From a virus: a DNA stretch of 64,000 nucleotides. Positions 1-64,000 of this stretch are shown piece after piece. A program made the translations under genes and the position numbers. The stretch is taken from IMG/VR virus record IMGVR_UViG_3300025646_000028, positions 8,765 through 72,764 of that record. The stretch is one strand, 5' to 3'. The stretch's first letter is position 1; every line of letters starts with the position of its first letter. The notes below the pieces were generated by a model. That model had not been told where the DNA came from and did no database searches. It saw only the letters and a list, made by a program, of their open reading frames with translations.

Positions 1-202
1 TACTATCCCTGTTAAAGATGACACCACCTTATTAGAAATTGCCAATAGTGCTATCGGTTCTACCTTCAAAGTTACTATCTATAACTATGTTTCTAAGACT
101 GGTAAGAACGCTGGTAAAACTCAACACGGATTATCCTTTAAAGATAAACCTGTGTTAGAAACAACTACGATTGAATCTGAAGAAGTAGAATTACCATTCT
201 AA
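1..202 (+). CDS. 3' end of a gene cut by the window edge; probable ssDNA-binding protein
   Basis: Frame 2 is open from the window start to TAA at 200-202 and ends in the acidic tail IESEEVELPF, typical of SSB C-termini; lies in a replication/recombination module. Confidence 0.5.
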   Translation, partial: TIPVKDDTTLLEIANSAIGSTFKVTIYNYVSKTGKNAGKTQHGLSFKDKPVLETTTIESEEVELPF

Positions 203-212
203 ATAACACATT

Positions 213-1535
213 ATGAAACACGCTTACCTGTTGTACACAGGTTATGGCAAAACAAAAATGTGTCTTGATAAAATAATGGCTGCTCCTACCAAGCCAAGAA
301 CATTACTTATTAGTACTAAGAATGTTATTGAATCTTCATGGGGTAGTGAGATTGAGAAATGGTATCCAGGACAAATAAGTTATGGGTACATTACAGGTAA
401 AATCAAAGAACAAGATAGACTAGATATTGTGAATAAAGATTACGACATCCTAGGTATGAATACCGAAATGTTGGACTGGTACATCAGTCATACAACAAAC
501 GTCAAGCGTAAATCTTACACAAAGCATGGCATTAAACTTCACTATGATGAACAAGATCTTATCAAACGATTTGATCTACTTATCATAGATGAAGTAAGCT
601 TGTTCAAAAATTATCGTTCGCAAAGATTTAAACTCATTAAAAAATGGGCACATCAAATGAAGAACGTTATGATTTTATCCGCAACTCCTACACCAAAAAA
701 CATTGAAGACATCTGGGCTCCTATCTATTTATTAGATGGGGGCCAACGGTTAGGTAAAAACATTACAGAGTTTCGCAATAACTATGCGATAGCTGTTCCA
801 TTATTTAACGGACAAAACCGTTATCAGTATTCTGTTGAAGCAACTAATCATGTGCTAAGTCTTATCAAAGACGTATCAACAAGTATACCTGAACCTGATC
901 AAGCACTGTTTCCAGAACCTATTATTAAAAAGATTTTGATTAAGCCTGACCAAGCTACTCAAGAATTGTTACAACAATTTAAGAATGATTTCATTGTTCA
1001 ATTGAATAACGGTAATAACTTAATTGCTTTTAGCAAGACACAGTTAATTGGTAAGATTAATCAGATCGCTAGTGGCAATGTTTATAATCAAGATCAAGTT
1101 GTTCATATTAATAACTTGAAGATGATGGTATTACAACAACGCTTAGCTACAATACAAACACCAGTACTTGTTACATACACGTACTTGTTTGATAAAGAAG
1201 AGTTGTTAAAAATACCTGGAGCAAGATTGCTATCTGACAAACAAGACTTCGAAGATTGGAATGCTAACAAAATTAAAGTTGGTATTCTTAGTCCATTCAG
1301 TGCAGCACACGGACTCAATCTACAGTATAGTGATTGTCAAGATATCTTTTGGTTCAGTCCTATATGGGATACAGAAAAGTGGATTCAAACAAATGCACGC
1401 GTCTGTAGAAGAGGACAAACAAGACAAGTAACAATCAATGTATTGTTGCTTAAAGAAAGCTATGACGATTATGCTTTTGAATTATGCCAAGAAAAATTCA
1501 GAATGCAATATAGTAACTTGGTAAAATTAAAATGA
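213..1535 (+). CDS. SNF2-like (SF2) phage helicase
   Basis: Walker A TGYGKT, Walker B LIIDE, motif III SATP, motif V AAHGLNLQ, motif VI QTNARVCRRGQ. Confidence 0.9.
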   Translation: MKHAYLLYTGYGKTKMCLDKIMAAPTKPRTLLISTKNVIESSWGSEIEKWYPGQISYGYITGKIKEQDRLDIVNKDYDILGMNTEMLDWYISHTTNVKRKSYTKHGIKLHYDEQDLIKRFDLLIIDEVSLFKNYRSQRFKLIKKWAHQMKNVMILSATPTPKNIEDIWAPIYLLDGGQRLGKNITEFRNNYAIAVPLFNGQNRYQYSVEATNHVLSLIKDVSTSIPEPDQALFPEPIIKKILIKPDQATQELLQQFKNDFIVQLNNGNNLIAFSKTQLIGKINQIASGNVYNQDQVVHINNLKMMVLQQRLATIQTPVLVTYTYLFDKEELLKIPGARLLSDKQDFEDWNANKIKVGILSPFSAAHGLNLQYSDCQDIFWFSPIWDTEKWIQTNARVCRRGQTRQVTINVLLLKESYDDYAFELCQEKFRMQYSNLVKLK

Positions 1536-1547
1536 AGGGAGACCTGC

Positions 1548-3536
1548 ATGGTCAAATATCTTATCTTCGATACTGAAACCACAGGTCTCAATATCGTTAA
1601 AGACAAACCATTTATGTTTCAATATGGGTTAGTAGATGAACATCTTCAACTTATAGAATCTAAATGGTTTCATGTTACTGATAAAGTAAGCCGTGATGTA
1701 TTTCATCAACACTTAAAAAATGTTCCTACAATTGTTGGACACAACATTAAGTTTGATATTCACATGGCAATCAATGATGGATTTGATATTGAATTATTTC
1801 ATAACAAAAACTACATTGATACTGCCGTGATGGCACGTCTTGTCGTAGATCATGATACACAAACTGATAAAACATTTTCAGTAGCACTAAAACAATTGAG
1901 TGTTCGTTACTTAGGTATCGATGCAAACAAAGAAGAACGTGCTTTAAAAATGGAACTCAGTGGACTTGTATCTAAACACAAACAACAAATGAAAGATTAC
2001 TTTATTAGTCAAGGACTTTGGGATAATAAACAAAACCAAACAACACAAACAAGAATTCTTAATGAAGTCTATTTGAATTGGAATAAAGTATTTCACTTGT
2101 ATCCACAACTTACTCAAGCTCGTAAGACATTCTTAAAAAATAATCCTGAACCAACTTATGAACAATGTTCTAACGTTGTAACATATGGTCTAACAGATAT
2201 TAAACTTACACACGGCTTACTTAGATTGTGGTATGCACGTTTAGTTAAACTAGATCAAGTCGATACACTTCGTAGAATTAGCCAAGCAATTATGCCGCTT
2301 GTTGTAATGGAACGTCACGGTCTTACTGTTGATGTTAAACAAGTACTACAAGATCGTGCCAAGATTGTATCTGAATTAGATAAAACAAAGATCATTGATC
2401 CTCGTACTAACACAGAACTATCTATTGGTCAACACGCAAAGCTTAAAGAATTGTACGAATACGAATCAGGTATGGAACTCAATAGCTCTGATAAAGAAAC
2501 TCGTAGTGAAATAGAATTACTATCTCCTGCTGCTAAAGCTGCAAACTATATTGCTAAGTTAGACAAGTATCTCAATACATATGTAAGATCTATCCTTGAT
2601 AAACTTACAGAAGTTAATGGAGAATACCGTGTCTTTACACAATATAATTTAGCAGGTACTGTAACAGGTAGATTGTCATCTGACTTTCAACAGTTTCCTA
2701 AAGAAGCAATTGCACTAGCTGATGGATATGAAGTTAATATTCGTAGCTGGTTTGTTGTACCTAAACAAGATAAGTACATGTTCTACTTTGACTATAGTCA
2801 AATGGAACTACGACTTCAATGTGAATGGACTAGCATTGTCAATGGTGAACCAGACATTAATATGGCTCGTGCTTTTACACCGTACAAATGCATACAACGA
2901 GATGGTAATTATTATCTCGAAGAAAGTCCAGATGTACAATGGAAGCCAACTGACTTACATGCACTGACTGCTAAGAACGCATTTCCAACTGTAGATGAAA
3001 GACATCCTGATTGGAGTAACTATCGTCAACTTGGTAAGCGTACTAACTTTGCAGTTAACTATGGCGCAGCTGCACCTAAAATACAACAAGCATTGAAGGT
3101 AGATTTTCCTACTGCACAAGCACTTGTCAATGGTTATAAGAAAGCTTTCGCAGGTGTTGTAGCTTTTGGTAATTGGATTAAACGACGTGTGTATATTACT
3201 GACAATGTTCCTAACTTATTGTTACGTAGATACTATAGTCGTAATAAACATCAGTTGCAAAACTGGTTAGTCCAAGGCAGTGGTGCTGACATACTGTTAC
3301 TTAAGCTTAGAGAAATTTTTAACTACATTAAAGATAAACCTCATTGGAAGTTTATGATTACTGTTCATGATGAAATTGGTTTTGTTTGCGGTAATGTAAA
3401 TGAAACCCAGTTGCATCAAGAAGTAAAAGACATCCAAAAGATTATGACACATAGTATGAGTGCTATAGATATTATCAGTGACGTAGAATATACAACGACC
3501 AAATGGTCAGAAAAGGATGAATGGCATGGAATTTAA
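1548..3536 (+). CDS. Family A DNA polymerase with 3'-5' exonuclease
   Basis: ExoI FDTET, ExoII GHNIKFD, TVTGRLSS..FQQ, motif A DYSQMELR, motif B RQLGKRTNFAVNYG, VQGSGAD, motif C VHDE. Confidence 0.95.
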   Translation: MVKYLIFDTETTGLNIVKDKPFMFQYGLVDEHLQLIESKWFHVTDKVSRDVFHQHLKNVPTIVGHNIKFDIHMAINDGFDIELFHNKNYIDTAVMARLVVDHDTQTDKTFSVALKQLSVRYLGIDANKEERALKMELSGLVSKHKQQMKDYFISQGLWDNKQNQTTQTRILNEVYLNWNKVFHLYPQLTQARKTFLKNNPEPTYEQCSNVVTYGLTDIKLTHGLLRLWYARLVKLDQVDTLRRISQAIMPLVVMERHGLTVDVKQVLQDRAKIVSELDKTKIIDPRTNTELSIGQHAKLKELYEYESGMELNSSDKETRSEIELLSPAAKAANYIAKLDKYLNTYVRSILDKLTEVNGEYRVFTQYNLAGTVTGRLSSDFQQFPKEAIALADGYEVNIRSWFVVPKQDKYMFYFDYSQMELRLQCEWTSIVNGEPDINMARAFTPYKCIQRDGNYYLEESPDVQWKPTDLHALTAKNAFPTVDERHPDWSNYRQLGKRTNFAVNYGAAAPKIQQALKVDFPTAQALVNGYKKAFAGVVAFGNWIKRRVYITDNVPNLLLRRYYSRNKHQLQNWLVQGSGADILLLKLREIFNYIKDKPHWKFMITVHDEIGFVCGNVNETQLHQEVKDIQKIMTHSMSAIDIISDVEYTTTKWSEKDEWHGI

Positions 3537-4440
3537 TGCAGACACACATGAGTATACTCATAACAATGAAAAGTATACAAGCGTAACTCAGCTGCTTAAA
3601 AAGTACAACCTATCGGTAGACTATGATGGGATACCAAAAGATGTATTAACTAAAGCAGCTAACCGTGGTAAAGCAACCCACGCAAGTTTAGAATCATATG
3701 TTAAAGGAGATCGAAGTGAGCTTAATATAACTAGCGAAGTAGATCTTTTACATAACTATGTAACTACACGTGGTATTGATTTAGCCACAGCACAATCCGA
3801 ACAACTTGTCTTTAATGATAAGTATAAGATAGCAGGTACTGTTGACTTTCAATATGTTGATGGTATTGATAAAGTTATTGCTGACTTCAAGACTACATCT
3901 ACTTTACATTTAGATGCAGTATCATGGCAGCTAAGTATCTATAACTATATCTTATCTGGTGGTGACGTAATGAACTATTACTTTAATAAACTTAAAGTGT
4001 TCCATTATACAACCAGTAAGTTATATGTTAAAGATATCTATCTTGTAGAGTTCGATCAAGTCGAAGCATTGCTTGAAGCAAATCTAAAAGATGAACCAAC
4101 ATTTAATTATGTTAAACCTAATAAAATTGTTGCTGGTTCAGATGAACAATTGATTGGTCAAGTGCTTGCAGAAATTGCATCACATAAAGAAATTGTTAGC
4201 CGTCTTCAAGATGAATTAGATTTGTTATTAGAAAAAGCTAAAGAACGTATGGTTCAATCAAATGATTATACATTTGCTAATGATGATTATCGATTGATAT
4301 ATGTACATCCTCAACAACGTACTACTTTAGATAGTAATAAAGTTAAAGAATATCTTGAACAACAAGGTCAAGATATTAAAGACTTTATGAAAGAATCTAC
4401 CACTAAAGATGGTATTAAAGCTGAACTTCGACGACGTTAA
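3517..4440 (+). CDS. PD-(D/E)xK (Cas4/YqaJ-like) exonuclease
   Basis: SVTQLL, RGKATH, IAGTVD, ADFKT, WQLSIY; C-terminal coiled coil. Confidence 0.85.
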   Translation: MNGMEFNADTHEYTHNNEKYTSVTQLLKKYNLSVDYDGIPKDVLTKAANRGKATHASLESYVKGDRSELNITSEVDLLHNYVTTRGIDLATAQSEQLVFNDKYKIAGTVDFQYVDGIDKVIADFKTTSTLHLDAVSWQLSIYNYILSGGDVMNYYFNKLKVFHYTTSKLYVKDIYLVEFDQVEALLEANLKDEPTFNYVKPNKIVAGSDEQLIGQVLAEIASHKEIVSRLQDELDLLLEKAKERMVQSNDYTFANDDYRLIYVHPQQRTTLDSNKVKEYLEQQGQDIKDFMKESTTKDGIKAELRRR

Positions 4441-4446
4441 AATAAC

Positions 4447-4477
4447 AGCGCTGGCATACCGCTATAAATAGTATGCC
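4447..4477 (+). promoter_or_regulatory. Putative H-type pseudoknot/hairpin just upstream of a Shine-Dalgarno
   Basis: AGCG/CGCT and GGCATAC/GTATGCC stems; AAGGAG follows. Confidence 0.4.
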
Positions 4478-4493
4478 TTAAAGGAGAACTAAC

Positions 4494-5402
4494 ATGGCCT
4501 TAATATTACAAGCCGCAACTAAAGTATTAAAACCACTTAAAGTTTTATCTTATGGTCCAACGTATAGTGGTAAAACATTATCTTCATTGTACTTAGCTGT
4601 AGGTTTAGTTATGAAAATTCGTAACTGCAGTGAAGCTGATGCATACAAACACATTGTTATGATTGACACTGAGTTTGGTCGTGGTGCTTTATACAATAAG
4701 ATTGGTTTATATAATTATCTTCGTATTGATCCACCGTATTATACAGAAAAATTAGTAGATATGATTTCTCAACTTAATGAAATGGACCAAGTTGATGTTA
4801 TTATTATTGACTCACTCACACATTTCTGGGTTAAAGAAGGTGGTATCTTAGATCAAAAAGCTGCCAAAGATAAACTTGGTGGTAACTCTTATACTAACTG
4901 GCAAGACTTTACTGCTAAGTTTAATAAGATGATTGATAGTATTCTTACTTCACCAAAGCATATCTTTACTACAGCACGTGCTAAAACTGATACCGCATTA
5001 GTAACAGGTGACAATGGTAAAGCTACACCAAAATCTTATGGTCTTAAACCTGAGTTGCGTGATAACGTAGAATATGATTTCGATATTGTATTTAACATTG
5101 ATAAGCAATCTCACAACCTTATCGTAGATAAAGGTGTACCAGGTCTAAAACCTGTGTATGAGATTGCAACCGTAGATACTGGTAAAGAAATCTATAGTCT
5201 ATTTAGCGCAGATGCTGTCATCCCTGCTCGTACTAAATCGGATATTGCTGATAGTATTCGTGCTGTAGCTAAAGCTAATAGTATGATTCCATTTGTTCAA
5301 CTAGAATTACGTGGTCGTAAACTGGAAGACTTAGAAGAATCTGATATGCTTAGTTTAGAAAAAGCTTTACTTGATAACGTCAAGAAAATGCAATCTAAAT
5401 AA
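4494..5402 (+). CDS. AAA_24 / Sak4-like ATPase (recombinase-like)
   Basis: Walker A GPTYSGKT, IDTEFG, Walker B IIIDSLTHFW, EYDFD; next to an exonuclease gene. Confidence 0.85.
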   Translation: MALILQAATKVLKPLKVLSYGPTYSGKTLSSLYLAVGLVMKIRNCSEADAYKHIVMIDTEFGRGALYNKIGLYNYLRIDPPYYTEKLVDMISQLNEMDQVDVIIIDSLTHFWVKEGGILDQKAAKDKLGGNSYTNWQDFTAKFNKMIDSILTSPKHIFTTARAKTDTALVTGDNGKATPKSYGLKPELRDNVEYDFDIVFNIDKQSHNLIVDKGVPGLKPVYEIATVDTGKEIYSLFSADAVIPARTKSDIADSIRAVAKANSMIPFVQLELRGRKLEDLEESDMLSLEKALLDNVKKMQSK

Positions 5403-5404
5403 TT

Positions 5405-6172
5405 ATGGCTAATATCAGTGATGCTTCTGGTGTCATTGATATCAAAGGTGCATGGACTGAAGATCAAATTAAATCACTTTCTTATGTTTTATTCTTTCAA
5501 AACAATTTTGGTGATTATGGTTTTCAGTTCATAAACTTTGATGCGGTGTACCAATCGCTTATTAAAGAACGTTCCGTACCTTTTAGTGGCACAGGTCGTT
5601 GGTCATTCACTACTAATTTATCTTCGTTTACTGAATGGACAGATCTAACAAAAGATAGTTTTGAATTAGTTGATAAAACTATACCATTACAACAACAGAT
5701 AAGTTATGCTCAATATTGCAAACATCGAATAAATACAATGACAGCTTTAACATCTAAAGATCGTAGTTTAGATATTGTGTTTGCTGATTATGAACCTGGT
5801 GTTAGTATGGCATATCAAGCAACAGGTAGTATTGTAGGTGTTATATCTTATGATAGTATAACTAAAGAAACTGATGCTAGATTTGAATACATAGAAAAAA
5901 GTGTAAAAGAATATGAATGTAATTTAAAATTTTTAACAGAATTTGTATTAGGTAATGACTTAGATAAATTGTGGAATGTTTGTTATTCTATTATTAGTAG
6001 ACATTACGGAGACCTTATAAAAATACATAAAGAAAATTCAATAGATATTTTAATAGAGTTTGTAATGAAGGATCCTGAATGGTATAACTTAAGGGATTCT
6101 GAATATGAAGAAGTACAATCTGTCCCGGAAGAAATCCAAAACTTCCTATCAAATATGGTGAAGGGAGGATAG
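5405..6172 (+). CDS. Hypothetical protein
   Basis: 255-aa ORF tightly packed in the operon. Confidence 0.75.
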   Translation: MANISDASGVIDIKGAWTEDQIKSLSYVLFFQNNFGDYGFQFINFDAVYQSLIKERSVPFSGTGRWSFTTNLSSFTEWTDLTKDSFELVDKTIPLQQQISYAQYCKHRINTMTALTSKDRSLDIVFADYEPGVSMAYQATGSIVGVISYDSITKETDARFEYIEKSVKEYECNLKFLTEFVLGNDLDKLWNVCYSIISRHYGDLIKIHKENSIDILIEFVMKDPEWYNLRDSEYEEVQSVPEEIQNFLSNMVKGG

Positions 6173-6436
6173 ATGAATGTCAAAGATTTAGTATCTAAGT
6201 TTTATTACGACGCTAGTAAACCTGTTGTATTTATTATTAATGATAAAAGCTACACTTATTATGAAGTAGTAGATAATCCTGTATTATTGAAAATGGAAAT
6301 TAATAAAATAGAAATACAAGGTAAAGTTTATGAATTAACAAGTGATGATGTTTTACAATATAACTCTCATGTTATACATGATTTTGTTATACCTGATAAC
6401 GCTCATTACTTTTTAATTAAAATTATTATTAAATGA
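6173..6436 (+). CDS. Hypothetical protein
   Basis: GGAGG RBS; abuts the upstream stop. Confidence 0.7.
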   Translation: MNVKDLVSKFYYDASKPVVFIINDKSYTYYEVVDNPVLLKMEINKIEIQGKVYELTSDDVLQYNSHVIHDFVIPDNAHYFLIKIIIK

Positions 6437-6450
6437 AAGGAGGAATAAGT

Positions 6451-6669
6451 ATGTATTCATATACATTTAATGGTATTACTTATACAGCTAACACAGTTCT
6501 TGAACTTCAAATGAAGTTAGAACAAGTTGGATGTACTGATGATATTATTGCATTCTTTAATCAAGAAGCTTTAGCATCTTTACAAGATGATGAAGATCTT
6601 GCTAATGCAGATATGCAAGAAGAAGTTGTAACAGACTTTGAAGATGATGGTTTAAATCAACTAAACTAA
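6451..6669 (+). CDS. Small acidic hypothetical protein
   Basis: AGGAGG RBS precedes ATG at 6451 (track start is 6433); very acidic C-terminus. Confidence 0.7.
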   Translation: MYSYTFNGITYTANTVLELQMKLEQVGCTDDIIAFFNQEALASLQDDEDLANADMQEEVVTDFEDDGLNQLN

Positions 6670-6762
6670 CTAAACAATTCTAGGGGGATTGTTTACTTAG
6701 GTCAACTATAATGCCCGTCTTATAGTTGGTGTATCCGAGGTATGGCTACCTGACGGGCTTTT
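6666..6762 (+). ncRNA. Structured element (hairpin plus pseudoknot) between convergent operons
   Basis: Stems TAAACAAT/ATTGTTTA, CAACTATAA/TTATAGTTG and AGGTA/TACCT; loop GCCCGTC pairs with GACGGGC; T-tract follows. Confidence 0.45.
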
Positions 6763-9700
6763 ATCCTATTACGTTTCTTGACTGTCTCCAACGAACATAT
6801 TGTCTCCATTGAATATCTTTAACTAATGAATAAGGATTTATTTTTGGTTTACGCATACGTCCATACTTATTAAACCAATCACGATAAATATTTTCGTACT
6901 TCGCGTATCTACCATTTCTACCGTATCTATATTGCCGTGGAGTATACTTACCATAATTGTTTATATCATAAGCAAAACCACGGAATGTTGTACCGATAGA
7001 AGCTGGACGTGTTTCTAATAACTCTCTAGCTACAGGAACTTGTGCTGCTTGTTGACGTAAGTTAGTTTGTAACGCCATGTCACTTACACCTGTAACGGTA
7101 TTAGCTAAACGTCCAACTAATCCTAATGAAGCTAACTGATTTAATGCTTCAAATACACTTCGTTTTTCTACTAATGTTTTAACACCACGAAGTATAGGAG
7201 ACATGCGACCTTCAAATGCTTCTTGTGTATTGTATAGAATATTCATTACATCAAGTGCACCGTTACCTAAACGTATACCAAAAGTAGGACTTAAAGGAAT
7301 CCAACCATTACGCATTTGATATTTAATATAATCATTATATTCTTTTTCTTCTTCATCAATATATTGACCGTACCAACCGTCAAGGAAGTCAGACATAAAT
7401 CTCCACCAACGAGGACTGTTTAAACGATGTATCCAGTTAGTTATTGAACGCACAGGAAAAGAGATAAATGGAATGTCAGCCATTAAACGTTGTTCTAATG
7501 GAGATCTTAGACCGTAATTAAACCAGCTTCGTAAAGATGCTAATACAGATTCATCAAATGATTTATTGTAAATCATTAAGTTGTATAAAAAGTTTGTAAC
7601 ACGCGCACCGTTTTCAATAAAGGTATTAATACGGTCATAACCATCAATTAATGATGCTGTTAAACCTCTGAACGGTCCGCCAAAACCTTTAGCTAACTTA
7701 CGGTCTTTACGCGCATCTGCAATCATCTTTTTAATTTCTTCATATGATTTTGAAGACAAATCATTTTCGTCATAACCTTTATAGTTTGCAAATACTTCTG
7801 GTAACAATTCAAAATTATCTTTACGCAAGTAGTCAGACGTAGCAGCAGTATTCATGAAAGCACTTAATTGTTTTAGTAATGTTTTCTTCCATTTGTTTTT
7901 ATCATCAAAAATAGCTTTGCCTAATTTAGTAAGTCCTTTACGAACTTTACCATTTTCATCTCTTGCATCTACGCGTAAACCTGCAACCCACTTGCCGTTA
8001 ATTTCTTGGTTGTCGTATAGTTCAATGAATTCACCGAAACGAATGTTACTAACAAACTTAGCTGCGTCATAAAGCACATTTGTATATTTATCAATATTCT
8101 TTATTGTTATTAAATTCATTTGTTTTAATAAACGTTTTACTATAGGTAAATAATATTTAATACGCGGGCTTTCATTTTCTTTAGTTGCCCCAATAGCAAC
8201 ATAACTTTCTAAAACTTCTTTCATTAAACCTAAACGAGATTCAATTAACTTTGGATTACGTACTTTACTTTTTAGTTCTTTAATAATATCTTCGTAGTGC
8301 AAACCAATATTAATAATACTTGCGGTGTGTTCGTCACTATACTTTTCATAGTAACTCATAAGTTCTAAAGAAGTCATCGTCATATGGATAAAGTCATTTG
8401 ACTCTACTGTTTTAGGAAGTATTTGTGCATTGCTAAACAACTGATACACTGTATCATTTAAGTTTCTAAATAAGAATGCCGCACTAAACTTAGAAATATT
8501 CTTAGATAACAACTGTAATTTATAAGCAAAGAGTTCGATACCTGCAGGTTTTCTACGGCTAGTGTAAGTAGTTTCCATTGCTTGTATCCATGTATTAAGA
8601 TCAACAAACCCTACAATAGGTACAGCACCAGTGCCATCATCTTTAACTGCGTTATAAAGAGTTCTTAATTCATCTATGCTATTAATCTTAATCTCTTTAT
8701 AAGTCGGAGTTAAAGCTCTGTTGTCTTTTAATACAACAGTCGGATCAATTTGATCATAGACTTTACCGTTGTATACAACCTTGCCACCTTCTTTTTGGTA
8801 TGCTTCTAATTCTTCTAACGTTTTAAACTTTAACGCTTTGATTTCTTTTTCAGTAAACTGTGTATACAATTGATCTTTACTGTCTTTTTTAGGATCAAAA
8901 CGTCTAATGTTGTCTACAATAGATTTATAAGCGCCTTCATCTTTATAAGGATCTTTAACAATTACTAAACGATAATCTTGTTGACGTGTGCGTAAAAACT
9001 CATACACAATTTTTAAACTTACGTCCAGGTTATTAGGGTTAATCATGTTTGTTAATAACGTAACATCATTAGCCATAGCTAATCTAGCTCTAACTTTAGA
9101 ACTATCAAGATCTTCTTGTGTTAAATAACGTGGTTTACCTACATTGCTGTCGCCTAAACCGTAGCCATCTACTGTACGCAACAGTAAAATTCCGCCACCT
9201 AAATTATTAATCAACGCATTTTCTAATGCTTTAGATCTTAACTCTTGTTTAGCTTCTTCAATTTGTCTATTTTCTTCTTCTAGTTTAGCGATAGGATCTT
9301 CATTATTTTCGTACCATTCTTTAATACGTTCTGTATTTAATAACGATTTTTCTTCAGCACTAAGTTTGACTTCTTCAGCTTTGACTGCTTTTTCTAAATC
9401 TTTTATTTCTAATTCAATAGCACGTTTACGATTTTGAAGTGCGTTAAGTTCACCTATACCATTCTTAATTTTATTTTGTAGACGTGCATTTTTTACACGT
9501 GGGTTTTGTAGCTTTAATTGCGCACTAGATTTAAGATTTAAATCTGCTTGTAGTTTCTTTATTTCTTTAATTCTAGCTATGACTTCTTCTTTTTGAATCA
9601 ATAATAATTCAATATCTGTTTTTAAATTACCAATAAACTCATTGACTTTTGTTGTCTCTGAATCGAATGTTGCGTATTGCAACTTGCTTGTTAAAGCGTT

Positions 9701-12700
9701 TGTAACTTTATTGTAGGTATCTTTACTTAACTCTTCTTGTGTTTTTGAAATAACTTCGTTGTTATTAGTACCAGCTGCACTTACAGCAATTTGTACTTCT
9801 TCCATAGATAAACCTTCATCACGAATTTCTTGTGAAGCATCATCTTCTGGAGAAATAAACACACGGTTACCTTCTTCATCTACAATAAACCAACCTTCAT
9901 CCATAGCATTAACGTTATTAAAGAAGTTAAAAAATAAATTGTTAGACTTGTAACGTTTATCAAAAGCTTGTTTAAAGTCAGGATTACGTAGAGCGTAAAA
10001 CAGTCGTAAAATATTACTCGCATTTTTTACGCTATCAATACTATTAAAGTTAATATTCTTTGCACCACTGTAACGTTCATTAACTACTTGCACAATAGAA
10101 AGACTGCTACGCATAAAACCTATTAGTTTATAGAAAGGTATGTTAAAGCCATTAAAGAAATTAATACTTTCTTCTAAGTCTTTTTTATTAATAGCATAGT
10201 CATTTGGGTTACTTAATGCTTTATTTAATTGACTGAGACGTTTGTAAAACAGAGTAGTTATTTCATCTGGCATGTATAAGTTTCCAAACACGTACAACTT
10301 CAAACGTTCTTTAATTAAGTTCTTAATCGCTGTTTTTGCACTTGCTTCATCATCATAACTTTCTTGCAAACGTATACGTGATCCAGGGTTTTCTTCATAG
10401 TATTCTTTATTTAAACTGGCAGATGTAATACGTTCTTCTTTTATATCAAGTCTTTCAGTAAAGTCTCGATCAGCGTTAATAGCTCTACCAAGTATAGCTT
10501 CTGTAGTGTCACTACCTAAAATAATATTACGCACACTTTTACGGGTTGTAATGTTATCTACTTTTCTAGTAAATCGAATATATCTTTCGTTAGAATTTGA
10601 ATCAATACCATCATGCTTAGCCATGCTAATTGTTTCTTGTATTAAATTAGACATGTTGTTATTTGCTACACGTTCAATAAAGTATTGATCTAAATAACCT
10701 TTTGTTAATTTCTGTAAATCAACCCTTCTTAAAAATTCTTCAGCGGCTTTACTACCTCGGAAATAATAAAACAATAATTCCTTTTTAAAGCTAGCACCTA
10801 ATTCTTCTCCAAGTGATTTGCTATTTCTAAAATTCTCTATGTAGTTTTTAATAACAGGTTCATTTTTTATTGAAGAGTTTTCTACAAATTCTAAATAGTC
10901 TTTAACGGTTATAGTTTCTCTATCCATAAAATTAGATAAATTTTCTAATTCAGATTCAGCATCCATCATTGTTTTAACAAGTCTTCTTAAGTCTTTTAAA
11001 ACATGTTCTGTATCACGTAAAAAATATTTAATATCAATTGCAGATTGTTCAGTCCAAATACGTTTAACTTCTTCAACAGTTAGCCCGTTTAAAATATTAT
11101 AAAGTTCTTCGTAGTTTACATTTTCTGCTTTTGCTTCGTCTGCTAGTGTCGCTAACAAACTACGTACAGTTACTTCACCTTCAGTATTAGTAGCTCCTAT
11201 AGCTTTCCAGAATATACCTTGTTTAGATTTATTAATGTGTTTGTATTCTGCAATAATTGAAGATGTAAATTGATCTTTACGTTTATTACCTGCGTAATTA
11301 ACACCGTTTTTAGATGCGCGAATACGGCCTGTTGTAGATTGTTCTAGTTTTTTAGACAACACTAACAACACTAAACGTTTATAGTATTTACGATAAGCTT
11401 GTTTATCTTCTTCAGTAACTCTATTAGTATTATTAAGAATGTCTTGTTCTTCTTGAGTAAAGTTATTAAGATATTCTTTCTTTAATTTTTCTGAAATAAT
11501 AATGTCTTCACCGTATTCAAAGCTGTTAAAGTTCTTTTCAATTGTATAAATTGTATCAATCTCATCTTTAAAAGTGTCGTAATAATCTTTAAGTTTATCA
11601 ACATTAAAGTAGTCTGATACTTTTTGAATGCTTGTATCTTCAACACTAGATACATCATTACCTTCATTGTTTATACGTACATGTGCGTTGACATATAACC
11701 TTAATGTATCAACATCATTAGTGTCTAATGGTTCTAAATTATTTTCTACACTTTTTGCTAGTTGGTTATATGTGTCTCCACTGATTAATCGGTACATTTC
11801 TACATTTAAATATTCACCTTCTTCTCCACGAATATCTTTATTTAAAGTATTTTTACCACGTTGATTACGTCCTACACTATAGCTAATTAATTTTGCGCCA
11901 CTCATAAAGTGTTGATCGTTTTCTACTTTATCTTTAGCAAAAAGTTCTCGATTAGCTTTTTCTAAGTACGATATTAAATTACCTTTTTTATCAATTTCTT
12001 CATCAATAGAGTAGTAGTTTAAATCGGTAGCTAATAGTTCTCGTAAAGGAGCATTATCTCCTTCAACATCAGAAAATTTTAATAAACCCATACCCATAGT
12101 ATCACCGTCGTTATCAGCACCCATCATGTTGTATGCGTATACGTTAACGTTAACTGCATATGACGTGCTAAAACCTATAGCTTTTAACACAGGGGTAGCT
12201 GCGTAATCTTGAACAGGTGAACGGACTGCTAAAACGTACGTGTATGTTTGGTTAAGTTGGTACCCATCTAATTTATTAGTACCACTTTCTACTGCTAAAT
12301 GTAACGCACCGTTTTCTTCAGCTAAAATACCACGCGAGTTTAAAAACTCTATACGTTGTTCTATGTTTTCAAAACCTAAAATAGTGTCAATATATTCTTT
12401 AGATTTTTTAGCATTTAAAGGTTCAGTTTTAATTAAAGTATTACCTTCTTTGCTATCTTTAACTACAATAGCGTCCCAAGCATCTTTAGGTAAAGTTATT
12501 TCTCCAGCATCAAGTGTAACGTCCACAAGATATTGAGCACGCACACCGTCTATACGTTTAAATCTTGATTGGTAGTAAGCACTATTCTTACCACTATACA
12601 TTTTCTTTAATGCATTGCTTTCAGTATTTTTTACAATACGATCAATGTTTTTATTGTAACCTTCCTTAGGACCACTTGTAGTGTTTCTCAAGTACAAGTA

Positions 12701-15700
12701 GTTTAAATATTGCATACCTTGTTCTCTTACATATTCATGTATTTCTTTCTTTTGGTATGCTTCAGTTAATTTAATTTGTAATTCTTCTAAACGTTCTACT
12801 GTGTTTACTTCTTCTTCGTCTTCTAATCCTGTTGCGTTTTTAATTACAGTCTTAAAACCTAAAGAACGTATATTAGATAACAGATTTAAGTTATCATTGT
12901 TAGGACCAAAAACTTTATTAAAGTTATCTAACCCAATTTTATTTATTATAGGTATAGAAACAGTAGGCGAAACATAAGTACCTTTAATTGGATTGTTATT
13001 ACTGTCAACAACGTTACGAATAAGTTTACCTGCTGTGTTAAATTTAGTTTGTGTAGCCATAGCTTGCGCACTATTTTCATGATCAGCGTAAACGTATGCC
13101 AAACCACGAACATATGTAGTTGCAGTTAAATCAGTTTTAATTAGTCTACGTTCATGTACTTTATTCATGTCGTAGTCTTCTGTAATAAATTGATCTGATT
13201 TTGTTTTAATATACGCAGGCGTAATAATTGCCGGGACATCTTTTTCTGCGTCTTCTTCTTTAAAGTCACGTAAAATTAAAACGTTATACAATTCAGTATC
13301 TTTTGTAGTGTCAGTAATCAAAGATTTAAATTCTTCATCATTACTTAATTTATCTTTTATTTCTTTTGAAAGACCTTCTAACAATTCATAAGAATCAAAG
13401 CTACTATCCACAAGTAAAACATTGTCTTCTTTATTTAATAAAGGTCCAAATGTTTTTCTTAAGTAAGGATCTATTGCTTTAAAAAAGCGTAAGGTTCTTG
13501 CGGGGATTAATGAGCTTCCATCTTTTTTAGTTTCATTAAGTAAATAAGCACGTATATAATTAAATAACATTTCACCGTAAATACCAGCTGTACCACGGCT
13601 ATTAACTGAGTTAGCACTTGCTACAAATAATGCGCCATATGTTTTATATAACCCTTGAATAGGTCTGACAGCTCCTTTAAACCCGGAGTGTAATCCTAAC
13701 CATGTCTTATTACCATTACCATATTCAGTTGAATAGTAGAAATCTGCATCAACAGCAATTTCATCTAATGGTATACGTGGATCGTTTGCAAAAGCAATAG
13801 GTACAGTAAACCCAAATTGATGTACTTCTGTATCATCTTTATAACTCTTATATAAAGATTTACTCATTACATTAGGCATAAAGATTTGTGTATTAGCACT
13901 CTTAGTTAATCGCACAAAGTTATTTATTACTTCTTTGTTTTTAATATACTTACCAGGATTACTTAAAAACGTCGTTAATAATTTTTTACCCGGAGCAACT
14001 TTATCAGGAATGTCTCCGTAAATATTATTTAAAAATTTAAGGCTAGTATACTTAGCTAAAAGATGCTTAGCACTTAACATAGTACGGATTGCGTTTGTAC
14101 TTAATAAGAACGGGAAGTTTAAAGCATAACGTGTTTTATATTTAAGTACTGCACCTGCACTACCTTCAGAGTTTAATTGAAGATCAATATTGTTTTCTTT
14201 TAAAAATGCATCATCAAAAGACTCAATGTTATAATCATATGTATAATCTGCATTTATTTGATTAACAATAGAGCCCGGTTCAAGTGCTTTATAACGCGAC
14301 GTTAAACGGTTATATATACCTATATAAATAGTTTTTAAATCACGTTCTGTTAGTTGTCTTTGCTTTTGATACAATGCAACTTCTGCAAAGAACTGATTAC
14401 GAATCATTTCAGATATGTTTAGTACACGTAAGTATTTTGAGTTAGCTGCAAATTTTTCATGAGTTAAAGTTTTTTGATAGATTGCTTCGTTTGCTTCTTC
14501 TGCTTCGGTTATTTTTGAAGCTTCTGTTTTAGAATTAACACGTCTAAAGTTATCTTTATTTTTAATTAAAAATTTAATAAGTACATCAGAAGCGGCTTTA
14601 CCACTATCAACACCTTTAGCATAGAACACTTCATCTCTTCTAACATTGGGTAAAATGCTGTATTTAGCCTTGCCATCTTTAGTCCAGTAAAATTTCTTTT
14701 CATCTAAAAGATTTTCTAATTCTTTAAATGTAAAGTCAGAGTCAAATTTAGCATCTTCAGAATTAAAATAAACATTTATATTTTTTTCTAATGTTTGAAA
14801 GCCTGCAGTAGAACCACCGTCATATTTTAAATGAGCAGGAATATATCCGTAGCGTAATTTAATTTCAATTCTATTTTTCTTTGCGTTAAAACTTGCAGTA
14901 CTAACAAGATTATATTCGTCATCTGAGACACTATATAAATAAGTGTTATCAATTGCATTGTCTTGTCGTATAGCTTTAGAAAGTACAGTATTGTGTACAG
15001 TTCGTATAGCTAAAATATCATTACCTTTTTCTGGATCATCATAATGTACTTTAAGTCCTAAGCGTTTTAACGTGGCGCTTTCAAAAACTTCTTTAAGATC
15101 TAGTGTACTACTAGCTATGCTGTCAAACTGTTGATCATTCATACGGTTTGAAGGTTTTTCTCCTGTAATTAAACTGTAAATAGTTTCATTACTTAGATTC
15201 TCTATTTTAGTTTCTAGTCCAGTAATACTTTCCATTACGTTAGAGTACGTTAAAAGTAAAACATTGAGATCAGTTTTACCTGGTAAGTCTGACTCAACAT
15301 AATTTTCCAACCAAGCTTTGGCTTGTAGTAAACCGTTTTTGCGATCATTAAGGTACTCATTAAACACAACAAGTTTTGTGCTTGTTGTTTCTTTAATAAG
15401 ATCTTCAAAACTAATTTGACTTAGCGAAAGATTTTCTTCATAGTTTTCTAATAAGTTAAGTACTTTAGTAAATGCTGCTGTGTACTTTTGATAGTCTTCT
15501 TGGTTTTCAGAATCTGTAATTACACCATACATTTTACGTAAGGATATTAAATCGATAGGTTTGTTTTCAAATAAGATATTGTTGTTTGCGATACTAATCC
15601 CTTTAAAGGTTTTAATCTTTAATAAGTTTGTAAGAGCTTCAACTAACTTAGTGTATGTTTGTTTTAAGTAGACTTTTAATTCATCTTGATAATCCTTCAG

Positions 15701-18700
15701 TATGTTTTTTAAGAATGTTTCAACAACAGCGTCTTCTAATTTGCCATCTTCTCTAAGTACTGTTTGCTTAGAAAGAGCTTTAAGTTCTTCATTGATAGCT
15801 TTTAAAGCGTCTTCTTTAGTTATAGATTTATTAAGCACGTCTAATATACGTGTGTCTACACTTCCTTCTAAAAATACTTTATAGTCTGTAATTTCTTTAC
15901 CACTACGTATAGCCGCAGCTAAACGAATAATATTGCTGAGTTTTAATTTTAAATCTCTATCAGCCATTTCTTTTTGAGTTTCTAATAAACCCAACTCTTT
16001 AGTAGCTGTAGTACTAGATCTTATTTCTTTAACAGAATTTAATGCAATACTTACAGTTTGACCATAACCAGATGTAGTTAATTTATCTATTTTTTGTGCA
16101 GAAGAAATAATTTGTTTTACAATTTCATCATCACTTATAACTTTTGCTGCAACTTCTTCTCGAAGTCTACTAATAGTTTCTTTGTGTTTTCTTATTGTTT
16201 CTTTTTTCTTTTCAATTTCTTTTTGCTTTTGTAGTACAATTTCTTCAGAAGTTAATCCTGTTTTTAAAACTTCAGCTAGTGTACTATTAGCAGCTTGTAA
16301 AGCATCAAGTATTTCAATACTTTCTTTTATATTTAACTCAACATCTTTGTCGTAGAGTTTAACACCGGCAAGCTTTATAGCACGTTCTTTAAGTTCGCTG
16401 CGTACACCTACACCTGATGTAGCTCCGTATTTAATTACAGCCCCATTTAAAGTTTCATTGTAGTTTTTCTCTACACCTTTTATTAATTTATCTACATATT
16501 CAATAATAATTTTTTCAACAGCAGGTGTCTTATTTTCTAAAGTAATACCTTCCATAAACCGTAAAACTAAATCATTTTTAATTTCAGTTTTAATAGCGTC
16601 TGTTACTTTTTTATCAAAGTATTTGGTTAATTGATCTCTAAGATATTTAATTGCGCCTGTGCTAACATCAAAAATTTGGTTTTTAATATCATCGTTAAGA
16701 ATATAACCTGTTTGTTCAGAAGCTTTTTTAATAGCTTGATTTATTTTAAGCGCAGTAATTTTGTTATTAATACGATCTAAATCTTCTTTAATTCTATCTA
16801 GTTCTTGCTTAGTAATAAATTCTTTTTTAGTTTCAATTGTTTTAATAAGACGATCACTTGCTTCTTGAAGTTCTTTAATATACTCTGTAGTTATTTCATC
16901 CGCGTCTAGCTCAGTCTTATCTATTTTATTAAAAATAGTTTCAAGACTATTTTCTTCAGATAAATTACGATAGTATTCGTTAACAATTAAATTATCACCG
17001 ATACGACTAATAAAGTTTTTAATAATATTAAAATCAAAACGGAAACCGTTGTGTGCAACAATGTCTACATTTGCATCTCCAACTTTTTGTATAAAAGTAT
17101 TAATAAAGTTGTCGTTATTTTTAACTTGTTTTACACGCGCAATTAACTCGTCCATTTTTATTTTAGCTTTAACTTCAAATTCTTCAGGAGATAAGTCTTC
17201 TTTTTCCCATTGCTTTTTCCATATGCGTTTTTGTTGCTCATAAAACTTAAGCATGTTTTCTTTATAACTTCCGTCATCATTAACTCCGTCATAAAATAAA
17301 CCACTATTAATGTATACATCATTAATAATTAACTGTTTATCTTTTACAGTAATCATTGTTATTTGATAAGGGGTGTCCTCACCGTTGTAACGGTACGTTT
17401 CTAAGTCAATAACAATAAAGTTTTTTGACGCAGGTTTTTGATGTATATAATTTAATAATGTAATTAAAGAGTCAACAACAGAGTTGTGTAATGCGTAGTC
17501 TCCCCTACTCTTTATAAATGTTTTTAAAAATTCAATGTCTTGACCAGGAAATTTTTCTTGTACAATTTTTAAAACAATATTAATAACATCTATTTCAGCT
17601 GCATCTTTTTTAATTCTAGCTTTATAGTAATGTTTAAATAAGTCTAAGTTACTTAATTTATCTCCAGCCACTTCTAGTTCTTTATTATACGCAGCTTGAC
17701 GATCAGCTTTTGTTTTTTCTAAAGCTTCTTTTTTAATTTCTAAATCAGCTTTTAAAGTTTCAATGCCTTCTCTTCGTTTAGGTAAATCGTTTAAAGCTTG
17801 TTTAAAATCATTAACATTTTTAAGTTTATCTAAAAATTGTTTTTTATAACGTTTATAGTTTTTTATTTCAAAGTTGTCTTTACTGTTTGTAACAAATCGG
17901 ATTAATGAAGCCACTGTTTGATCATCCATATTATCAATAGCTTCACCTTCAATGTCTTTGTAAAGGTTGCTAAATAGTTTTTTAGCGTGATCAAGATCAG
18001 AAACAGTAGGAACTTTCCCTTTACGATCTAATAAAGTTTTTTCTAAACCAATACTTCCTATAGTTTTTTCTGCTTTATTAATATACTCTACAAATTTGTT
18101 TGAAAAATATTCTACACTTATATTAAATTTATTAACTAAAGCGTTGTTAACGTTTGCTAATAATGCTTGTGCAAAACGTAGTTTATCATCTGCTAAATCA
18201 CTAAAATCAAGTTCAACTTGTTTACTACCAAAAGATTTACTAATTGCGTCATAGTTATTAGGGTGTTTAATAAAATTAAAAATTAAATTAAATGCTGTAA
18301 GAGGTGTGATATCTTTAAACTGTTCTCTTGTTTCATTCTCTATTCTTGCAGCTTCAGCATCTGTAAGCTCTCGTTTTAAGTCACTACTACGTTTATTAAT
18401 TTTTAATTCGTTGAAAACAGTAAAGTATAAATTTAGTTTAAATTCTTCTTCACCTTCTAATTTAGGAAGATCAACAGCTTCAGGTATATCAACGATTCTG
18501 CGGTTTGCTAAAGTATTAGCGTGGTTTCTAAGTATACTTATTTCATTTTGAACAGCTTTTGTTAATACATCTAAACTAATAAGTTTATCGTTTTTAACTA
18601 CACCTAAATCTTTTTTACCGGCTATACCGAATTGAACATTAAAGTCACGGATAAAACCGTATAAAACTTTTAAATATGAAAGTTGTTTGTTGTAAAGCGC

Positions 18701-21700
18701 TTTATGGCGTTTTGTAATTAACGCTTTTTCTGTATCACTTAACTTAGTAAACGTACCTTTATCGTCTATTGCTTTAAATGTTTTTGCTAAAACAGATTTA
18801 CTTTCTTCTTTAAAATCTTTAATAATTTTTGATAACGTTTCAAGCGCTGTGTCAACGTTTTCAAAATCATCAATTTGTAAAGAAGTAAGTTCTTCTTCGT
18901 AGTTTTGCAAGTTGCGTTCATGTATAGCACGTTTTGCAGCGTACGCTGTATATTTTTTAATTAACTTACCTTCACTATCTCTGCCACGTGCATCACGTCT
19001 ATCACGTATTTTATTAAGATTTTCAAATACTTTTTCTTTAATAGTTTTATTATGTAATGTTATAAACTCTGCTTCTGTAGAAATTTTTAATTCTAAAAGT
19101 TCTTCTTTAAAAAAGCTATATATAGTTTTAAGTGCTTCAGTTGGCGGCACACCTTCTCTTCTAAGTTGTAAGTATGTATCCCAATAGAAACTGTTAACTT
19201 TGTATTCAACACTATCTTCTATTTTTTTAACATCTTCAACATCTTTTAAATAAGCATCATACTCTTTTAAATATTTATTATCTGTTTTACTATTTAATTT
19301 AAGCAATTCACCTTCTTCTTTTTCTATAAGCAACTTAATTTCTGCTTCTCTTTGATCCATGTAATAATTGCGAAGTCCTGGGTAGTTTGTAAACAGAGCT
19401 TTAATAAGTTCGAGTTTCTTTTCTTTAAAAGTTTTTTCTTCTTCAGCAATTAATTTATCCGCTTCTGTTATTTTTTCTTGTAAAATAAAGGAAGCTAAAT
19501 CTGCTTGTTTATATAAATCATCTGTACCTACAATACGTTGCTTATTATCATAGGTGTAATAATCAGGTGTTGCTAAACGTTCATTAACAGTTTCGTTACT
19601 CGTTTTAATTTTTGGAATAGTAAATAATTTTTCTTGATTTTTAATATCATCAGCACGTGCAATAGTTTTGTTTAAACCACTTTGACGTTTTTTAATTTCG
19701 TCATTAAGTATTTTAATAGCTAATTCTTCAGCAGCTTCACGCTTACTAAGTATAGTTGTTTTAGCACCAACAGTTGCTTTGTTACCATAAGCAACATCAA
19801 AGGTGTCGTAGAATTGATTTGGATTATAAAAGTTTTCAGAGCTTTTAATAAATTTTTGAATTCTTAAACCCATGTTAATTGTTTGTTGTTGCTCTAACGT
19901 AAGCTCTTCAAAATCATTTTTACCTTGTAGCTTTGCTAATTCTTTTTTCTTTTGAAACTCAGTAAGACTTTCATCTTGTATAATACGTTTAATCACACTT
20001 GTAATTGTCTTGTACTTATATGATTTATATTTAATATCATCTTCAAATTGTTTGCTAACATTTTCAACAATTCGATTTTGTATTTCAGGAATATCTGTAT
20101 GATCAACAAAGCGTGCTAAATAAATATAGCCTAAAATACCTTTAACAAATGTTTCATTAAATTCTACAATTTTATTATTAGTAGCAGACACTTCTATAAT
20201 TTTGTCTGTTAGTGCTTTAATTTCAGCATCAAATAATTCTGATAATTCTTCTGGAGATTTTTTAGTTCCTGCATTATCTAAAATATATTTTTCTTTTGCA
20301 TCACGTAACAGCATGTTGTAGTAATCAATAAATGTATTAAGACTAGATGTATCTTTTTTAAACAAACCTACAGCAGCTGTAATATCTCTTACACGAATAA
20401 ACTGGCCAGGTTTAAAATCTTTCTTTAATTTTTCTAACAAGTCAGTCCATGTAATACGTAAGCTATTATATAATTGATTAGCACTACCAACATTTTTATT
20501 AGTAGCCATGTTTTCTGCCATCATATCGTTGATAAATTCTTTACGCATTAACATTAATTCATATATACGAGAACCAACAAAACCAGCATCACCTTCTTTA
20601 AAGATAGGTTCATATAAAGTTCTTTGTGTATCTGCAGCTACAAGTTTAATATTATTTTGTTTATAAATAATTCCATTAAAATCACCGGAGTATTCTTCAT
20701 TATCTCTAAGATTAGTATCGTCCAAAATAATACGACCAAGTCTATCGTTATAGTATGTTGTTTGACGATCAATTTCTCTTAGTATAGAGAACCCGCGATT
20801 AAAATGAAAGTTAACACTATTAGTAATAGCATTACCTTCTCCTAGTAAATTGTTAATACTAATTGTTTGTAAGCGTAAGTTGTTATCTTTTTCACGGATT
20901 AATTCAAAATCACGTACAGCTTTTATGTCTTCTAAACTAACAGTATAATTAGGTCTCTTTAGTACGTTGCGTATGTATTGGTCTTTATGGTAATTAATAA
21001 ACCATATTAACAAATTAGCTTTAGTAAAGTCATCACCTTCTGCGCTAGGATCATTTGTTTTAATATGTGCGTTTATAAAATGCTGAATTGTTTTGTATTC
21101 ACCTTCTAATATTGAAAACACTTCATCACGACTAATACCAAACTCTTTTAGCATTCTTACAATTTCTTCTGAGTCTAAATTAAAGTCATTGTTTCTAATA
21201 ACATTTTTAAAGTAATCAAAAAATCTTGTACTTGTTTCTAAAAGATCTATCTGATTAACTTTAAAAATTTCTTTGTAAGTTAATTTAGTCTTTTTAATTT
21301 TGTAACGCAACGATTTAATTCTTTGCAGTTCATTAATATACGTGTTAACTTTTCCTGGTACTTTGCCTTCTTCTCCAAATATAGCTTTATCTTTTAAAGC
21401 ATCTTCTCCTGTAAGATAAACACCTTCATTTTTCTTTGTAGTAGCAAGCGCAATCATTGTTTGAAGTTGATCTTGCGTAAACCCTTCACTTAAAATTTGT
21501 TCTTTAAGAGCTTCTGTTTGTTTAATAACACGATCAAGCGTAACTACTTTAGGTACATATTGATTAGAAGTGCTTGTAGTTTTCGCATATAAATGATCTG
21601 TAGCAGTTTCAATAACGTCTCCTGCAAACACAGTCAAAAGTAAACGATCACTTTGATCAAGCTCAATATTAAATTTTTTACTTATATGTTCACTTATATA

Positions 21701-24700
21701 CTCATCGATTTTAACATCTTGTATTTCTTCTAATGTACCTTCTTTTATTTGTTTTTCTACTTCAGCTTTTGATGGGAAGTCATAGAAAAACATAAGACTT
21801 AATTTATCACCACGGAAAATTAAATGTTCCATATTAAAACCGTAACGGTCTTTTTTATTTGTAATTTGCTGCGAAAGTCTTAAACGCTTTTCTACGTTTG
21901 CTAACAAAGCTGCTTCTGGTTTTGAAATAGTTTTGTTTCTTTTTTTAATTAATAATTCATCACGTGTAGTTTGTAATAAGTTTAAGTAATCAACAGCGTT
22001 AAATCCATCTAGTTGATCAGCTACTCGCTTGTTCATGTATTGATTAATTGAAATTAAATAAGACTTAAGTACGTATCCATAAACAATATGTTTTACAATA
22101 TCATCCGGACTCTTAAAGTCTTTACGTGTAGGATCACTATTATAAATTTTTTCTGCAAGACTGTATATACCTGAACCGTTTTTAGGCTTTAAGTCTAAAT
22201 CAAAGTTTTTAAGAGGTATAATTTTTTCTAACTGTGCATACAGTTCATCTAATGTAATACGATCTTTATACCAATCTTTCCATGCGTTTTTTAAACTACT
22301 TAAATGAGAATAGTTAATTGTGTCTTTATTATGTTTAGCAATAAGTTTATAGTGACGTTTACGAGCTTCTTGTATAATGTCGTAAAAGTTTTTTAAATGA
22401 TATTGTTGCGCATTTAAAAGACTTATACCTTCATCTGCGCTACCGTATCTGTTGTATGCAGAGGCTTTAAATAACTCAAGCATACTTTTCTTTCTTTTCT
22501 TATAAGGGTCTCTAAAGACTTTTTCAAGATCGGTTACTATAGGACTTGTTAATTCTTTATTAATTTCTAAGAAAGATAAAACATTTTGTGAAGCGGTATC
22601 TTCGCTGAACTGTGTTTTAATGTGCTGTTGAATTATAGGTATAATTTTTTTGTATGCGATTTTGTTTGTTTTTTCAATGTGTTTTACAATTCCATAAATA
22701 GAGTTCTTTAATCTAAGTATTTCTGAAGTTGTTTCAGGTTTTAAAACATTGTAGTAATTTATTTTATCTACTAAAGGATCATCACCATAAGTTTTTTGCA
22801 TGTATGTTAATGCTTTTATAATCTTATCAAACAGTCCTCGTTGTACTAAGTTAGCTACTAAAACCGGGTCGTTTAAATCTTTTTTAAGCTTACTTAAATC
22901 GTAACCTTTCTTAATAAATTTTCCTTTAAAGAAGTTAACACCTATAGTTTCTAAATCGTAATCACCTTTGATGCGATCATAGAAATCAAAAAACATATTA
23001 TTAAGTTTAGCTTCTTCTTGTATACGTCTAAACGTTTCGGTGTTAAATAAATTAGTACCTTCACCGTAGCTCTTTAAGATCGGCACAAAACCTTGTAAGT
23101 TCTTTTTTGTATAACGTTGTTGATAAAACAAACTTAATTTATTTAATAACTCACTAGCTGTAACTTTGTTTGTAGTATCTAAACGTTCTTTGTAAATAAG
23201 GTTTAAATCTTTTAACCACAAATCTACAATAACTTTTTTACCTTGCACGTTTAATACTTCAGGTACAGGTTTAATTGTTTCATCTCTAACAGTGTAACGA
23301 TCAACCATATCAAAGTCGTCTTTATTATTTTTTTGGATATCTTCTATTTCATTATATTTAGTTTCAGATAAAATAAACACTTCACTAATGTTGTATTCTT
23401 CTCCGTTCATAACACGTTTATAAAGAGCTGCTAAACTTTCGTTGCCACCAAAACTCCATTGTTCGTCAGGTACAACAAAAACAGCTGTACCATCTTCTGT
23501 TACAATTCGAAGATCAGCATTTTTTGTTTGCTCATTAGCTGTTAAGTTATCTTTAGCTTTATTAAATTCTTTTTTGTCATTTTTACCAAACACATGTCTT
23601 ACAAAATAAAGATTTAGTTTAGGAATACCAGGCACATCTGTTCTATCTTTAAACACTTCTCGTCTACGATAAAGACGATCTGCACCTGTAGGATCAATGC
23701 CAAGTACGTAATCTTTTAAATCTGTATCAACGGTATTGTTAAAGTAGTCTTGTGCTAAATCATCGTCTGCTTGCATGCGAGTATAAATTGTGTCAAAGTC
23801 TGCAAATGCATCTAACTCAATGCGTTTATTAATTTCTGTGTAATGTTTTAAAACAGCTTGAAGATTACCAATCTTTGTTGTTACTCTATTTACGTAACGT
23901 TTATATCTTGGTGTATCTTTATCTTCAATATTTTGTTTTTTAAATGTAGCTAGATCTTCTTTAGCATCAGCTATTCTTTCTTCTATGCGAGTAAGATTAC
24001 TGTCTTGCGCTAAACCTTTTACAGTTTTACGATCTTTGAAAAAGATGTCGCGTATAATTTGTTTAATATTACTGGGGCTAACAATGACACTTTGTTCATT
24101 ACCTTCAGGACTTTTAATCGTGTAGCCTTCAAAGTCTTTTGGATTAATTTGACTTAATTTTAAAAGCGTTAAAAGTAATAAAGTATTATTATTACGCAAC
24201 ACACCTTTGTTATCTAATAAATCTACGGTAAATAAATCTTTAACAGTGCCGTCTTTGTTAGTTGCTTTAAAAGTGTATGTTTTGGGTAAACGTGTATTAC
24301 CTTTGTTTTCTTCTGCTGTATAACGTTGAGCCGCTCTAAAAATATAATCCGCAAACGTTCTAAATCTATTATCGTAAATAGCTCTGAAATCTATTTTATT
24401 TGTATCTAAGTCTGTTTCAAATATTTCATTGACTAATAATAAACGTTGTCGTAACTCTATAACACCTGGATCTGAAAACAAGTTGTACAACTCTTCAGTA
24501 GCTCCTGGTTGCTTCATGAATATTTCTTTGTCAATACTAAAAGAGTTGTATGTTAGTAATGTACCAAACTCTTGTATTAACATATCGTAGCTTGCAACAG
24601 CTGCGGCTTCTAAACTAGTTACTTTTGTAGCAGGATCTAATGCTGCCATACGATTACCTATTGTAGTAACTAGATTTAAAACATCTCTTCTTGTAACACC

Positions 24701-27700
24701 ATGAATAAAAATTAAATCAAACATAGTATATTCAATAGCTTTATTCATTTTTTCTGTTTGGTATTTAAAAATTATTTCTCCGTCTCTTTGTTCGATACGG
24801 TTAAAATTATCAAAGCTTCTTAACGTAGTTTTATTTGCATAGTCTTCTTGATAATATTTAGACACCGCGTTTAAAAGCTTAAACATAATATGTCCATACT
24901 GATTAGAACGCGCACCTTCTTTAGCTGACGCAAGGTCTTTAAATATTTCTCTTATTTCTTGTGACTCTGCAATAGCTTTTTTACGTATAGAAGGATTTAA
25001 ACTAGCGTTATAATCAGATATGCTTTTCTTTAAACTACTTTCAAATCTTCGAAGATCAACAGTTAATTCGTTTAAAGTGTCTAAAAATAACGATCCGTAT
25101 TTATTTTTATTTAAAATAGCATGTACTACTTTATTTGTTTCTCTTACAATATCGTTTAGTTCTGTAAACTTATTTTGATCTTCACTTATTTTAAGTAAAT
25201 ATTTTCTAGCATCAATATTAGTTGCATCTGCTCCTAAACGTTTCTTAGCAACATTTATTAATGCACTTTTAAACATTGCAGTATAACTACGTTGATCACC
25301 GATTCGTTTAGTCAAATTAACGCGTACATCAACTTTACCATTTTTTAAATAAAGCTTACTAATTTCTTTAGCAATAGTTTGACGGCTGTCTTTGCTTTTA
25401 ATTTTTAAATCAGCAATTGTAAGCAGCTCCGGATATTTCTTTATTAACAACGCAATTTTAAAACTAAACACATTAACTTGTTCTTCGTACTCAGAAGTAC
25501 TACGTGCATTATTCTTTAAAAGCTGTAAAATGTTAACGTCTTTACTATTTTTAACATCATAAAAAAGTGACATGTTTAAACTGTATTGGATAAAAGGTGG
25601 TAGTAAAACAAAAGGTTGTTTTAATTTTAAAACTTTACCACGTCCTTGTGCTTGATCTCCAGATAAACGTACAACACGATTTGGATCTAACAAGAATTGT
25701 ACAATATTAACTAAAGCAAGTTCACGTCTTTGGTTTACACTGCTAGGTAATTTTGAAATATCATAATCTAAAGCAGTACGAATAGTAATAGGTCCGTACT
25801 TTGCGTCTTTAATTCTAGTAATAACATTTTCACTACGTTGATCTTCGGTTAATTTTTTATTAAACTCACTGTCGCTAGCAGATTCATCATATAAAGAAAC
25901 AATGCGTTCTTTTTCTAAACGATGTTGTTCTCTTTCTGCTTCAGCTTTATTAAAACGTTCTTCTGTTTGAACACGAACACCTTCATCTTCAGGTGTAAGA
26001 TCATCTTCCGCGTTCATTTTAAAACGTACAATAGATGCGTCGCGTAAACCTTTAATGTCAGGTTCAGCAATATTAATTAATTCATCAACAAATTCTGACT
26101 CCATTAAGTCATTAACAATACTTGTAGCAATTGCTTTATTTTTTAAAGCCTGTTGTATATCGTATTTAGAAATATCGTCAGGTAATATTTCACTTATACT
26201 AGAGCGTTTAAATAAAGTAAGTTTGTTTTTATCGTGGTCAACGTAATCATATAAATATGTTTTAACATATCTATAGATAGGAGTATTTTTTAAATTAATT
26301 TCAAATCTATTTCTAATATCATCAAGTAATTCTTTTTGATAGTTAGTTAAGTCGTTTGTTGTTTTTGCAAAATCATCATCAAGTTCTTTTAATAACTCCG
26401 CTGCTTTTTTAAATGCCAAAACAATAGGATTAGTACTGCTGTTTAAATCTGTTTTGTTTTTATACAACTTCATTTGTTCTTGCATAACATAACGATAAAG
26501 CATGCTTGTTGTTAAATTATCTGCAAGAATTGTTGTAGTGCTTGTAGTTTTTATTTGACTTACAGCTTCAATAGATGCGTATATCTTTCTAAGCGTATAC
26601 GATTCAAGTAGTTTATCTTTATCTGCTTGATCTAAATTAGATTCATTAATGTAGGCAACTAATGTTTTAACACGGTTAGCTTTAGATAATGCGGTCCATT
26701 GTTTTAAGTCAATATCAAAAAACTTGTGGTTAAAGTTTAATAAGTCTTCAAACACGTCTTTACCTAAATACTGATTTAAAAGTTTATTAACTTGTGTTTG
26801 AAAATTATCTTTTAATACAATACCAACATCGTTTATTTCTTTAGCATTTTTATAGATATCAATAAAAAATTCTTTTGTAATGTTTTCATTAACATCAACG
26901 GTAACTTTTTTACCGTTTGCATCTGTATAATCAATTTGAAATTTAATTCCATTTAAAAAATTAACGCGTTGAATTTCATTCATTACTTCTAAAGCACGAT
27001 CTAATTTATCGTTAACAAACCCAGCTATAAGTTTAGTAGGGTCTTTTTCTCCAGCACGAATACGTTTTTGCAGTGCTCGATAATCTTCTCGATTAATTTG
27101 AATCTTACCTTTAATACGTTTGTTACCTGAAGTATAACCTTCTAATTCTTTTCTTGCAGTTTCAAGTTTATCAAGCTTTGCAATAACAGCATCAATATCT
27201 TTTTTAATAGTTTGATAACCAGCATCGTTGTTTAAATATTCAATATCAAATTTACTTTCTAGTTCTTTTTGTTTTGTTTGAAGATCAGTAAGTTTTTTGT
27301 TTTCATCTTCAATGTCAGATTTAGTTTTAGTTAATTTGCCATCTAATTTTTTAAATTCTAGTTCTAAAGATTCGCTAGCCTTTTGTGGAATCAAATCATT
27401 GATATACGCTCTAAATGCATACAGCATACTTAATGTATTGATTGCATAATCATCTGCACGTATGGTAGCTAGGTTTAAAATGTTTAATGCGCTTTCGTAA
27501 TATGTAATATATTTTTCGTACACAAGATCATTTTTAATCATCATTTCATAATCTAAAAATGCTGCGCTTAAAGCGTTACGACGCAATGTTTGATCTTTCG
27601 AAAGATTTGTTTCGCCACGTAATTTGTTTAATTCGTCAAGGTACTGATCTTTGTTAGCCTCCGTAATTGTTATAGCGGCTTGATTACCAATTTTTACATC

Positions 27701-30472
27701 AACTGCTCTCATTGTAAAACTACGTCTATGATTACGCAAAGACTCTATTTGTTTTTTAACGTTGTCAATTAAATCTTGATATAAACTTACACGGCTACCT
27801 GCTTCTTGATTAATCTTAGCAAACTCAGGATCGTTTTGTATTTTAGTCATAATGTTGCTAATTAACAATTCTTCTTGTCTTGTTAGCGCTCTATTAGGTG
27901 CTAAAATAAGTTTTAAACTTTCTTCGACATCAAGTTTATTTTCTTCCATTGCTTTTTTTAAAGCATCTACAGTGGGTACATCTTTTAAATTTTTAATAGT
28001 TTCATCTAAAGATTCAATAATACGCATTCTTTCTTTTTCAGTTGCCATTGTTTGACGCGTTTTGTCGTTAAAATTACGGAGTAATCTACCTTCACCTAAT
28101 TGTATTAAACGACCAATAGGATTTAATGCAAAAATTAAACCAGCATTTAATTTATCTGTTAGTGTCATGTAGTTAGCAAACGCATCAGATGCTTCGTAAT
28201 ATTTTTTAGTATCAGCAAGATTTAATTTTAATTTTAAATCCTTAATTATTTTTGTACCAACAACGTCCATGTCAAAAGAACCGTAACGCATACCAACTAG
28301 TTGTATAAATTTATTCCAATTGTCAATTTCAGACTTTGTTACATTATCAGGAAGCTTTCCTGTTTTATCGTACTCAGTTAATATTGCTTGCTTTCTTTTA
28401 ACTTCAGCTGCTAAACGTTGTACTTCTTTATTGTTTACAGTTAAAGCACTTCTATAAGTACCACCTATAATATCTTTAATAGTTGCTTCTAGTATTTTAG
28501 CTGTGCCATCAACATCAAAAGAAAGGTTACCAATTTTAAAACCTTTATTTTGTTGTACACTTTGCTCCATTAAATATTTAGTTAAACCTTTATAACCTTC
28601 AGTAAGGTATGCATTAACTGCACCATAGATTAATCTTTGTGTAGTAGGTAAATTTGTTCGTGCAAACAAACCACGATTAGATTCACTTACTAATTTTTCT
28701 AAACCGTTTTTAATTTTTACACCAGGTACTCCAATTGATTCAGCAATTTCAACACGTTGAAGTTCTTTAGTAATAATTGTACCTATCATTTTAGTGCGGC
28801 TAGTTTTTAAATTACTTTGAACCATTTCATCAAAGTTTCGTGGATCTAAAACAATTTCACCTACAACACCCAATACTGATTTAACGATAGGTGGTGCATC
28901 TTTAAGAACATCTGTTTTTTCTATAATATCTGCAGCTGTTAAAACGTATGCAGGTTTATCACTATAACCCCACGCTCTTGCTAGTGCGTCACGTTTAGCA
29001 TTAGGATCATTATCTGCTAGTCCTAACAGAATAGATTTTGTTCTTGTTGCACCGTACAAGTTATCTTGAATATCACCAAATAACGAAATAGCAGATACAA
29101 AATCTGAACCTTCAGGATTATATGTAGGTAAAGCTTCATCTATTTGACGTGTCAATGGAGCAATACTTTGAGATACAAACATTGTTAAACCTGCACGTAT
29201 TTGGTTACCAATAGCGTTTTCACCTAAAAATCTTGGTAGACCATAAAGTAATTTGTTACCTACTGTTGCACCTGTGTAACGACTGCCAGCTCTACCAATA
29301 AAATAAGGTATAGCAATTTGTGCGGTTAACGCTGCTATAGTTGATACAGGTCTTGCAGCAATATTAGATGCTAAGTTTTGTGCAAATAACTCTTGTGCCT
29401 TTAAACCACTTGGTGATAATGATCTACCGATAGATTCACCTATAGCATATCCTACGCGCATCGCACTAACTGCTGTTGATATTAAACTACCAACTGCAGA
29501 TATAATTGTACCAATAGGTGCTGCAGGAGTGTATTCAACTATGTCCCCTAGAACCGCTGTAAAGTCACCTAATGTTTCAATACTTGATAACACAGCGCTT
29601 CCAATATCACCTGCTCTAAGATCTTGTACAAGTCCTGCTGCTGACAATCCTAAAGATGCTACGTCAACACCAAGACCTAAAAGTGGAGTCAGCCCTGCAG
29701 CTCTACGACCAACAGCTTCTCCAGCTTCAATAGCTTCTTGAGCCACATCTACACCAACTCTAGCTAATTTTTCTGCGCTTTCTTTAGCACCTACTATAGT
29801 TGATTTACGAATACTGTTTAAATTATCTACAGTTTTATTAATATCTTCAAACGCTTTTTTAGCATCATTTAAATCTTGAAGAGCTTTTAATTTTTTAGGA
29901 TTTGTATTTTTGTAGTATTTAACTTTATCGTAGGTTTCTTGTGCAGCAGATAAAGTAGCTTCTATAGTTTTTTTATTTTCAAATGCAGTATTAAAATTTT
30001 TAACAGCATCAGCGACTTTAGCTGCTTGAGTATTATATTTGTTAATAGATTCTATTTGTGACGTAGTGTAACGTCTAAACCCTGCAGCAGCTTGCGCATT
30101 TCTACGACTACCTGCTAATGTATTATCAAGAGAAATACCACGTGATCCTAAAAATAAACCACCTTGTATTGCCGCAGTAGTGCCGGCACCAACGATACCC
30201 CCTATAGTGCCTAAAGTATTTTGTAATTGTTCATCATTAAATCCATAGCGTTCACGGATCTTTTCCATGTACGTAGCACTGTTAACTGCAAAAGGAGTTG
30301 TAGCAAATTGACGAAGTGTTTCTTCAAACGTCTGAACATTTGTTCTTTGTGCTTGACCAAAACCTCTAAGCCCACGATAGTATGGCCCAAGCGCAGGACG
30401 TGCATATATGTTAGCAGGGTATAACTGTCCTCTGTTAAATACCGCTGGCTTTAGTGGATATAGTAATGCCAT
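6761..30472 (-). CDS. Giant (7903 aa) putative virion/ejection protein containing a fused beta-beta' two-barrel RNA polymerase and a DEDD exonuclease-like domain
   Basis: Beta-like PFLLSTNAIRTMLSAKH, GNKTWLGLHSGFKG, SVNSRG, RGLAYVYADH; beta'-like KRIDG..LPK, AVRSP, GADNDGD; exonuclease IDLET and VAHNGFRFD; hydrophobic N-terminus; located just downstream of the capsid genes. Confidence 0.88.
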   Translation of the reverse strand: MALLYPLKPAVFNRGQLYPANIYARPALGPYYRGLRGFGQAQRTNVQTFEETLRQFATTPFAVNSATYMEKIRERYGFNDEQLQNTLGTIGGIVGAGTTAAIQGGLFLGSRGISLDNTLAGSRRNAQAAAGFRRYTTSQIESINKYNTQAAKVADAVKNFNTAFENKKTIEATLSAAQETYDKVKYYKNTNPKKLKALQDLNDAKKAFEDINKTVDNLNSIRKSTIVGAKESAEKLARVGVDVAQEAIEAGEAVGRRAAGLTPLLGLGVDVASLGLSAAGLVQDLRAGDIGSAVLSSIETLGDFTAVLGDIVEYTPAAPIGTIISAVGSLISTAVSAMRVGYAIGESIGRSLSPSGLKAQELFAQNLASNIAARPVSTIAALTAQIAIPYFIGRAGSRYTGATVGNKLLYGLPRFLGENAIGNQIRAGLTMFVSQSIAPLTRQIDEALPTYNPEGSDFVSAISLFGDIQDNLYGATRTKSILLGLADNDPNAKRDALARAWGYSDKPAYVLTAADIIEKTDVLKDAPPIVKSVLGVVGEIVLDPRNFDEMVQSNLKTSRTKMIGTIITKELQRVEIAESIGVPGVKIKNGLEKLVSESNRGLFARTNLPTTQRLIYGAVNAYLTEGYKGLTKYLMEQSVQQNKGFKIGNLSFDVDGTAKILEATIKDIIGGTYRSALTVNNKEVQRLAAEVKRKQAILTEYDKTGKLPDNVTKSEIDNWNKFIQLVGMRYGSFDMDVVGTKIIKDLKLKLNLADTKKYYEASDAFANYMTLTDKLNAGLIFALNPIGRLIQLGEGRLLRNFNDKTRQTMATEKERMRIIESLDETIKNLKDVPTVDALKKAMEENKLDVEESLKLILAPNRALTRQEELLISNIMTKIQNDPEFAKINQEAGSRVSLYQDLIDNVKKQIESLRNHRRSFTMRAVDVKIGNQAAITITEANKDQYLDELNKLRGETNLSKDQTLRRNALSAAFLDYEMMIKNDLVYEKYITYYESALNILNLATIRADDYAINTLSMLYAFRAYINDLIPQKASESLELEFKKLDGKLTKTKSDIEDENKKLTDLQTKQKELESKFDIEYLNNDAGYQTIKKDIDAVIAKLDKLETARKELEGYTSGNKRIKGKIQINREDYRALQKRIRAGEKDPTKLIAGFVNDKLDRALEVMNEIQRVNFLNGIKFQIDYTDANGKKVTVDVNENITKEFFIDIYKNAKEINDVGIVLKDNFQTQVNKLLNQYLGKDVFEDLLNFNHKFFDIDLKQWTALSKANRVKTLVAYINESNLDQADKDKLLESYTLRKIYASIEAVSQIKTTSTTTILADNLTTSMLYRYVMQEQMKLYKNKTDLNSSTNPIVLAFKKAAELLKELDDDFAKTTNDLTNYQKELLDDIRNRFEINLKNTPIYRYVKTYLYDYVDHDKNKLTLFKRSSISEILPDDISKYDIQQALKNKAIATSIVNDLMESEFVDELINIAEPDIKGLRDASIVRFKMNAEDDLTPEDEGVRVQTEERFNKAEAEREQHRLEKERIVSLYDESASDSEFNKKLTEDQRSENVITRIKDAKYGPITIRTALDYDISKLPSSVNQRRELALVNIVQFLLDPNRVVRLSGDQAQGRGKVLKLKQPFVLLPPFIQYSLNMSLFYDVKNSKDVNILQLLKNNARSTSEYEEQVNVFSFKIALLIKKYPELLTIADLKIKSKDSRQTIAKEISKLYLKNGKVDVRVNLTKRIGDQRSYTAMFKSALINVAKKRLGADATNIDARKYLLKISEDQNKFTELNDIVRETNKVVHAILNKNKYGSLFLDTLNELTVDLRRFESSLKKSISDYNASLNPSIRKKAIAESQEIREIFKDLASAKEGARSNQYGHIMFKLLNAVSKYYQEDYANKTTLRSFDNFNRIEQRDGEIIFKYQTEKMNKAIEYTMFDLIFIHGVTRRDVLNLVTTIGNRMAALDPATKVTSLEAAAVASYDMLIQEFGTLLTYNSFSIDKEIFMKQPGATEELYNLFSDPGVIELRQRLLLVNEIFETDLDTNKIDFRAIYDNRFRTFADYIFRAAQRYTAEENKGNTRLPKTYTFKATNKDGTVKDLFTVDLLDNKGVLRNNNTLLLLTLLKLSQINPKDFEGYTIKSPEGNEQSVIVSPSNIKQIIRDIFFKDRKTVKGLAQDSNLTRIEERIADAKEDLATFKKQNIEDKDTPRYKRYVNRVTTKIGNLQAVLKHYTEINKRIELDAFADFDTIYTRMQADDDLAQDYFNNTVDTDLKDYVLGIDPTGADRLYRRREVFKDRTDVPGIPKLNLYFVRHVFGKNDKKEFNKAKDNLTANEQTKNADLRIVTEDGTAVFVVPDEQWSFGGNESLAALYKRVMNGEEYNISEVFILSETKYNEIEDIQKNNKDDFDMVDRYTVRDETIKPVPEVLNVQGKKVIVDLWLKDLNLIYKERLDTTNKVTASELLNKLSLFYQQRYTKKNLQGFVPILKSYGEGTNLFNTETFRRIQEEAKLNNMFFDFYDRIKGDYDLETIGVNFFKGKFIKKGYDLSKLKKDLNDPVLVANLVQRGLFDKIIKALTYMQKTYGDDPLVDKINYYNVLKPETTSEILRLKNSIYGIVKHIEKTNKIAYKKIIPIIQQHIKTQFSEDTASQNVLSFLEINKELTSPIVTDLEKVFRDPYKKRKKSMLELFKASAYNRYGSADEGISLLNAQQYHLKNFYDIIQEARKRHYKLIAKHNKDTINYSHLSSLKNAWKDWYKDRITLDELYAQLEKIIPLKNFDLDLKPKNGSGIYSLAEKIYNSDPTRKDFKSPDDIVKHIVYGYVLKSYLISINQYMNKRVADQLDGFNAVDYLNLLQTTRDELLIKKRNKTISKPEAALLANVEKRLRLSQQITNKKDRYGFNMEHLIFRGDKLSLMFFYDFPSKAEVEKQIKEGTLEEIQDVKIDEYISEHISKKFNIELDQSDRLLLTVFAGDVIETATDHLYAKTTSTSNQYVPKVVTLDRVIKQTEALKEQILSEGFTQDQLQTMIALATTKKNEGVYLTGEDALKDKAIFGEEGKVPGKVNTYINELQRIKSLRYKIKKTKLTYKEIFKVNQIDLLETSTRFFDYFKNVIRNNDFNLDSEEIVRMLKEFGISRDEVFSILEGEYKTIQHFINAHIKTNDPSAEGDDFTKANLLIWFINYHKDQYIRNVLKRPNYTVSLEDIKAVRDFELIREKDNNLRLQTISINNLLGEGNAITNSVNFHFNRGFSILREIDRQTTYYNDRLGRIILDDTNLRDNEEYSGDFNGIIYKQNNIKLVAADTQRTLYEPIFKEGDAGFVGSRIYELMLMRKEFINDMMAENMATNKNVGSANQLYNSLRITWTDLLEKLKKDFKPGQFIRVRDITAAVGLFKKDTSSLNTFIDYYNMLLRDAKEKYILDNAGTKKSPEELSELFDAEIKALTDKIIEVSATNNKIVEFNETFVKGILGYIYLARFVDHTDIPEIQNRIVENVSKQFEDDIKYKSYKYKTITSVIKRIIQDESLTEFQKKKELAKLQGKNDFEELTLEQQQTINMGLRIQKFIKSSENFYNPNQFYDTFDVAYGNKATVGAKTTILSKREAAEELAIKILNDEIKKRQSGLNKTIARADDIKNQEKLFTIPKIKTSNETVNERLATPDYYTYDNKQRIVGTDDLYKQADLASFILQEKITEADKLIAEEEKTFKEKKLELIKALFTNYPGLRNYYMDQREAEIKLLIEKEEGELLKLNSKTDNKYLKEYDAYLKDVEDVKKIEDSVEYKVNSFYWDTYLQLRREGVPPTEALKTIYSFFKEELLELKISTEAEFITLHNKTIKEKVFENLNKIRDRRDARGRDSEGKLIKKYTAYAAKRAIHERNLQNYEEELTSLQIDDFENVDTALETLSKIIKDFKEESKSVLAKTFKAIDDKGTFTKLSDTEKALITKRHKALYNKQLSYLKVLYGFIRDFNVQFGIAGKKDLGVVKNDKLISLDVLTKAVQNEISILRNHANTLANRRIVDIPEAVDLPKLEGEEEFKLNLYFTVFNELKINKRSSDLKRELTDAEAARIENETREQFKDITPLTAFNLIFNFIKHPNNYDAISKSFGSKQVELDFSDLADDKLRFAQALLANVNNALVNKFNISVEYFSNKFVEYINKAEKTIGSIGLEKTLLDRKGKVPTVSDLDHAKKLFSNLYKDIEGEAIDNMDDQTVASLIRFVTNSKDNFEIKNYKRYKKQFLDKLKNVNDFKQALNDLPKRREGIETLKADLEIKKEALEKTKADRQAAYNKELEVAGDKLSNLDLFKHYYKARIKKDAAEIDVINIVLKIVQEKFPGQDIEFLKTFIKSRGDYALHNSVVDSLITLLNYIHQKPASKNFIVIDLETYRYNGEDTPYQITMITVKDKQLIINDVYINSGLFYDGVNDDGSYKENMLKFYEQQKRIWKKQWEKEDLSPEEFEVKAKIKMDELIARVKQVKNNDNFINTFIQKVGDANVDIVAHNGFRFDFNIIKNFISRIGDNLIVNEYYRNLSEENSLETIFNKIDKTELDADEITTEYIKELQEASDRLIKTIETKKEFITKQELDRIKEDLDRINNKITALKINQAIKKASEQTGYILNDDIKNQIFDVSTGAIKYLRDQLTKYFDKKVTDAIKTEIKNDLVLRFMEGITLENKTPAVEKIIIEYVDKLIKGVEKNYNETLNGAVIKYGATSGVGVRSELKERAIKLAGVKLYDKDVELNIKESIEILDALQAANSTLAEVLKTGLTSEEIVLQKQKEIEKKKETIRKHKETISRLREEVAAKVISDDEIVKQIISSAQKIDKLTTSGYGQTVSIALNSVKEIRSSTTATKELGLLETQKEMADRDLKLKLSNIIRLAAAIRSGKEITDYKVFLEGSVDTRILDVLNKSITKEDALKAINEELKALSKQTVLREDGKLEDAVVETFLKNILKDYQDELKVYLKQTYTKLVEALTNLLKIKTFKGISIANNNILFENKPIDLISLRKMYGVITDSENQEDYQKYTAAFTKVLNLLENYEENLSLSQISFEDLIKETTSTKLVVFNEYLNDRKNGLLQAKAWLENYVESDLPGKTDLNVLLLTYSNVMESITGLETKIENLSNETIYSLITGEKPSNRMNDQQFDSIASSTLDLKEVFESATLKRLGLKVHYDDPEKGNDILAIRTVHNTVLSKAIRQDNAIDNTYLYSVSDDEYNLVSTASFNAKKNRIEIKLRYGYIPAHLKYDGGSTAGFQTLEKNINVYFNSEDAKFDSDFTFKELENLLDEKKFYWTKDGKAKYSILPNVRRDEVFYAKGVDSGKAASDVLIKFLIKNKDNFRRVNSKTEASKITEAEEANEAIYQKTLTHEKFAANSKYLRVLNISEMIRNQFFAEVALYQKQRQLTERDLKTIYIGIYNRLTSRYKALEPGSIVNQINADYTYDYNIESFDDAFLKENNIDLQLNSEGSAGAVLKYKTRYALNFPFLLSTNAIRTMLSAKHLLAKYTSLKFLNNIYGDIPDKVAPGKKLLTTFLSNPGKYIKNKEVINNFVRLTKSANTQIFMPNVMSKSLYKSYKDDTEVHQFGFTVPIAFANDPRIPLDEIAVDADFYYSTEYGNGNKTWLGLHSGFKGAVRPIQGLYKTYGALFVASANSVNSRGTAGIYGEMLFNYIRAYLLNETKKDGSSLIPARTLRFFKAIDPYLRKTFGPLLNKEDNVLLVDSSFDSYELLEGLSKEIKDKLSNDEEFKSLITDTTKDTELYNVLILRDFKEEDAEKDVPAIITPAYIKTKSDQFITEDYDMNKVHERRLIKTDLTATTYVRGLAYVYADHENSAQAMATQTKFNTAGKLIRNVVDSNNNPIKGTYVSPTVSIPIINKIGLDNFNKVFGPNNDNLNLLSNIRSLGFKTVIKNATGLEDEEEVNTVERLEELQIKLTEAYQKKEIHEYVREQGMQYLNYLYLRNTTSGPKEGYNKNIDRIVKNTESNALKKMYSGKNSAYYQSRFKRIDGVRAQYLVDVTLDAGEITLPKDAWDAIVVKDSKEGNTLIKTEPLNAKKSKEYIDTILGFENIEQRIEFLNSRGILAEENGALHLAVESGTNKLDGYQLNQTYTYVLAVRSPVQDYAATPVLKAIGFSTSYAVNVNVYAYNMMGADNDGDTMGMGLLKFSDVEGDNAPLRELLATDLNYYSIDEEIDKKGNLISYLEKANRELFAKDKVENDQHFMSGAKLISYSVGRNQRGKNTLNKDIRGEEGEYLNVEMYRLISGDTYNQLAKSVENNLEPLDTNDVDTLRLYVNAHVRINNEGNDVSSVEDTSIQKVSDYFNVDKLKDYYDTFKDEIDTIYTIEKNFNSFEYGEDIIISEKLKKEYLNNFTQEEQDILNNTNRVTEEDKQAYRKYYKRLVLLVLSKKLEQSTTGRIRASKNGVNYAGNKRKDQFTSSIIAEYKHINKSKQGIFWKAIGATNTEGEVTVRSLLATLADEAKAENVNYEELYNILNGLTVEEVKRIWTEQSAIDIKYFLRDTEHVLKDLRRLVKTMMDAESELENLSNFMDRETITVKDYLEFVENSSIKNEPVIKNYIENFRNSKSLGEELGASFKKELLFYYFRGSKAAEEFLRRVDLQKLTKGYLDQYFIERVANNNMSNLIQETISMAKHDGIDSNSNERYIRFTRKVDNITTRKSVRNIILGSDTTEAILGRAINADRDFTERLDIKEERITSASLNKEYYEENPGSRIRLQESYDDEASAKTAIKNLIKERLKLYVFGNLYMPDEITTLFYKRLSQLNKALSNPNDYAINKKDLEESINFFNGFNIPFYKLIGFMRSSLSIVQVVNERYSGAKNINFNSIDSVKNASNILRLFYALRNPDFKQAFDKRYKSNNLFFNFFNNVNAMDEGWFIVDEEGNRVFISPEDDASQEIRDEGLSMEEVQIAVSAAGTNNNEVISKTQEELSKDTYNKVTNALTSKLQYATFDSETTKVNEFIGNLKTDIELLLIQKEEVIARIKEIKKLQADLNLKSSAQLKLQNPRVKNARLQNKIKNGIGELNALQNRKRAIELEIKDLEKAVKAEEVKLSAEEKSLLNTERIKEWYENNEDPIAKLEEENRQIEEAKQELRSKALENALINNLGGGILLLRTVDGYGLGDSNVGKPRYLTQEDLDSSKVRARLAMANDVTLLTNMINPNNLDVSLKIVYEFLRTRQQDYRLVIVKDPYKDEGAYKSIVDNIRRFDPKKDSKDQLYTQFTEKEIKALKFKTLEELEAYQKEGGKVVYNGKVYDQIDPTVVLKDNRALTPTYKEIKINSIDELRTLYNAVKDDGTGAVPIVGFVDLNTWIQAMETTYTSRRKPAGIELFAYKLQLLSKNISKFSAAFLFRNLNDTVYQLFSNAQILPKTVESNDFIHMTMTSLELMSYYEKYSDEHTASIINIGLHYEDIIKELKSKVRNPKLIESRLGLMKEVLESYVAIGATKENESPRIKYYLPIVKRLLKQMNLITIKNIDKYTNVLYDAAKFVSNIRFGEFIELYDNQEINGKWVAGLRVDARDENGKVRKGLTKLGKAIFDDKNKWKKTLLKQLSAFMNTAATSDYLRKDNFELLPEVFANYKGYDENDLSSKSYEEIKKMIADARKDRKLAKGFGGPFRGLTASLIDGYDRINTFIENGARVTNFLYNLMIYNKSFDESVLASLRSWFNYGLRSPLEQRLMADIPFISFPVRSITNWIHRLNSPRWWRFMSDFLDGWYGQYIDEEEKEYNDYIKYQMRNGWIPLSPTFGIRLGNGALDVMNILYNTQEAFEGRMSPILRGVKTLVEKRSVFEALNQLASLGLVGRLANTVTGVSDMALQTNLRQQAAQVPVARELLETRPASIGTTFRGFAYDINNYGKYTPRQYRYGRNGRYAKYENIYRDWFNKYGRMRKPKINPYSLVKDIQWRQYVRWRQSRNVIG

Positions 30473-30484
30473 AGTTCTTAAACT

Positions 30485-30512
30485 ATTATAGCATAAAAAA
30501 AACTATCGTAAA
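30485..30512 (-). promoter_or_regulatory. Sigma-A-like promoter for the giant gene
   Basis: TTTACG-16 nt-TATAAT with extended -10 TATGcTATAAT, 12 nt upstream of the ATG. Confidence 0.55.
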
Positions 30513-30534
30513 CATCACGATAGTTTTCTTTTTT
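30494..30534 (-). terminator. Intrinsic terminator after the capsid operon
   Basis: Inverted repeat AAAACTATCGT/ACGATAGTTTT with T-tracts on both strands. Confidence 0.75.
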
Positions 30535-30537
30535 AAC

Positions 30538-30876
30538 TTACATCTTTTTAAAATCGCCTGCTGCTTGGGTGTCCATAAACTTCGCGGTGGTTTTTGCAAT
30601 TTTAATTTGACGATCAATGTGATGAAGATACTTCATCAAAGCATTGTAATGTCCACGTGTTAACGTGAATTCCGAACCATCAACTGGATACTTTTTAAAG
30701 TTACCGTTGAACGCGATAGTTACAGAGTCACCAATGTAACGAGCGTATAAAGGGGAGATTGAGAACTTCATGTTCGCTTCGCGATATAACTTCATATCGT
30801 TTTGGCGTGCTTTTGTTTCACGATCTTGAACACCTTTAATAAGACTGGATGTTAGTTCAAATGTGTCTTGTGCCAT
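30538..30876 (-). CDS. Hypothetical protein, probably virion-associated
   Basis: AAGGAGG RBS; immediately downstream of the major capsid gene. Confidence 0.75.
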   Translation of the reverse strand: MAQDTFELTSSLIKGVQDRETKARQNDMKLYREANMKFSISPLYARYIGDSVTIAFNGNFKKYPVDGSEFTLTRGHYNALMKYLHHIDRQIKIAKTTAKFMDTQAAGDFKKM

Positions 30877-30943
30877 TTGAGTGCTGCCTCCTTTCGTTTA
30901 ATTACGGTTTAACCTGTCCCACCGTTAAAGGTTAGCGAGTCAA

Positions 30944-32740
30944 CTACTTAACGTTAGAACCGGAGTCGTTGCCTTCACCGTCATCGCCGAGAACATCACG
31001 TTCAAGGGTGTCGATGTAGCGTTCGACATGGGTACGATTCCACGCACCTGCACTGTGTGCAACTTTGAAGATAAAGACTTCTTTGTTATAGATAACAATA
31101 TCGCCTTTAGCATAAGCAACACTTGCAGAGAACTTCGGATAGTCTTCAAAACCTGCGACATTAGGCGAACCAGCAACACCACCTAAGTTAACACCATCGA
31201 CACGAAGGGCTTGCGCACCACTCGCTTCAATGTGGTTTTCGAAGGAGTCATTTTCAGGATCAGCTAAGAAGCTTGGTTCATACGGTGCAAACACAACTTT
31301 TTCAGTGAGAGCAGCGAGTTCCGCGTAACGTGGGATACCAAACGTAACGACAACAGCTTCAGGACGTTTAATTGCTAAACCGAAGCCGTCAACTTTAAAC
31401 CCGATGGATTGACGTTGATCAATAGGATCAGCAACACCCGAAGAGCCTAAGGCTTTAATAATGATACGTGGAGCATCAGAAACACCTTCCGTAGAAAGTT
31501 TGACTAACGCTTCAGCACCGAAGAGAATACCACGGTGAACTGGTAATTGCATAAATGCACCAGCAGCTAATAAAGCATTGACCGTAGCGATGTCACCAGT
31601 GACACCAGCAGCAAGCGCACCATATTCAACTTGTTTAGAAGTAGCATTGATTGAACGGGTTTGTTTACGTAACAACGCTTTGGTTGATGTAGGAGCAGCA
31701 GTACCTTGAACATTCGTATCCCAGGTTAAGGTTAACGAAGTAGGAACTTCCCATTGAATTAATTCTTCGATAGCAGAACCATCTTTAAGATAGCTTGTAC
31801 CAGCGACATTAACTTTAGCTTTAGTCGTGCTTGGTCCAACTTGCATTTCTTGATGCACATCTAAGTAGAAAATAGTTGCAGCATCAGCACTTAATGCATA
31901 TAAACGAATAACTTCGTTACCGTCTGCTAATTCATAGACACCAGGGAATTCGATATCAGGATACGCGAATTCATCTAACATCGTTGGGATAAAGGATAAT
32001 TCGAACATGTCGAATTGTTGTCCAGTGGTCCAGAGTTTACCAGTGGTTTGTTCGATTTCCATGTATTGTTTAACACGTGGATCATCGATAAGTCCGTTAA
32101 TAAATTCAGGTGAGCACACGTAATTAAACTTGCCGGCAACAGGTTTAACCATCATGCGTTTCATACGAGAAACTAAGAAACGGAGGTCGTCTAAACGGAT
32201 TTCATCACCGAACACTAAGTCTTGGAAACCAGATTTAAAGTTTGCAAAGAATTCGTTAGGTGTGGATAACCAGGTCTTACGAGCATAAAGTTCTTTGGTT
32301 TGGTTAGCAACTTCACCATATTGAACTGAACGTTCGGCTAAGACTTCGTTAACAATGCTTAAGTCCAATTTGTCAGTATATTCTGACCAACGTCCAAACG
32401 AGAACACGTTACCAACTTCAATAGTTTCGTAAGCATGCTTGTCAGGAGAAGGTGGAATACCTTCCTTTAATGGAGTCAACGTTGGGGTTAAGCCAGCCCA
32501 ACGACGGAAACGAGCAGTCGTTTCTCCGCGGCGAATCGTTAAAGTTTCTGCCGCAGCTAAGTGAACATAATTTTCTTCACCATATTTTAATGAGTCGAGA
32601 AGAATCGTGTTATAAAAAACGTCGGGATCAAACCCAGCGCGATACACACCATTTTCATCGTACAACATTCCGATCACGGTATTAACGTTTTTTAGATCGT
32701 GTAACGGTAATAATTTACCGCCAGCATTTGTTTGTGCCAT
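30944..32740 (-). CDS. Major capsid protein, N4-gp56 family, with insertion and C-terminal extension
   Basis: FRRW..L..LKEGIPP, FGRWSEYTD, LGSSGVADPIDQRQSIGFK; AAGGAGG RBS; codon usage typical of highly expressed genes. Confidence 0.85.
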   Translation of the reverse strand: MAQTNAGGKLLPLHDLKNVNTVIGMLYDENGVYRAGFDPDVFYNTILLDSLKYGEENYVHLAAAETLTIRRGETTARFRRWAGLTPTLTPLKEGIPPSPDKHAYETIEVGNVFSFGRWSEYTDKLDLSIVNEVLAERSVQYGEVANQTKELYARKTWLSTPNEFFANFKSGFQDLVFGDEIRLDDLRFLVSRMKRMMVKPVAGKFNYVCSPEFINGLIDDPRVKQYMEIEQTTGKLWTTGQQFDMFELSFIPTMLDEFAYPDIEFPGVYELADGNEVIRLYALSADAATIFYLDVHQEMQVGPSTTKAKVNVAGTSYLKDGSAIEELIQWEVPTSLTLTWDTNVQGTAAPTSTKALLRKQTRSINATSKQVEYGALAAGVTGDIATVNALLAAGAFMQLPVHRGILFGAEALVKLSTEGVSDAPRIIIKALGSSGVADPIDQRQSIGFKVDGFGLAIKRPEAVVVTFGIPRYAELAALTEKVVFAPYEPSFLADPENDSFENHIEASGAQALRVDGVNLGGVAGSPNVAGFEDYPKFSASVAYAKGDIVIYNKEVFIFKVAHSAGAWNRTHVERYIDTLERDVLGDDGEGNDSGSNVK

Positions 32741-32800
32741 GTGTGGCCTCCTTTTTATTGTTAGACATCACGTCACTCTTTTTTGTTAGATCCACCTAAT

Positions 32801-32941
32801 AAAAAAGCCAGAGAGATATACGAAATAATATAACGGTTAAGTCACATCATTAAGAATCTTTCTGGCTATAGGCATCCATACATGAACTGCCGAGGTTACA
32901 TATACTTCGATCTGAACACTAAAGTAGTTCGCTACTATCTA
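32801..32941 (-). ncRNA. Structured leader or small RNA upstream of the capsid gene
   Basis: Several hairpins after the promoter; long stem AGCCAGA/TCTGGCT followed by a T-tract. Confidence 0.35.
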
Positions 32942-32948
32942 CACATAT

Positions 32949-32959
32949 AATATACCACA
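32949..32959 (-). promoter_or_regulatory. Extended -10 promoter (TGTGgTATATT) for the capsid leader
   Basis: TRTG plus -10 hexamer just downstream of a terminator. Confidence 0.5.
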
Positions 32960-33010
32960 AACACACTGTGTGTTTTTGGTGTAAAGCAAGGATCTTAACA
33001 CTTGATAAAT

Positions 33011-33038
33011 AAAAAAGCACGGTATTACCGTACTTTTC
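33011..33038 (-). terminator. Intrinsic terminator
   Basis: AGTACGGT-AAT-ACCGTGCT hairpin followed by T-tract, after the basic ORF cluster. Confidence 0.75.
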
Positions 33039-33058
33039 TAGTTTAAACTTTTACAGTT

Positions 33059-33238
33059 TTATTTCTTAAATCCACGCAGGGTTATAGCAAATCTAGCACG
33101 TTGACCAAGTTTACCTGGCTTTTTAGCAGCGGCGCGTAGCTTAGACATGGGAATTTTTTCATCTTTACCTACACCTAAAGAACGTTTAAGTGATCCGGGT
33201 TTCTTGATAGCTTTTTGAATCCAATTCTTTTTAGCCAT
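33059..33238 (-). CDS. Small basic protein (MAKKNWIQKAIKKPGSL...)
   Basis: ATG at 33238 overlaps the upstream stop; K/R-rich; I recall this sequence type from environmental phages. Confidence 0.75.
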   Translation of the reverse strand: MAKKNWIQKAIKKPGSLKRSLGVGKDEKIPMSKLRAAAKKPGKLGQRARFAITLRGFKK

Positions 33239-33473
33239 TGCGATACTTTCTAACTTTCTTAGCAATGCTACTTGGCTGACGTACAAACTGTTTGCCTGCA
33301 CGCGTACCTTTTGCTTTTGCTCTATTTGTTGCAGCTCGTTCAGCCGAACTTAAAGCAGCCCACGCTTTATCAGGTAGATATCTTTTCTTACCTTTTGATG
33401 GAGATCCATCAGATGTGCGCCACTTTTGTTTAGTCCAGCGATCAAGCGACTTTTGACTTTCTCTTTTTGCCAT
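33231..33473 (-). CDS. Small basic protein (QKSL..WTKQKW..RYLP..AW; DUF5872-like)
   Basis: Motif recognised from memory; K/R-rich. Confidence 0.7.
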   Translation of the reverse strand: MAKRESQKSLDRWTKQKWRTSDGSPSKGKKRYLPDKAWAALSSAERAATNRAKAKGTRAGKQFVRQPSSIAKKVRKYRNG

Positions 33474-33537
33474 ACTTCTTTGGTGTCCATGTGCCTGATA
33501 ACGCTGTACCCTTACGCATTAAAGGTACACGTTTCAT
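33442..33537 (-). CDS. 31-aa basic peptide MKRVPLMRKGTALSGTWTPKKYGKKRKSKVA
   Basis: Translated by hand; TAATG coupling to the upstream ORF. Confidence 0.5.
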   Translation of the reverse strand: MKRVPLMRKGTALSGTWTPKKYGKKRKSKVA

Positions 33538-33638
33538 TAGTACATGCGTCCTTTAGCCATTTTGCCTTTAGCCATTTTCTTGCCTTTGGCCATTTTACCC
33601 ATAGCTTTTTTAGCCATGCCTTTTTTCTTCATCATCAT
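33537..33638 (-). CDS. 33-aa Met/Lys repeat peptide MMMKKKGMAKKAMGKMAKGKKMAKGKMAKGRMY
   Basis: Translated by hand; GGAGGAGG RBS; ATGA overlap with the upstream ORF. Confidence 0.65.
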   Translation of the reverse strand: MMMKKKGMAKKAMGKMAKGKKMAKGKMAKGRMY

Positions 33639-33775
33639 CGTTTACCACCTCCTCCTGGTTTCTTTGTTGTAACGATCTTGCTTGCACTACTGTGCTTAGC
33701 GCCTGTATGAATTTGTCCGTTCATACGGTGGACTTTGCCGGTATACTTCTTACCGCTTTTTAAATAGTACGTCAT
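33635..33775 (-). CDS. 46-aa basic peptide MTYYLKSGKKYTGKVHRMNGQIHTGAKHSS...
   Basis: Translated by hand; AAGGAGG RBS; ATGA overlap with the upstream ORF. Confidence 0.65.
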   Translation of the reverse strand: MTYYLKSGKKYTGKVHRMNGQIHTGAKHSSASKIVTTKKPGGGGKR

Positions 33776-33954
33776 CGGTATCCGCCTCCTTTAGCTTTGT
33801 ATTCTCTCGCTAGCAATTGTGCTTTGCGAGCCGACCACTGATTAGGATTACCACCTTTACCACCACGTTTTATTTTATCAAATAAATTTTTACGTAGTGT
33901 AGGTTTTGTATAATTTGCTGCTTTATTTACAGTTGACTTCTTTTTCATCACCAC
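33772..33954 (-). CDS. Small basic protein (YTKPTLR..KGG..QWSARKAQLLA.EYK..GGGY; DUF5872-like)
   Basis: Motif recognised from memory; overlaps both neighbours. Confidence 0.75.
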   Translation of the reverse strand: MVMKKKSTVNKAANYTKPTLRKNLFDKIKRGGKGGNPNQWSARKAQLLAREYKAKGGGYR

Positions 33955-34226
33955 TTAACCTTGTCTGCCCAGTAAGCTGCGGACATCTTACCTTTCGCAA
34001 TATTCTTTGCATGACGCGCTTTAAAGGACTCACGTCGTTTACGATAGCTAGCAGACTCACCTGATTTTTTAGGTGAACCTTTTACACCTTGTTGTCCAAA
34101 GCGTATCGTTTTTACTTGATCACCAGACTTTGCAACAACCACGTGTGACTTTGTAGGATGGTTAGGTGTACGTTTGGGTTTGTTATAACCTGACACACCG
34201 ATTCGTTTTAATGTAGCTTTACTCAT
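33948..34226 (-). CDS. Small basic protein (IRFGQQG..RR.SFKARH..SAAYWA..KW)
   Basis: Motif type seen in many environmental viruses; K/R-rich. Confidence 0.75.
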   Translation of the reverse strand: MSKATLKRIGVSGYNKPKRTPNHPTKSHVVVAKSGDQVKTIRFGQQGVKGSPKKSGESASYRKRRESFKARHAKNIAKGKMSAAYWADKVKW

Positions 34227-34414
34227 TGATAATACCTCTCTTCTTCTTCTTCAAAATGTTCGATAAACATTTCATGGTTCATGTAATATTTTCTACCATC
34301 TAAAAGAAATATAGTGTATAAATTATCCCCGGTTTCTTCAACAGAAACAATCGCATCGGGATTTAATAACACCATGCGTTTACTACTACCATTAAGAATT
34401 TCAATCTTGATCAT
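34223..34414 (-). CDS. Small protein, FlbD/SwrD-like
   Basis: MIKI..LNG...LNPDAIVSVEET....IFLLDGRKY resembles the FlbD family. Confidence 0.5.
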   Translation of the reverse strand: MIKIEILNGSSKRMVLLNPDAIVSVEETGDNLYTIFLLDGRKYYMNHEMFIEHFEEEEERYYQ

Positions 34415-34686
34415 AAATTTATTATACCACGTTTTCTTTTAAGCAAAACATTCTTGACAAATACTGCAATGATTACGTTTAAGATCCAGAACGGTGTAAC
34501 AGGTAGCATCATAAAAGTCCAAATGCTGCCAGCAACAATATAACCACGATTATCTTTAAGAATAAAGCCATAAATTAATGGCACCGCCCATGGGAGCGAC
34601 GTTAGTACATTGGCTACAATCCACCCAATCCATCCTTCTGCAGTCAAAAATAATTCTTTGAGCTGCTGTTTTAGTTTGTTGATCAT
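34411..34686 (-). CDS. Small membrane protein (holin-like?)
   Basis: Two to three hydrophobic segments and a basic C-terminus. Confidence 0.55.
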   Translation of the reverse strand: MINKLKQQLKELFLTAEGWIGWIVANVLTSLPWAVPLIYGFILKDNRGYIVAGSIWTFMMLPVTPFWILNVIIAVFVKNVLLKRKRGIINL

Positions 34687-34886
34687 ATTTTATTGCCATC
34701 ATCATCATATTCAGGAGGAGGTACTTCTTTTATTTTTCCATTTTCATATACAAAAATATCTACACCCATACTAAACTTTTCTTTAGTCACTTCTTTTTCA
34801 ATGGTTTCGCAACCTTCTTCTTCTTCGTAAGGATAACGACTCATTCCAGTTATCTCATTGTTTTTAATTCTAAAATATGCAATCAT
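34683..34886 (-). CDS. Small protein, possible tail fibre chaperone
   Basis: AGGAG RBS; directly follows the tail fibre gene. Confidence 0.5.
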   Translation of the reverse strand: MIAYFRIKNNEITGMSRYPYEEEEGCETIEKEVTKEKFSMGVDIFVYENGKIKEVPPPEYDDDGNKI

Positions 34887-34895
34887 ATATTACTC

Positions 34896-37800
34896 CTATT
34901 TTAAGTTATACAAACGGTATCCAATCGTTACCGTTGGTCCGGTGTGTCGTATATAAAAAGTAGTACCGCTATAATAATATTGGAAAGTAATTGTCAATGC
35001 AGACGAACCGTTGAACCAGGTGGCGCGGTAATATCTAGCAGACGTGCTTAAACTATAACTATTTTCCATAGTAACCATAAACTTTGCTATTTGATAAACA
35101 CCTGTAGTTCCATCTTGTTGTGCTTCAATATAAAAGTTTCTCATGCCACTTGTAAATGCAATACTTCCATAGTTATTTACAGATTGTGATGTAGACCCTA
35201 CTTCTTCTAGTGGTTCAACCCATACAGGTGCGCCGGATCCAGAACTTCTTAAGGTTTGGTAAGCACTACCAGCACTTGTAGGTGCATAGATTGTAGTAGC
35301 TCTTGATTGTGAAGATCCATTAACAGCAACAAGACCATAATAAATATCTCGTTCAGTAGGCAAGCTAGTGCCAGTACCAATCGCTGCGTTGCTTGTGCTA
35401 TCAATAACACCATAAGCAGCCGCTGCACCGCTGTCTGTAATGTTTGCTAATGTATGCGTGTGAGATGAAGCTGCAAATGCAGAGGCATGTTGTCCGTCTA
35501 ATAAATCAGCGTCTAAACCAGAAGATGCGCCGTCATTACCTGCGTCCCAAATTTTATATGTAGAAGTAAAATACCCACGGTAAAGATCTTGTACTTGACC
35601 TCTTAAATAAGGCCCATTATAAGTTTGAGCTGTATTAAAAGTAAGATTTCCACTGGTCGTTCCAGAAGATAAAGCAATTGAGTTTGACGTAGATAAACTA
35701 ACATTACCTGTTAATGTTGGATTTGTAAACATGGTTGCTTTAGACTCATTTGTTACATTACCAAGACCTACCATGGATGCAGTTACACCTGATACAGTAC
35801 CTGTAAATGTAGGATTACTAAACATTGTAGCTTTAGATTCGTTCGTTACATTACCAAGACCTACCATGGATGCAGTTACACCGGAAACAGTTCCTGTAAA
35901 GGTAGGACTAGTAAACATAGTTGCTTTGGATTCGTTTGTAACATTGCCTAGTCCTACATCAGTAGCAGTTGGTTTATTACCTGTGTGATAAATTGGATAA
36001 TATGTATCAGTAATATAATCTCTAACAGCACTTAACTTATCATCATAGTCAGCAATACCCCAAGCACCGGAAGTATCATTACCACCACTAGAAGGATTCG
36101 CAATAAATCTTGGCGCATATATATCACTACTAAATGTTTTAACACCAGCAACGGTTTGGTTACCTGTAAGTTTAACCACAGCATTATCATTTGCTTTTGC
36201 ATTTAAAGCATTTGTAACAGTAGAAGCAAAGTTTGCATCATCGCCTAACGCAGCAGCAAGTTCATCAAGCGTATCTAATGCACCAGGTGCAGCGTTGATT
36301 AAGTTTGCAACAGCCGTTGATACAAATGCAGTCGTTGCAATCTGTGTTGTATTTGTTCCAGCTGTAGCAGTAGGTGCGGTAGGAGTACCTGTTAATGCTG
36401 GACTTGCAATAGGTGCATAGTATGATCCATGTTGACCATCAAGCAAATCTGCATCTAATCCTGAACCACTACCATCGCTCCCACTATGCCACACTTCTTG
36501 AAGACTACTCCAAGTGTTATTGGCGCCATGTGAGTTTTTAAAAAACAGTCTATTATCTTCTCCTGTGCTGGAATAACCTATAAGTTGCCATACAGCGTAA
36601 CCATCTGCCCAACCTTTCATTGTTAAAGCAGACCACCAAGCACCATTTATGTCATCAGTAAATTCTGCACTAACTCTACCGTCATCATAATCGTTTGGCA
36701 GTTTTAAAGCGGCTCGAGTATCTTCAATATCTAAATGATATGCTTCAGCCGCAGTTCCACTTGTTGAAAGTTTACCATCAAGACTTGTTTGTAAGTTTGT
36801 TACATCACTAATCGCGTGCGTGTGACCTGCTACAGAAACACGATTGTTTAATTCGTAAATATAACCTGTGGTATTGTCAATACGAGTTGTAGGATTGCTG
36901 TAACTTTCAATATCACCTGCTACTGCAAGTGATTTATTCATATAGAACGAAGCCCTATCCGTTTCCATATGGAACCACGCTCCGTTTTTTGGTCCTAAAT
37001 CACCATACCCATTAGATGTAGTAATACGAACACTATCATTTCCACCTTCTGAAATTTTGGTTGAACTATCGTTAATATGGATTTCTCCATCAACTTCTAC
37101 GTTACCTGCAACGTGTAGTTTTTGTGATGGTGTTGTTTCTCCAATCCCAACTTTTCCGTCTTCGGTAATACGCATTCTTTCTGCCGGTGTCGGTGCTGTA
37201 GTTACATCTGTTGTGGAAAATCTTAATTCACTACTACCATCATTAGAAGCTGTTCTTATACCTTCAATTTTTGCATTATAATTTGTTTCTGTTGCCGAAG
37301 CCGATGTTCCAAATATAATACCTGCACCACCACCAAGAGTGCTTGTTCCTGTTGTGTCCATAAAAATATGGTAAGGTGATGATGTCATTGATTGTGAAAG
37401 AGTTAAAAACGAACTCGGTGTCGTAGTTCCAATACCAACTCGATTGTCAGCATCAATAACCATTTGTGTTCCGTCTTTGTTTCTAAATTGTAAACCGTCA
37501 TCTCCAAATGCACCAATGCCACCAATAGTTCCATTGTTATTTTCAAATTGAACGATTGAACCAGAGCCTGTTGTTCCTCTATCTAATATAAAAGAAGAAA
37601 ATGAACTACTTTCAATGCGTAAGTCACCAGTCATCGTCCCGCCACTTAAAGGTAAGTAATTAGCAAAGCGTGCGTCACTATTATTAATGATTGTAAATTC
37701 CCAAGTATGAACTGAAGAAGGATAGCTATAACCTGTTAGTAATAACATATCACCCGCTTCTAAATTAATTGGAACTGTATTATCTCCTTCATCTCCAGGT

Positions 37801-38855
37801 GCTTTAATTGTAAAAGCATGTCCAGACAAAGTATTTCCCGCGACAAGCGTCATGTCTTCTGAAGCAACCCAACCTCTTCCTATTTCTTCTTCGGGTTCGC
37901 TTGAAGAAATACCAGCACTACCTCCATAAAGCCACCCTTGCGTAATGCCATACATGATATTGAACATGTTATTAAGAGTAGAATTATTTAAAGTTCCACT
38001 AATTCTAATACCACCGCGAATCCACGATCCTAATTGTGAAGAAGGAATAAAACCTGCAGCATCAAGCGTAGCTACACCGTTTGCTGCACCTTTTTGTGTT
38101 AAAGGAATTTTAGCATCAAGTGTTGTTTGTAAGTTTGTTACGTCACTGATTGCGTGATCATGAGACGCTGCAGCGTAACTTCCAGCTGCTTGTGCACCAA
38201 TTTCTGCCAAACTCCAAGACACATTACCCGAACCATTAACTGATTTACCAGTGCTTCCAATTGTAATTGTTCTTGCTGTTGTCCAAGTATCTGCGTTAGG
38301 GTGATAGTTATCTGTAAATACCCTAACCCAACCACTCCAAGATGTATAGTAAGTTCTTACATACACTTTTGGATCCGTGCTATAAGTTGTATATGTTTGT
38401 GTTACAAGTCCTGCTGACTTTTGAACAAGCAAACTACCCGCTTCTCCACTTGGATAGTTGTTACCTGTTGTATCTGCGTTTGCTGTTTGATAGTAAAACC
38501 CTGCTGTTGTAATGTCATTTAAGTTTTGTGCTGATGTCAGTTCAATAGCAGTGTTGGGTGAGTAAGCAGATGCAATAGCAACAGTTGTTGCTCCAACAGA
38601 AATACCTGTGCCACCACCTACAGTAAGTGTAACATCGCCAGAAGTGCCACCACCTGTTAAACCATTTCCCGCTGTTACACCTGTGATGTCACCTGTCGCA
38701 GAACTTGGTACAGCCCATGTCCCATCTCCACGAAGAAAAGTGGTACCGCTAGGAGTACCTGTAGCAACAATGCTTGATACATTTACTTCAGGATAGTCTT
38801 GTACCCACGCACCATTACCGCTATTAGCAGTCGGATCCCATTTTTTAACTTTCAT
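34896..38855 (-). CDS. Tail fibre / receptor-binding protein
   Basis: GDITGVTAGNGLTGGG, VGIGTTTP, ERMRI..GKVGIG, SGLDADLLDG twice, APGALDTLDELAAALGDD, knob-like domain. Confidence 0.9.
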   Translation of the reverse strand: MKVKKWDPTANSGNGAWVQDYPEVNVSSIVATGTPSGTTFLRGDGTWAVPSSATGDITGVTAGNGLTGGGTSGDVTLTVGGGTGISVGATTVAIASAYSPNTAIELTSAQNLNDITTAGFYYQTANADTTGNNYPSGEAGSLLVQKSAGLVTQTYTTYSTDPKVYVRTYYTSWSGWVRVFTDNYHPNADTWTTARTITIGSTGKSVNGSGNVSWSLAEIGAQAAGSYAAASHDHAISDVTNLQTTLDAKIPLTQKGAANGVATLDAAGFIPSSQLGSWIRGGIRISGTLNNSTLNNMFNIMYGITQGWLYGGSAGISSSEPEEEIGRGWVASEDMTLVAGNTLSGHAFTIKAPGDEGDNTVPINLEAGDMLLLTGYSYPSSVHTWEFTIINNSDARFANYLPLSGGTMTGDLRIESSSFSSFILDRGTTGSGSIVQFENNNGTIGGIGAFGDDGLQFRNKDGTQMVIDADNRVGIGTTTPSSFLTLSQSMTSSPYHIFMDTTGTSTLGGGAGIIFGTSASATETNYNAKIEGIRTASNDGSSELRFSTTDVTTAPTPAERMRITEDGKVGIGETTPSQKLHVAGNVEVDGEIHINDSSTKISEGGNDSVRITTSNGYGDLGPKNGAWFHMETDRASFYMNKSLAVAGDIESYSNPTTRIDNTTGYIYELNNRVSVAGHTHAISDVTNLQTSLDGKLSTSGTAAEAYHLDIEDTRAALKLPNDYDDGRVSAEFTDDINGAWWSALTMKGWADGYAVWQLIGYSSTGEDNRLFFKNSHGANNTWSSLQEVWHSGSDGSGSGLDADLLDGQHGSYYAPIASPALTGTPTAPTATAGTNTTQIATTAFVSTAVANLINAAPGALDTLDELAAALGDDANFASTVTNALNAKANDNAVVKLTGNQTVAGVKTFSSDIYAPRFIANPSSGGNDTSGAWGIADYDDKLSAVRDYITDTYYPIYHTGNKPTATDVGLGNVTNESKATMFTSPTFTGTVSGVTASMVGLGNVTNESKATMFSNPTFTGTVSGVTASMVGLGNVTNESKATMFTNPTLTGNVSLSTSNSIALSSGTTSGNLTFNTAQTYNGPYLRGQVQDLYRGYFTSTYKIWDAGNDGASSGLDADLLDGQHASAFAASSHTHTLANITDSGAAAAYGVIDSTSNAAIGTGTSLPTERDIYYGLVAVNGSSQSRATTIYAPTSAGSAYQTLRSSGSGAPVWVEPLEEVGSTSQSVNNYGSIAFTSGMRNFYIEAQQDGTTGVYQIAKFMVTMENSYSLSTSARYYRATWFNGSSALTITFQYYYSGTTFYIRHTGPTVTIGYRLYNLK
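35705..35965 (-). repeat. 93-bp (31-aa) coding tandem repeat, about 2.7 copies
   Basis: VGLGNVTNESKATMF three times; DNA ccaagacctaccatggatgcagttacacc at 35761 and 35854. Confidence 0.85.
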
Positions 38856-38875
38856 AGGGTATCACCTACCCTACA

Positions 38876-40027
38876 TTAATTAAGATCAAACCAAATGTTG
38901 TTTGCGACTTGATAAGACGTTGAAGGAGTAGTTGTACCAGAAATAAATGGTTGTGTCATTTTTAAACCATCTGCTTCTTGTGTTAAACCAACACCAGCAG
39001 CAACACTAAAAGTTGTTCCTGATAAACCAATACCATTCCCGTCTGTGTAGGTTGTATCTGTAACTGTTTCAGTACCAGATGAAATAGCAGTAATGTGTCC
39101 AAATTCATCTAATGTAATACCTTGAATGTATGTACGACCACTGTTAGAAACAGAGGCTTGTGAAGATGTATCAGCGTGTTTAAACGTAATAACATCACTT
39201 GCTTGTTGAATTGTTAAACCAGCTGTATTACTAGTTCCGGTTGTACCAACAGCTAACGTAATATCGTCTGTACCACTGCCAGATCCTCCAGCAGTTAAAC
39301 GAATAAACGCTTCATCAGATTCTTGGCTAGCTTCTGTACTGATTGAATACGTAACAGGAAGCGCCCATGTAGCATCTCCGCGTAAAAAATAACTTTGTTG
39401 ACCAGCTGCTGCGCCAGGAACAATACCCGCTGTACCTGCTGCATTACTTGTAGCACCTGTAAACACTTCAAATGAGTTGTTAATAACAGAAGCTGTAAAC
39501 AACCAAGGAGTACTCTCAGTTCCATTACCTTCAACTTTTTCAATTACGAACCAATCCCCTACTTCAAGTGTACCTGAAGAAGCATTGGCAGTTGTATTTG
39601 TACCACCGTCTTGAGGTTTAAATTGTAATGTAGCGTATTCGCCATCGCCTGGATCACCTTCAGCAATAAAGTTTTCTGGAATACCAGTTAAAGCACTAAT
39701 GGTTCCCGCAGAAGTTATAACCCAGTAATACCCAACAACACTTCTTCCTGCAGCATCGGCTTCATATAATTTTGTAATTAAGTCTGAAGCAAGAACACCT
39801 CTTGATTGGGCTGAACCAATAGTACCAATTGTACTACCTGCAAAAAATAGACTGTCAAATACACTGTCAGGTAAATATGCAGGTAAAATTTTAGGTGAAC
39901 TTGTTCCACCACCAAAAATACTGACAAGAGTTCCAGCTCCTACATTAACTACAATGTCTGCAGCGTTTACTTTAGGGCTTTGTGCAACCCATTGGCTAGT
40001 ACCGCCATCCCATTTTTTAATAATCAT
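38876..40027 (-). CDS. Tail fibre-associated structural protein
   Basis: G/T/S-rich; GAAAGQQSYFLRGDATW, ITLDEFGHIT, GNGIGLSGTTFS fibre motifs. Confidence 0.75.
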   Translation of the reverse strand: MIIKKWDGGTSQWVAQSPKVNAADIVVNVGAGTLVSIFGGGTSSPKILPAYLPDSVFDSLFFAGSTIGTIGSAQSRGVLASDLITKLYEADAAGRSVVGYYWVITSAGTISALTGIPENFIAEGDPGDGEYATLQFKPQDGGTNTTANASSGTLEVGDWFVIEKVEGNGTESTPWLFTASVINNSFEVFTGATSNAAGTAGIVPGAAAGQQSYFLRGDATWALPVTYSISTEASQESDEAFIRLTAGGSGSGTDDITLAVGTTGTSNTAGLTIQQASDVITFKHADTSSQASVSNSGRTYIQGITLDEFGHITAISSGTETVTDTTYTDGNGIGLSGTTFSVAAGVGLTQEADGLKMTQPFISGTTTPSTSYQVANNIWFDLN

Positions 40028-40431
40028 TCTTTGTTTTCTCCTTCGCCGTTAAAGGCTTTTATTTTAATTTGCATTAATTCTTGTGTTCGCAAATTATTTC
40101 TTAATAACATCTGATGTAATGATACCATATCTTCTGAACTTTTAATATATTCATCAAAAAGTTTAGCAAGATCATTAAACTTAGAACTAAGTAATTCATA
40201 TTGTTTAATTTTTGTATCTAATGCCATTTGAACATCTTTTAACTTTACTTCATGTTCTTTTTGAATTCTAATAATTTCTTTATCTTTATCAAAGATAGTC
40301 TGTGTTTTTTCGTCACGTTCTTTAATAATTTGTTTTAGATTACTTTCACAAGTAGCGCAATTACTACATACATTATCTGTAAGTAATACACCTTGATCTA
40401 ATGTTTCTACTGTTTGTTTTTTATTTGCCAT
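40024..40431 (-). CDS. Coiled-coil protein with CxxCxxC
   Basis: Heptad pattern; located between tail genes. Confidence 0.65.
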   Translation of the reverse strand: MANKKQTVETLDQGVLLTDNVCSNCATCESNLKQIIKERDEKTQTIFDKDKEIIRIQKEHEVKLKDVQMALDTKIKQYELLSSKFNDLAKLFDEYIKSSEDMVSLHQMLLRNNLRTQELMQIKIKAFNGEGENKE

Positions 40432-40448
40432 ATTGTTTTCCTTTTTTT

Positions 40449-40459
40449 ATTATAACATA
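40449..40459 (-). promoter_or_regulatory. Extended -10 promoter TATGtTATAAT
   Basis: Intergenic, upstream of the ATG at 40431. Confidence 0.45.
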
Positions 40460-40463
40460 AGTT

Positions 40464-41291
40464 TTAAATGTCAAACCACAAATCATTTGATTCATTATTA
40501 GTTGGTTCAGTTTCTGAAACAACAACTTTATTAGCCGTAATATTTTTAAAATGTTTACTAGTACTATCATAACGTAAGAAATCACCATCTTGTGCGTTAA
40601 CAATATTAAAGTCATGTGAGTTACCAATCGTAGGACGCACTAACATAACGCCGTTAGCAGCATTACCTGTACTAGCTTTTTCAATAACAGCCATTAATAT
40701 ACGAGAACCAACAGCAGGTTCAGTTGTTGTATAAGTACCAGGAGTTTGACCGACCCAAAGTAACTTACCTTCTTCAATATTTTCATCGTTTTCTTTTAAT
40801 TCAAGATCTTGAACAGTACCAAACCAACGTACATAGCCAAAGTCTCCTTGTGCCATAGTCGATTCAGCGACACCCATAATATATTCAGGAATAAATCCTT
40901 CACTATTAACGTCAGCTTTTTTAAATAAAATGTGATCACCTTGCGCACCACCGAACATAATAAAGTCACCTTTAGTAATGGCTTCATCAGCTTTACCGTA
41001 AAAGTTTGTCTTAAGTGTAGCACCGTCTTTAATTTCTTCGATTTGTGCAAGGATATCGTAAATAATGCCTTCGTCTACAAACTCTTGAAGATCAGAAGTA
41101 TTAGCTTCCCATATACCAAACAAAGCACGATGAAGTTTTTCTAAGTATTCTACGGTTAAATTAGTTTGTGTTTTTAAAGTATTAACAACATTGTTCCATT
41201 CTTGGATCGTCAAACTATTAGCAGCTTGTTTAAGTTGCTGCACAATACCGTTGCGTACTAGTAAAGGTTTCTTTTCTAAGAATACTGCCAT
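40464..41291 (-). CDS. Structural protein (fibre anchor/cement-like)
   Basis: ADEAITKGD..GVAE..GDFGYV..G.V pattern; DGDFLRYD; C-terminal SETEP..LWFD. Confidence 0.6.
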   Translation of the reverse strand: MAVFLEKKPLLVRNGIVQQLKQAANSLTIQEWNNVVNTLKTQTNLTVEYLEKLHRALFGIWEANTSDLQEFVDEGIIYDILAQIEEIKDGATLKTNFYGKADEAITKGDFIMFGGAQGDHILFKKADVNSEGFIPEYIMGVAESTMAQGDFGYVRWFGTVQDLELKENDENIEEGKLLWVGQTPGTYTTTEPAVGSRILMAVIEKASTGNAANGVMLVRPTIGNSHDFNIVNAQDGDFLRYDSTSKHFKNITANKVVVSETEPTNNESNDLWFDI

Positions 41292-41764
41292 TATTTATTC
41301 ACAACTCCTAACACGTAACCTTTAGAAATAAGATACAATTCTTTGTACTTAAGGTGGAACGCTTCAAAGATACTGGCGATAGACATACTTCCAAACAATA
41401 CTAATACTGTTTCAAAGTACGCAGCAAATTTAACTTCGATTGATTGTTCAATTACATACTTTAGGCTAAGCCCTAATGTAATTAACACAATAAACAAAAT
41501 TAATTTAGGGACTGCTTTCATAAGTCCTTTATAAAAACTAGGTTCCCATGTACTGACCCATCGAGGTAAGTCCGAAGATAACTTAAGTACACCTAAGATA
41601 CCTACAATTAATACTGGCATTACAATTTTGCTAGACATAGAGTCTTGCGTAAAGCCTAACTTAATTGCAAAGTAAGTAAAAGGAAAAGCATACCCGATCG
41701 CAAATGCAATCCAGTAATACATGTTCTTTAACTTTCGGTAATCTTGATTAACTTTTCGTTTCAT
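41291..41764 (-). CDS. Four-TM membrane protein
   Basis: Four hydrophobic segments. Confidence 0.7.
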   Translation of the reverse strand: MKRKVNQDYRKLKNMYYWIAFAIGYAFPFTYFAIKLGFTQDSMSSKIVMPVLIVGILGVLKLSSDLPRWVSTWEPSFYKGLMKAVPKLILFIVLITLGLSLKYVIEQSIEVKFAAYFETVLVLFGSMSIASIFEAFHLKYKELYLISKGYVLGVVNK

Positions 41765-41766
41765 TT

Positions 41767-42243
41767 TTATTTCTCGATATATTTCGTTAATAAACTACTA
41801 GCAGCTTCAACAACTGTTTGAACAGTTTCTGCAACTACATCTTTAGTTTCTGCAGGTGCTAACTTTTCTAACGGTAACGGTTCAGCCGGCTTTGGTGCAA
41901 ACGTTGTAAGTTTAGCAAACTCTGTTTGCAAAGCGATCTTATCTTCTGAAGGGAGCTTAGAAGCCACCACAATAAAAGACAAAGCTTTGAATGTCGCAAG
42001 ATTAACTTGTTCTAAATACTGATGCTTTTCTTCTAAAGCAATGTAGCGTTGTTCAAGTTGGTTATACTTTTCAGTTAACTGATTGAACGTTTTAATAGCT
42101 TGGCTTAGTTCAGCGTTCTTGGCGTTGTTTAAAATAATGGACTTAACTTGGACTACGATAAACGTAACCAGTGTACCAACTGTTAAACCTCCAGCGACTG
42201 AGACTCCCCAGTATTCTTCTAAGAATTGAATAATTTGTTCCAT
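41767..42243 (-). CDS. Membrane-anchored coiled-coil protein
   Basis: N-terminal TM helix then heptads; AAGGAGG RBS. Confidence 0.7.
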   Translation of the reverse strand: MEQIIQFLEEYWGVSVAGGLTVGTLVTFIVVQVKSIILNNAKNAELSQAIKTFNQLTEKYNQLEQRYIALEEKHQYLEQVNLATFKALSFIVVASKLPSEDKIALQTEFAKLTTFAPKPAEPLPLEKLAPAETKDVVAETVQTVVEAASSLLTKYIEK

Positions 42244-42260
42244 GTATTATTCCTCCTTTC

Positions 42261-43166
42261 TTATTTGTTATTTGCGCCAGTCACTTGTTGTGTGACTTGT
42301 TGCCATTGTGTAGATGTCCACTTCGATGGGTCATTACCATATAATGTAGACATTTGACGAATCGTTTGTTGATATACATCACCAGCGTCTGATGCAGCCA
42401 TTGCTGATGCGACTTGACCACGTTGTGCTGACTGTGCTAAGAAGTCTTGATAAGCTTGATCCTGTGCAGTGTTAATACCTGCTTGAGCTTCTAACCTCGC
42501 TTGGTTTAACATCTGTGCATTTTGATTCAAAGTATTAACATTTGTTAATAACATTTGCATATCTTGATTAGCAATCTGAGATTCGCTCATGCCCGCTCGT
42601 AATCGCGCCATACGTTCTGATCTAACTTGATCTGTAATTTGTTTTACAGTTTGCGCTTGTTGCAGCGCGGCTTGTTGAAACCCGACATCTGCTAGCATAG
42701 CTTGTTGTTGGGCTTGGTTTTGATAAGACTGTTCTAGTCTTTGTAACATTTCAGCACCACCAGTTCCCGGTTCTAATGAATAAAGATCTCGATAGTATTC
42801 ATTGAATGCACTAGCTTGATCACCACCTGGAACCTGTAAACCTTCATTTTGAGAAATCGTACCATCAGAATTTATACTAAATCCAAACTTATCTTTGTTG
42901 TTGTTAATAATTAAAGCTTGTGCATTACGCAAAGTTGCTGTATCTAAGCCTGTATTAAGTGCTGCTAATTCGGTCTCAGTTAAAGGACGTCCTTCTTGTA
43001 AAATTTTGTCAATTAATCTAGACGCTTCGGCAGTTTCTAAATTCCAATTAGCATTAGTACCTCGTACATCTACATTCCAGCGTTGTCCATTTTTTACAAT
43101 ACTTAAATCACGTAATCCTAAAAAGCCTTGACCACCAAATTGTTGTAAGTTTAATTTAAATCTCAT
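42261..43166 (-). CDS. Probable DNA ejection/pilot protein with a Prp-type N-terminal motif
   Basis: Q/A-rich helical protein with RLRAGMS; N-terminus MRFKLNLQQFGG; downstream of the nozzle gene. Confidence 0.6.
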   Translation of the reverse strand: MRFKLNLQQFGGQGFLGLRDLSIVKNGQRWNVDVRGTNANWNLETAEASRLIDKILQEGRPLTETELAALNTGLDTATLRNAQALIINNNKDKFGFSINSDGTISQNEGLQVPGGDQASAFNEYYRDLYSLEPGTGGAEMLQRLEQSYQNQAQQQAMLADVGFQQAALQQAQTVKQITDQVRSERMARLRAGMSESQIANQDMQMLLTNVNTLNQNAQMLNQARLEAQAGINTAQDQAYQDFLAQSAQRGQVASAMAASDAGDVYQQTIRQMSTLYGNDPSKWTSTQWQQVTQQVTGANNK

Positions 43167-43570
43167 ACGACTTCTCCTTTGTTTTCAAGTTCTAATAACT
43201 TAAGTTCATACTCATTAATAAGATCACGTATACGTTTTTCAAGTGAAAAAATGTATTCTTCAATATCTGGACGAATTGGTTTTGTACCAGTTATCTGATA
43301 TTTATTATACGCTAAATTAGATTGATAAACATGAATAGGTGTATTATTGTCATCAAATAATTCCACTTTAATATTTACAGTAGGTGTATTAATGTCAGGC
43401 ATTTCAATAAAAGTACTTTGTTCCTTAAACTGTTTACCATTAATAGTAAGTGTAGGATGTAAGTGCGAAGTGTTAGTTTCAAATTCATACTCTAAATAAG
43501 TATGATTAATTAATTCAGACACTTTCATCTGAACTATTTCAACTTTACCGTTAGTTAATTTTAACTTCAT
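43163..43570 (-). CDS. Hypothetical protein
   Basis: ATGA-coupled on both sides; GGAG RBS. Confidence 0.7.
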   Translation of the reverse strand: MKLKLTNGKVEIVQMKVSELINHTYLEYEFETNTSHLHPTLTINGKQFKEQSTFIEMPDINTPTVNIKVELFDDNNTPIHVYQSNLAYNKYQITGTKPIRPDIEEYIFSLEKRIRDLINEYELKLLELENKGEVV

Positions 43571-46500
43571 ACTCTACGCTCCTTATATATAATACCAAAA
43601 TGTTGCAGTTTATATAAACCTTTTGAAATAAATTGTAATTTAAATCTAAATACTTTACCTAAACCTAAAATCGAAGTACGGTGTGTAAGTAACTTACTAG
43701 AATTAAATGAACTAAAATCCATTAATATATTATTATTTTCAAATAAATTATTTGTTAATGAGTACTTAAGTACATCTGTTGCAGTTTCTGATATTTGATT
43801 TACATCGACTAACTCGATTAAAGAATTGTCTAATTTAGGAACACTAACAAAATAACTTACTCCATTAATGTCTTGTACTTCAAGTTGTTCATTATAAAAT
43901 GGTTTAGCAATAATATCATCGATATGTGTTTCAAGATTAAATAATAAATTACTCGAGTTAAGATTCTTAAACACGACATGTAGATCACGGAATCGTTTGT
44001 TTAAATGGTTATTAAGATTCAAGTTACCTGTATCAATTAAACAATTAATACCTTCTTTTTTAAAGTTGTTTGTAAAAGTAATGTCGACATGGTTATCACG
44101 AACATTAGGTTCAACGTAATGCATAGTAAAATAAATTTTATTATTTTGTTCAGTAATGTACAAGTCTCCACTTTCAACAAAAAATTTATCATAAATGTTT
44201 GTAAATGTCAGCGTATCATAAACCGTATAACGATTATTAATAACGTCATAAATAACTATATAAGTCATGACACCTGGTACATAGTAAAACATTTTAATAA
44301 AGTTAATTGACACTAAGGCCTTAATCTTAACTTGATCTTTAGTGACACGAGTATCTTTAGCATACATAGCTAAACGTTCATTCATATATACGTCATAGTT
44401 TTGTAACACATCATTAACAGCTTTATTAAAAAATTGAATAGTAAAACGTGTTTGATCATCAATATTTGTACTTGGGCGGATCATGTATAATTGTCCATCT
44501 GCTGAGTAAAATAAAACCATCTGATTAAATACTTGAATAACATCGGCGTATTCTTTGCTAACTAAAAGATTATAAAGAACAATTTGTTTTAACCAAGCTA
44601 CACCAGTCACGTTTTGTTCTAGTTGATTTGTGGCCGGATTAATTGTAGTAACAGTTGTCTCAACTCGGTAAACTGCGTAAAGATGTTGAGTAGTAAATAC
44701 AAGTATAATTGTTTTATACTGTAGTACTTTAACAATATCTTCACCAAACTCAATTTTGTTTTTAGCTTTAAACCAATAGTAACGTCCTTCTTCAGAAATG
44801 TACAAAACATTTTTGTTCCACACTAAAAGTCTACTGTCTTCAAAAACTAATTGGTTTAAAGAACTTAATATTTGTTCAGGTTCTTTTGTAATTGTTTTTT
44901 CAATATAAGTTACGTCATCATCATTATACCCATATTGAATGTTAAAAGATTGTACTAATGCTGTGTTGTTCCAAGCAAGCTTAATTGTTTCATCATTTGA
45001 AAAATAACTATTTGTAAGTTCACTTGTTTGATACGGCCTCATATAAAATATACCAGATAATCCTTTATCAAAAAAACCATTTTCAACTAAGTCTGGCTTA
45101 ACGCTTCCAACAAAAGTCATACGTCCTTCTATACCTGTTGGGTTATCCCAGCGATATATTTTATTATCACGGGTGTCTTTATATAAAGCACCTTGTGACT
45201 TTATAGTTGGATATGCTCCACCATAAATTGGGGTCCACGAACTTCCGCTAGGTGAAACTGTTTGTCTATAATATCCACCATTGCTTGATTGCACAACGGT
45301 ATTATAAGTTGCTGTAAAAGAAGGTGCAACACCGTTAGCAGTCACAACATACCAAGGAGGTTGATCACTATAATCATTAAAATTACTTCCGCTTGTAAAA
45401 CTAATTGGACTAGTTGTTGTATAATTTTTAAGTTCAGTTAAATCTGTTTGAATATCATACTTAAGCGTGTCCCAATTAAATTTAACAAATGGAAAATCAT
45501 TTCTATAAAATAAATTGTAAGCATTATGATACATTGTGTACACATTAGGTGCTCCACTATTTAATCCATCTTCATTCCAATAATTTAAAGCAGCAAATGC
45601 CCAACGATACGTTATTTTTTGTGTACTAGCTGTAGTTACTTCTGTTAAAGGACCTTCATCATTGTTTACATTTTCCCATATGTATTTTTTATTTGTACGA
45701 GAGTCTATATAATAAACTCCTTGTATTCTATCTCCTACAGAACCATAAGCACTTCCTTGTGCATACCACTGTGGAGTACCAAGCCCAACAATAGTAAGTT
45801 TATAAACTTGACCTGTACTTCTTACTTGTACTATTTGACCAAAAGAATATCCCGATGTACTTACTGGTGTTGAATTAACATAATAAGGTTGTTGATCGCC
45901 AAACTCAATAGGACTTGCAAAAGTTACACTGGCAGTAGTTTCTACATGAGTATTATTAGAACCGAATGGAAGTAATTTAAATACAATATCATTATTGTTA
46001 TTAAACATTCCATCACTATTAATACGATCAATTAATTCTGTACCTGTTAAAAAAAGATTGTATTCATCATTAATAGAACCTTTTTCTATAACAAACGATT
46101 CCGTTAAAGACTTTGCAGTGCTCTGCATACTTTCATCAAAAATAGAATATTGATCACCGCCAGGAATTGTATTTAAATTGTAAACATAAAAAAAGGCTGA
46201 ACTTGAAAGCGTGTCAATAACATCTATTAAACTTTTTTTATCTTTAATTTTTTCAAGTTCAGCTAACCAAGTATCTTGTATATTTTTAATTGTACTAAAA
46301 AATAAAAAATAAGGAGCAGTAGCATAGTTAACAAAGTTACCTAATGAATCTTTACCAAAAAAAGTTTCAGTAAAATCTTGAGTTGAGCTATTAAAACTTT
46401 TAGAACTTACGGATGGGTATAAAGTTTTAGGAAAAATAAATATAACATGCCTTGCACCTTTATAATGATTTTCAGATCGATCAGCACTATCTAAACTTAT

Positions 46501-47568
46501 TGAATTATCAAAGTTTGCTTTAGGAAAAATTTCTACAGGTGCATTACCATTTCCATAAGTAAACCAAGGTGTAGTAAAACTAGCGTCTTTGGTTTGATCT
46601 CCTACTGTTGTTGATGTATTAAATAACTCCAAACGATAAGCCCATTTGTCACTAGTGTTTACATCATTATTTAAATCATAGTATGCAGGGTTTAATGAAA
46701 AGTAAGGTTTAATATTATAATTAATATTACGGTACATAAAGTTATTAATGTAATTATTACTACTATCATAAATATAAACAAAGTTTCCTAAGTTACTATT
46801 ATGTCCAGTTGGTTTTGATGCATAAAGTATTTGCATTGGGTCTGGAATAATAGATTTACTGACAGACAAATTACGTTCACTAGAAACTAATGTCGGATGT
46901 TTAAAGTTATCAACACATTCAAATATTAATACATTTCCATTAGCATATTCAACGCCGTTAATAGTTACAGCATCGCTGCGATAGTACATTTGAATAGTTA
47001 ATGTAATTGTTGGATTATCAGGAATCGCTAGGTAAGCTTTAACTAATGTTTTTCGTATACCATTTTCATCATAAATAAATTCAACTTTAGTTTCAGGAAT
47101 AATAGTCAAATAACTTTGTATATAAGTTAAAGTATTATCATAACCTGCACCTACATAATAAGTGTGCACAGCTGGTACAGTTTCATCTAAGTAAGTAAAA
47201 AAACTACTCCAATCAAATTCAGCTATAGTAGCCTCAATAGGTAAGTATTGATTCGTTAAATTATATGCAGATAAATCAGCACGGTAACCTTTTTTCTGCG
47301 TAAAATCATAGATAATATACGCAGAATCGTCTGCACTTTTAAAAATAATTGTTTTATTACTTAATGAAGTATCACCTGGATTTGTAAAAGCTGTCGTAAT
47401 AAAACCATCACGTGGTTGTACAGATTGACCAGTATCAGATATATCAAAGTTTACGATATGTTTAAAGAATCCTTCTTGCAAAGGATCCGTTGTTGCAATC
47501 ATTCCTAGATAACGTGTGTTATCGTAAAATGATTTTTCAGGATAACCCTGTACTGCTTTACGCGCCAT
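43567..47568 (-). CDS. Probable tail nozzle / tubular protein B-like, with a large insertion
   Basis: N-terminal YLGM..NFDI..G.SVQPRDG; beta-propeller-like C-terminal half (LYISEEG..YWF, ILVFT); DTGNLNL..KRFR; follows the adaptor gene. Confidence 0.65.
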   Translation of the reverse strand: MARKAVQGYPEKSFYDNTRYLGMIATTDPLQEGFFKHIVNFDISDTGQSVQPRDGFITTAFTNPGDTSLSNKTIIFKSADDSAYIIYDFTQKKGYRADLSAYNLTNQYLPIEATIAEFDWSSFFTYLDETVPAVHTYYVGAGYDNTLTYIQSYLTIIPETKVEFIYDENGIRKTLVKAYLAIPDNPTITLTIQMYYRSDAVTINGVEYANGNVLIFECVDNFKHPTLVSSERNLSVSKSIIPDPMQILYASKPTGHNSNLGNFVYIYDSSNNYINNFMYRNINYNIKPYFSLNPAYYDLNNDVNTSDKWAYRLELFNTSTTVGDQTKDASFTTPWFTYGNGNAPVEIFPKANFDNSISLDSADRSENHYKGARHVIFIFPKTLYPSVSSKSFNSSTQDFTETFFGKDSLGNFVNYATAPYFLFFSTIKNIQDTWLAELEKIKDKKSLIDVIDTLSSSAFFYVYNLNTIPGGDQYSIFDESMQSTAKSLTESFVIEKGSINDEYNLFLTGTELIDRINSDGMFNNNNDIVFKLLPFGSNNTHVETTASVTFASPIEFGDQQPYYVNSTPVSTSGYSFGQIVQVRSTGQVYKLTIVGLGTPQWYAQGSAYGSVGDRIQGVYYIDSRTNKKYIWENVNNDEGPLTEVTTASTQKITYRWAFAALNYWNEDGLNSGAPNVYTMYHNAYNLFYRNDFPFVKFNWDTLKYDIQTDLTELKNYTTTSPISFTSGSNFNDYSDQPPWYVVTANGVAPSFTATYNTVVQSSNGGYYRQTVSPSGSSWTPIYGGAYPTIKSQGALYKDTRDNKIYRWDNPTGIEGRMTFVGSVKPDLVENGFFDKGLSGIFYMRPYQTSELTNSYFSNDETIKLAWNNTALVQSFNIQYGYNDDDVTYIEKTITKEPEQILSSLNQLVFEDSRLLVWNKNVLYISEEGRYYWFKAKNKIEFGEDIVKVLQYKTIILVFTTQHLYAVYRVETTVTTINPATNQLEQNVTGVAWLKQIVLYNLLVSKEYADVIQVFNQMVLFYSADGQLYMIRPSTNIDDQTRFTIQFFNKAVNDVLQNYDVYMNERLAMYAKDTRVTKDQVKIKALVSINFIKMFYYVPGVMTYIVIYDVINNRYTVYDTLTFTNIYDKFFVESGDLYITEQNNKIYFTMHYVEPNVRDNHVDITFTNNFKKEGINCLIDTGNLNLNNHLNKRFRDLHVVFKNLNSSNLLFNLETHIDDIIAKPFYNEQLEVQDINGVSYFVSVPKLDNSLIELVDVNQISETATDVLKYSLTNNLFENNNILMDFSSFNSSKLLTHRTSILGLGKVFRFKLQFISKGLYKLQHFGIIYKERRV

Positions 47569-48817
47569 TATAACCCCAAATAATTTCTACACTATAATCG
47601 TTGCTTGGATTACTAGGAGCGTACCAATCAGCAGCCCATCCTGCAGGTTTGTTCGCTTCTAAACGACGGCATTTAATAACAAGATGTTTACCTGCTACTT
47701 CAGGGAACGCTAACGATGAAATTGTTGTAACACTTGTAGGAATAATAATTTCTTTTAAATTAGGTGTAGACGAAAATGCGCTTGCTCCAATAGATTCAAG
47801 ACCTTCATTAAGTTCAATACGATCACCTTTAAATCCTGCAAACCCGCCAAGACTAACTGTATTAACAGAGCTAGGTAAGTAGATACCGCCTAGTACATCT
47901 AACGTAGGAGCATTAGCAGATACAAAGCTAGTAGGTATTGTAATAACTTGAATACCTCCGACATATTCTGGAATAACTAAGTTAACAAGGTTAGCGCGAT
48001 GTGTCGAACTAATAGTTACAATACCGCTCGAAGTAATATTAAGTACAGAGCTTGGTGTCCAGTAAGCATAAAGATTTAAATCAGCACGCATTTTAATAAC
48101 AGTAGGAACTCCAGGTACTTCTACGTAACTAGATCCTACAACTAAACCATTGATACGATCACGTCCCCATCCAGCGAATGTAAATACTGTAGCTCCATCA
48201 ATACTGTAAAAAGTATTGTTAGGTGATGCTGGAAATAAAACAGTAGCTTCTTCGTCATAGACATAAGACTTAGGGTCTACAGGAAATGTAGAAGTCAAAG
48301 CTAGTTCGTTGTTATTAGGAAAATATTTAATTTGAAATTTAAATGTAGGAATGTTTAAGTTGCGATCATTGTGTTGTGTAATACCAAGTGCTGTATCTTC
48401 TCCAAAGAAAACACCTTCACCAGGGTTTTGTCTGAATTCAAACGGTACGCTATTAAATTCGCGTTGGAACATGTCAAACAAACCTTCTTGCATTTCGTTA
48501 GTATACTTAGTAAACACTGTTGTAAACTCTTCATCACGAGCAAGAATTTCTGTAGCTATGTAAGGAATAATAACACTGTGAAAATATTCTTCTTTAATAA
48601 TTTCGTATTCAGTTGTTACTTCATCTACTGTGTTAGTAATACTATATGTGTCTTCAGGCGCTTTTAAATAATCCGAAAGCTTAGGATATTTTGTACCCAT
48701 AAAACCGTTGATTTTATTGATAGCTTTATCTGCATCATACTTAACATCAAACCACGTTAAGTTGTAACGTAAGGTTAGTTGGTTCAGTCTATCAATCAGT
48801 TCTTGTTGTGTTAACAT
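47558..48817 (-). CDS. Probable head-tail adaptor fused to an InlB B-repeat-like and BspA-type LRR region
   Basis: N-terminal helical adaptor-like region (AINKIN..IIPYIA.EIL); FTFAGW..LNLYAYW; LPSSVNTV..GF, LNEGLESIGASAF..LKEIIIPTSVTTI..AF. Confidence 0.65.
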   Translation of the reverse strand: MLTQQELIDRLNQLTLRYNLTWFDVKYDADKAINKINGFMGTKYPKLSDYLKAPEDTYSITNTVDEVTTEYEIIKEEYFHSVIIPYIATEILARDEEFTTVFTKYTNEMQEGLFDMFQREFNSVPFEFRQNPGEGVFFGEDTALGITQHNDRNLNIPTFKFQIKYFPNNNELALTSTFPVDPKSYVYDEEATVLFPASPNNTFYSIDGATVFTFAGWGRDRINGLVVGSSYVEVPGVPTVIKMRADLNLYAYWTPSSVLNITSSGIVTISSTHRANLVNLVIPEYVGGIQVITIPTSFVSANAPTLDVLGGIYLPSSVNTVSLGGFAGFKGDRIELNEGLESIGASAFSSTPNLKEIIIPTSVTTISSLAFPEVAGKHLVIKCRRLEANKPAGWAADWYAPSNPSNDYSVEIIWGYNGA

Positions 48818-48844
48818 TGCAAAAATTCCTCATTATCTATTTTG

Positions 48845-48855
48845 ATTATATCACA
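48845..48855 (-). promoter_or_regulatory. Extended -10 promoter TGTGaTATAAT
   Basis: Between the terminator and the GAGG RBS of the adaptor gene. Confidence 0.55.
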
Positions 48856-48882
48856 AAACAAAATAAACAATAGTGTGTAAAT

Positions 48883-48910
48883 AAAAAACACACCCGAAGG
48901 TGTGTCTTTT
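48883..48910 (-). terminator. Intrinsic terminator with UUCG loop
   Basis: ACACACC-TTCG-GGTGTGT followed by T-tract, after the scaffold gene. Confidence 0.85.
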
Positions 48911-48914
48911 ACTT

Positions 48915-49766
48915 TTATTTCTTAGCAGCTTGTGCTAGTAAATCTTGTAAGGACGGCCCAGTAGTATTTGTAGTTTTAGGCTGAGAAGGTTTAGCAGGAT
49001 TTGCGGCAGGCACTTTAGCTTGTCGTGTGCTTTCTTCTTGAAATTTAACTTTTGCTTGTTCAACTGCGTTATCAATTTCACGTTTAAGTAATTGATCACG
49101 GTAGACTAAGATATAAAGATCTTGAAGATCGCCACCTTGTGCTAACCATTGATATGGATTTTTCTTTTGTGACATTGCGTCTTTAAAGAAGTTATTGATT
49201 TCTCCACCTTTAAGATTCATGTTTAGTTGCAAGTTAGTTAATGCACGATCCATAGAAACTTGTAAGCGTTGTTTGTTAAGTTCAATTTTTTCTTTTTCAA
49301 TGCGATCAATTTCAGCTTGGACTTCAGGAGTAATCCCACGTGATTCAGCTTTAACTTTTGTATCAGCTTCATCCATTGCTTTAGTCAACGCATCATAGTC
49401 GACTTTGCCATCAACATTAAAGTCTTTAATCTTAAAGCCGTAGTCACCGTTAGTAAAACGAGTAATAGCTCCTTCGATTTTTTCCCGCATTTGTTTTTCC
49501 GTGGTGTACTTTTCACGGACTTCTTTCATCGGGTTAGGTTTCTTTTCACTTTCTTCTGCAGGTTTTGCAGGTTTTGTTTCAACAGTTTTTCCAGTACTTC
49601 CTTCACTTTCAACAGGCGCTTCTTCAGCTTCTTCAGGTTCAGTTCCTTCTACAGGAGCCGCAACCACTTCTTCTTCAGGAGCTTCTGGAGCTTCTTGAGG
49701 TTCTGGTGCAGGACCACCAGCTGCTTGAGTTAAGGCTTCTTCTAAACTAATTTTTTTGTCTGCCAT
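48915..49766 (-). CDS. Probable capsid scaffolding protein
   Basis: E/P/A-rich disordered N-terminus, coiled coil, P-rich linker and short C-terminal helix. Confidence 0.65.
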   Translation of the reverse strand: MADKKISLEEALTQAAGGPAPEPQEAPEAPEEEVVAAPVEGTEPEEAEEAPVESEGSTGKTVETKPAKPAEESEKKPNPMKEVREKYTTEKQMREKIEGAITRFTNGDYGFKIKDFNVDGKVDYDALTKAMDEADTKVKAESRGITPEVQAEIDRIEKEKIELNKQRLQVSMDRALTNLQLNMNLKGGEINNFFKDAMSQKKNPYQWLAQGGDLQDLYILVYRDQLLKREIDNAVEQAKVKFQEESTRQAKVPAANPAKPSQPKTTNTTGPSLQDLLAQAAKK

Positions 49767-49768
49767 AA

Positions 49769-49930
49769 TTATTTATCTCCTTTTTCTTCTTTATCAGCAG
49801 CAGCGTTGGTTTCGTTAACGACAGCAACAATGTTTTCAATAAACTTGCTGACTTGTTCGTAAGGTAACTTAGACAACCCTGATAAGATAACATTAAGTTC
49901 GGCTAACGTAAATTCGAATTGGTACTTCAT
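49769..49930 (-). CDS. Small phage protein (chaperone-like)
   Basis: AAGGAG RBS before ATG at 49930; FTLAELNVIL..LSKLPYEQV motif common in phages. Confidence 0.6.
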   Translation of the reverse strand: MKYQFEFTLAELNVILSGLSKLPYEQVSKFIENIVAVVNETNAAADKEEKGDK

Positions 49931-49931
49931 A

Positions 49932-50288
49932 TTAATCTCCTTTAAATTTTTTGAGTACTTCAATGTACAGTTTTGCGTCTATTAAGGCGTTTTTAATTCT
50001 GTCCTTAAGAATTTTAATGTATTCATCTTCACTTGCAAGTACTTGATTCTCATCAATGACTCGCTGTAGCTCATCTAATGTCGCTTGATGCACATTAATT
50101 TGTCGGACACTGAACTGAATAGGATTCGGGATATGTATGTCCGGTACTTTTTTCCCTAAAGATAATTTAGAAATGTAAGATGGAGACACATTGTATTTAG
50201 CTGCGACATCTTTGTTTAACATTCCTAAGCCAATATCTGCCAGGATTTGCATATCCTTTTCGGCGCTAATTCGTTTTGGCATAATCAA
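49932..50288 (-). CDS. HTH-domain protein
   Basis: LNKDVAAKYNVSPSYISKL. Confidence 0.65.
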   Translation of the reverse strand: MIMPKRISAEKDMQILADIGLGMLNKDVAAKYNVSPSYISKLSLGKKVPDIHIPNPIQFSVRQINVHQATLDELQRVIDENQVLASEDEYIKILKDRIKNALIDAKLYIEVLKKFKGD

Positions 50289-51468
50289 CTCCTTTCTTTA
50301 TATCAGCAAGATATTGTAACCCAATTGATCGACGGCTGATTAGGTTAGTCATTAACTGACCATCCATAAACGTGTTGCTATAATCAATAGCCAGTGGTAC
50401 TTGTAATATTAGTGGAGCGATCTTAGAAACTGCATTGATCACAATCCAGAAAGGATCTTGTTGATACGAAGACACAGCCGTTACTGTGATAAGTATTGCG
50501 AATAAAAACGTAGTTGCAATTGTCCAGAATATTTTACTAGTAGCATCTTTAGCAAGACGGCGTTCATTACTATTAAGCAATGAGTAGCTATCCACACTAA
50601 CGCCTTCATTTTCAGTACCGTTGTAAACAAACATCGGACTGATGTATTTAAAGTGTTTTACAAAACCATCAATAACATATTCTTTAATATAATCTTCTTC
50701 GAGTAATTGTAAGTAACGTTCTTTCTTTTTAAGATAGTATATTTCTTTACGTGTAAGTTCACCTAAACTTTCAAGTATAAGTTTAGCGTCTTCACCTTTA
50801 CGCAACGCATTAAAGTATGGTTTAAACTTTTTACGAATTGCATAGTTAGCTTTACGTTCTAGTAAGTCAATGTTGTACTTAACGTTAGATCGATGTTGTT
50901 GTATTTTACGTTGACGATTAAACACATCATGTATCCACGGTTCAAATGTAACAGGATCTAAATGTTTTTCCGTCATCTCATCGACTTCGTTAGAAATATC
51001 AACGTAGCGTTTATATCTTTCTCTAGCTAAAGTAATTAAGTAATTAAACAAGCTATAGAACAACATAATTGCTGATCCAAGAGATATTGCTGTTGATATA
51101 TACCAGAACGGGTATTCAAAAAAGAATTTTGTATTAACTTGTATTTTAAAGTTGTCAGGAATTTCTACTTCAAATGGATTTGTACCAGGATTTTGTAACA
51201 CATAGTTAGCAATGTATAAATTAATTGCTTGCTCTGAGTACCATGTAATACGGTAGTTATTATTTTCCGCTTTAAGAACTTCATACTCTCCGTATGTCAT
51301 ATCGACTGCGCCAACTGTGTACTGAGCTTGTCCTTCAATAACAGGAAGCACACCGTTAATTCCTAGTACAACAAGTAAAGAAAGTAGTAAGAAAATAACA
51401 CTACGAGATTTTTTATTCGTAATAATTTGTGTTGCTTTCTCTACTGCTTGTTCTACTTTGTCAGACAT
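50266..51468 (-). CDS. Multi-pass membrane protein
   Basis: About four TM helices with a large soluble domain. Confidence 0.7.
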   Translation of the reverse strand: MSDKVEQAVEKATQIITNKKSRSVIFLLLSLLVVLGINGVLPVIEGQAQYTVGAVDMTYGEYEVLKAENNNYRITWYSEQAINLYIANYVLQNPGTNPFEVEIPDNFKIQVNTKFFFEYPFWYISTAISLGSAIMLFYSLFNYLITLARERYKRYVDISNEVDEMTEKHLDPVTFEPWIHDVFNRQRKIQQHRSNVKYNIDLLERKANYAIRKKFKPYFNALRKGEDAKLILESLGELTRKEIYYLKKKERYLQLLEEDYIKEYVIDGFVKHFKYISPMFVYNGTENEGVSVDSYSLLNSNERRLAKDATSKIFWTIATTFLFAILITVTAVSSYQQDPFWIVINAVSKIAPLILQVPLAIDYSNTFMDGQLMTNLISRRSIGLQYLADIKKGVDYAKTN

Positions 51469-51469
51469 T

Positions 51470-51700
51470 TTATAACGCTTCTCTTAAAGCTTCTACTGCC
51501 GTTTTAATTAATACAAGTTGTTGGTTACGTTCTTCTTTATCTTCATACGTAATAACAATGGGTTCCCGTACATCAGCAATCCATACAGTAATTCCATACA
51601 TTTCTGGTGTTTGCATTGTTTGTGGGATTGTCATTTTACCGTATCCCAAAATAAAACGCGGGTCTAAACTTACATCTTTTAATTCTACAAATGTTGCCAT
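51470..51700 (-). CDS. Hypothetical protein
   Basis: AGGAGG RBS. Confidence 0.7.
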   Translation of the reverse strand: MATFVELKDVSLDPRFILGYGKMTIPQTMQTPEMYGITVWIADVREPIVITYEDKEERNQQLVLIKTAVEALREAL

Positions 51701-51709
51701 AAGGCCTCC

Positions 51710-52147
51710 TTAATTTTTGACAAGGTATTCTAACTTGTCATTATTTGCGCCTACAACTTCTGCTTTAATAAACTTAGCCAGGCGATGCATACGTTTATTG
51801 TCTTCATGTACTACAAACTTTATAGGTCTGAGATAAAACTTTTTTAAATGAGTAAACATTTCTAGTAATAATGGGAGTGAACCAACTCTTTTATTAGGAA
51901 CTAAATATAGTTCTTTTATAAACAATATTTCAGTTTGATCAAGACTTATTGATACAAACCCTATTGTTTCACCTGAGTTGTCTACAATCATTAGACAACT
52001 GCCTTTGATAATATTGTGGTGTAGTTCTGTAAGCTTGATATAGAAGTATGAGTTATCAAAGAATAAATACTTTTTATCTTCATCACTCATAGTTGTGAAC
52101 ATATCAATGACTTTATATAAGTCAGGATAAGAACTATAGTATATCAT
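51710..52147 (-). CDS. GNAT-fold (acetyltransferase-like) protein
   Basis: ETIGFVSI..LFIKELYLVPNKR.G..VHEDN..MHRL. Confidence 0.6.
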   Translation of the reverse strand: MIYYSSYPDLYKVIDMFTTMSDEDKKYLFFDNSYFYIKLTELHHNIIKGSCLMIVDNSGETIGFVSISLDQTEILFIKELYLVPNKRVGSLPLLLEMFTHLKKFYLRPIKFVVHEDNKRMHRLAKFIKAEVVGANNDKLEYLVKN

Positions 52148-52414
52148 CCGATACTAGGATCCCAACCACCATCATCATCTTCGTAAGGATCTTCTTCAAA
52201 AAGTTCTACGTCTTCAAACTCTGGATCAGGTACGTCTACTTCGTCATCTAAAACTTTAAAAAAGTCAGGATTTGTTTCTTTAATAGTAGAGACTTCTAAA
52301 CTGTAATGACACTTACGGCAAATATAGATATCAATAACTTTATCCATACCTGCAATTTTACTAGCCAATAAATTAAAATCTGTACCACCGCAGTTTTTAC
52401 AAACCTTACTCATC
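52144..52414 (-). CDS. Zinc-ribbon protein with acidic tail
   Basis: CKNC..CRKC; D/E-rich C-terminus; likely start MSKVC (start approximate). Confidence 0.6.
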
Positions 52415-52861
52415 TTCACGAACCTCCTTAGCAAGATCTTCAATAAAGCGTTTATGATCTTCGGCTTCGGCTTCTGTCATTTCTGTGACAGTATATTGTT
52501 GATGCTGAATTGATTCTTGAATAAATCGAATGTCAGGAAACAAATTTTTAAGTGTATCATCGAACACTTTAGCAACCGCATCATGAATTGCTTTACGGCT
52601 TTGGTACAATGCGTTGTCTTTTTCTTCTTTAAAGATATAGACTTTGGCACTGATCTCTGCTTCTGTTGCAGGACGTAGGACAGGAATGTCAGCTAGTACT
52701 GCCGTAAGTCCTAAGTTAATAGAACTTAATACTGCGCTAAGGTATGGTTTGATATCTTCAGAGTTTCCACGCTTGATGCGCGGCAAGATCTTACTTTCAA
52801 TCGTACCTTTTGTTGCGTCAGCTACGTATGAAATACGTATAACGTCGGTTTTGTTTGGCAC
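52406..52861 (-). CDS. Hypothetical protein
   Basis: AAGGAGG RBS before GTG at 52861; promoter upstream. Confidence 0.65.
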   Translation of the reverse strand: MPNKTDVIRISYVADATKGTIESKILPRIKRGNSEDIKPYLSAVLSSINLGLTAVLADIPVLRPATEAEISAKVYIFKEEKDNALYQSRKAIHDAVAKVFDDTLKNLFPDIRFIQESIQHQQYTVTEMTEAEAEDHKRFIEDLAKEVREDE

Positions 52862-52885
52862 AATAATGCCTCCTTTACTATCTTT

Positions 52886-52915
52886 ATTATAGCACAAAAA
52901 AACACAATGTGTAAA
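52886..52915 (-). promoter_or_regulatory. Sigma-A-like promoter TTTACA-18 nt-TATAAT with TGTG extension
   Basis: Intergenic, after the portal stop codon. Confidence 0.6.
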
Positions 52916-52939
52916 AACATTGTGCATTTTGTGTAAAGT

Positions 52940-54679
52940 TTACTTAAAGCCTTGACCCATTGAAGGATTTTGTTCCATTGCGTTCTTTTCTTCGATAAGA
53001 ATGGTAATGGCTTGTTGTGCGGCTTGTTCTTCAGATAATCCTTGAGACAGCAATCGACTAAAGATAGACGCAAAGTTTGTAAGATCTGCCACCAAAGTTT
53101 CAGCAATATTATCTTGGCTTTCTTTTTCAAGACGTTGTAAGAACAAATCTTTTTGTGGAAAGTCAGAGAATCGTACAAGATCTTGTGGTGTAATAATTTG
53201 TGGGTTGATTTGATACTGTGCTTGCATTTCATACAGTGCTTTAGCAGAATCAAACAAGTTAGCTTGGTTCATTGGTAGCAGTGTGGATGCAGCAATGTGA
53301 TAATCAAAACGTAAACCTTGTTCACGCATTTCATTAAAACGTAATTCGTTTTGATCAACAACACGATTAGTACCTGTCGCAGAAAGTTTAGGCACTGTAT
53401 ATGTACGGTCACCTCCGTACGCAAAATAATAATCAATAACTAACTTTGTAAGATCTTCACAAAATTCTTCTAACAACGTAATACGCGAGTTATCTGTAAG
53501 CATTGTGACACGCGCTTGGAATGCCTGCGTCGCACCGGTTGTTTGAATACTGTTTGTCATACGTCCTTTATAGTAAGGGTCAACACCGGTTACTTGAAAG
53601 ATAGAATTTTCTAAACGTTGTTTAATTGGACTTAAGTCAGGAATCACAGGCACGTCTACATAGTTGACAATGTTACGCGGATCACCCTTTGTTTCAAAAG
53701 ATGCACCAGGCGTGTTACCGTAGTCTGCAAACGAGCGCATATTAATACGGCCATCTGTGTTAACAAATCGTACGCGATTAAGTACGCGATAAGGTTGAGT
53801 TGCTTCCATTGAGTCAAGCATGTTAAGTGCAATGACGGTGTTAAGAATCTTTGTTAACTTAGAATTACCGTACGGATTACCATCAGGACGTTGTGGCGTG
53901 TAGCACACAATAGGGAAACGTTTCAAAGGAAGATCTAAGTTTTCATAAATGATTTGATCTTCGTTAATAATAAAGACTTGGTCGATGTTGCCTTCTTCGT
54001 TACGAATAAAACATTCAATAAGCGATACAGTTTTGTTACCTGTCGTTGTATTGTTTTCATAACCAGCAAGACGGTTGTTTTGCGTCTTGTCACTCAGTAC
54101 ATTACGATGTGCTTTTTCATAAGCTGTTACAGCGTCTTTAAACTTTTCGTACTTCTTAAGCGAATCAATATTAACTGCACGTTCAATAAAAATAGCTTCA
54201 CCATCTTTATACGAATCAACACTTGGATCAAAGTAAAGTTCTTCTGGTGATAATGCTTTAAGTTTGATGTGTCCTTTTTGAGCATCCCAGTCAACACGCA
54301 TAGCACCTAAGTTATAAAGCTCTGCGTTTTCACCAACATGTAAAAATTTATTCTTCATACCCCAGTGATTCCAATGGTATGCGATAAAAGCATTTAAAGC
54401 TTCTACTTGTTTTTCATCTTTTGCAAAACGAGGAGTGACAGTACCAATAAACGCACCGCTATAAATAGAGTTTAAATATCCTTGCACCACGTATTCAAAG
54501 TAGTTCCAGTCAGGAGTAATCGTATATTCTTTTAGATTCTTTTTAAAGTAAGCCCAAAACTCGCCTTTATAAAGCGAGCGAATAATACGCCACTCCCGCA
54601 ATGTACCTTGCTTGAATGCACGATACTCATCAAACATTGTTTTTAAAGTAAACAAATCATACTTAAATTTTTCTGCCAT
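52940..54679 (-). CDS. Portal protein (podovirus/P22-like)
   Basis: 579 aa, downstream of terminase; Y.G.FW, LYFDP, P..FP.V..YG, FQVTGV..G..TTGA, Q-rich C-terminus. Confidence 0.85.
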   Translation of the reverse strand: MAEKFKYDLFTLKTMFDEYRAFKQGTLREWRIIRSLYKGEFWAYFKKNLKEYTITPDWNYFEYVVQGYLNSIYSGAFIGTVTPRFAKDEKQVEALNAFIAYHWNHWGMKNKFLHVGENAELYNLGAMRVDWDAQKGHIKLKALSPEELYFDPSVDSYKDGEAIFIERAVNIDSLKKYEKFKDAVTAYEKAHRNVLSDKTQNNRLAGYENNTTTGNKTVSLIECFIRNEEGNIDQVFIINEDQIIYENLDLPLKRFPIVCYTPQRPDGNPYGNSKLTKILNTVIALNMLDSMEATQPYRVLNRVRFVNTDGRINMRSFADYGNTPGASFETKGDPRNIVNYVDVPVIPDLSPIKQRLENSIFQVTGVDPYYKGRMTNSIQTTGATQAFQARVTMLTDNSRITLLEEFCEDLTKLVIDYYFAYGGDRTYTVPKLSATGTNRVVDQNELRFNEMREQGLRFDYHIAASTLLPMNQANLFDSAKALYEMQAQYQINPQIITPQDLVRFSDFPQKDLFLQRLEKESQDNIAETLVADLTNFASIFSRLLSQGLSEEQAAQQAITILIEEKNAMEQNPSMGQGFK

Positions 54680-55134
54680 TATTTATTACCTTCTTTCTTT
54701 TCAGGTAAAGGACCGTACATAATTTCTTGTAAGGTTTTATTAATAGCATCTGCTTGGCGTTGAGTGCTATTGATAATTGCTTCTTCAATTTCTTGTTGAC
54801 GAAGCTTTTCTTTTTTGACAGCTTCTTCTGCTGCTTGCTCTGCTAAGATTTTTTGAGCAACATCTTCGTCTTCCCCTAGTGTGTTACCATGTTGAGCAGT
54901 TTCAATAGCTTCCTGAACTTCTTTTAAAGAATAAGTAATGTCTCCATCATTGTCGGGTTCTTTACTTCGGGATCCACGCACCGAGCGGTTTGTTGAAGTT
55001 TTCTTCTTCGTCTTCATTAGCTTCGTCATAAACACTACTTGCATGGATAACACTACTGTTACCAGTATAAGTGATATTGTTAGCAAAGCCATTACGATCA
55101 TTTCCACGATTGTTATTCTCCTTAAGCGGGTCAA
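54679..55134 (-). CDS. Membrane-anchored protein overlapping the terminase 3' end
   Basis: One TM helix, basic patch, coiled coil; start may be the later Met (MIVMALL). Confidence 0.6.
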   Translation of the reverse strand: MTRLRRITIVEMIVMALLTISLILVTVVLSMQVVFMTKLMKTKKKTSTNRSVRGSRSKEPDNDGDITYSLKEVQEAIETAQHGNTLGEDEDVAQKILAEQAAEEAVKKEKLRQQEIEEAIINSTQRQADAINKTLQEIMYGPLPEKKEGNK

Positions 55135-56839
55135 AATATGTCCCTGTATTTTTTATTATAGCACTCTTTTGTTTATCGTGTATGAAACTTTTTCCACTAG
55201 GTAAGTATACATTAAGTTTTAATTCTTGTAAATTATGCGGAAGTTCTACTACAACAAACTCTAAAGCAGTGATACCGTGGTCTCGTCCGTCTTCCGGCTT
55301 GTCACTAGGAGCACCGTTCTTGTCAAGTTTAAACTTATAGTTTAAAGCTTCATCAATTAAAAACTCACACGTAGAAAATATTTCAACCTGTCCATGATTA
55401 AGCAACGAGTTCATCTTAATGATACGTGCTTCATGTGTAGCAAACGAGGGTTCAAAGAACAAACCTTCATCTTCAAACATAGATCCAATCGTAACAAGAT
55501 TACTTTCGCGTTTACTATAGCTTCGACCATCAAACTTTGGCATCATAAGTAAACCATCTAGGTCTGTACCGTTGATTTTAGTTTCTTTTCGATACTCACG
55601 TGCAATGGTTTTAATATCAGAGTTATTAATGCGTAGCTCATCATAGATGTAAAGCTTACGTGTTTCTGTAGAAAACGCGCCGTAAATAACATGCGTTGGA
55701 TCGTTGATACCATAGTCAACACCAATAACATAATATAAAACTCGATTGCCAGATTCATTAAACGCTCTAGGCAAAGGATGCGGTGGAACAATACACACAC
55801 CAAAGTTAGGAAATACTAGATTACTAGAAAAGTTAAAGCTACCTTTATAGTATTGTTGAATGTATGCCTGAGACTTTCCGCGTGTTTGTTCCTCTTCATA
55901 CGTAGCCGGTAAGTAAGGATTTGCACTAGTAGACACGACCTGTGTATACTTCTGTGGATCACGTTCTTTATTAAAGCGATATGCTTCGTTGTATGCGTCT
56001 CCATAAAACTCTACTGTTTCTGAATCTAATAAAAACTTAGTTTTAACCCAACCAGAGTCCGGGTTTGTTTCTAAATTAATGTGACGAGCATCTACATAAT
56101 ACTTAGGTTTAAATACTTGTTGGTTAGGATCCCATTGCATAACGGGTGCACCATTCTCATCTACTTCAGGAATCATAGCATTTGTATTACGAATACGAGA
56201 TTGTAGCATCGTGAACGCCGCAAAGTTGACATCAGATGATTCAACAATGACTGCCATCGTCAAGTTAATTGACTTTAGTTTAGTTTCATCGTCAAATGAA
56301 CGAAACAATATTTCAGATCCATTTGTTAATTGCATCTCGTGCTTTTGATCATTCTTGCGTCGTACTAGTTTATCAGGAAAAATACTATAGAATTCTTTTA
56401 CGAATGTGGCTTCAAGTGCAGGATAAGTACGAGCAGTAACTGCGACACGTGCTCCCGGTATAAGCAATACATGTTTAATAACGTCTTCAATGTTTGCGCG
56501 TGACTTACCGGAACCATAACCACCGGCTGTCATCTTATAACGTTCTGGTCTACGTAAGAATGTAGCTTGGTAAGCTGTAGGTTTGTAAGTATTAATTAAT
56601 GTTCCACATTCAGGACATTCTTTAAATGACATGCTTTCACTACCGTTAATAGCTTTTGCTGATACAAGTTTTTTATTACATCGAGGACATTGTTGAATAC
56701 TTTCTAAACGTGTAGGTACTTCAACACGAACAGGTTTAATTTCTTCGATTACAGATTCTTTAATGTTAATCGGTTTAACGACTTCGATTGTTTCCTCAGT
56801 AAACTCAGGAACTTTAATGTCGATAATAGACTTCGGCAT
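54962..56839 (-). CDS. terL: Terminase large subunit with N-terminal zinc ribbon
   Basis: YQ motif, Walker A GGYGSGKS, coupling motif ETNP, NPYL, nuclease GVDYG..DP, DHGITALEF; CPRC..CPEC. Confidence 0.9.
   Translation of the reverse strand: MPKSIIDIKVPEFTEETIEVVKPINIKESVIEEIKPVRVEVPTRLESIQQCPRCNKKLVSAKAINGSESMSFKECPECGTLINTYKPTAYQATFLRRPERYKMTAGGYGSGKSRANIEDVIKHVLLIPGARVAVTARTYPALEATFVKEFYSIFPDKLVRRKNDQKHEMQLTNGSEILFRSFDDETKLKSINLTMAVIVESSDVNFAAFTMLQSRIRNTNAMIPEVDENGAPVMQWDPNQQVFKPKYYVDARHINLETNPDSGWVKTKFLLDSETVEFYGDAYNEAYRFNKERDPQKYTQVVSTSANPYLPATYEEEQTRGKSQAYIQQYYKGSFNFSSNLVFPNFGVCIVPPHPLPRAFNESGNRVLYYVIGVDYGINDPTHVIYGAFSTETRKLYIYDELRINNSDIKTIAREYRKETKINGTDLDGLLMMPKFDGRSYSKRESNLVTIGSMFEDEGLFFEPSFATHEARIIKMNSLLNHGQVEIFSTCEFLIDEALNYKFKLDKNGAPSDKPEDGRDHGITALEFVVVELPHNLQELKLNVYLPSGKSFIHDKQKSAIIKNTGTYFDPLKENNNRGNDRNGFANNITYTGNSSVIHASSVYDEANEDEEENFNKPLGAWIPK
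55155..55165 (-). promoter_or_regulatory. Internal extended -10 promoter (GTGcTATAAT) within terL
   Basis: Just upstream of the overlapping ORF and the portal gene. Confidence 0.45.
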
Positions 56840-56840
56840 T

Positions 56841-57275
56841 TTATAAACCTACTTTTTTATTTTCAGGTACGTTAGGTAAAAACTCTTGCTCATCCACAGT
56901 AAGAGGTGTCTGAATATAAATGTATTGTACAGGTGTAGCAAAGTTTGGTTTATGGTCGTCACGATATTTAATTGCGGCGTTTAGTTTTGTAGCATCAGCC
57001 ATTCCAACATGCACACCATCTTTCATGTATTTATTAACAATGATCCCTGCTTGTGTATAAATAATTTTATCAATGTAATCTTGAATGCGACTATCCGATA
57101 AAAACATTTGCCAGTCATGATACGTTGTGTTTTGTCCGATCAACGCTGCAAGTTCGTGAGGGTTAGAAATAAATAAGCTATCGTATACATGCGAAACACC
57201 TTCAGCAAAGTTCCAAAGGTTAGCAAGGTGCAATAACTTTGTTTCTGTTTTTGTAAATAATTCTAATGCGATCAT
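56841..57275 (-). CDS. Hypothetical protein, possible terminase small subunit
   Basis: Size and position immediately upstream of terL. Confidence 0.4.
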   Translation of the reverse strand: MIALELFTKTETKLLHLANLWNFAEGVSHVYDSLFISNPHELAALIGQNTTYHDWQMFLSDSRIQDYIDKIIYTQAGIIVNKYMKDGVHVGMADATKLNAAIKYRDDHKPNFATPVQYIYIQTPLTVDEQEFLPNVPENKKVGL

Positions 57276-57898
57276 AGTTTTCCTTTCAAGTGAGGTAGGT
57301 TCATGGTGCTACCTCTACGATTTTCTGTTAAAAAGAGTGGAACTTTCTTCTTATAGTATACACCGTTTTTCTTTTCTTTACTTAAACGATATAACGTAAA
57401 CTGTTCTGCAGGATAGTAACGTGTAAGATGTAACACTTCTTTACGAGCATCGACCAGTGTATCAAACATTGTTTCAACACGTAGTTTATTATTTTTACCA
57501 TACTGCCGTACAAGCAATGCTTTATTCTGTGTACCTTGTTTATAGTTAATACCGATTAAACCTTTAAAATTATTAAGGCCTACATAATTATCAATATTGT
57601 CAATGTCTGCTTGAGATGCTATGGAAAACGCATAATTAAAACCTGTACGTAAAAATGCAGGTGTATACTTTTTAAACTCATTAATGAGCCAAGCTAATCC
57701 TTTTTCTGTTAAAAATAATCGATACGATTCGTACACATCAAGATTGTTGTTATCAATTTCAAAAGGTAGCTTAGCATTTAATGCGTATGCTTTTAAAACA
57801 ACCGCTATATTCCCAGAGCGCAGTGGATACTTTCGTATCGAGGCTGTAGTTAAAATACCAATGTCTATGCACTGGGCAATATAACGTTCGTGGTTCAT
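57272..57898 (-). CDS. Hypothetical basic protein
   Basis: 208-aa ORF packed in the operon. Confidence 0.65.
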   Translation of the reverse strand: MNHERYIAQCIDIGILTTASIRKYPLRSGNIAVVLKAYALNAKLPFEIDNNNLDVYESYRLFLTEKGLAWLINEFKKYTPAFLRTGFNYAFSIASQADIDNIDNYVGLNNFKGLIGINYKQGTQNKALLVRQYGKNNKLRVETMFDTLVDARKEVLHLTRYYPAEQFTLYRLSKEKKNGVYYKKKVPLFLTENRRGSTMNLPHLKGKL

Positions 57899-57900
57899 GC

Positions 57901-58179
57901 TTACATTCCAGCGAGAGCTTCGTCTAACGCAGCTTGTTGTGCATCAGTTTCAGGTTCAGTAGGAGTAGCTTCGGCCATAGGTGCAGTGCCAGAAGACACA
58001 GTCATGGTTGATTCATCTAATTGAGTAACATTCATACCCATTGATGTGACCATGTTAAGTACTTCGATTAATTGCATCTTGTCCATTTCGCCGACTTGAA
58101 CTTTAAGCATACCTTCATCAGGCATTTCTTCAAAGCCAACATCCATACCTTGTAAGGCTGAGATAATTTCTTCAAACAT
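57901..58179 (-). CDS. Met-rich acidic protein, paralogue of the upstream gene
   Basis: AGGAGG RBS; aligns by eye with the N-terminus of 58181-58615. Confidence 0.7.
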   Translation of the reverse strand: MFEEIISALQGMDVGFEEMPDEGMLKVQVGEMDKMQLIEVLNMVTSMGMNVTQLDESTMTVSSGTAPMAEATPTEPETDAQQAALDEALAGM

Positions 58180-58180
58180 T

Positions 58181-58615
58181 TTACATTCCTCCTTTTTCTA
58201 TAATTTGTAACAGTATACTTCGATACGGTTCTTGTACCATCGCGAGATCTTGTTGATGAACATCCATGTGTCCATTTTTTATTAACTCAGCGTGATACAT
58301 AAATTTACCGAAGGCATCATCCGATTCAGGAATATATTTCCTGGCAAACAAATCAATTTCAAGTGCGAGGGTTTCGTTACCTTGTTTAGGTTTATCTTCC
58401 CAAGTTTCGTCCTCCCACATACGTGGCATAACATACATTGTGGTTTCATCGATGGCGTAGTCAATACCTTTCATATCGAGATGCTCCATTAAAGGCATCA
58501 TCGCTAAAGGATCAAGTCCTTTGATATCGACAATAATTTTTTCAGGTGTTTGAGTATAGGCTATGCCCATCTCTTCTAACATCATCATAAATTCTTCGCA
58601 GTTCTGTGTGTGCAT
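58181..58615 (-). CDS. Met-rich acidic protein
   Basis: AAGGAGG RBS and a promoter upstream. Confidence 0.7.
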   Translation of the reverse strand: MHTQNCEEFMMMLEEMGIAYTQTPEKIIVDIKGLDPLAMMPLMEHLDMKGIDYAIDETTMYVMPRMWEDETWEDKPKQGNETLALEIDLFARKYIPESDDAFGKFMYHAELIKNGHMDVHQQDLAMVQEPYRSILLQIIEKGGM

Positions 58616-58632
58616 ATACTACCTCCTTAAAA

Positions 58633-58643
58633 ATTATATCACA
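58633..58643 (-). promoter_or_regulatory. Extended -10 promoter TGTGaTATAAT at the start of the packaging operon
   Basis: Directly upstream of AAGGAGG. Confidence 0.55.
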
Positions 58644-58998
58644 ATTTTGATTTCTCAAATGCAACAAGTTCAGGTCCAATTTCAATAAACTTTTCACACG
58701 CTGCTTTTAACTTCTCAAGATCCTCTGCACTTTCTACTAGAAAGTAACGATGTGGACTGGATCTAAGAATATAATCTCTCCACCAAACTTGAATCGGTGT
58801 AAGCGTGTAATAACTTGTACCTTTGAACTCAACGTAAATTGTACCACCACCATTAGGTAATTGCAAAAAGCGATCAGGGAAACCTTTCGCTGTATTCGCA
58901 GGTCCTTTGATCGCTATAATTTGTTTACGTTGACACCAAACTACGAAGGCTACTTCGAGTTTCTTTTCAGTGGGAGCAGAGTTTCTGTATTGTATCAT
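58639..58998 (-). CDS. VRR-NUC domain nuclease
   Basis: EKKLE..GFPDR..YVEFK..LTPIQ. Confidence 0.85.
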   Translation of the reverse strand: MIQYRNSAPTEKKLEVAFVVWCQRKQIIAIKGPANTAKGFPDRFLQLPNGGGTIYVEFKGTSYYTLTPIQVWWRDYILRSSPHRYFLVESAEDLEKLKAACEKFIEIGPELVAFEKSKL

Positions 58999-59016
58999 AT
59001 CCCCATCATAACATAA

Positions 59017-59235
59017 TTAAACAAAATTCCAATCACTTAGTTCAAACATAAACTCATCAACTTTAGGTTTAACGATAATAGCTTTATAAAAAATTGCATC
59101 ATGCGTAATAAGAACTTGATAACCATCAAGTGCAAGATGTTTAATTAGTGATACTAATGACTCTAGATCTGTAGATTTAATTTCTGCTATCACTTTCATT
59201 TCCCCCGTGCAAACTTGCAATGTAATGTTCGACAT
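59017..59235 (-). CDS. Hypothetical protein
   Basis: Likely real start MKVIAEIK after a GGGGG RBS. Confidence 0.55.
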   Translation of the reverse strand: MSNITLQVCTGEMKVIAEIKSTDLESLVSLIKHLALDGYQVLITHDAIFYKAIIVKPKVDEFMFELSDWNFV

Positions 59236-59326
59236 CTAAAAATAAACTTGATACTAAAACTAGTCCTAAAATAATTAATCCAGATACAATGTATCTAAAT
59301 AGGTATGGTTCAAACCAGTAATACAT
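59177..59326 (-). CDS. 49-aa membrane peptide MYYWFEPYLFRYIVSGLIILGLVLVSSLFL...
   Basis: Translated by hand; fills the gap; one TM helix. Confidence 0.5.
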   Translation of the reverse strand: MYYWFEPYLFRYIVSGLIILGLVLVSSLFLDVEHYIASLHGGNESDSRN

Positions 59327-59327
59327 A

Positions 59328-59777
59328 CTAATCAATAATTCCATTTTTTCTTAACACATCTATTGTACCACGATACAAGTCACGTTGTTCCTGTAAATGT
59401 GCATTTTCTCTGCGGAGATCGTTAAGTTGTTTACCTGCACTGTTTAACACACCGTATAATAAATCAAATAAATCTTTCGTTATCACATGTGTACGTTCGC
59501 CAGCACTATTGACAAATTGATTGTTATAAGTAGCACGAACATTTTTTTCTACAACAGTATATCGGCGTTTGTTACTACCGACCATCGCTGTTTCACATTC
59601 CATTAACTGGAAGTTTGTCGCATCAAGTATCGTACGTTCTGTCCCAGGCTTTGCAACTTGCATACCTACCATACCCGTGGGGGTATGTACAGGTTTATTA
59701 GGAACTTGATTGGCTTCACGAAGTTGCTTTTCTTCTATTTCTTTTTGGATACGTTTGTTAATTTCATCAAAGCTCAT
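59328..59777 (-). CDS. Hypothetical protein with C-terminal coiled coil
   Basis: ATGA-type overlap within the operon. Confidence 0.65.
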   Translation of the reverse strand: MSFDEINKRIQKEIEEKQLREANQVPNKPVHTPTGMVGMQVAKPGTERTILDATNFQLMECETAMVGSNKRRYTVVEKNVRATYNNQFVNSAGERTHVITKDLFDLLYGVLNSAGKQLNDLRRENAHLQEQRDLYRGTIDVLRKNGIID

Positions 59778-60100
59778 AGTTTTTTACCGTGTTTGTATGG
59801 ACGCGTAATATTATAAAAGTGTTTTTCTAACACAGCTTTCTCCATATCGATACCAAAATACTCTGCTAAGTCAAGCACACGGATGATAACGTCAGCTAAT
59901 TCAGCAGGAATACCTTCAGGTTTCTTACCTTCGCTGTAATACGTTTCATCTTCGGCGTGTCCAGTACGATATTCTTCTAGTGCTTCTGATACTTCGCTAT
60001 GCACAAGCGCGAGTAATTCAGGAATATCCCGGCGATTATCCCACCATCCATGTTCCTTCGCATTGTGGTGAATCATTTCTTGCAATTCTTTGATTGTCAT
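59774..60100 (-). CDS. MazG-like nucleotide pyrophosphohydrolase
   Basis: LALVHSEVSEALE..ELADVIIR.LD..K..YN..RPYKHGK. Confidence 0.9.
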   Translation of the reverse strand: MTIKELQEMIHHNAKEHGWWDNRRDIPELLALVHSEVSEALEEYRTGHAEDETYYSEGKKPEGIPAELADVIIRVLDLAEYFGIDMEKAVLEKHFYNITRPYKHGKKL

Positions 60101-60327
60101 TGTAGTTCTCCTTTCTTCATGAAAACAACTTCATGATCCATAATGACATTTTTAGTTTTCTTAAACTTACCGTAGAGTGCTAACGAGATCATCGGTCTTG
60201 ATACCATCAGATAATCTGCAGCTTCTTGTTGTGTTTGGAATACGTGCCAACGTGTTTCGCCGAGCTTACGCACTCCGATTAATCCTCGATATAACTTACG
60301 CATCTTTAACATCCTCAACTTGATCAC
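60097..60327 (-). CDS. Small HTH (NUMOD1-like) protein
   Basis: FQTQQEAADYLMVSRPMISLAL. Confidence 0.6.
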   Translation of the reverse strand: MIKLRMLKMRKLYRGLIGVRKLGETRWHVFQTQQEAADYLMVSRPMISLALYGKFKKTKNVIMDHEVVFMKKGELQ

Positions 60328-60472
60328 TAAATAGCATGATCATACCTACATCAGTAATCTTAACAAGCAGTGCGCCGTTCTCAATAAGATCAACGACCTC
60401 ACCGATTTGTCCAACACGTACACCTTTTTTATAATCACGTGGTCTTAGCTCTTTAACTTTTACAATGCGCAT
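60296..60472 (-). CDS. 58-aa SH3-like beta protein
   Basis: Translated by hand: MRIVKVKELRPRDYKKGVRVGQIGEVVDLIENGALLVKITDVG... Confidence 0.55.
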   Translation of the reverse strand: MRIVKVKELRPRDYKKGVRVGQIGEVVDLIENGALLVKITDVGMIMLFSDQVEDVKDA

Positions 60473-60479
60473 ATATTTA

Positions 60480-60833
60480 TTATACCATGTCTGTTAACGT
60501 AATGACGATATCTTCCGTTGTAGACTTCTCTTTTGTGATTATGATTGAGGTGATCTGTGATCCTGTATCATACGCGTATCCATGTAGCGCTTCGATAAAT
60601 AAGTTTGCAACAAGATCTAAACGTGGATACTTAGCTAACACATTGTGTTTGTAACGCAGTAAGATGTTCATCGTTACAGGAATCTTAGCTTTATAAAACG
60701 TATTCGGACATTGTGCTAGGAACTCCCGAACAATGTTTGCGCGGAACTCCCGTTGCGCCTGAGGCGACATATAGTCGCTCAGGGTTTTACGGATGACAAA
60801 CTTATTTAAGTACGGCATATTGTAACCAATCAT
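60480..60833 (-). CDS. RusA-like fold protein (degenerate)
   Basis: PRLDLVANLFIEALHGYAYDTGSQITSIIITK resembles RusA PD.DN..K...DAL....DD.QI, but key acidic residues are altered. Confidence 0.45.
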   Translation of the reverse strand: MIGYNMPYLNKFVIRKTLSDYMSPQAQREFRANIVREFLAQCPNTFYKAKIPVTMNILLRYKHNVLAKYPRLDLVANLFIEALHGYAYDTGSQITSIIITKEKSTTEDIVITLTDMV

Positions 60834-61998
60834 TCTTGATGTGTTTGATATGCGGGATCATCGAGTGGTTGCAGTCCAGCAACGTACCATCTTCATCTAC
60901 GGTAACTGTGACAATCAAAGCACCGCTATCGTTACGAATGCGTTTACCTTTTTCCCAGTCAGATTGTAAGTGCGTAGATGGGACTTCAAAGTACCAGACG
61001 TTACGGTACCACATGCTAATGTACTTGTGGTGGTGTCCCACGAATAACATGTGCGGCTTATCTCCCCCACTGAGAGAGTCTAAATACTTTTGACCAGAGT
61101 AGGATAGTGCATACGCTGATCCGTCTTGAGGATGGAAAAGTTCCATCTTGCAGTTTGGTGTTAAGTTAATCACGGCTGTATTGATGCCGAGGTATTTCAT
61201 ATCTTGACGGCTAGCTTCAATACGTTTACCAATGTTAGCCCCACCATTTTGAATGTGGAAGTGGTCGTGGTTACCGGTAATGAAGTACGTTGTAATACCT
61301 TCGCGTTCTGGATAGTTACGGATAATATGGTCCGCTTGATCATCAAAGCTAATTGCATGGAGCGAATAGATGTGATCATCACGAGACTTCTTAAAGCCTT
61401 CACTAATGTCACCACAGTGGTAGACATTCGTGATGCCACGTTCTTGAGCTAAGTCATATAAGTAATGTAAGAAAGTAACTTGTTCATTCTTACTACCCAT
61501 GTGACTATCACTAATCACCATAAAGGTGAATGTACGTGTGTCACCCATGTTGTGACTATACTCAGATTTTTGTGGAATAAGATTACGTTCGAGTAAAAAG
61601 ACGTAGTCATCGCCATCATAAGTACTATTGATACTATAGATACCTTCGGTTTCAATTTCTTTGACAACACCTAAGATCTCATATCGTGATAATCCAGTTG
61701 CCTTACGAAGATCTCCCATCGTGCGAGTTTGCTTAAGCAGTTGAATAAGCGTTTCACGTTGAGCCGATGGATCTTCCGTCTTTGTTACTTTTGTTTCTTT
61801 TGTCACAACTTGTTTGTGGTCAACTTGTGTTAAACGTTCCGAACGTTTTTGCCAGGTTGATGCATTACTGTTTTCTCCAAACGTTGCATTCAATTCTTCC
61901 TGTGCAGCTTTCCAGCTGACTTGACCCAGCTTGTTACGGTACTTATTACCGATCTTACTTAATTCAATTTGGTCTTCTCGTTTTTTATTGTTATACAT
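60802..61998 (-). CDS. Calcineurin-like metallophosphoesterase with N-terminal HTH
   Basis: SDSHMG, HCGDISEG, TGNHD, FHP, GHHH. Confidence 0.9.
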   Translation of the reverse strand: MYNNKKREDQIELSKIGNKYRNKLGQVSWKAAQEELNATFGENSNASTWQKRSERLTQVDHKQVVTKETKVTKTEDPSAQRETLIQLLKQTRTMGDLRKATGLSRYEILGVVKEIETEGIYSINSTYDGDDYVFLLERNLIPQKSEYSHNMGDTRTFTFMVISDSHMGSKNEQVTFLHYLYDLAQERGITNVYHCGDISEGFKKSRDDHIYSLHAISFDDQADHIIRNYPEREGITTYFITGNHDHFHIQNGGANIGKRIEASRQDMKYLGINTAVINLTPNCKMELFHPQDGSAYALSYSGQKYLDSLSGGDKPHMLFVGHHHKYISMWYRNVWYFEVPSTHLQSDWEKGKRIRNDSGALIVTVTVDEDGTLLDCNHSMIPHIKHIKNDWLQYAVLK

Positions 61999-62002
61999 TG
62001 TT

Positions 62003-62146
62003 TTACAATCTTGCTATGATAATAGCAATTTCCTTTCTTAAGCGCTTTAAAGTGTTAATCTGATAGCTGGTTGGATTTTTAATTCGTTCCAGTTTGCGGA
62101 TACGTTCACCCAACCTTTGAAACTCGACCCATGGATTTTTATTCAT
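62003..62146 (-). CDS. 47-aa basic helical peptide
   Basis: Translated by hand; AAGGAGG RBS; MNKNPWVEFQRLGERIRKLERIKNPTSYQINTLKRLRKEIAIIIARL. Confidence 0.6.
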   Translation of the reverse strand: MNKNPWVEFQRLGERIRKLERIKNPTSYQINTLKRLRKEIAIIIARL

Positions 62147-62531
62147 TGCTTACCTCCTTGGTAACTGCATAATAAATCTTGATGAGATCTTTCAATGTTT
62201 CAGGACGATTTGCATGGATGCGCTTTTCTAACAGCGACTTAGTCAACTTATACATTTCGTTCTTATCATTGAAGATAACGTAGTAGTAGAATTCAGTACC
62301 ATGTTTGCAAACGTACTTATCGTAATAGAGGTACTGGCCTGCAACTTGGTAGAAGTCTCGAATGGATAATCGTCCAGATGTTTCGAACACATTGTGTTTA
62401 TAGATTTGGTACAGCGCTGTGGCTTTAACAAGGACGGCATAATCACGGAACGAATCAAGTTCGGTAACATTGTGTTCCACTTTGTGGCATCTTGGACTGA
62501 TAAAGTTTTGAAAGAATGCATCGGTCTTCAT
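62139..62531 (-). CDS. Hypothetical protein
   Basis: GGAGG RBS; coupled ORF. Confidence 0.65.
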   Translation of the reverse strand: MKTDAFFQNFISPRCHKVEHNVTELDSFRDYAVLVKATALYQIYKHNVFETSGRLSIRDFYQVAGQYLYYDKYVCKHGTEFYYYVIFNDKNEMYKLTKSLLEKRIHANRPETLKDLIKIYYAVTKEVSNE

Positions 62532-62710
62532 ATGTTACCTCCCATCATGATTGTTTCTAGATCGTTTATACTAATGTGTCTTACGCCTGTGCTGGTGTTA
62601 ATCTCAAGTTTATCTGTGTCTACTATCTTTACTTTAATACCTAGCTCTTGATTGACATAGGCTCCGCTCGGATCTTTGACGAAGCCCATGTTCAACAATT
62701 TTATTTTCAT
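62528..62710 (-). CDS. Hypothetical protein
   Basis: ATGA overlap with the primase stop. Confidence 0.6.
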   Translation of the reverse strand: MKIKLLNMGFVKDPSGAYVNQELGIKVKIVDTDKLEINTSTGVRHISINDLETIMMGGNI

Positions 62711-64000
62711 ATATGCTGGACTTCTTTGTCAAAGAACGTCGAGCGTTTGATACCTTGCACATAGTAAGATCCGTTTTTATGTACGAGGGTAGCACTTTGT
62801 AAGTAACCTTCAACTAAATTTTGGAAACCGTTAGTGCCTTTATTACGAATTGGTTTACGTCCGTTTGATTTACAGTACTGTTCATACATACGGTAGAGAT
62901 CACTACGGAGCATCTCATCTTTGTTGTCACCGGTTACAACGATACATTCTGTCCAAAACATCCCGATGATGTCTGAGTCTTGGCGATATTGATTGAACTT
63001 CGCTTCGACGTGTGCAGGTTTTGTTTCTTGCTTGAGCTTGATACCTTTGTGTTTAAAGTAGTTGAGATACAACCACGCTTGGATCTTAGGATATTCTACT
63101 GCAAGTTTATTCAGTAAGTCTGGATCTTCTTTGGTAATACGGTATTCGAATGGAACAAGGATGAGCCGTTTGAAGATTGGATCAAGTGCGGACCAGTCTC
63201 CGAAATTAATGAGTGAGTTCGCAATCACGAGTGGAGTCCCGCATACGTTCACTTCATAGTTTCTAGAATAAGCTGGGCGCACAACGGTCATTATTTTATT
63301 TCCGAATTCATCACGACCACCTTCGGTAAGGTCTTTAATGTTTTGTGTAGATGCGATCATACGTTCGTCAATTTCATTGAAGATCAGTAAGCTACGACCT
63401 TCAGTCGCTGCGAGTGCGTCATCCTTCTTAAATGATGACTGTGGTTGTGAGTTAAGTAACTCTGCGTTCATACGAATCGCATGTGGTCCAAGAATATCTT
63501 GTAACACTTTGATCACAGTACTTTTACCATTACGTCCTGATTCACCGATAAAATAAATCATGACTTGGTTATAGTTGTATGGTGACATTAAGTATGCCAA
63601 CACTTTGTGAAAGTACTCGATGCGATCTGGATCATTCAGCATGTAATCACTGATTAGCTTTAGCCAGAGTGTTGGTTCTTCGTCCGTTGTGTTAATCGGA
63701 ATCGGACTAATGTGCATCAAGTGTAAATCTTGTGTTTCTTTAAACGTCTTGGCCGAAAGATTAAAGCTTGGTAAGCTCATATCTAAGATTGCACGTCGAC
63801 CATCCGTAGTATTAAAGTAACGAAGATGTTCCGTTGCATTCACGATGTCAGAACTTTTTCGGATCATGAACACGATCGCGGTACGGATACGATCGGCAAG
63901 CGCATTTAATCTTGCTGTGACAAAAAACGCTCGAGCATAACGCGCAAGGATATAGTCCTTCGCTGCATCTGCTTCTTCGGCAACCACAGTGAAAAAGTCC
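62707..64000 (-). CDS. D5/P4-family primase-helicase (SF3 helicase part), 5'-truncated by the window
   Basis: Walker A GESGRNGKS, Walker B LIFNE, IKDLTEGG, KRLILVPF, C-terminal winged helix LYRMYEQYC; frame is open to the window edge. Confidence 0.85.
   Translation of the reverse strand, partial: DFFTVVAEEADAAKDYILARYARAFFVTARLNALADRIRTAIVFMIRKSSDIVNATEHLRYFNTTDGRRAILDMSLPSFNLSAKTFKETQDLHLMHISPIPINTTDEEPTLWLKLISDYMLNDPDRIEYFHKVLAYLMSPYNYNQVMIYFIGESGRNGKSTVIKVLQDILGPHAIRMNAELLNSQPQSSFKKDDALAATEGRSLLIFNEIDERMIASTQNIKDLTEGGRDEFGNKIMTVVRPAYSRNYEVNVCGTPLVIANSLINFGDWSALDPIFKRLILVPFEYRITKEDPDLLNKLAVEYPKIQAWLYLNYFKHKGIKLKQETKPAHVEAKFNQYRQDSDIIGMFWTECIVVTGDNKDEMLRSDLYRMYEQYCKSNGRKPIRNKGTNGFQNLVEGYLQSATLVHKNGSYYVQGIKRSTFFDKEVQHI

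Follow-up and report, generated by a model that had tools for sequence, protein, structure and literature searches.

Organization of the locus

The DNA analysed here, a window of 64,000 nucleotides (positions 8,765 to 72,764 of the 72.8-kb record IMGVR_UViG_3300025646_000028), originates from an uncultured 73-kb phage. The minus strand carries a block of structural genes in the order terminase, portal, tail fibre, major head protein and, in last position, a giant open reading frame (ORF) encoding a protein of 7,903 amino acids. Both this giant ORF and the 11 motifs quoted for its product in the initial annotation (11/11, in the order given there) were found. The features discussed below are all located on the minus strand:

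6761..30472 (-), giant ORF, 7,903 amino acids (translation table 11)
29450..29701 (-), two hydrophobic Gly/Ala-rich segments near the N-terminus, residues 258-283 and 317-341 (Kyte-Doolittle scan)
16973..17515 (-), DEDD/DnaQ-like exonuclease motifs, approximately residues 4320-4500, upstream of the putative polymerase
10373..14155 (-), putative RNA-polymerase module comprising both halves (beta-like first, then beta'-like), residues 5440-6700
13058..14125 (-), beta-like half with predicted double-psi beta-barrel, residues 5450-5805 (model 1)
10373..12625 (-), beta'-like half, residues 5950-6700 (model 2)
14063-14119 (-), NFPFLLSTNAIRTMLSAKH, residues 5452-5470
13673-13714 (-), GNKTWLGLHSGFKG, beta-type basic loop with invariant K5589 and K5599, residues 5587-5600
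12536..12559 (-), KRIDGVRA, start of the predicted beta' barrel, residues 5972-5979 (R5978 and Q5980 invariant)
12206..12223 (-), RSPVQD, counterpart of the beta' NRAP motif, residues 6084-6089 (R6084, P6086 and Q6088 invariant)
12101-12121 (-), GADNDGD, presumed Mg-binding Asp triad D6120/D6122/D6124, residues 6118-6124
11264..11413 (-), 50-residue helix 6354-6403, candidate bridge helix (DSSP of model 2, H405-454)
10538..10672 (-), helix-loop-helix 6601-6645, candidate trigger loop (DSSP of model 2, H652-671 and H678-696)

The remaining motifs are FGFTVPIAF (residues 5553-5561), LDEIAV (5569-5574), SANSVNSRG (5619-5627), RGLAYVYADH (5789-5798), EITLPK (5991-5996), VLAVRSP (6080-6086) and QETISMAKHDG (6612-6622). 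The coordinates previously assigned to GNKTWLGLHSGFKG and GADNDGD are exact, whereas those of NFPFLLSTNAIRTMLSAKH, given as ~14064-14122, had to be corrected.

With respect to the phage itself, the analysis did not confirm the N4-gp56-type capsid initially proposed. The head protein has a match in PHROG 1357, "major head protein", and was detected by tblastn only in two Paenibacillus podophages and one further phage record. Among cultured phages, the nearest terminase and capsid genes are those of the Paenibacillus phages API480 and SV21 (31% and 26% identity), which hints faintly at the suggested Bacillota host. A family A DNA polymerase and a primase are encoded in the genome, and no other RNA polymerase (RNAP) was recognised among the scanned ORFs of the 72.8-kb record. 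In the exonuclease-like block of the giant protein, D4356, E4358, H4474 and D4480 are invariant in a 12-row alignment; a Pfam search of this block gave no match and its first Atlas neighbour, an RNase_T cluster (0.91), serves as a lead only.

Motifs and conservation of the putative polymerase module

Along the module, two invariant lysines would lie in a double-psi barrel of the beta type and, about 340 residues further, the invariant metal loop DNDGD in a barrel of the beta' type; a long helix resembling the bridge helix and a hairpin resembling the trigger loop would come next, the order being that of rpoB and rpoC. The counterparts of the phage motifs occur in the same order in Escherichia coli (NC_000913.3), at positions 676, 813, 1063, 1104 and 1231 of rpoB and at positions 345, 366, 424 and 458 of rpoC. 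KRIDGVRA is colinear with KRVDYSGRS of E. coli; K5972 and L5994 are separated by 22 residues, versus 23 between K345 and L368 of rpoC, and R6084 and D6120 by 36 residues, versus 35 between R425 and D460.

Conservation was assessed by aligning those stored relatives that exceed 5,000 amino acids, 27 in number; 20 rows of shorter fragments were left out. These full-length relatives exhibit 22-54% identity, and only 46 of 1,200 positions are invariant among them. Residues K5589, G5597, K5599, G5600, R5626 and D5797 on the beta side, and R5978, Q5980, R6084, P6086, Q6088, D6120, N6121, D6122, G6123, D6124, K6619 and H6620 on the beta' side, are shared by all 27, which is more than chance as judged from the aligned sequences. 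The fragment P0014 possesses DTDGD instead of DNDGD and retains the three Asp. Over the giant protein, identity to the first sequence peaks at 0.61 (residues 5401-5600) and 0.53 (residues 6001-6200), compared to 0.29-0.45 over most of its length.

Predicted structures and fold matches

Sequence searches did not assign residues 5440-6700 to any known family in Pfam, PHROGs, the PDB sequences or hhalign comparisons with E. coli rpoB and rpoC. No RNAP family was found by Pfam in five pieces of the giant protein or in nine members of the alignment A2, PF00562 and PF00623 had no match in the phage's own genome even at E<=10, and PHROGs gave 0 matches for the five pieces. The best E-values of the PDB sequence search were 0.8 (single protein) and 1.7 (profile), and hhalign of the module yielded probabilities of 0.3 with rpoC and 0.2 with rpoB.

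The model of the whole module (model 1) is poor: its pLDDT is 64.3 and drops under 50 in the motifs that are most conserved. Foldseek retrieved nothing at E<=1e-3 with it. Its beta half (model 1 residues 11..366) ranks second-largest RNAP subunits as the top 9 of 48,161 VIA chains (Z 8.1-10.4), which account for every chain with a Z of at least 8; the best match, 6rfl_B, shows a Z of 10.4 and an rmsd of 5.3 over 210 aligned residues. Compared to a set of 306 chains, the beta half had five matches with a Z of at least 8, all five of the beta type.

The beta' half was modelled separately (model 2, pLDDT 87.2, pTM 0.79). Foldseek found 134 PDB matches at E<=1e-3, and the largest RNAP subunits make up 50 of the 50 matches listed, with low global TM-scores (0.15-0.22 among these matches), so that only the core is shared with the RNAP subunits. 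In VIA, the largest RNAP subunits occupy ranks 1-13 of 48,161 chains, with Z up to 12.7 for 7ob9_A (rmsd 4.5, 225 aligned), and residues 342..528 of Rpb1 (4bbs_A) superpose on residues 22..229 of model 2 with an rmsd of 2.2 over 110 residues (Z 12.4). A giant-virus RPB1 ranked first in BFVD (E 2.1e-6). The helix 6354-6403, which carries the invariant residues R6383, K6388, G6395, R6398 and K6399, could correspond to the bridge helix. The segment QETISMAKHDG, previously suspected to be the trigger loop, falls within the modelled helix-loop-helix 6601-6645, whose tip is formed by the invariant K6619/H6620, and it stays a candidate for this function.

In the predicted complex, the beta-like and beta'-like halves pack against each other, and both the Asp loop and the basic residues would face a common cleft. 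Three predictions gave ipSAE values of 0.73, 0.70 and 0.24 (median 0.70), compared to 0.00 for the best of three controls. Among solved complexes, 58 of 80 attain this mark, and among mismatched pairs, 2 of 110; at least 25% of the contacts agree between runs and the partner pLDDT is at least 64. The predicted interface contains residues 5599-5601, 5623-5630, 5971-5978 and 6120-6123, and hence the Asp loop together with K5599 and R5626; K5589 is absent from the confident interface residues. This result may stem from a likeness to solved RNAPs.

Motif conservation, the fold matches of both halves, the predicted interface and the trigger-loop-like helix-loop-helix all argue for a single-chain, beta-then-beta' two-barrel RNAP within the 7,903-residue protein, in agreement with the initial annotation. 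Fold, conserved catalytic residues and packing are demonstrated in silico; the protein would act as an RNA polymerase on a DNA template.

Relationships with known RNA polymerases

The cellular, giant-virus and poxvirus RNAPs and the split forms of the jumbo phages AR9 and PhiKZ display two barrels in rpoB-rpoC order, as the giant protein is predicted to do, and the multisubunit enzymes share with it the colinear two lysines, RxP and DxDGD (with Gly in fourth position). They are also its best fold matches, with Z of 8.1-10.4 and 9.6-12.7 for the beta and beta' halves, respectively. However, they consist of two or more subunits, whereas the phage module is embedded in one chain of 7,903 residues; LDEIAV and the lysine loop are 13 residues apart, versus ~245 in E. 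coli beta, and no clamp, flap or sigma-binding parts are recognisable in the giant protein.

Among phage enzymes, gp66 of Cellulophaga phage phi14:2 is virion-borne and rifampicin-resistant, and transcribes early genes (bioRxiv 10.1101/2020.03.07.982082); its structure is available as PDB 6VR4 (PMC10770324). It is a single-chain two-barrel RNAP in a large phage protein with other, uncharacterised domains, as the module described here is predicted to be. However, gp66 is described as a protein of 2,180 residues with a DFDID motif devoid of Gly, a connector of ~140 residues and QDE-1 as closest relative, in contrast to the DNDGD motif, the ~340 residues between barrels and the proximity to cellular RNAPs of the giant protein. 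No sequence similarity was found between the two proteins, and the phi14:2 protein appears in BFVD at rank 41 (E 1.1e-2, probability 0.20). The comparison with gp66 made initially is apt with respect to function; structurally, we read the modelled module as closer to the cellular and giant-virus RNAPs.

In Thermus phage P23-45, gp96 consists of a virion RNAP fused to a 5,002-residue tape measure protein, and has a paralogue, gp64 (PMC10770324). As reported there, gp96 is present in the virion, possesses a DFDGD-type motif and has a proposed role in transcription coupled to DNA entry, to which that of the giant protein may be likened. The P23-45 fold match 8h2m_A (Z 9.1, rmsd 5.2, 186 aligned) ranks below cellular RNAPs and generic barrels in VIA. 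Moreover, the gp96 polymerase is N-terminal, in the tape measure of a long-tailed phage, whereas that of the giant protein lies at residues 5440-6700 of 7,903, and podophages are the closest cultured relatives of its phage.

The virion RNA polymerase of coliphage N4 is a T7-type single-subunit enzyme of unrelated fold, and no N4-type polymerase fold or Pfam family was found in the Pfam, Foldseek (among the matches listed) and VIA searches of the giant protein. The N4 enzyme, gp50, a giant polymerase of ~3,500 residues that the podophage carries in its capsid and releases into the host cell, where it initiates transcription (PMC13434306), may be considered a functional analogue of the role proposed here.

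Proposed delivery in the virion and alternative readings

The giant protein would be packaged in the virion and ejected alongside the DNA, and the ejected polymerase would then transcribe the first phage genes, on the plus-strand arm, without the host enzyme. This proposal is based on the location of the gene at the end of the head/tail operon, the absence of Cys (0 of 7,903 residues, 16 of the 27 relatives being likewise Cys-free), the N-terminal hydrophobic segments, which may have a role in the delivery, and the fact that no other RNAP was recognised; the one pointer to virion delivery itself is the position of the gene after that of the major head protein. Sigma-70-like sites are not rarer in the first 8.8 kb than in shuffled sequences (33 versus 40.2 +/- 7.2), and therefore host transcription of the early arm may occur. 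On balance, we consider it reasonably probable that residues ~5440-6700 constitute the core of a single-chain two-barrel DNA-dependent RNAP that is packaged, ejected and devoted to the first phage genes.

It seems rather unlikely that a genuine two-barrel RNAP is made late and works in the producing cell, e.g., by scaffolding late transcription or the processing of the genome, or that only a processed fragment is active. In P23-45, gp64 is indeed a further two-barrel RNAP that is not carried in the virion (as described for that phage), and a polymerase located so deep in the chain would have to be threaded or refolded with a very long polypeptide, but the end-of-operon position, the lack of Cys and the hydrophobic segments speak against this reading, and late synthesis of the only recognised RNAP is consistent with packaging for the next round, as for N4, gp66 and gp96.

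Another chemistry, namely that of a QDE-1-type RNA-dependent RNA polymerase, a primase-like enzyme or a PolD-like DNA polymerase, is quite improbable. Double-psi barrels with a DxDxD loop are reported in QDE-1 and related enzymes, PolD is described as having such barrels too (PMC7281927), and exonuclease-like blocks such as the one upstream are typical of DNA polymerases; however, the top matches of both halves are all DNA-dependent RNAP subunits, no QDE-1 or PolD chain occurs among the best 50 matches listed per search, and the genome already possesses a DNA polymerase and a primase. Least credible of all is an inactive relic retained as a building block of the ejection protein, since, even though the catalytic loop of crystalline gp66 reportedly adopts a conformation incompatible with catalysis, which indicates that odd states of such enzymes exist, the three Asp, two Lys, the RxP Arg and the K-H pair are invariant in 27 relatives at identities down to ~22%, a pattern of purifying selection on catalysis.

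The preferred reading remains that of a virion-borne polymerase: the phage probably introduces a transcription enzyme of its own into the host cell, and this putative polymerase is a new family of a kind already known from gp66 and P23-45 gp96.

Conserved motifs of the predicted polymerase module

Residues ~5440-6700 of the giant protein, the product of a 7,903-aa open reading frame (window 6761-30472, minus strand), correspond with high confidence to a predicted two-barrel RNA polymerase (RNAP) core in which the catalytic residues are intact. All of the eleven motif strings ascribed by the initial annotation to this module, which consists of a β-like half followed by a β'-like half, occur in the giant protein at the places and in the order claimed, and the order of the E. 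coli counterparts proposed for them in rpoB and rpoC agrees, the distances between motifs being comparable. Conservation was assessed over 1,200 positions in an alignment of 27 stored proteins of more than 5,000 aa, the 20 fragment rows being left out. Forty-six of these positions are invariant in the 27 full-length relatives and coincide with the motifs. On the β side, residues K5589, G5597, K5599, G5600, R5626 and D5797 are found in 27/27 relatives, including the two conserved lysines of the β-type barrel (K5589 and K5599), and the β' side similarly keeps R5978, Q5980, R6084, P6086 and Q6088. The DxDGD metal-loop motif (D6120-N-D-G-D6124) is shared by all 27 full-length proteins; one of the short relatives, P0014, reads DTDGD instead of DNDGD. 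Further downstream, R6383, K6388, G6395, R6398 and K6399 of a 50-residue helix, as well as K6619 and H6620, are equally invariant (27/27). Along the giant protein, conservation peaks at residues 5401-5600 and 6001-6200, and is exceeded only by that of the last ~300 residues.

Predicted folds of the two halves

The β'-like half was modelled from 29 rows over residues 5950-6700 (model 2), with good scores (pLDDT 87.2, pTM 0.79). A Foldseek search of the PDB with this model gave 134 matches at E<=1e-3, the best 50 of which are all largest RNAP subunits; the 1,440-residue chain of an entry titled as an influenza cap-snatching complex is taken to be Rpb1. In VIA, an exhaustive fold search over 48,161 chains, ranks 1-13 are likewise occupied by largest RNAP subunits, headed by human Pol I (Z 12.7, rmsd 4.5, 225 aligned residues, 7..727 of the model against 418..1682 of the chain), and generic double-psi β-barrel (DPBB) domains, which align with model residues 25..205 at Z 8.5-9.5, come after them. 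Locally, residues 342..528 of Rpb1 superpose with an rmsd of 2.2 over 110 residues. Since the global TM-scores of the β' matches are low (0.15-0.22), only the core is shared with the largest subunits. Among viral models (BFVD), a giant-virus RPB1 leads (E 2.1e-6) and crAss-like proteins appear from rank 26, with the phi14:2 protein at rank 41 (E 1.1e-2, probability 0.20). A β'-type double-psi barrel carrying the DxDGD loop is thus predicted. Model 2 also contains the 50-residue helix at 6354-6403, with its invariant basic residues, and a helical hairpin at 6601-6645 with K6619/H6620 at the tip; in Rpb1 and A190 the ranges aligned to this model extend into the C-terminal part. The helix is a candidate bridge helix and the hairpin a candidate trigger loop.

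The β-like half is seen in model 1, which covers residues 5440-6639 and was built from 9 sequences. This model is poor (pLDDT 64.3), with values below 50 at the most conserved motifs and of 52-87 across the β-barrel blocks, and Foldseek found nothing with it at E<=1e-3. In VIA, all nine chains of the 48,161 that reach Z>=8 with model residues 11..366 are second-largest RNAP subunits (Z 10.4-8.1), from vaccinia, Pol IV, ASFV, Pol I, AR9, Pol III, plastid, Xanthomonas and PhiKZ. Generic DPBB domains come next, with Z 5.8-6.6. A second fold comparison, with 306 chains, gave five chains with Z>=8, all of the β type. A β-type barrel holding the two conserved lysines is accordingly predicted by a model of only moderate quality. 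Neither gp66, the crAss-like virion RNAP of Cellulophaga phage phi14:2, nor QDE-1, YonO or PolD is present among the matches listed in the fold searches of both models other than that of BFVD.

The packing of the two halves was predicted by folding residues 5440-5859 and 5950-6419 as separate chains. The three ipSAE values of 0.73, 0.70 and 0.24 (the best of 3 controls gave 0.00) have a median of 0.70, and the mark applied is reached by 58/80 solved complexes and by 2/110 mismatched pairs. At least 25% of contacts are common to the runs, the partner pLDDT is at least 64, and the confident part of the predicted interface brings together residues 6120-6123, 5971-5978, 6081-6085, 5599-5601 and 5623-5630. 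As far as prediction goes, this packing answers the test by which the initial annotation had proposed to judge its claim, that of paired barrels converging on one site. The score may be due to the resemblance of the module to RNAPs of known structure; the two barrels are predicted to face each other around one active centre.

Sequence searches and extent of the family

The polymerase core of this family is invisible to sequence searches. Among the five pieces into which the giant protein was divided, Pfam recognized no RNAP family, the best row being MCM6_C (E 8.3e-4, under its cut-off), and a Pfam scan of the nine members of the family alignment A2 at E<=10 returned 12 families, each from one member and none of them an RNAP. 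Searches of the phage's own genome with PF00562 (RNA_pol_Rpb2_6) and PF00623 (RNA_pol_Rpb1_2) gave 0 matches at E<=10, the control search matching in 14/14 genomes. PHROGs gave 0 hits with the five pieces, and tblastn against 50,697 phage records disclosed no relative of the giant protein. Against PDB sequences, the best E-values obtained by phmmer (0.8) and with a 9-row profile (1.7) both point to unrelated proteins, and hhalign of A2 with E. coli rpoC and rpoB yielded probabilities of 0.3 and 0.2.

A word-index search retrieved 11 relatives of the giant protein, which have 5,689-7,998 aa and, within residues 5400-6700, an identity of 27-54%. When 1.84 billion representatives were searched with a profile at E<=1e-3, 40 clusters were retrieved, all belonging to the family itself, 20 of them of 6,661-7,998 aa and 20 of 58-2,662 aa. 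At 50% identity the family numbers at least 40 clusters, and its complete members all have 6,661-7,998 aa. According to the cluster tables, the contigs that carry the short relatives measure 6.7-11.5 kb (those of P0013, P0014 and P0024 7.1-9.1 kb), and three of the short relatives share 90% clusters with giants of 5,872, 7,596 and 7,889 aa. P0014, P0024 and P0034 may be either fragments or stand-alone forms. Six related loci occur in IMG/VR on contigs of 56-82 kb. Among prokaryote genomes, taken as one per species for 185,579 species, 56 pattern matches were obtained, none confirmed as a relative, and neither a prophage copy nor a host was found by this search. The giant protein represents the largest kind of phage protein met in these searches, and searches of open-access papers and bioRxiv disclosed no account of a ~7,900-aa phage protein with a polymerase; the supplementary 23-family RNAP alignments of PMC10770324 may include the family.

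Genomic context

The virus record is linear, with 72,764 bp and a completeness of 79% (CheckV estimate), and the window takes up bases 8765-72764 of it. The giant ORF ends a structural operon, in which genes for several unassigned proteins lie between the portal and the tail fibre.

Main genes of the structural block (window coordinates)
54962-56839, minus strand: large terminase, first in the block
52940-54679, minus strand: portal, after the terminase
34896-38855, minus strand: tail fibre, 1,319 aa
30944-32740, minus strand: major head protein, 598 aa, between the tail fibre and the giant ORF
6761-30472, minus strand: giant ORF, 7,903 aa, last gene of the structural operon

The left arm, on the plus strand, encodes a primase-like gene, an SNF2-type helicase, a family A DNA polymerase, an exonuclease and a Sak4-like protein, and no other RNAP was recognized among the scanned ORFs of the record. 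By tblastn, the major head protein matches only the capsid genes of the Paenibacillus podophages API480 and SV21 and of one further phage record; the 1,631-aa protein that ends the structural module of API480 has no similarity to the giant protein (best E 0.20). Paenibacillus is the host of the nearest cultured phages. The C-terminus of the major head protein gives a weak match to the carbohydrate-binding family CBM_5_12 (E 1.3e-4, under cut-off). Within the structural block, a 1,333-aa protein (43567-47568, minus strand) and a 383-aa protein (38876-40027, minus strand) belong to no Pfam or PHROG family, and the adjoining 419-aa protein (47558-48817, minus strand) contains a BspA-type leucine-rich repeat.

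Outside the window, where the plus-strand (early) arm begins, there are three tandem copies of ATATACTAC and further copies of TATACTAC.

Location of the ATATACTAC/TATACTAC array (outside the window)
L004 (G000): 52-145
L005 (G001): 1144-1224

A relative with ~53% protein identity has retained the array, and 8/24 of the plus-strand RTATACT sites fall within the first 2 kb of the 72.8 kb. The array could consist of promoters for the polymerase, of iterons or of host -10 boxes. At the left end, the TATACT-type motif is over-represented; because it also matches a host -10 box at 5/6 positions and one array copy lies inside a sigma-70-like site, it is not claimed as a phage early promoter.

Other parts of the giant protein

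Motifs of a DEDD/DnaQ-like exonuclease (VIDLETY..., AHNGFRFDF) occur at residues ~4320-4500 (window 16973-17515, minus strand). D4356, E4358, H4474 and D4480 of this block are invariant in 12 relatives, and its first Atlas neighbour, a viral RNase_T cluster at 0.91, is a lead only; the block has no Pfam hit, and no third Exo motif was recognized in it. Residues 4766-4992 (15497-16177, minus strand) give a sub-threshold match to Pfam Intein_splicing (E 0.0012, 19.2 bits for a cut-off of 35.8). Near the N-terminus, two Gly/Ala-rich hydrophobic segments at residues 258-341 (29450-29701, minus strand) are the only ones in the giant protein, and residues 185-269 give a sub-threshold row for a Pfam toxin translocation domain (E 0.016, 15.9 bits for a cut-off of 27). 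The C-terminal ~300 residues (7600-7903; 6764-7675, minus strand) are the most conserved part, with an identity of 0.68. Viral hypothetical proteins of 350-400 aa that stand alone are their neighbours in the Atlas, at 0.97, and in one of these neighbour clusters Pfam LPD38 occurs in 10% of members; in view of these stand-alone neighbours, the giant protein may be a composite of modules that also exist on their own.

Comparison with known polymerases and possible delivery

Virion-borne phage polymerases have been studied experimentally in three groups: those of N4-like phages (PMC13434306), the crAss-like gp66 (bioRxiv 10.1101/2020.03.07.982082) and gp96, the RNAP of Thermus phage P23-45 fused to the tape measure (PMC10770324). 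The module may be likened in its working to gp66 and gp96, and is a member of neither family. With respect to gp66, its metal loop reads DNDGD, with a glycine, whereas that of gp66 is given as DFDID, without it (bioRxiv 10.1101/2020.03.07.982082), and sequence similarity to the gp66 family is absent both from PHROGs (0 hits, five pieces) and from tblastn of the 50,697 phage records. With respect to gp96, the module lies at residues 5440-6700 of 7,903, whereas the gp96-type polymerase is placed at the N-terminus of the tape measure in PMC10770324; no tape-measure family was recognized in the five pieces of the giant protein by Pfam or PHROGs, and the fold of gp96 reaches only Z 9.1 against model 2 (rank 17 of 48,161 in VIA). 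The multisubunit β and β' subunits offer the nearest folds, yet the module does not answer to the Pfam definitions of either, the curated cut-offs of these families not being reached. PMC10770324 opposes a clade made up of cellular RNAPs and the fused forms derived from them to one of phage, plasmid and QDE-1 enzymes; judged by fold ranks only, the present family looks nearer to the former, with a core that is more like the cellular β/β' pair than like the other single-chain enzymes of phages.

We infer that the giant protein is delivered with the virion from its position at the operon end, its lack of cysteine, its N-terminal hydrophobic segments and the failure to recognize another polymerase in the record; gp66 and gp96 provide published precedents (bioRxiv 10.1101/2020.03.07.982082; PMC10770324). 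Like the functional class formed by N4 gp50, gp66 and gp96, it would then enter with the DNA and transcribe early genes independently of the host polymerase. Cysteine accounts for 0/7,903 residues, is missing from 16/27 full-length relatives and reaches 18-28 residues in 4/27; the replication proteins of the window contain 4 each. A broader reading, which we consider rather improbable, is that one cysteine-free chain of ~7,900 residues, encoded by a third of the genome, constitutes a complete machine for DNA delivery and first expression. Under such a scheme, N-terminal membrane-inserting helices would form or anchor a conduit, the DEDD nuclease would act on nucleic-acid ends, and the fused β-β' polymerase would draw the genome into the cell through transcription begun at the conserved TATACTAC array, where the early arm starts. 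The polymerase lineage would stand closer to the RNAPs of cells than to the gp66/QDE-1/YonO group, and the family would have branched off deeply and independently as a single-chain relative of the cellular enzyme.

If active, the module would be a sigma-free, single-chain enzyme in which the catalytic core of cellular RNAPs could be studied in minimal form, and would show that annotations of uncultured phages as having no RNA polymerase gene can be wrong. It would also help to tell whether cellular RNAPs gave rise to fused two-barrel enzymes several times or whether the latter retain more ancient forms.

Follow-up and report, generated by a model that had tools for sequence, protein, structure and literature searches.

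A putative circularly permuted DEDDh-type exonuclease domain in a giant viral protein with an RNA-polymerase-like motif

The DEDDh (DnaQ-H) enzymes, which include TREX1/TREX2, Pol III epsilon, RNase T, oligoribonuclease and PolC exo, are among the closest known systems for a domain encoded in a 64,000-nucleotide stretch of viral DNA (here the window; positions 8,765 to 72,764 of IMG/VR record IMGVR_UViG_3300025646_000028). Both have an ExoI D-x-E on strand beta1, an ExoII H-N-G-x2-F-D, an H-x4-D on a helix, and a core of beta1-2-3, helix, beta4 and helix, of which ~100-113 residues can be aligned. In DEDDh enzymes H-x4-D follows ExoII, whereas in the giant viral protein it precedes ExoI. The giant also differs in a ~45-aa helical hairpin inserted after beta3, in the ~45 aa between its LSNL helix and the His, and in the location of the domain inside a 7,903-aa chain; Pfam RNase_T misses the domain. 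The giant's nearest free-standing relatives are, according to profile search and BLASTP (E as low as 7e-8 in a database of 98,363 residues), nudivirus-type exonucleases (P0030, which is HgNV_068 of Dikerogammarus haemobaphes nudivirus, and P0024, P0029 and P0031) and the TREX-like tandem exonucleases P0027 and P0028. They share with the giants the motifs 'VKNN..FI..F' and 'AHNG..FDF.I', a 'YY' strand and an 'LSNL.LFK.Y' helix. The free-standing proteins keep the canonical order ExoI, ExoII, beta5, LSNLNLFKYYIN and HTAEAD within 210-224 aa, whereas in the giants the last two elements, a LSNLNLFKYYIN-like helix and an HTAEAD-like motif, appear moved to the front.

All parts described here lie in a single minus-strand ORF of 7,903 aa (P0001; 6761..30472), in which every string quoted in a preliminary description of the window is correctly placed. 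The predicted protein contains no cysteine. It has nine giant homologues of 5,094-7,959 aa and three more of 7,662-7,998 aa, and zero sequence matches in 50,697 GenBank phage records. The gene adjoins structural genes. An RNA-polymerase-like metal-binding motif of the DxDGD type, ADNDGDTMG (aa 6119-6127; 12092..12118, minus), is invariant at D221, D223, G224 and D225 of alignment A4. Pfam, PHROGs and PDB sequence searches with this region give no match; as a lead only, the nearest named clusters in the ESM Atlas have PF00623 RNA_pol_Rpb1_2 (score 0.88-0.89). The preliminary description placed an exonuclease-like domain upstream of the polymerase in one chain, and this arrangement holds: the core lies ~1,640 residues upstream of the DxDGD-type motif.

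The ExoI-ExoII core, found in every giant homologue detected, belongs to a conservation island at aa 4265-4505 (16958..17680, minus; coordinates confirmed by translation), the proposed extent of the complete domain. The density of invariant positions in ten giant homologues is 22 and 17 per 100 aa across aa 4301-4500 but falls to 0-4 per 100 aa across aa 4501-5100. The motif order within the island is ExoIII-like, ExoI, ExoII and beta5 candidate. ExoI (NFIVIDLETY, aa 4351-4360; 17393..17422, minus; the quoted NFIVIDLET is aa 4351-4359, 17396..17422), with D4356 and E4358, forms the predicted strand beta1, which is strand 37-47 of AF2 model m0deab629c6d1, and is followed by PYQITMI (aa 4368-4374, minus). 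The hairpin (aa 4405-4449; 17126..17260, minus) separates beta3 from the pre-beta4 helix and corresponds to AF2 helices 90-106 and 114-134 (pLDDT 80-93). ExoII (DIVAHNGFRFDFNII, aa 4470-4484; 17021..17065, minus), with H4474 and D4480, matches the ExoII region of archaeal PolB and TREX1/2 in a PDB profile search. The beta5 candidate, NLIVNEYYRNL (aa 4494-4504; 16961..16993, minus), pairs by BLASTP and hhalign with the 'FRYYDTL'/'F.DT' strand of P0024 and relatives; NLIVNEYY is not a strand in the AF2 model, where pLDDT is <60. When 30 family sequences are scored at each position they cover, D4356 is kept in 25/25, E4358, H4474 and D4480 each in 27/27, and N4498 of the beta5 candidate in 25/26.

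This core is homologous to DEDD exonucleases. The A1 profile gives 23 matches at E<=1e-3 among 1.84 billion representatives, and the weakest significant ones outside the family are P0024 (4.1e-6) and P0027, P0028 and P0029 (5e-4 to 9e-4). RNase_T in P0027 and P0028, and DNA_pol_B_exo1 in P0029, exceed the Pfam cut-offs; P0024 has Pfam scores below cut-off only. In hhalign, the giants' profile aligns with these free-standing DEDDh proteins at Prob 95.5% (E 1.6e-8) and 96.4% (E 1.1e-9), over aa ~4318/4353 to 4507/4521, from ExoI through the beta5-like strand. Together, the conservation island and these alignments uphold the DnaQ-like character previously assigned to ExoI and ExoII. The PDB profile search returns 60 sequences at E<=10 (28 PolB-type polymerases, 28 TREX1/2 and 4 others), each with E of at least 0.08, and the alignments listed all fall on the ExoII region. 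The core reaches none of the Pfam curated cut-offs (best PF10108, 16.8 bits vs cut-off 24), a six-frame search with PF00929 leaves the giant ORF without a match at E<=10, and NCBIfam gives zero at E<=1. The AF2 model of the core (pLDDT 67, pTM 0.61) contains beta1-2-3, helices, beta4 and the ExoII helix. In VIA-align, model residues 29-178 superpose on many DEDD chains at Z 3.5-5.7, with ~100-113 residues matched in the N-terminal two-thirds of the chain; PolC exo, Cas2-DEDDh, DinG exo, DnaQ, Orn, epsilon and TREX1/2 are among these chains. Only ~100 of the 143 residues spanned have a partner, in line with the inserted hairpin. Unrelated helical matches reach comparable VIA Z, and Foldseek E-values are 0.01 or worse. 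Both AF2 models begin at aa 4316, and because VIA and Foldseek align sequentially, they are unable to reveal a permutation.

As the preliminary description noted, no ExoIII directly follows ExoII: aa 4505-4750 contain zero invariant H/Y..D. The candidate lies upstream, in the helix YALHNSVVDSLITLLNYIHQ (aa 4326-4345; 17438..17497, minus), whose H4329-x4-D4334 is 22 residues ahead of ExoI. H4329 is present in 24/24 covering family sequences and D4334 in 23/24, with Y at the latter position in the fragment P0025; the order H-x4-D, DxET, HxGxxFD is also seen in P0033, P0036 and P0015. Further upstream, LSNLDLFKHYYK (aa 4273-4284; 17621..17656, minus) is likened to the pre-ExoIII helix of the free-standing nudivirus exonucleases, having 8/10 residues identical to P0031 174-183 (LSNLNLFKYY) and N4275 invariant in A3, the alignment of the upstream piece. 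When the nudiviral C-terminal third is aligned by hhalign to the profile of 12 giants (7,831 columns), this LSNL.LFKHYY helix is also the best local match (P=0.021 over 14 columns), and the best 40 BLASTP HSPs of the relatives' C-terminal third include 9 at aa ~4233-4298 and 0 at aa 5098-5160, all with E of at least 0.32; individually, these LSNL-helix matches are weak. The H-x4-D was spotted by eye before the scan with an ExoIII PSSM (20 aa; 7 ExoIII motifs from 6 free-standing proteins, 4 of them close relatives). In single giants, the upstream helix ranks first of ~7,900 windows in 5/13, within the top 20 in 11/13 and 89th at worst. Averaged over the 10-giant alignment, it is first of 7,417 columns (mean 7.84 vs 0.30 for the runner-up; background -18.4 +/- 5.2). 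Complex prediction for the upstream piece (A3, aa 4265-4350) and the core (aa 4351-4510) scores 0.46, against 0.07 for the highest of 3 controls, which counts as 'weak support'; contacts agree to at least 76% among runs, and partner pLDDT is at least 71. The mark is passed by 58/80 solved complexes and 2/110 mismatched pairs; with scores <=0.60, just 7 of the 80 solved complexes pass, as do both of these mismatches. Since the two pieces adjoin in a single chain, they would be expected to touch in any case, and the pass may also reflect likeness to solved DEDD structures. The upstream piece alone matches no DEDD family in Pfam at E<=10 in 4/4 homologues tried. The A3 profile matches 16 PDB sequences at E<=10, none of them a DEDD-type 3'-5' exonuclease; the nucleases among them are limited to Ribonuclease J and five homing-endonuclease-like fusion proteins.

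The reading that we consider probable, if by a modest measure, is that aa ~4265-4505 form one complete DEDDh-type 3'-5' exonuclease domain with a circularly permuted motif order. The His-x4-Asp helix, as a rule the last element of the domain (here H4329, D4334), and the LSNLDLFKHYYK helix before it would stand N-terminal to ExoI; next would come D4356/E4358 on beta1, then ExoII D4480 and the beta5-like NLIVNEYY. With this order, the ~590-aa helical region would come after the nuclease, leaving it unsplit, and aa 5122-5159 would be a variable linker. The upstream H-x4-D would be placed in the active site. If the domain works as DEDDh enzymes do, this site would bind two Mg2+ through four carboxylates and use the His to activate water, so that nucleotides are removed from a free 3' end. 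The five candidate catalytic residues are conserved across the family, and an active enzyme is therefore expected. The structural matches include PDB 2gui, 'Cyclized versions of the proofreading exonuclease subunit of E. coli DNA polymerase III'. The N- and C-terminus of epsilon can reportedly be linked, which would make a permutation feasible. If the giant protein is packaged and ejected, as we presume, the nuclease may trim the 3' ends of the entering genome and so expose a single-stranded template for the fused RNA polymerase, which would be of the two-barrel type. RNA trimming and action against host defence are further functions that the preliminary description put forward as possible.

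The preliminary description instead took the DEDDh fold to be split by a helical insert of ~640 aa and completed at aa 5122-5159 (14996..15109, minus), where STLDLK (aa 5122-5127), TLKRLG (aa 5134-5139), HYDD (aa 5143-5146) and NDILAIRTV (aa 5151-5159; 14996..15022), all on the minus strand, superficially resemble DTL..L..H.A..D. The intervening ~650 aa are indeed helical in the AF2 model, and aa 4506-5097 (15182..16957, minus) are poorly conserved and mostly helical in model me19d05628bd6; their role as an insert splitting the nuclease is unsupported. The 10-giant alignment has G5104, M5111 and S5121 as invariant positions, and the first two are invariant in the 13-row alignment A2 as well, but the ExoIII site proposed there is not conserved. 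The H5143 column reads H/V/M/H/W/M/Y/Y/V/F in 10 sequences (His in 2/10), D5152 is Asp in 5/10, and the stretch is missing from P0013. Conservation of the acidic residues, which the preliminary description expected, is found for the D, E and D of ExoI and ExoII, all invariant, and fails at this downstream Asp. In addition, pLDDT is <50 at model residues 783-843, the lowest-confidence part of me19d05628bd6, and the site ranks 311 of 7,417 columns in the PSSM scan. It lies beyond every structural alignment: in the longer AF2 model, 2p1j_B (Z 6.0, rmsd 3.7, 103 residues) pairs only with model 36-179 (chain 357-461 of 171 residues). The relatives' C-terminal third has its top hhalign matches elsewhere, as it has its best 40 HSPs. 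Aa 5122-5159 are thus unsupported as ExoIII, and a fold completed there is very improbable. Completion by aa 5164-5304 (14561..14983, minus) folding back, with D5184 or D5289 as the fourth metal ligand, is improbable too, if less so. This beta-rich domain with helices (model strands 849-920, helix 975-989) is modelled at pLDDT ~75-86 in me19d05628bd6, and both residues are invariant in 13/13 sequences (columns D869 and D974 of A2). In the PSSM scan, the helix with D5289 comes within the first three windows of P0001, shares first place in P0004 and ranks 62 of 7,417 in the family; however, it lacks a His/Tyr where the motif has its base and carries Ala in place of the motif's Asp, and DEDD alignments never extend that far. 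The domain leads into a highly conserved C-terminal module to which it may belong, and the longer model, with a pTM of 0.38, is uninformative on domain packing.

A rather unlikely reading, though one of more weight than a split domain, is a truncated DEDD module that has ExoI and ExoII, lacks ExoIII, and either binds metal or nucleic acid or acts as a weak or altered nuclease, the upstream H-x4-D helix serving for packing or partner binding. It would fit structural alignments that reach just the N-terminal two-thirds of DEDD domains, and an upstream piece that family and PDB searches do not recognise as part of an exonuclease. DEDD-fold domains with altered active sites do exist, MAEL being an example according to passages of PMC2628886. 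Against it, D, E, D and, 22 aa away, an H-x4-D of exact DEDDh spacing are strictly invariant among sequences 22-50% identical, the upstream helix is the top ExoIII-motif match over the 7,400-column family alignment, and LSNL.LFK resembles the pre-ExoIII helix. That the likeness to DEDD exonucleases arose by chance in an unrelated region is hardly credible: no curated Pfam or NCBIfam threshold is reached, Foldseek E is at least 0.01 and VIA Z at most 5.7, but hhalign gives 95-96% with E of 1e-8 to 1e-9, library-wide HMMER matches lead to proteins with RNase_T or PolB_exo1, 56/60 weak PDB matches are DEDD-domain proteins, and DEDD chains dominate the second VIA comparison.

The permuted DEDDh domain that we favour can be set beside three further systems. 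The exonuclease domains of family B DNA polymerases (PF03104, PF10108; DEDDy) give the best PDB and Pfam sequence scores on the ExoII region, all below curated cut-offs (PDB E 0.08; Pfam E 0.006-0.008). Their ExoI reads 'DIET', similar to the giant's 'DLETY'. The giant has no conserved Y-x3-D, whereas its conserved candidate H-x4-D is DEDDh-like. Virion RNAPs occur in large ejected proteins, such as gp66 of crAss-like phi14:2, N4 vRNAP (~3,500 aa) and the P23-45 tape-measure-RNAP fusion (5,002 aa). The giant resembles them in being a phage protein of great size that has a DxDGD-type motif and is encoded beside structural genes, but differs in having no match among PDB sequences or GenBank phage records. 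In vitro, gp66 transcribes single-stranded or denatured DNA and not native double-stranded DNA, according to the preprint's main text (10.1101/2020.03.07.982082). Neither 'exonuclease' nor 'nuclease' appears in the main text of this or of a second virion-RNAP preprint, so no nuclease fusion is described in those two texts. A DEDD nuclease joined to another nucleic-acid machine is seen in Cas2-DEDDh fusions (PDB 8fyc) and in DinG with its N-terminal exonuclease (PDB 9ii8, 8zef). Both rank with the best structural matches (Z 4.7-5.1 over 102-103 aligned residues) but, unlike the giant, they are cellular proteins with other partners and the canonical motif order.

A single minus-strand ORF (window positions 6761..30472) holds all the motifs studied and encodes a protein of 7,903 residues with no cysteine. 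The strings quoted in the preliminary description all occur in it, namely NFIVIDLET (ExoI, aa 4351-4359), DIVAHNGFRFDFNII (ExoII, aa 4470-4484), STLDLK, TLKRLG, HYDD, NDILAIRTV and ADNDGDTMG, and its view of the first two as DnaQ-like is borne out by invariant acidic residues (D4356, E4358, D4480) and by profile homology. The Asp-x-Glu of ExoI is present in every family sequence covering the site (D4356 in 25/25, E4358 in 27/27), and ExoII, AHNGFRFDF, contains the N-x2-3-[FY]-D pattern, with H4474 and D4480 each kept in 27/27. An alignment of ten giant proteins has 39 invariant positions within aa 4301-4500 but 9 in the next 600 residues. A metagenome contig of 39,645 bases (L008) encodes a sequence 24% identical over residues 84-225 of the nuclease-core alignment, and there the motif is kept as AHNGYNFDF.

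By hhalign, a 13-giant profile (aa 4100-5416) matches free-standing proteins with probabilities of 95.5% (E 1.6e-8) and 96.4% (E 1.1e-9), over a span that starts at ExoI, takes in ExoII and extends to NEYYRNL, the counterpart of the YYDTL strand in the relatives. BLASTP in a 98,363-residue database gives E-values down to 7e-8. The nearest free-standing relatives of the core are proteins of 210-224 aa (P0024, P0029, P0030 and P0031), one of them named HgNV_068, from Dikerogammarus haemobaphes nudivirus, an arthropod-virus link for a phage domain. An exhaustive search of 1.84 billion representatives with the nuclease-core profile returned 23 proteins at E<=1e-3, among them three more giants of 7,662-7,998 aa, together with a dozen shorter pieces. 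Outside the family, two TREX-like tandem exonucleases (P0027 and P0028, E 5e-4 to 6e-4) pass the Pfam cut-off for RNase_T and P0029 (E 9e-4) passes that for DNA_pol_B_exo1; the scores of P0024 (E 4e-6) for these families stay below cut-off. Of 182 candidates, only 2 are relatives of P0029 at E<=1e-3, too few for a deep family profile.

The core itself does not reach the curated gathering cut-offs of RNase_T (PF00929) or DNA_pol_B_exo1/2 (PF03104, PF10108). As a single sequence it matches PF10108 at E 0.008 with 16.3 bits (up to 16.8) against a cut-off of 24, and scans of individual members find sub-threshold DEDD-clan families only (PF10108 in 3/10, Rv2179c-like in 3/10). RNase_T gives no match at E<=1 in the Pfam scans and none in the giant ORF at E<=10 in a six-frame search; the contig's only RNase_T-like matches (E 0.0175 and 0.18) fall in a family A DNA polymerase gene on the plus strand (window 1548-3536). 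Beyond the nuclease region, no Pfam family reaches its curated cut-off anywhere in the giant protein, NCBIfam finds nothing relevant in it, and five pieces compared with PHROGs yield two unnamed families (E 0.003-0.004) on the nuclease piece and none on the others. Against the PDB, phmmer with aa 4258-4591 yields matches at E>=0.84 only (TREX2 at 1.6). The corresponding profile search finds PolB-type polymerases (28) or TREX1/2 (28) as 56/60 sequences at E<=10, every E-value being 0.08 or worse and all the alignments displayed lying on the ExoII region, where PolB and TREX1/2 align with AHNGFRFDF. As a lead only, the ESM Atlas places clusters of small viral proteins nearest (0.85-0.88), some of them with RNase_T, RNase_H_2 or PolB-exo domains. 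The ExoI-ExoII core is very probably a DEDD homologue.

An AF2 model of aa 4316-4545 from 10 sequences (pLDDT 67.3, pTM 0.61) contains strands at model residues 37-47 (carrying the ExoI Asp-x-Glu), 50-62 and 65-72, followed by a helical hairpin (90-134), a helix (139-149), one further strand (155-158) and finally the ExoII helix. Foldseek finds nothing for it at E<=1e-3; between E 0.015 and 0.19 (all >=0.01) it lists a PolC exonuclease, RNase T, a DnaQ domain, DexA and ExoI. VIA-align against 48,161 representatives pairs the model with the PolC exonuclease 2p1j_B (Z 5.2, rmsd 3.8, 101 residues aligned), Cas2-DEDDh (Z 5.1), ExoI (4.8), the DinG exonuclease (4.7) and EXD2 (4.6), values that unrelated short helical matches also reach. 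Among the Foldseek top 1,000, VIA-align retrieves mostly DEDD chains, at Z 3.5-5.7 and rmsd 3.1-5.4 (76-113 residues aligned). Model residues ~29-178 always pair with the first ~105-140 residues of the DEDD chain (for example 7-116 of 174 in epsilon and 4-135 of 211 in TREX2). The modelled evidence for an RNase H-like fold is consistent but weak, and covers the first two-thirds of the domain only.

The final third is the point at issue. The preliminary description had noted that no ExoIII directly follows ExoII, and this holds, as aa 4505-4750 contain no invariant H/Y..D. The canonical motif order, with ExoIII C-terminal to ExoII, is not found: aligned DEDD chains stop at the ExoII helix, and the downstream H5143 is kept in 2/10 giants. 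A DEDDy-type Y-x3-D at NEYYRNL or Y5144 has no conserved Asp position, the helical region at aa 4675-4715 contains no invariant residue in 13 sequences, and a first, degenerate DEDD copy before aa 4265 corresponds to an hhalign alternative of 2% only. Long forced alternative hhalign alignments, with secondary hits at Prob 0.1-2%, were left out of the evidence.

A domain split by the long helical region, and completed by ExoIII residues at aa 5122-5159, had been proposed instead, with modelling and conservation in homologues as checks. Conservation upholds the ExoI/ExoII half, with its invariant acidic residues, and goes against the distal half; in the models the former aligns weakly with DEDD chains and the latter does not. 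The segment is partly absent from one of 13 giants, H5143 reads H/V/M/H/W/M/Y/Y/V/F in ten of them (His 2/10) and D5152 reads D/D/D/D/D/N/A/P/P/P. In a 1,015-residue AF2 model from a 13-row alignment (pLDDT 67.8, pTM 0.38), residues 783-843 (aa 5098-5158) have pLDDT <50, and 2p1j_B aligns with residues 36-179 only (Z 6.0, rmsd 3.7, 103 aligned, chain 357-461). Helical proteins dominate the VIA-align matches of this model, and of 129 chains at Z>=5 the only DEDD row is at rank 48. Because the pTM is low, the model is best taken as an absence of support for a downstream ExoIII, rather than as disproof. Completion of the fold by aa 5122-5159 is very improbable. Next to this segment, a beta-sheet-plus-helix domain (aa 5164-5304, window 14561-14983, minus strand) is confidently modelled by AF2 as a five-strand sheet with helices; it comes after the helical region and precedes the highly conserved C-terminal module. 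D5184, Y5208, F5261 and D5289 are invariant in it. A split domain completed by D5184 or D5289 would draw on this invariance, and the D5289 helix ranks 62 in a family-averaged ExoIII scan; we regard such a split as very unlikely.

A candidate ExoIII is present on the other side of the core. The helix directly before beta1, LHNSVVDSLITLLNY, has H4329, N4330, D4334, I4337, N4341 and Q4345 invariant in 13/13 giants, and among the 30 family sequences, where covered, H4329 is found in 24/24 and D4334 in 23/24; the His/Asp spacing is the H-x4-D of DEDDh enzymes. About 45 residues upstream of this helix lies LSNLDLFKHYYK; the free-standing relatives have LSNLNLFKYYIN or LTNSNLFKHYIN immediately ahead of their H-T-A-E-A-D. 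Four kinds of test (hhalign, BLASTP, PSSM and complex prediction) did not presuppose the site, although the motif had been spotted by eye before the scan. With hhalign, the C-terminal third of the relatives (48 columns) against a 12-giant profile (7,831 columns) gives the LSNLDLFKHYYK helix as its best hit (P 0.021, 14 columns), followed by one at P 0.19. With BLASTP, 9/40 best HSPs (of 575) of this third fall at aa ~4233-4298 and 0/40 in 5098-5160, all at E>=0.32. A 20-residue PSSM built from 7 ExoIII motifs ranks the upstream helix 1, 1, 9, 1, 8, 1, 7, 16, 1, 17, 89, 41 and 15 in the 13 giants (P0001-P0013), out of ~5,000-8,000 windows per protein. Averaged over the 10-giant alignment, the helix is first of 7,417 columns, scoring 7.84 vs 0.30 for the runner-up and a background of -18.4 +/- 5.2, and aa 5122-5159 rank 311.

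Complex prediction of the upstream piece (aa 4265-4350) with the core scored 0.46, 'weak support', against 0.07 for the best of 3 controls, with contact agreement between runs of at least 76% and partner pLDDT of at least 71. The mark used is reached by 58/80 solved complexes and 2/110 mismatched pairs, but at scores <=0.60 only 7/80 solved complexes reach it, together with both passing mismatches. The two pieces adjoin each other in a single chain, and resemblance to solved DEDD structures may account for the pass. An upstream-segment HMM (hmmsearch) scores ~0-5 bits against four free-standing exonucleases, informative only on which strings pair.

These observations suggest that aa ~4265-4505 form one circularly permuted DEDDh domain with its break point after beta5, a reading we hold to be somewhat probable. 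The elements would run: pre-ExoIII helix, ExoIII helix, ExoI, beta2-3, inserted hairpin, beta4, ExoII and beta5. The chief alternative is a DEDD module that is truncated, the upstream H-x4-D motif having another role. Consistent with it, Pfam scans (E<=10) of the upstream piece from four homologues find no DEDD family, NCBIfam finds nothing in this piece, and a 7-sequence profile of the piece against the PDB (16 sequences at E<=10) finds no 3'-5' exonuclease; a cytochrome trimer and designed helical repeats rank highest, with Ribonuclease J and five homing-endonuclease-like fusions as the only nucleases. Against it stand the invariance of the His and Asp and the family-averaged PSSM, and we consider truncation rather unlikely. 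PDB 2gui, a cyclized epsilon, is among the structural matches, and its title suggests that the termini of the epsilon fold can be joined. A literature search that covered main texts, with few subscription journals among them, found no description of circular permutation in a DEDD exonuclease; one text mentions permutation in general terms only. If the motif order is confirmed, the domain would show a DnaQ fold that is circularly permuted in nature, of use for the study of fold evolution, and would warn that models dependent on motif order, such as Pfam RNase_T, miss such domains.

The giant gene belongs to a viral contig of 72,764 bases (CheckV completeness estimate 79%), where head and tail-fibre genes of the same orientation adjoin it; the PHROGs families matched by its neighbours are those of a helicase, DNA polymerase, exonuclease, Sak4-like protein, major head protein and tail fibres. 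When limited to lengths of 4,346-13,831 aa, a word-indexed protein search found, besides the query itself, nine giant homologues among 4,754 candidates (5,094-7,959 aa, 28-49% identical over aa 4320-5200). A single-sequence scan of viral contigs found no relative, and alignment-based scans found three viral and four metagenome loci, two of the latter short. In 50,697 GenBank phage records, tblastn of aa 4258-5300 and aa 5825-6824 gave no match, and the closest relatives there of the DNA polymerase, from Paenibacillus and Bacillus phages, share no more than 27-30% identity with it; by these comparisons, therefore, the lineage is absent from the sequenced isolates in that collection. The same relatives hint at a Bacillota-type host. 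Three shorter family members (P0015, P0033 and P0036; 522, 1,252 and 956 aa) on contigs of 79 kb, 1.42 Mb and 43 kb share the motif order H-x4-D, DMET, HxGxxFD; in these cases frameshifts or a different genetic code may interrupt the giant gene, or the genome may be cellular. Near the N-terminus (aa ~185-269, window 29666-29920, minus strand), a Pfam match below threshold to the diphtheria-toxin T (translocation) domain (E 0.01, 16.6 bits vs a cut-off of 27) probably reflects just amphipathic or hydrophobic helices. Conservation in the protein peaks at the opposite end: aa ~7600-7903 (window 6764-8500, minus strand) carry 28-34 invariant positions per 100 aa across 10 homologues, a density that exceeds the one near the polymerase motif.

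That motif, ADNDGDTMG (aa 6119-6127, minus strand), is an RNA-polymerase-like DxDGD loop whose ADNDGD is invariant in 4/4 aligned sequences. The nearest named ESM Atlas clusters of this module belong to PF00623 (RNA_pol_Rpb1_2; score 0.88-0.89, a lead only); it has no hit in Pfam or PHROGs, and phmmer and a 4-sequence profile against the PDB find no polymerase. From the loop and the Atlas lead, the C-terminal module is a candidate RNA polymerase of the two-barrel type. An apparently permuted DEDDh exonuclease would be conserved as a domain of giant, polymerase-bearing phage proteins that are represented by metagenomes only, and would add an enzymatic domain to a family with almost nothing else recognisable. 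Phages that package an RNA polymerase in the virion rely on it to start infection. The place of the gene among structural genes, and the packaged polymerases gp66 (of the crAss-like phage phi14:2), N4 vRNAP and the P23-45 tape-measure fusion as precedents, lead us to infer that the giant protein is packaged in the virion.

The nuclease might trim RNA 3' ends or attack host nucleic acids. [quoted passage not shown] Once a genome end is inside the cell, resection of its 3'-ended strand by the nuclease would expose a single strand for the fused polymerase, which, like gp66 in vitro, would be unable to start on double-stranded DNA. The complete proposal, a catalytically intact, naturally permuted DEDDh exonuclease that is part of an ejected virion protein of ~7,900 residues and resects the genome end in concert with the polymerase of the same chain, is improbable as a whole. 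The literature search, with the same scope, found no description of a nuclease fused with a crAss-like virion RNA polymerase, and the word 'exonuclease' is absent from the main texts on gp66 (10.1101/2020.03.07.982082) and P23-45, whose extended data may hold domain maps. If true, the proposal would offer a built-in answer to how such virion polymerases get their template. For gp66, template opening in the cell is left unexplained in the main text of the preprint (10.1101/2020.03.07.982082); a conserved nuclease in the polymerase chain suggests one concrete route to it.
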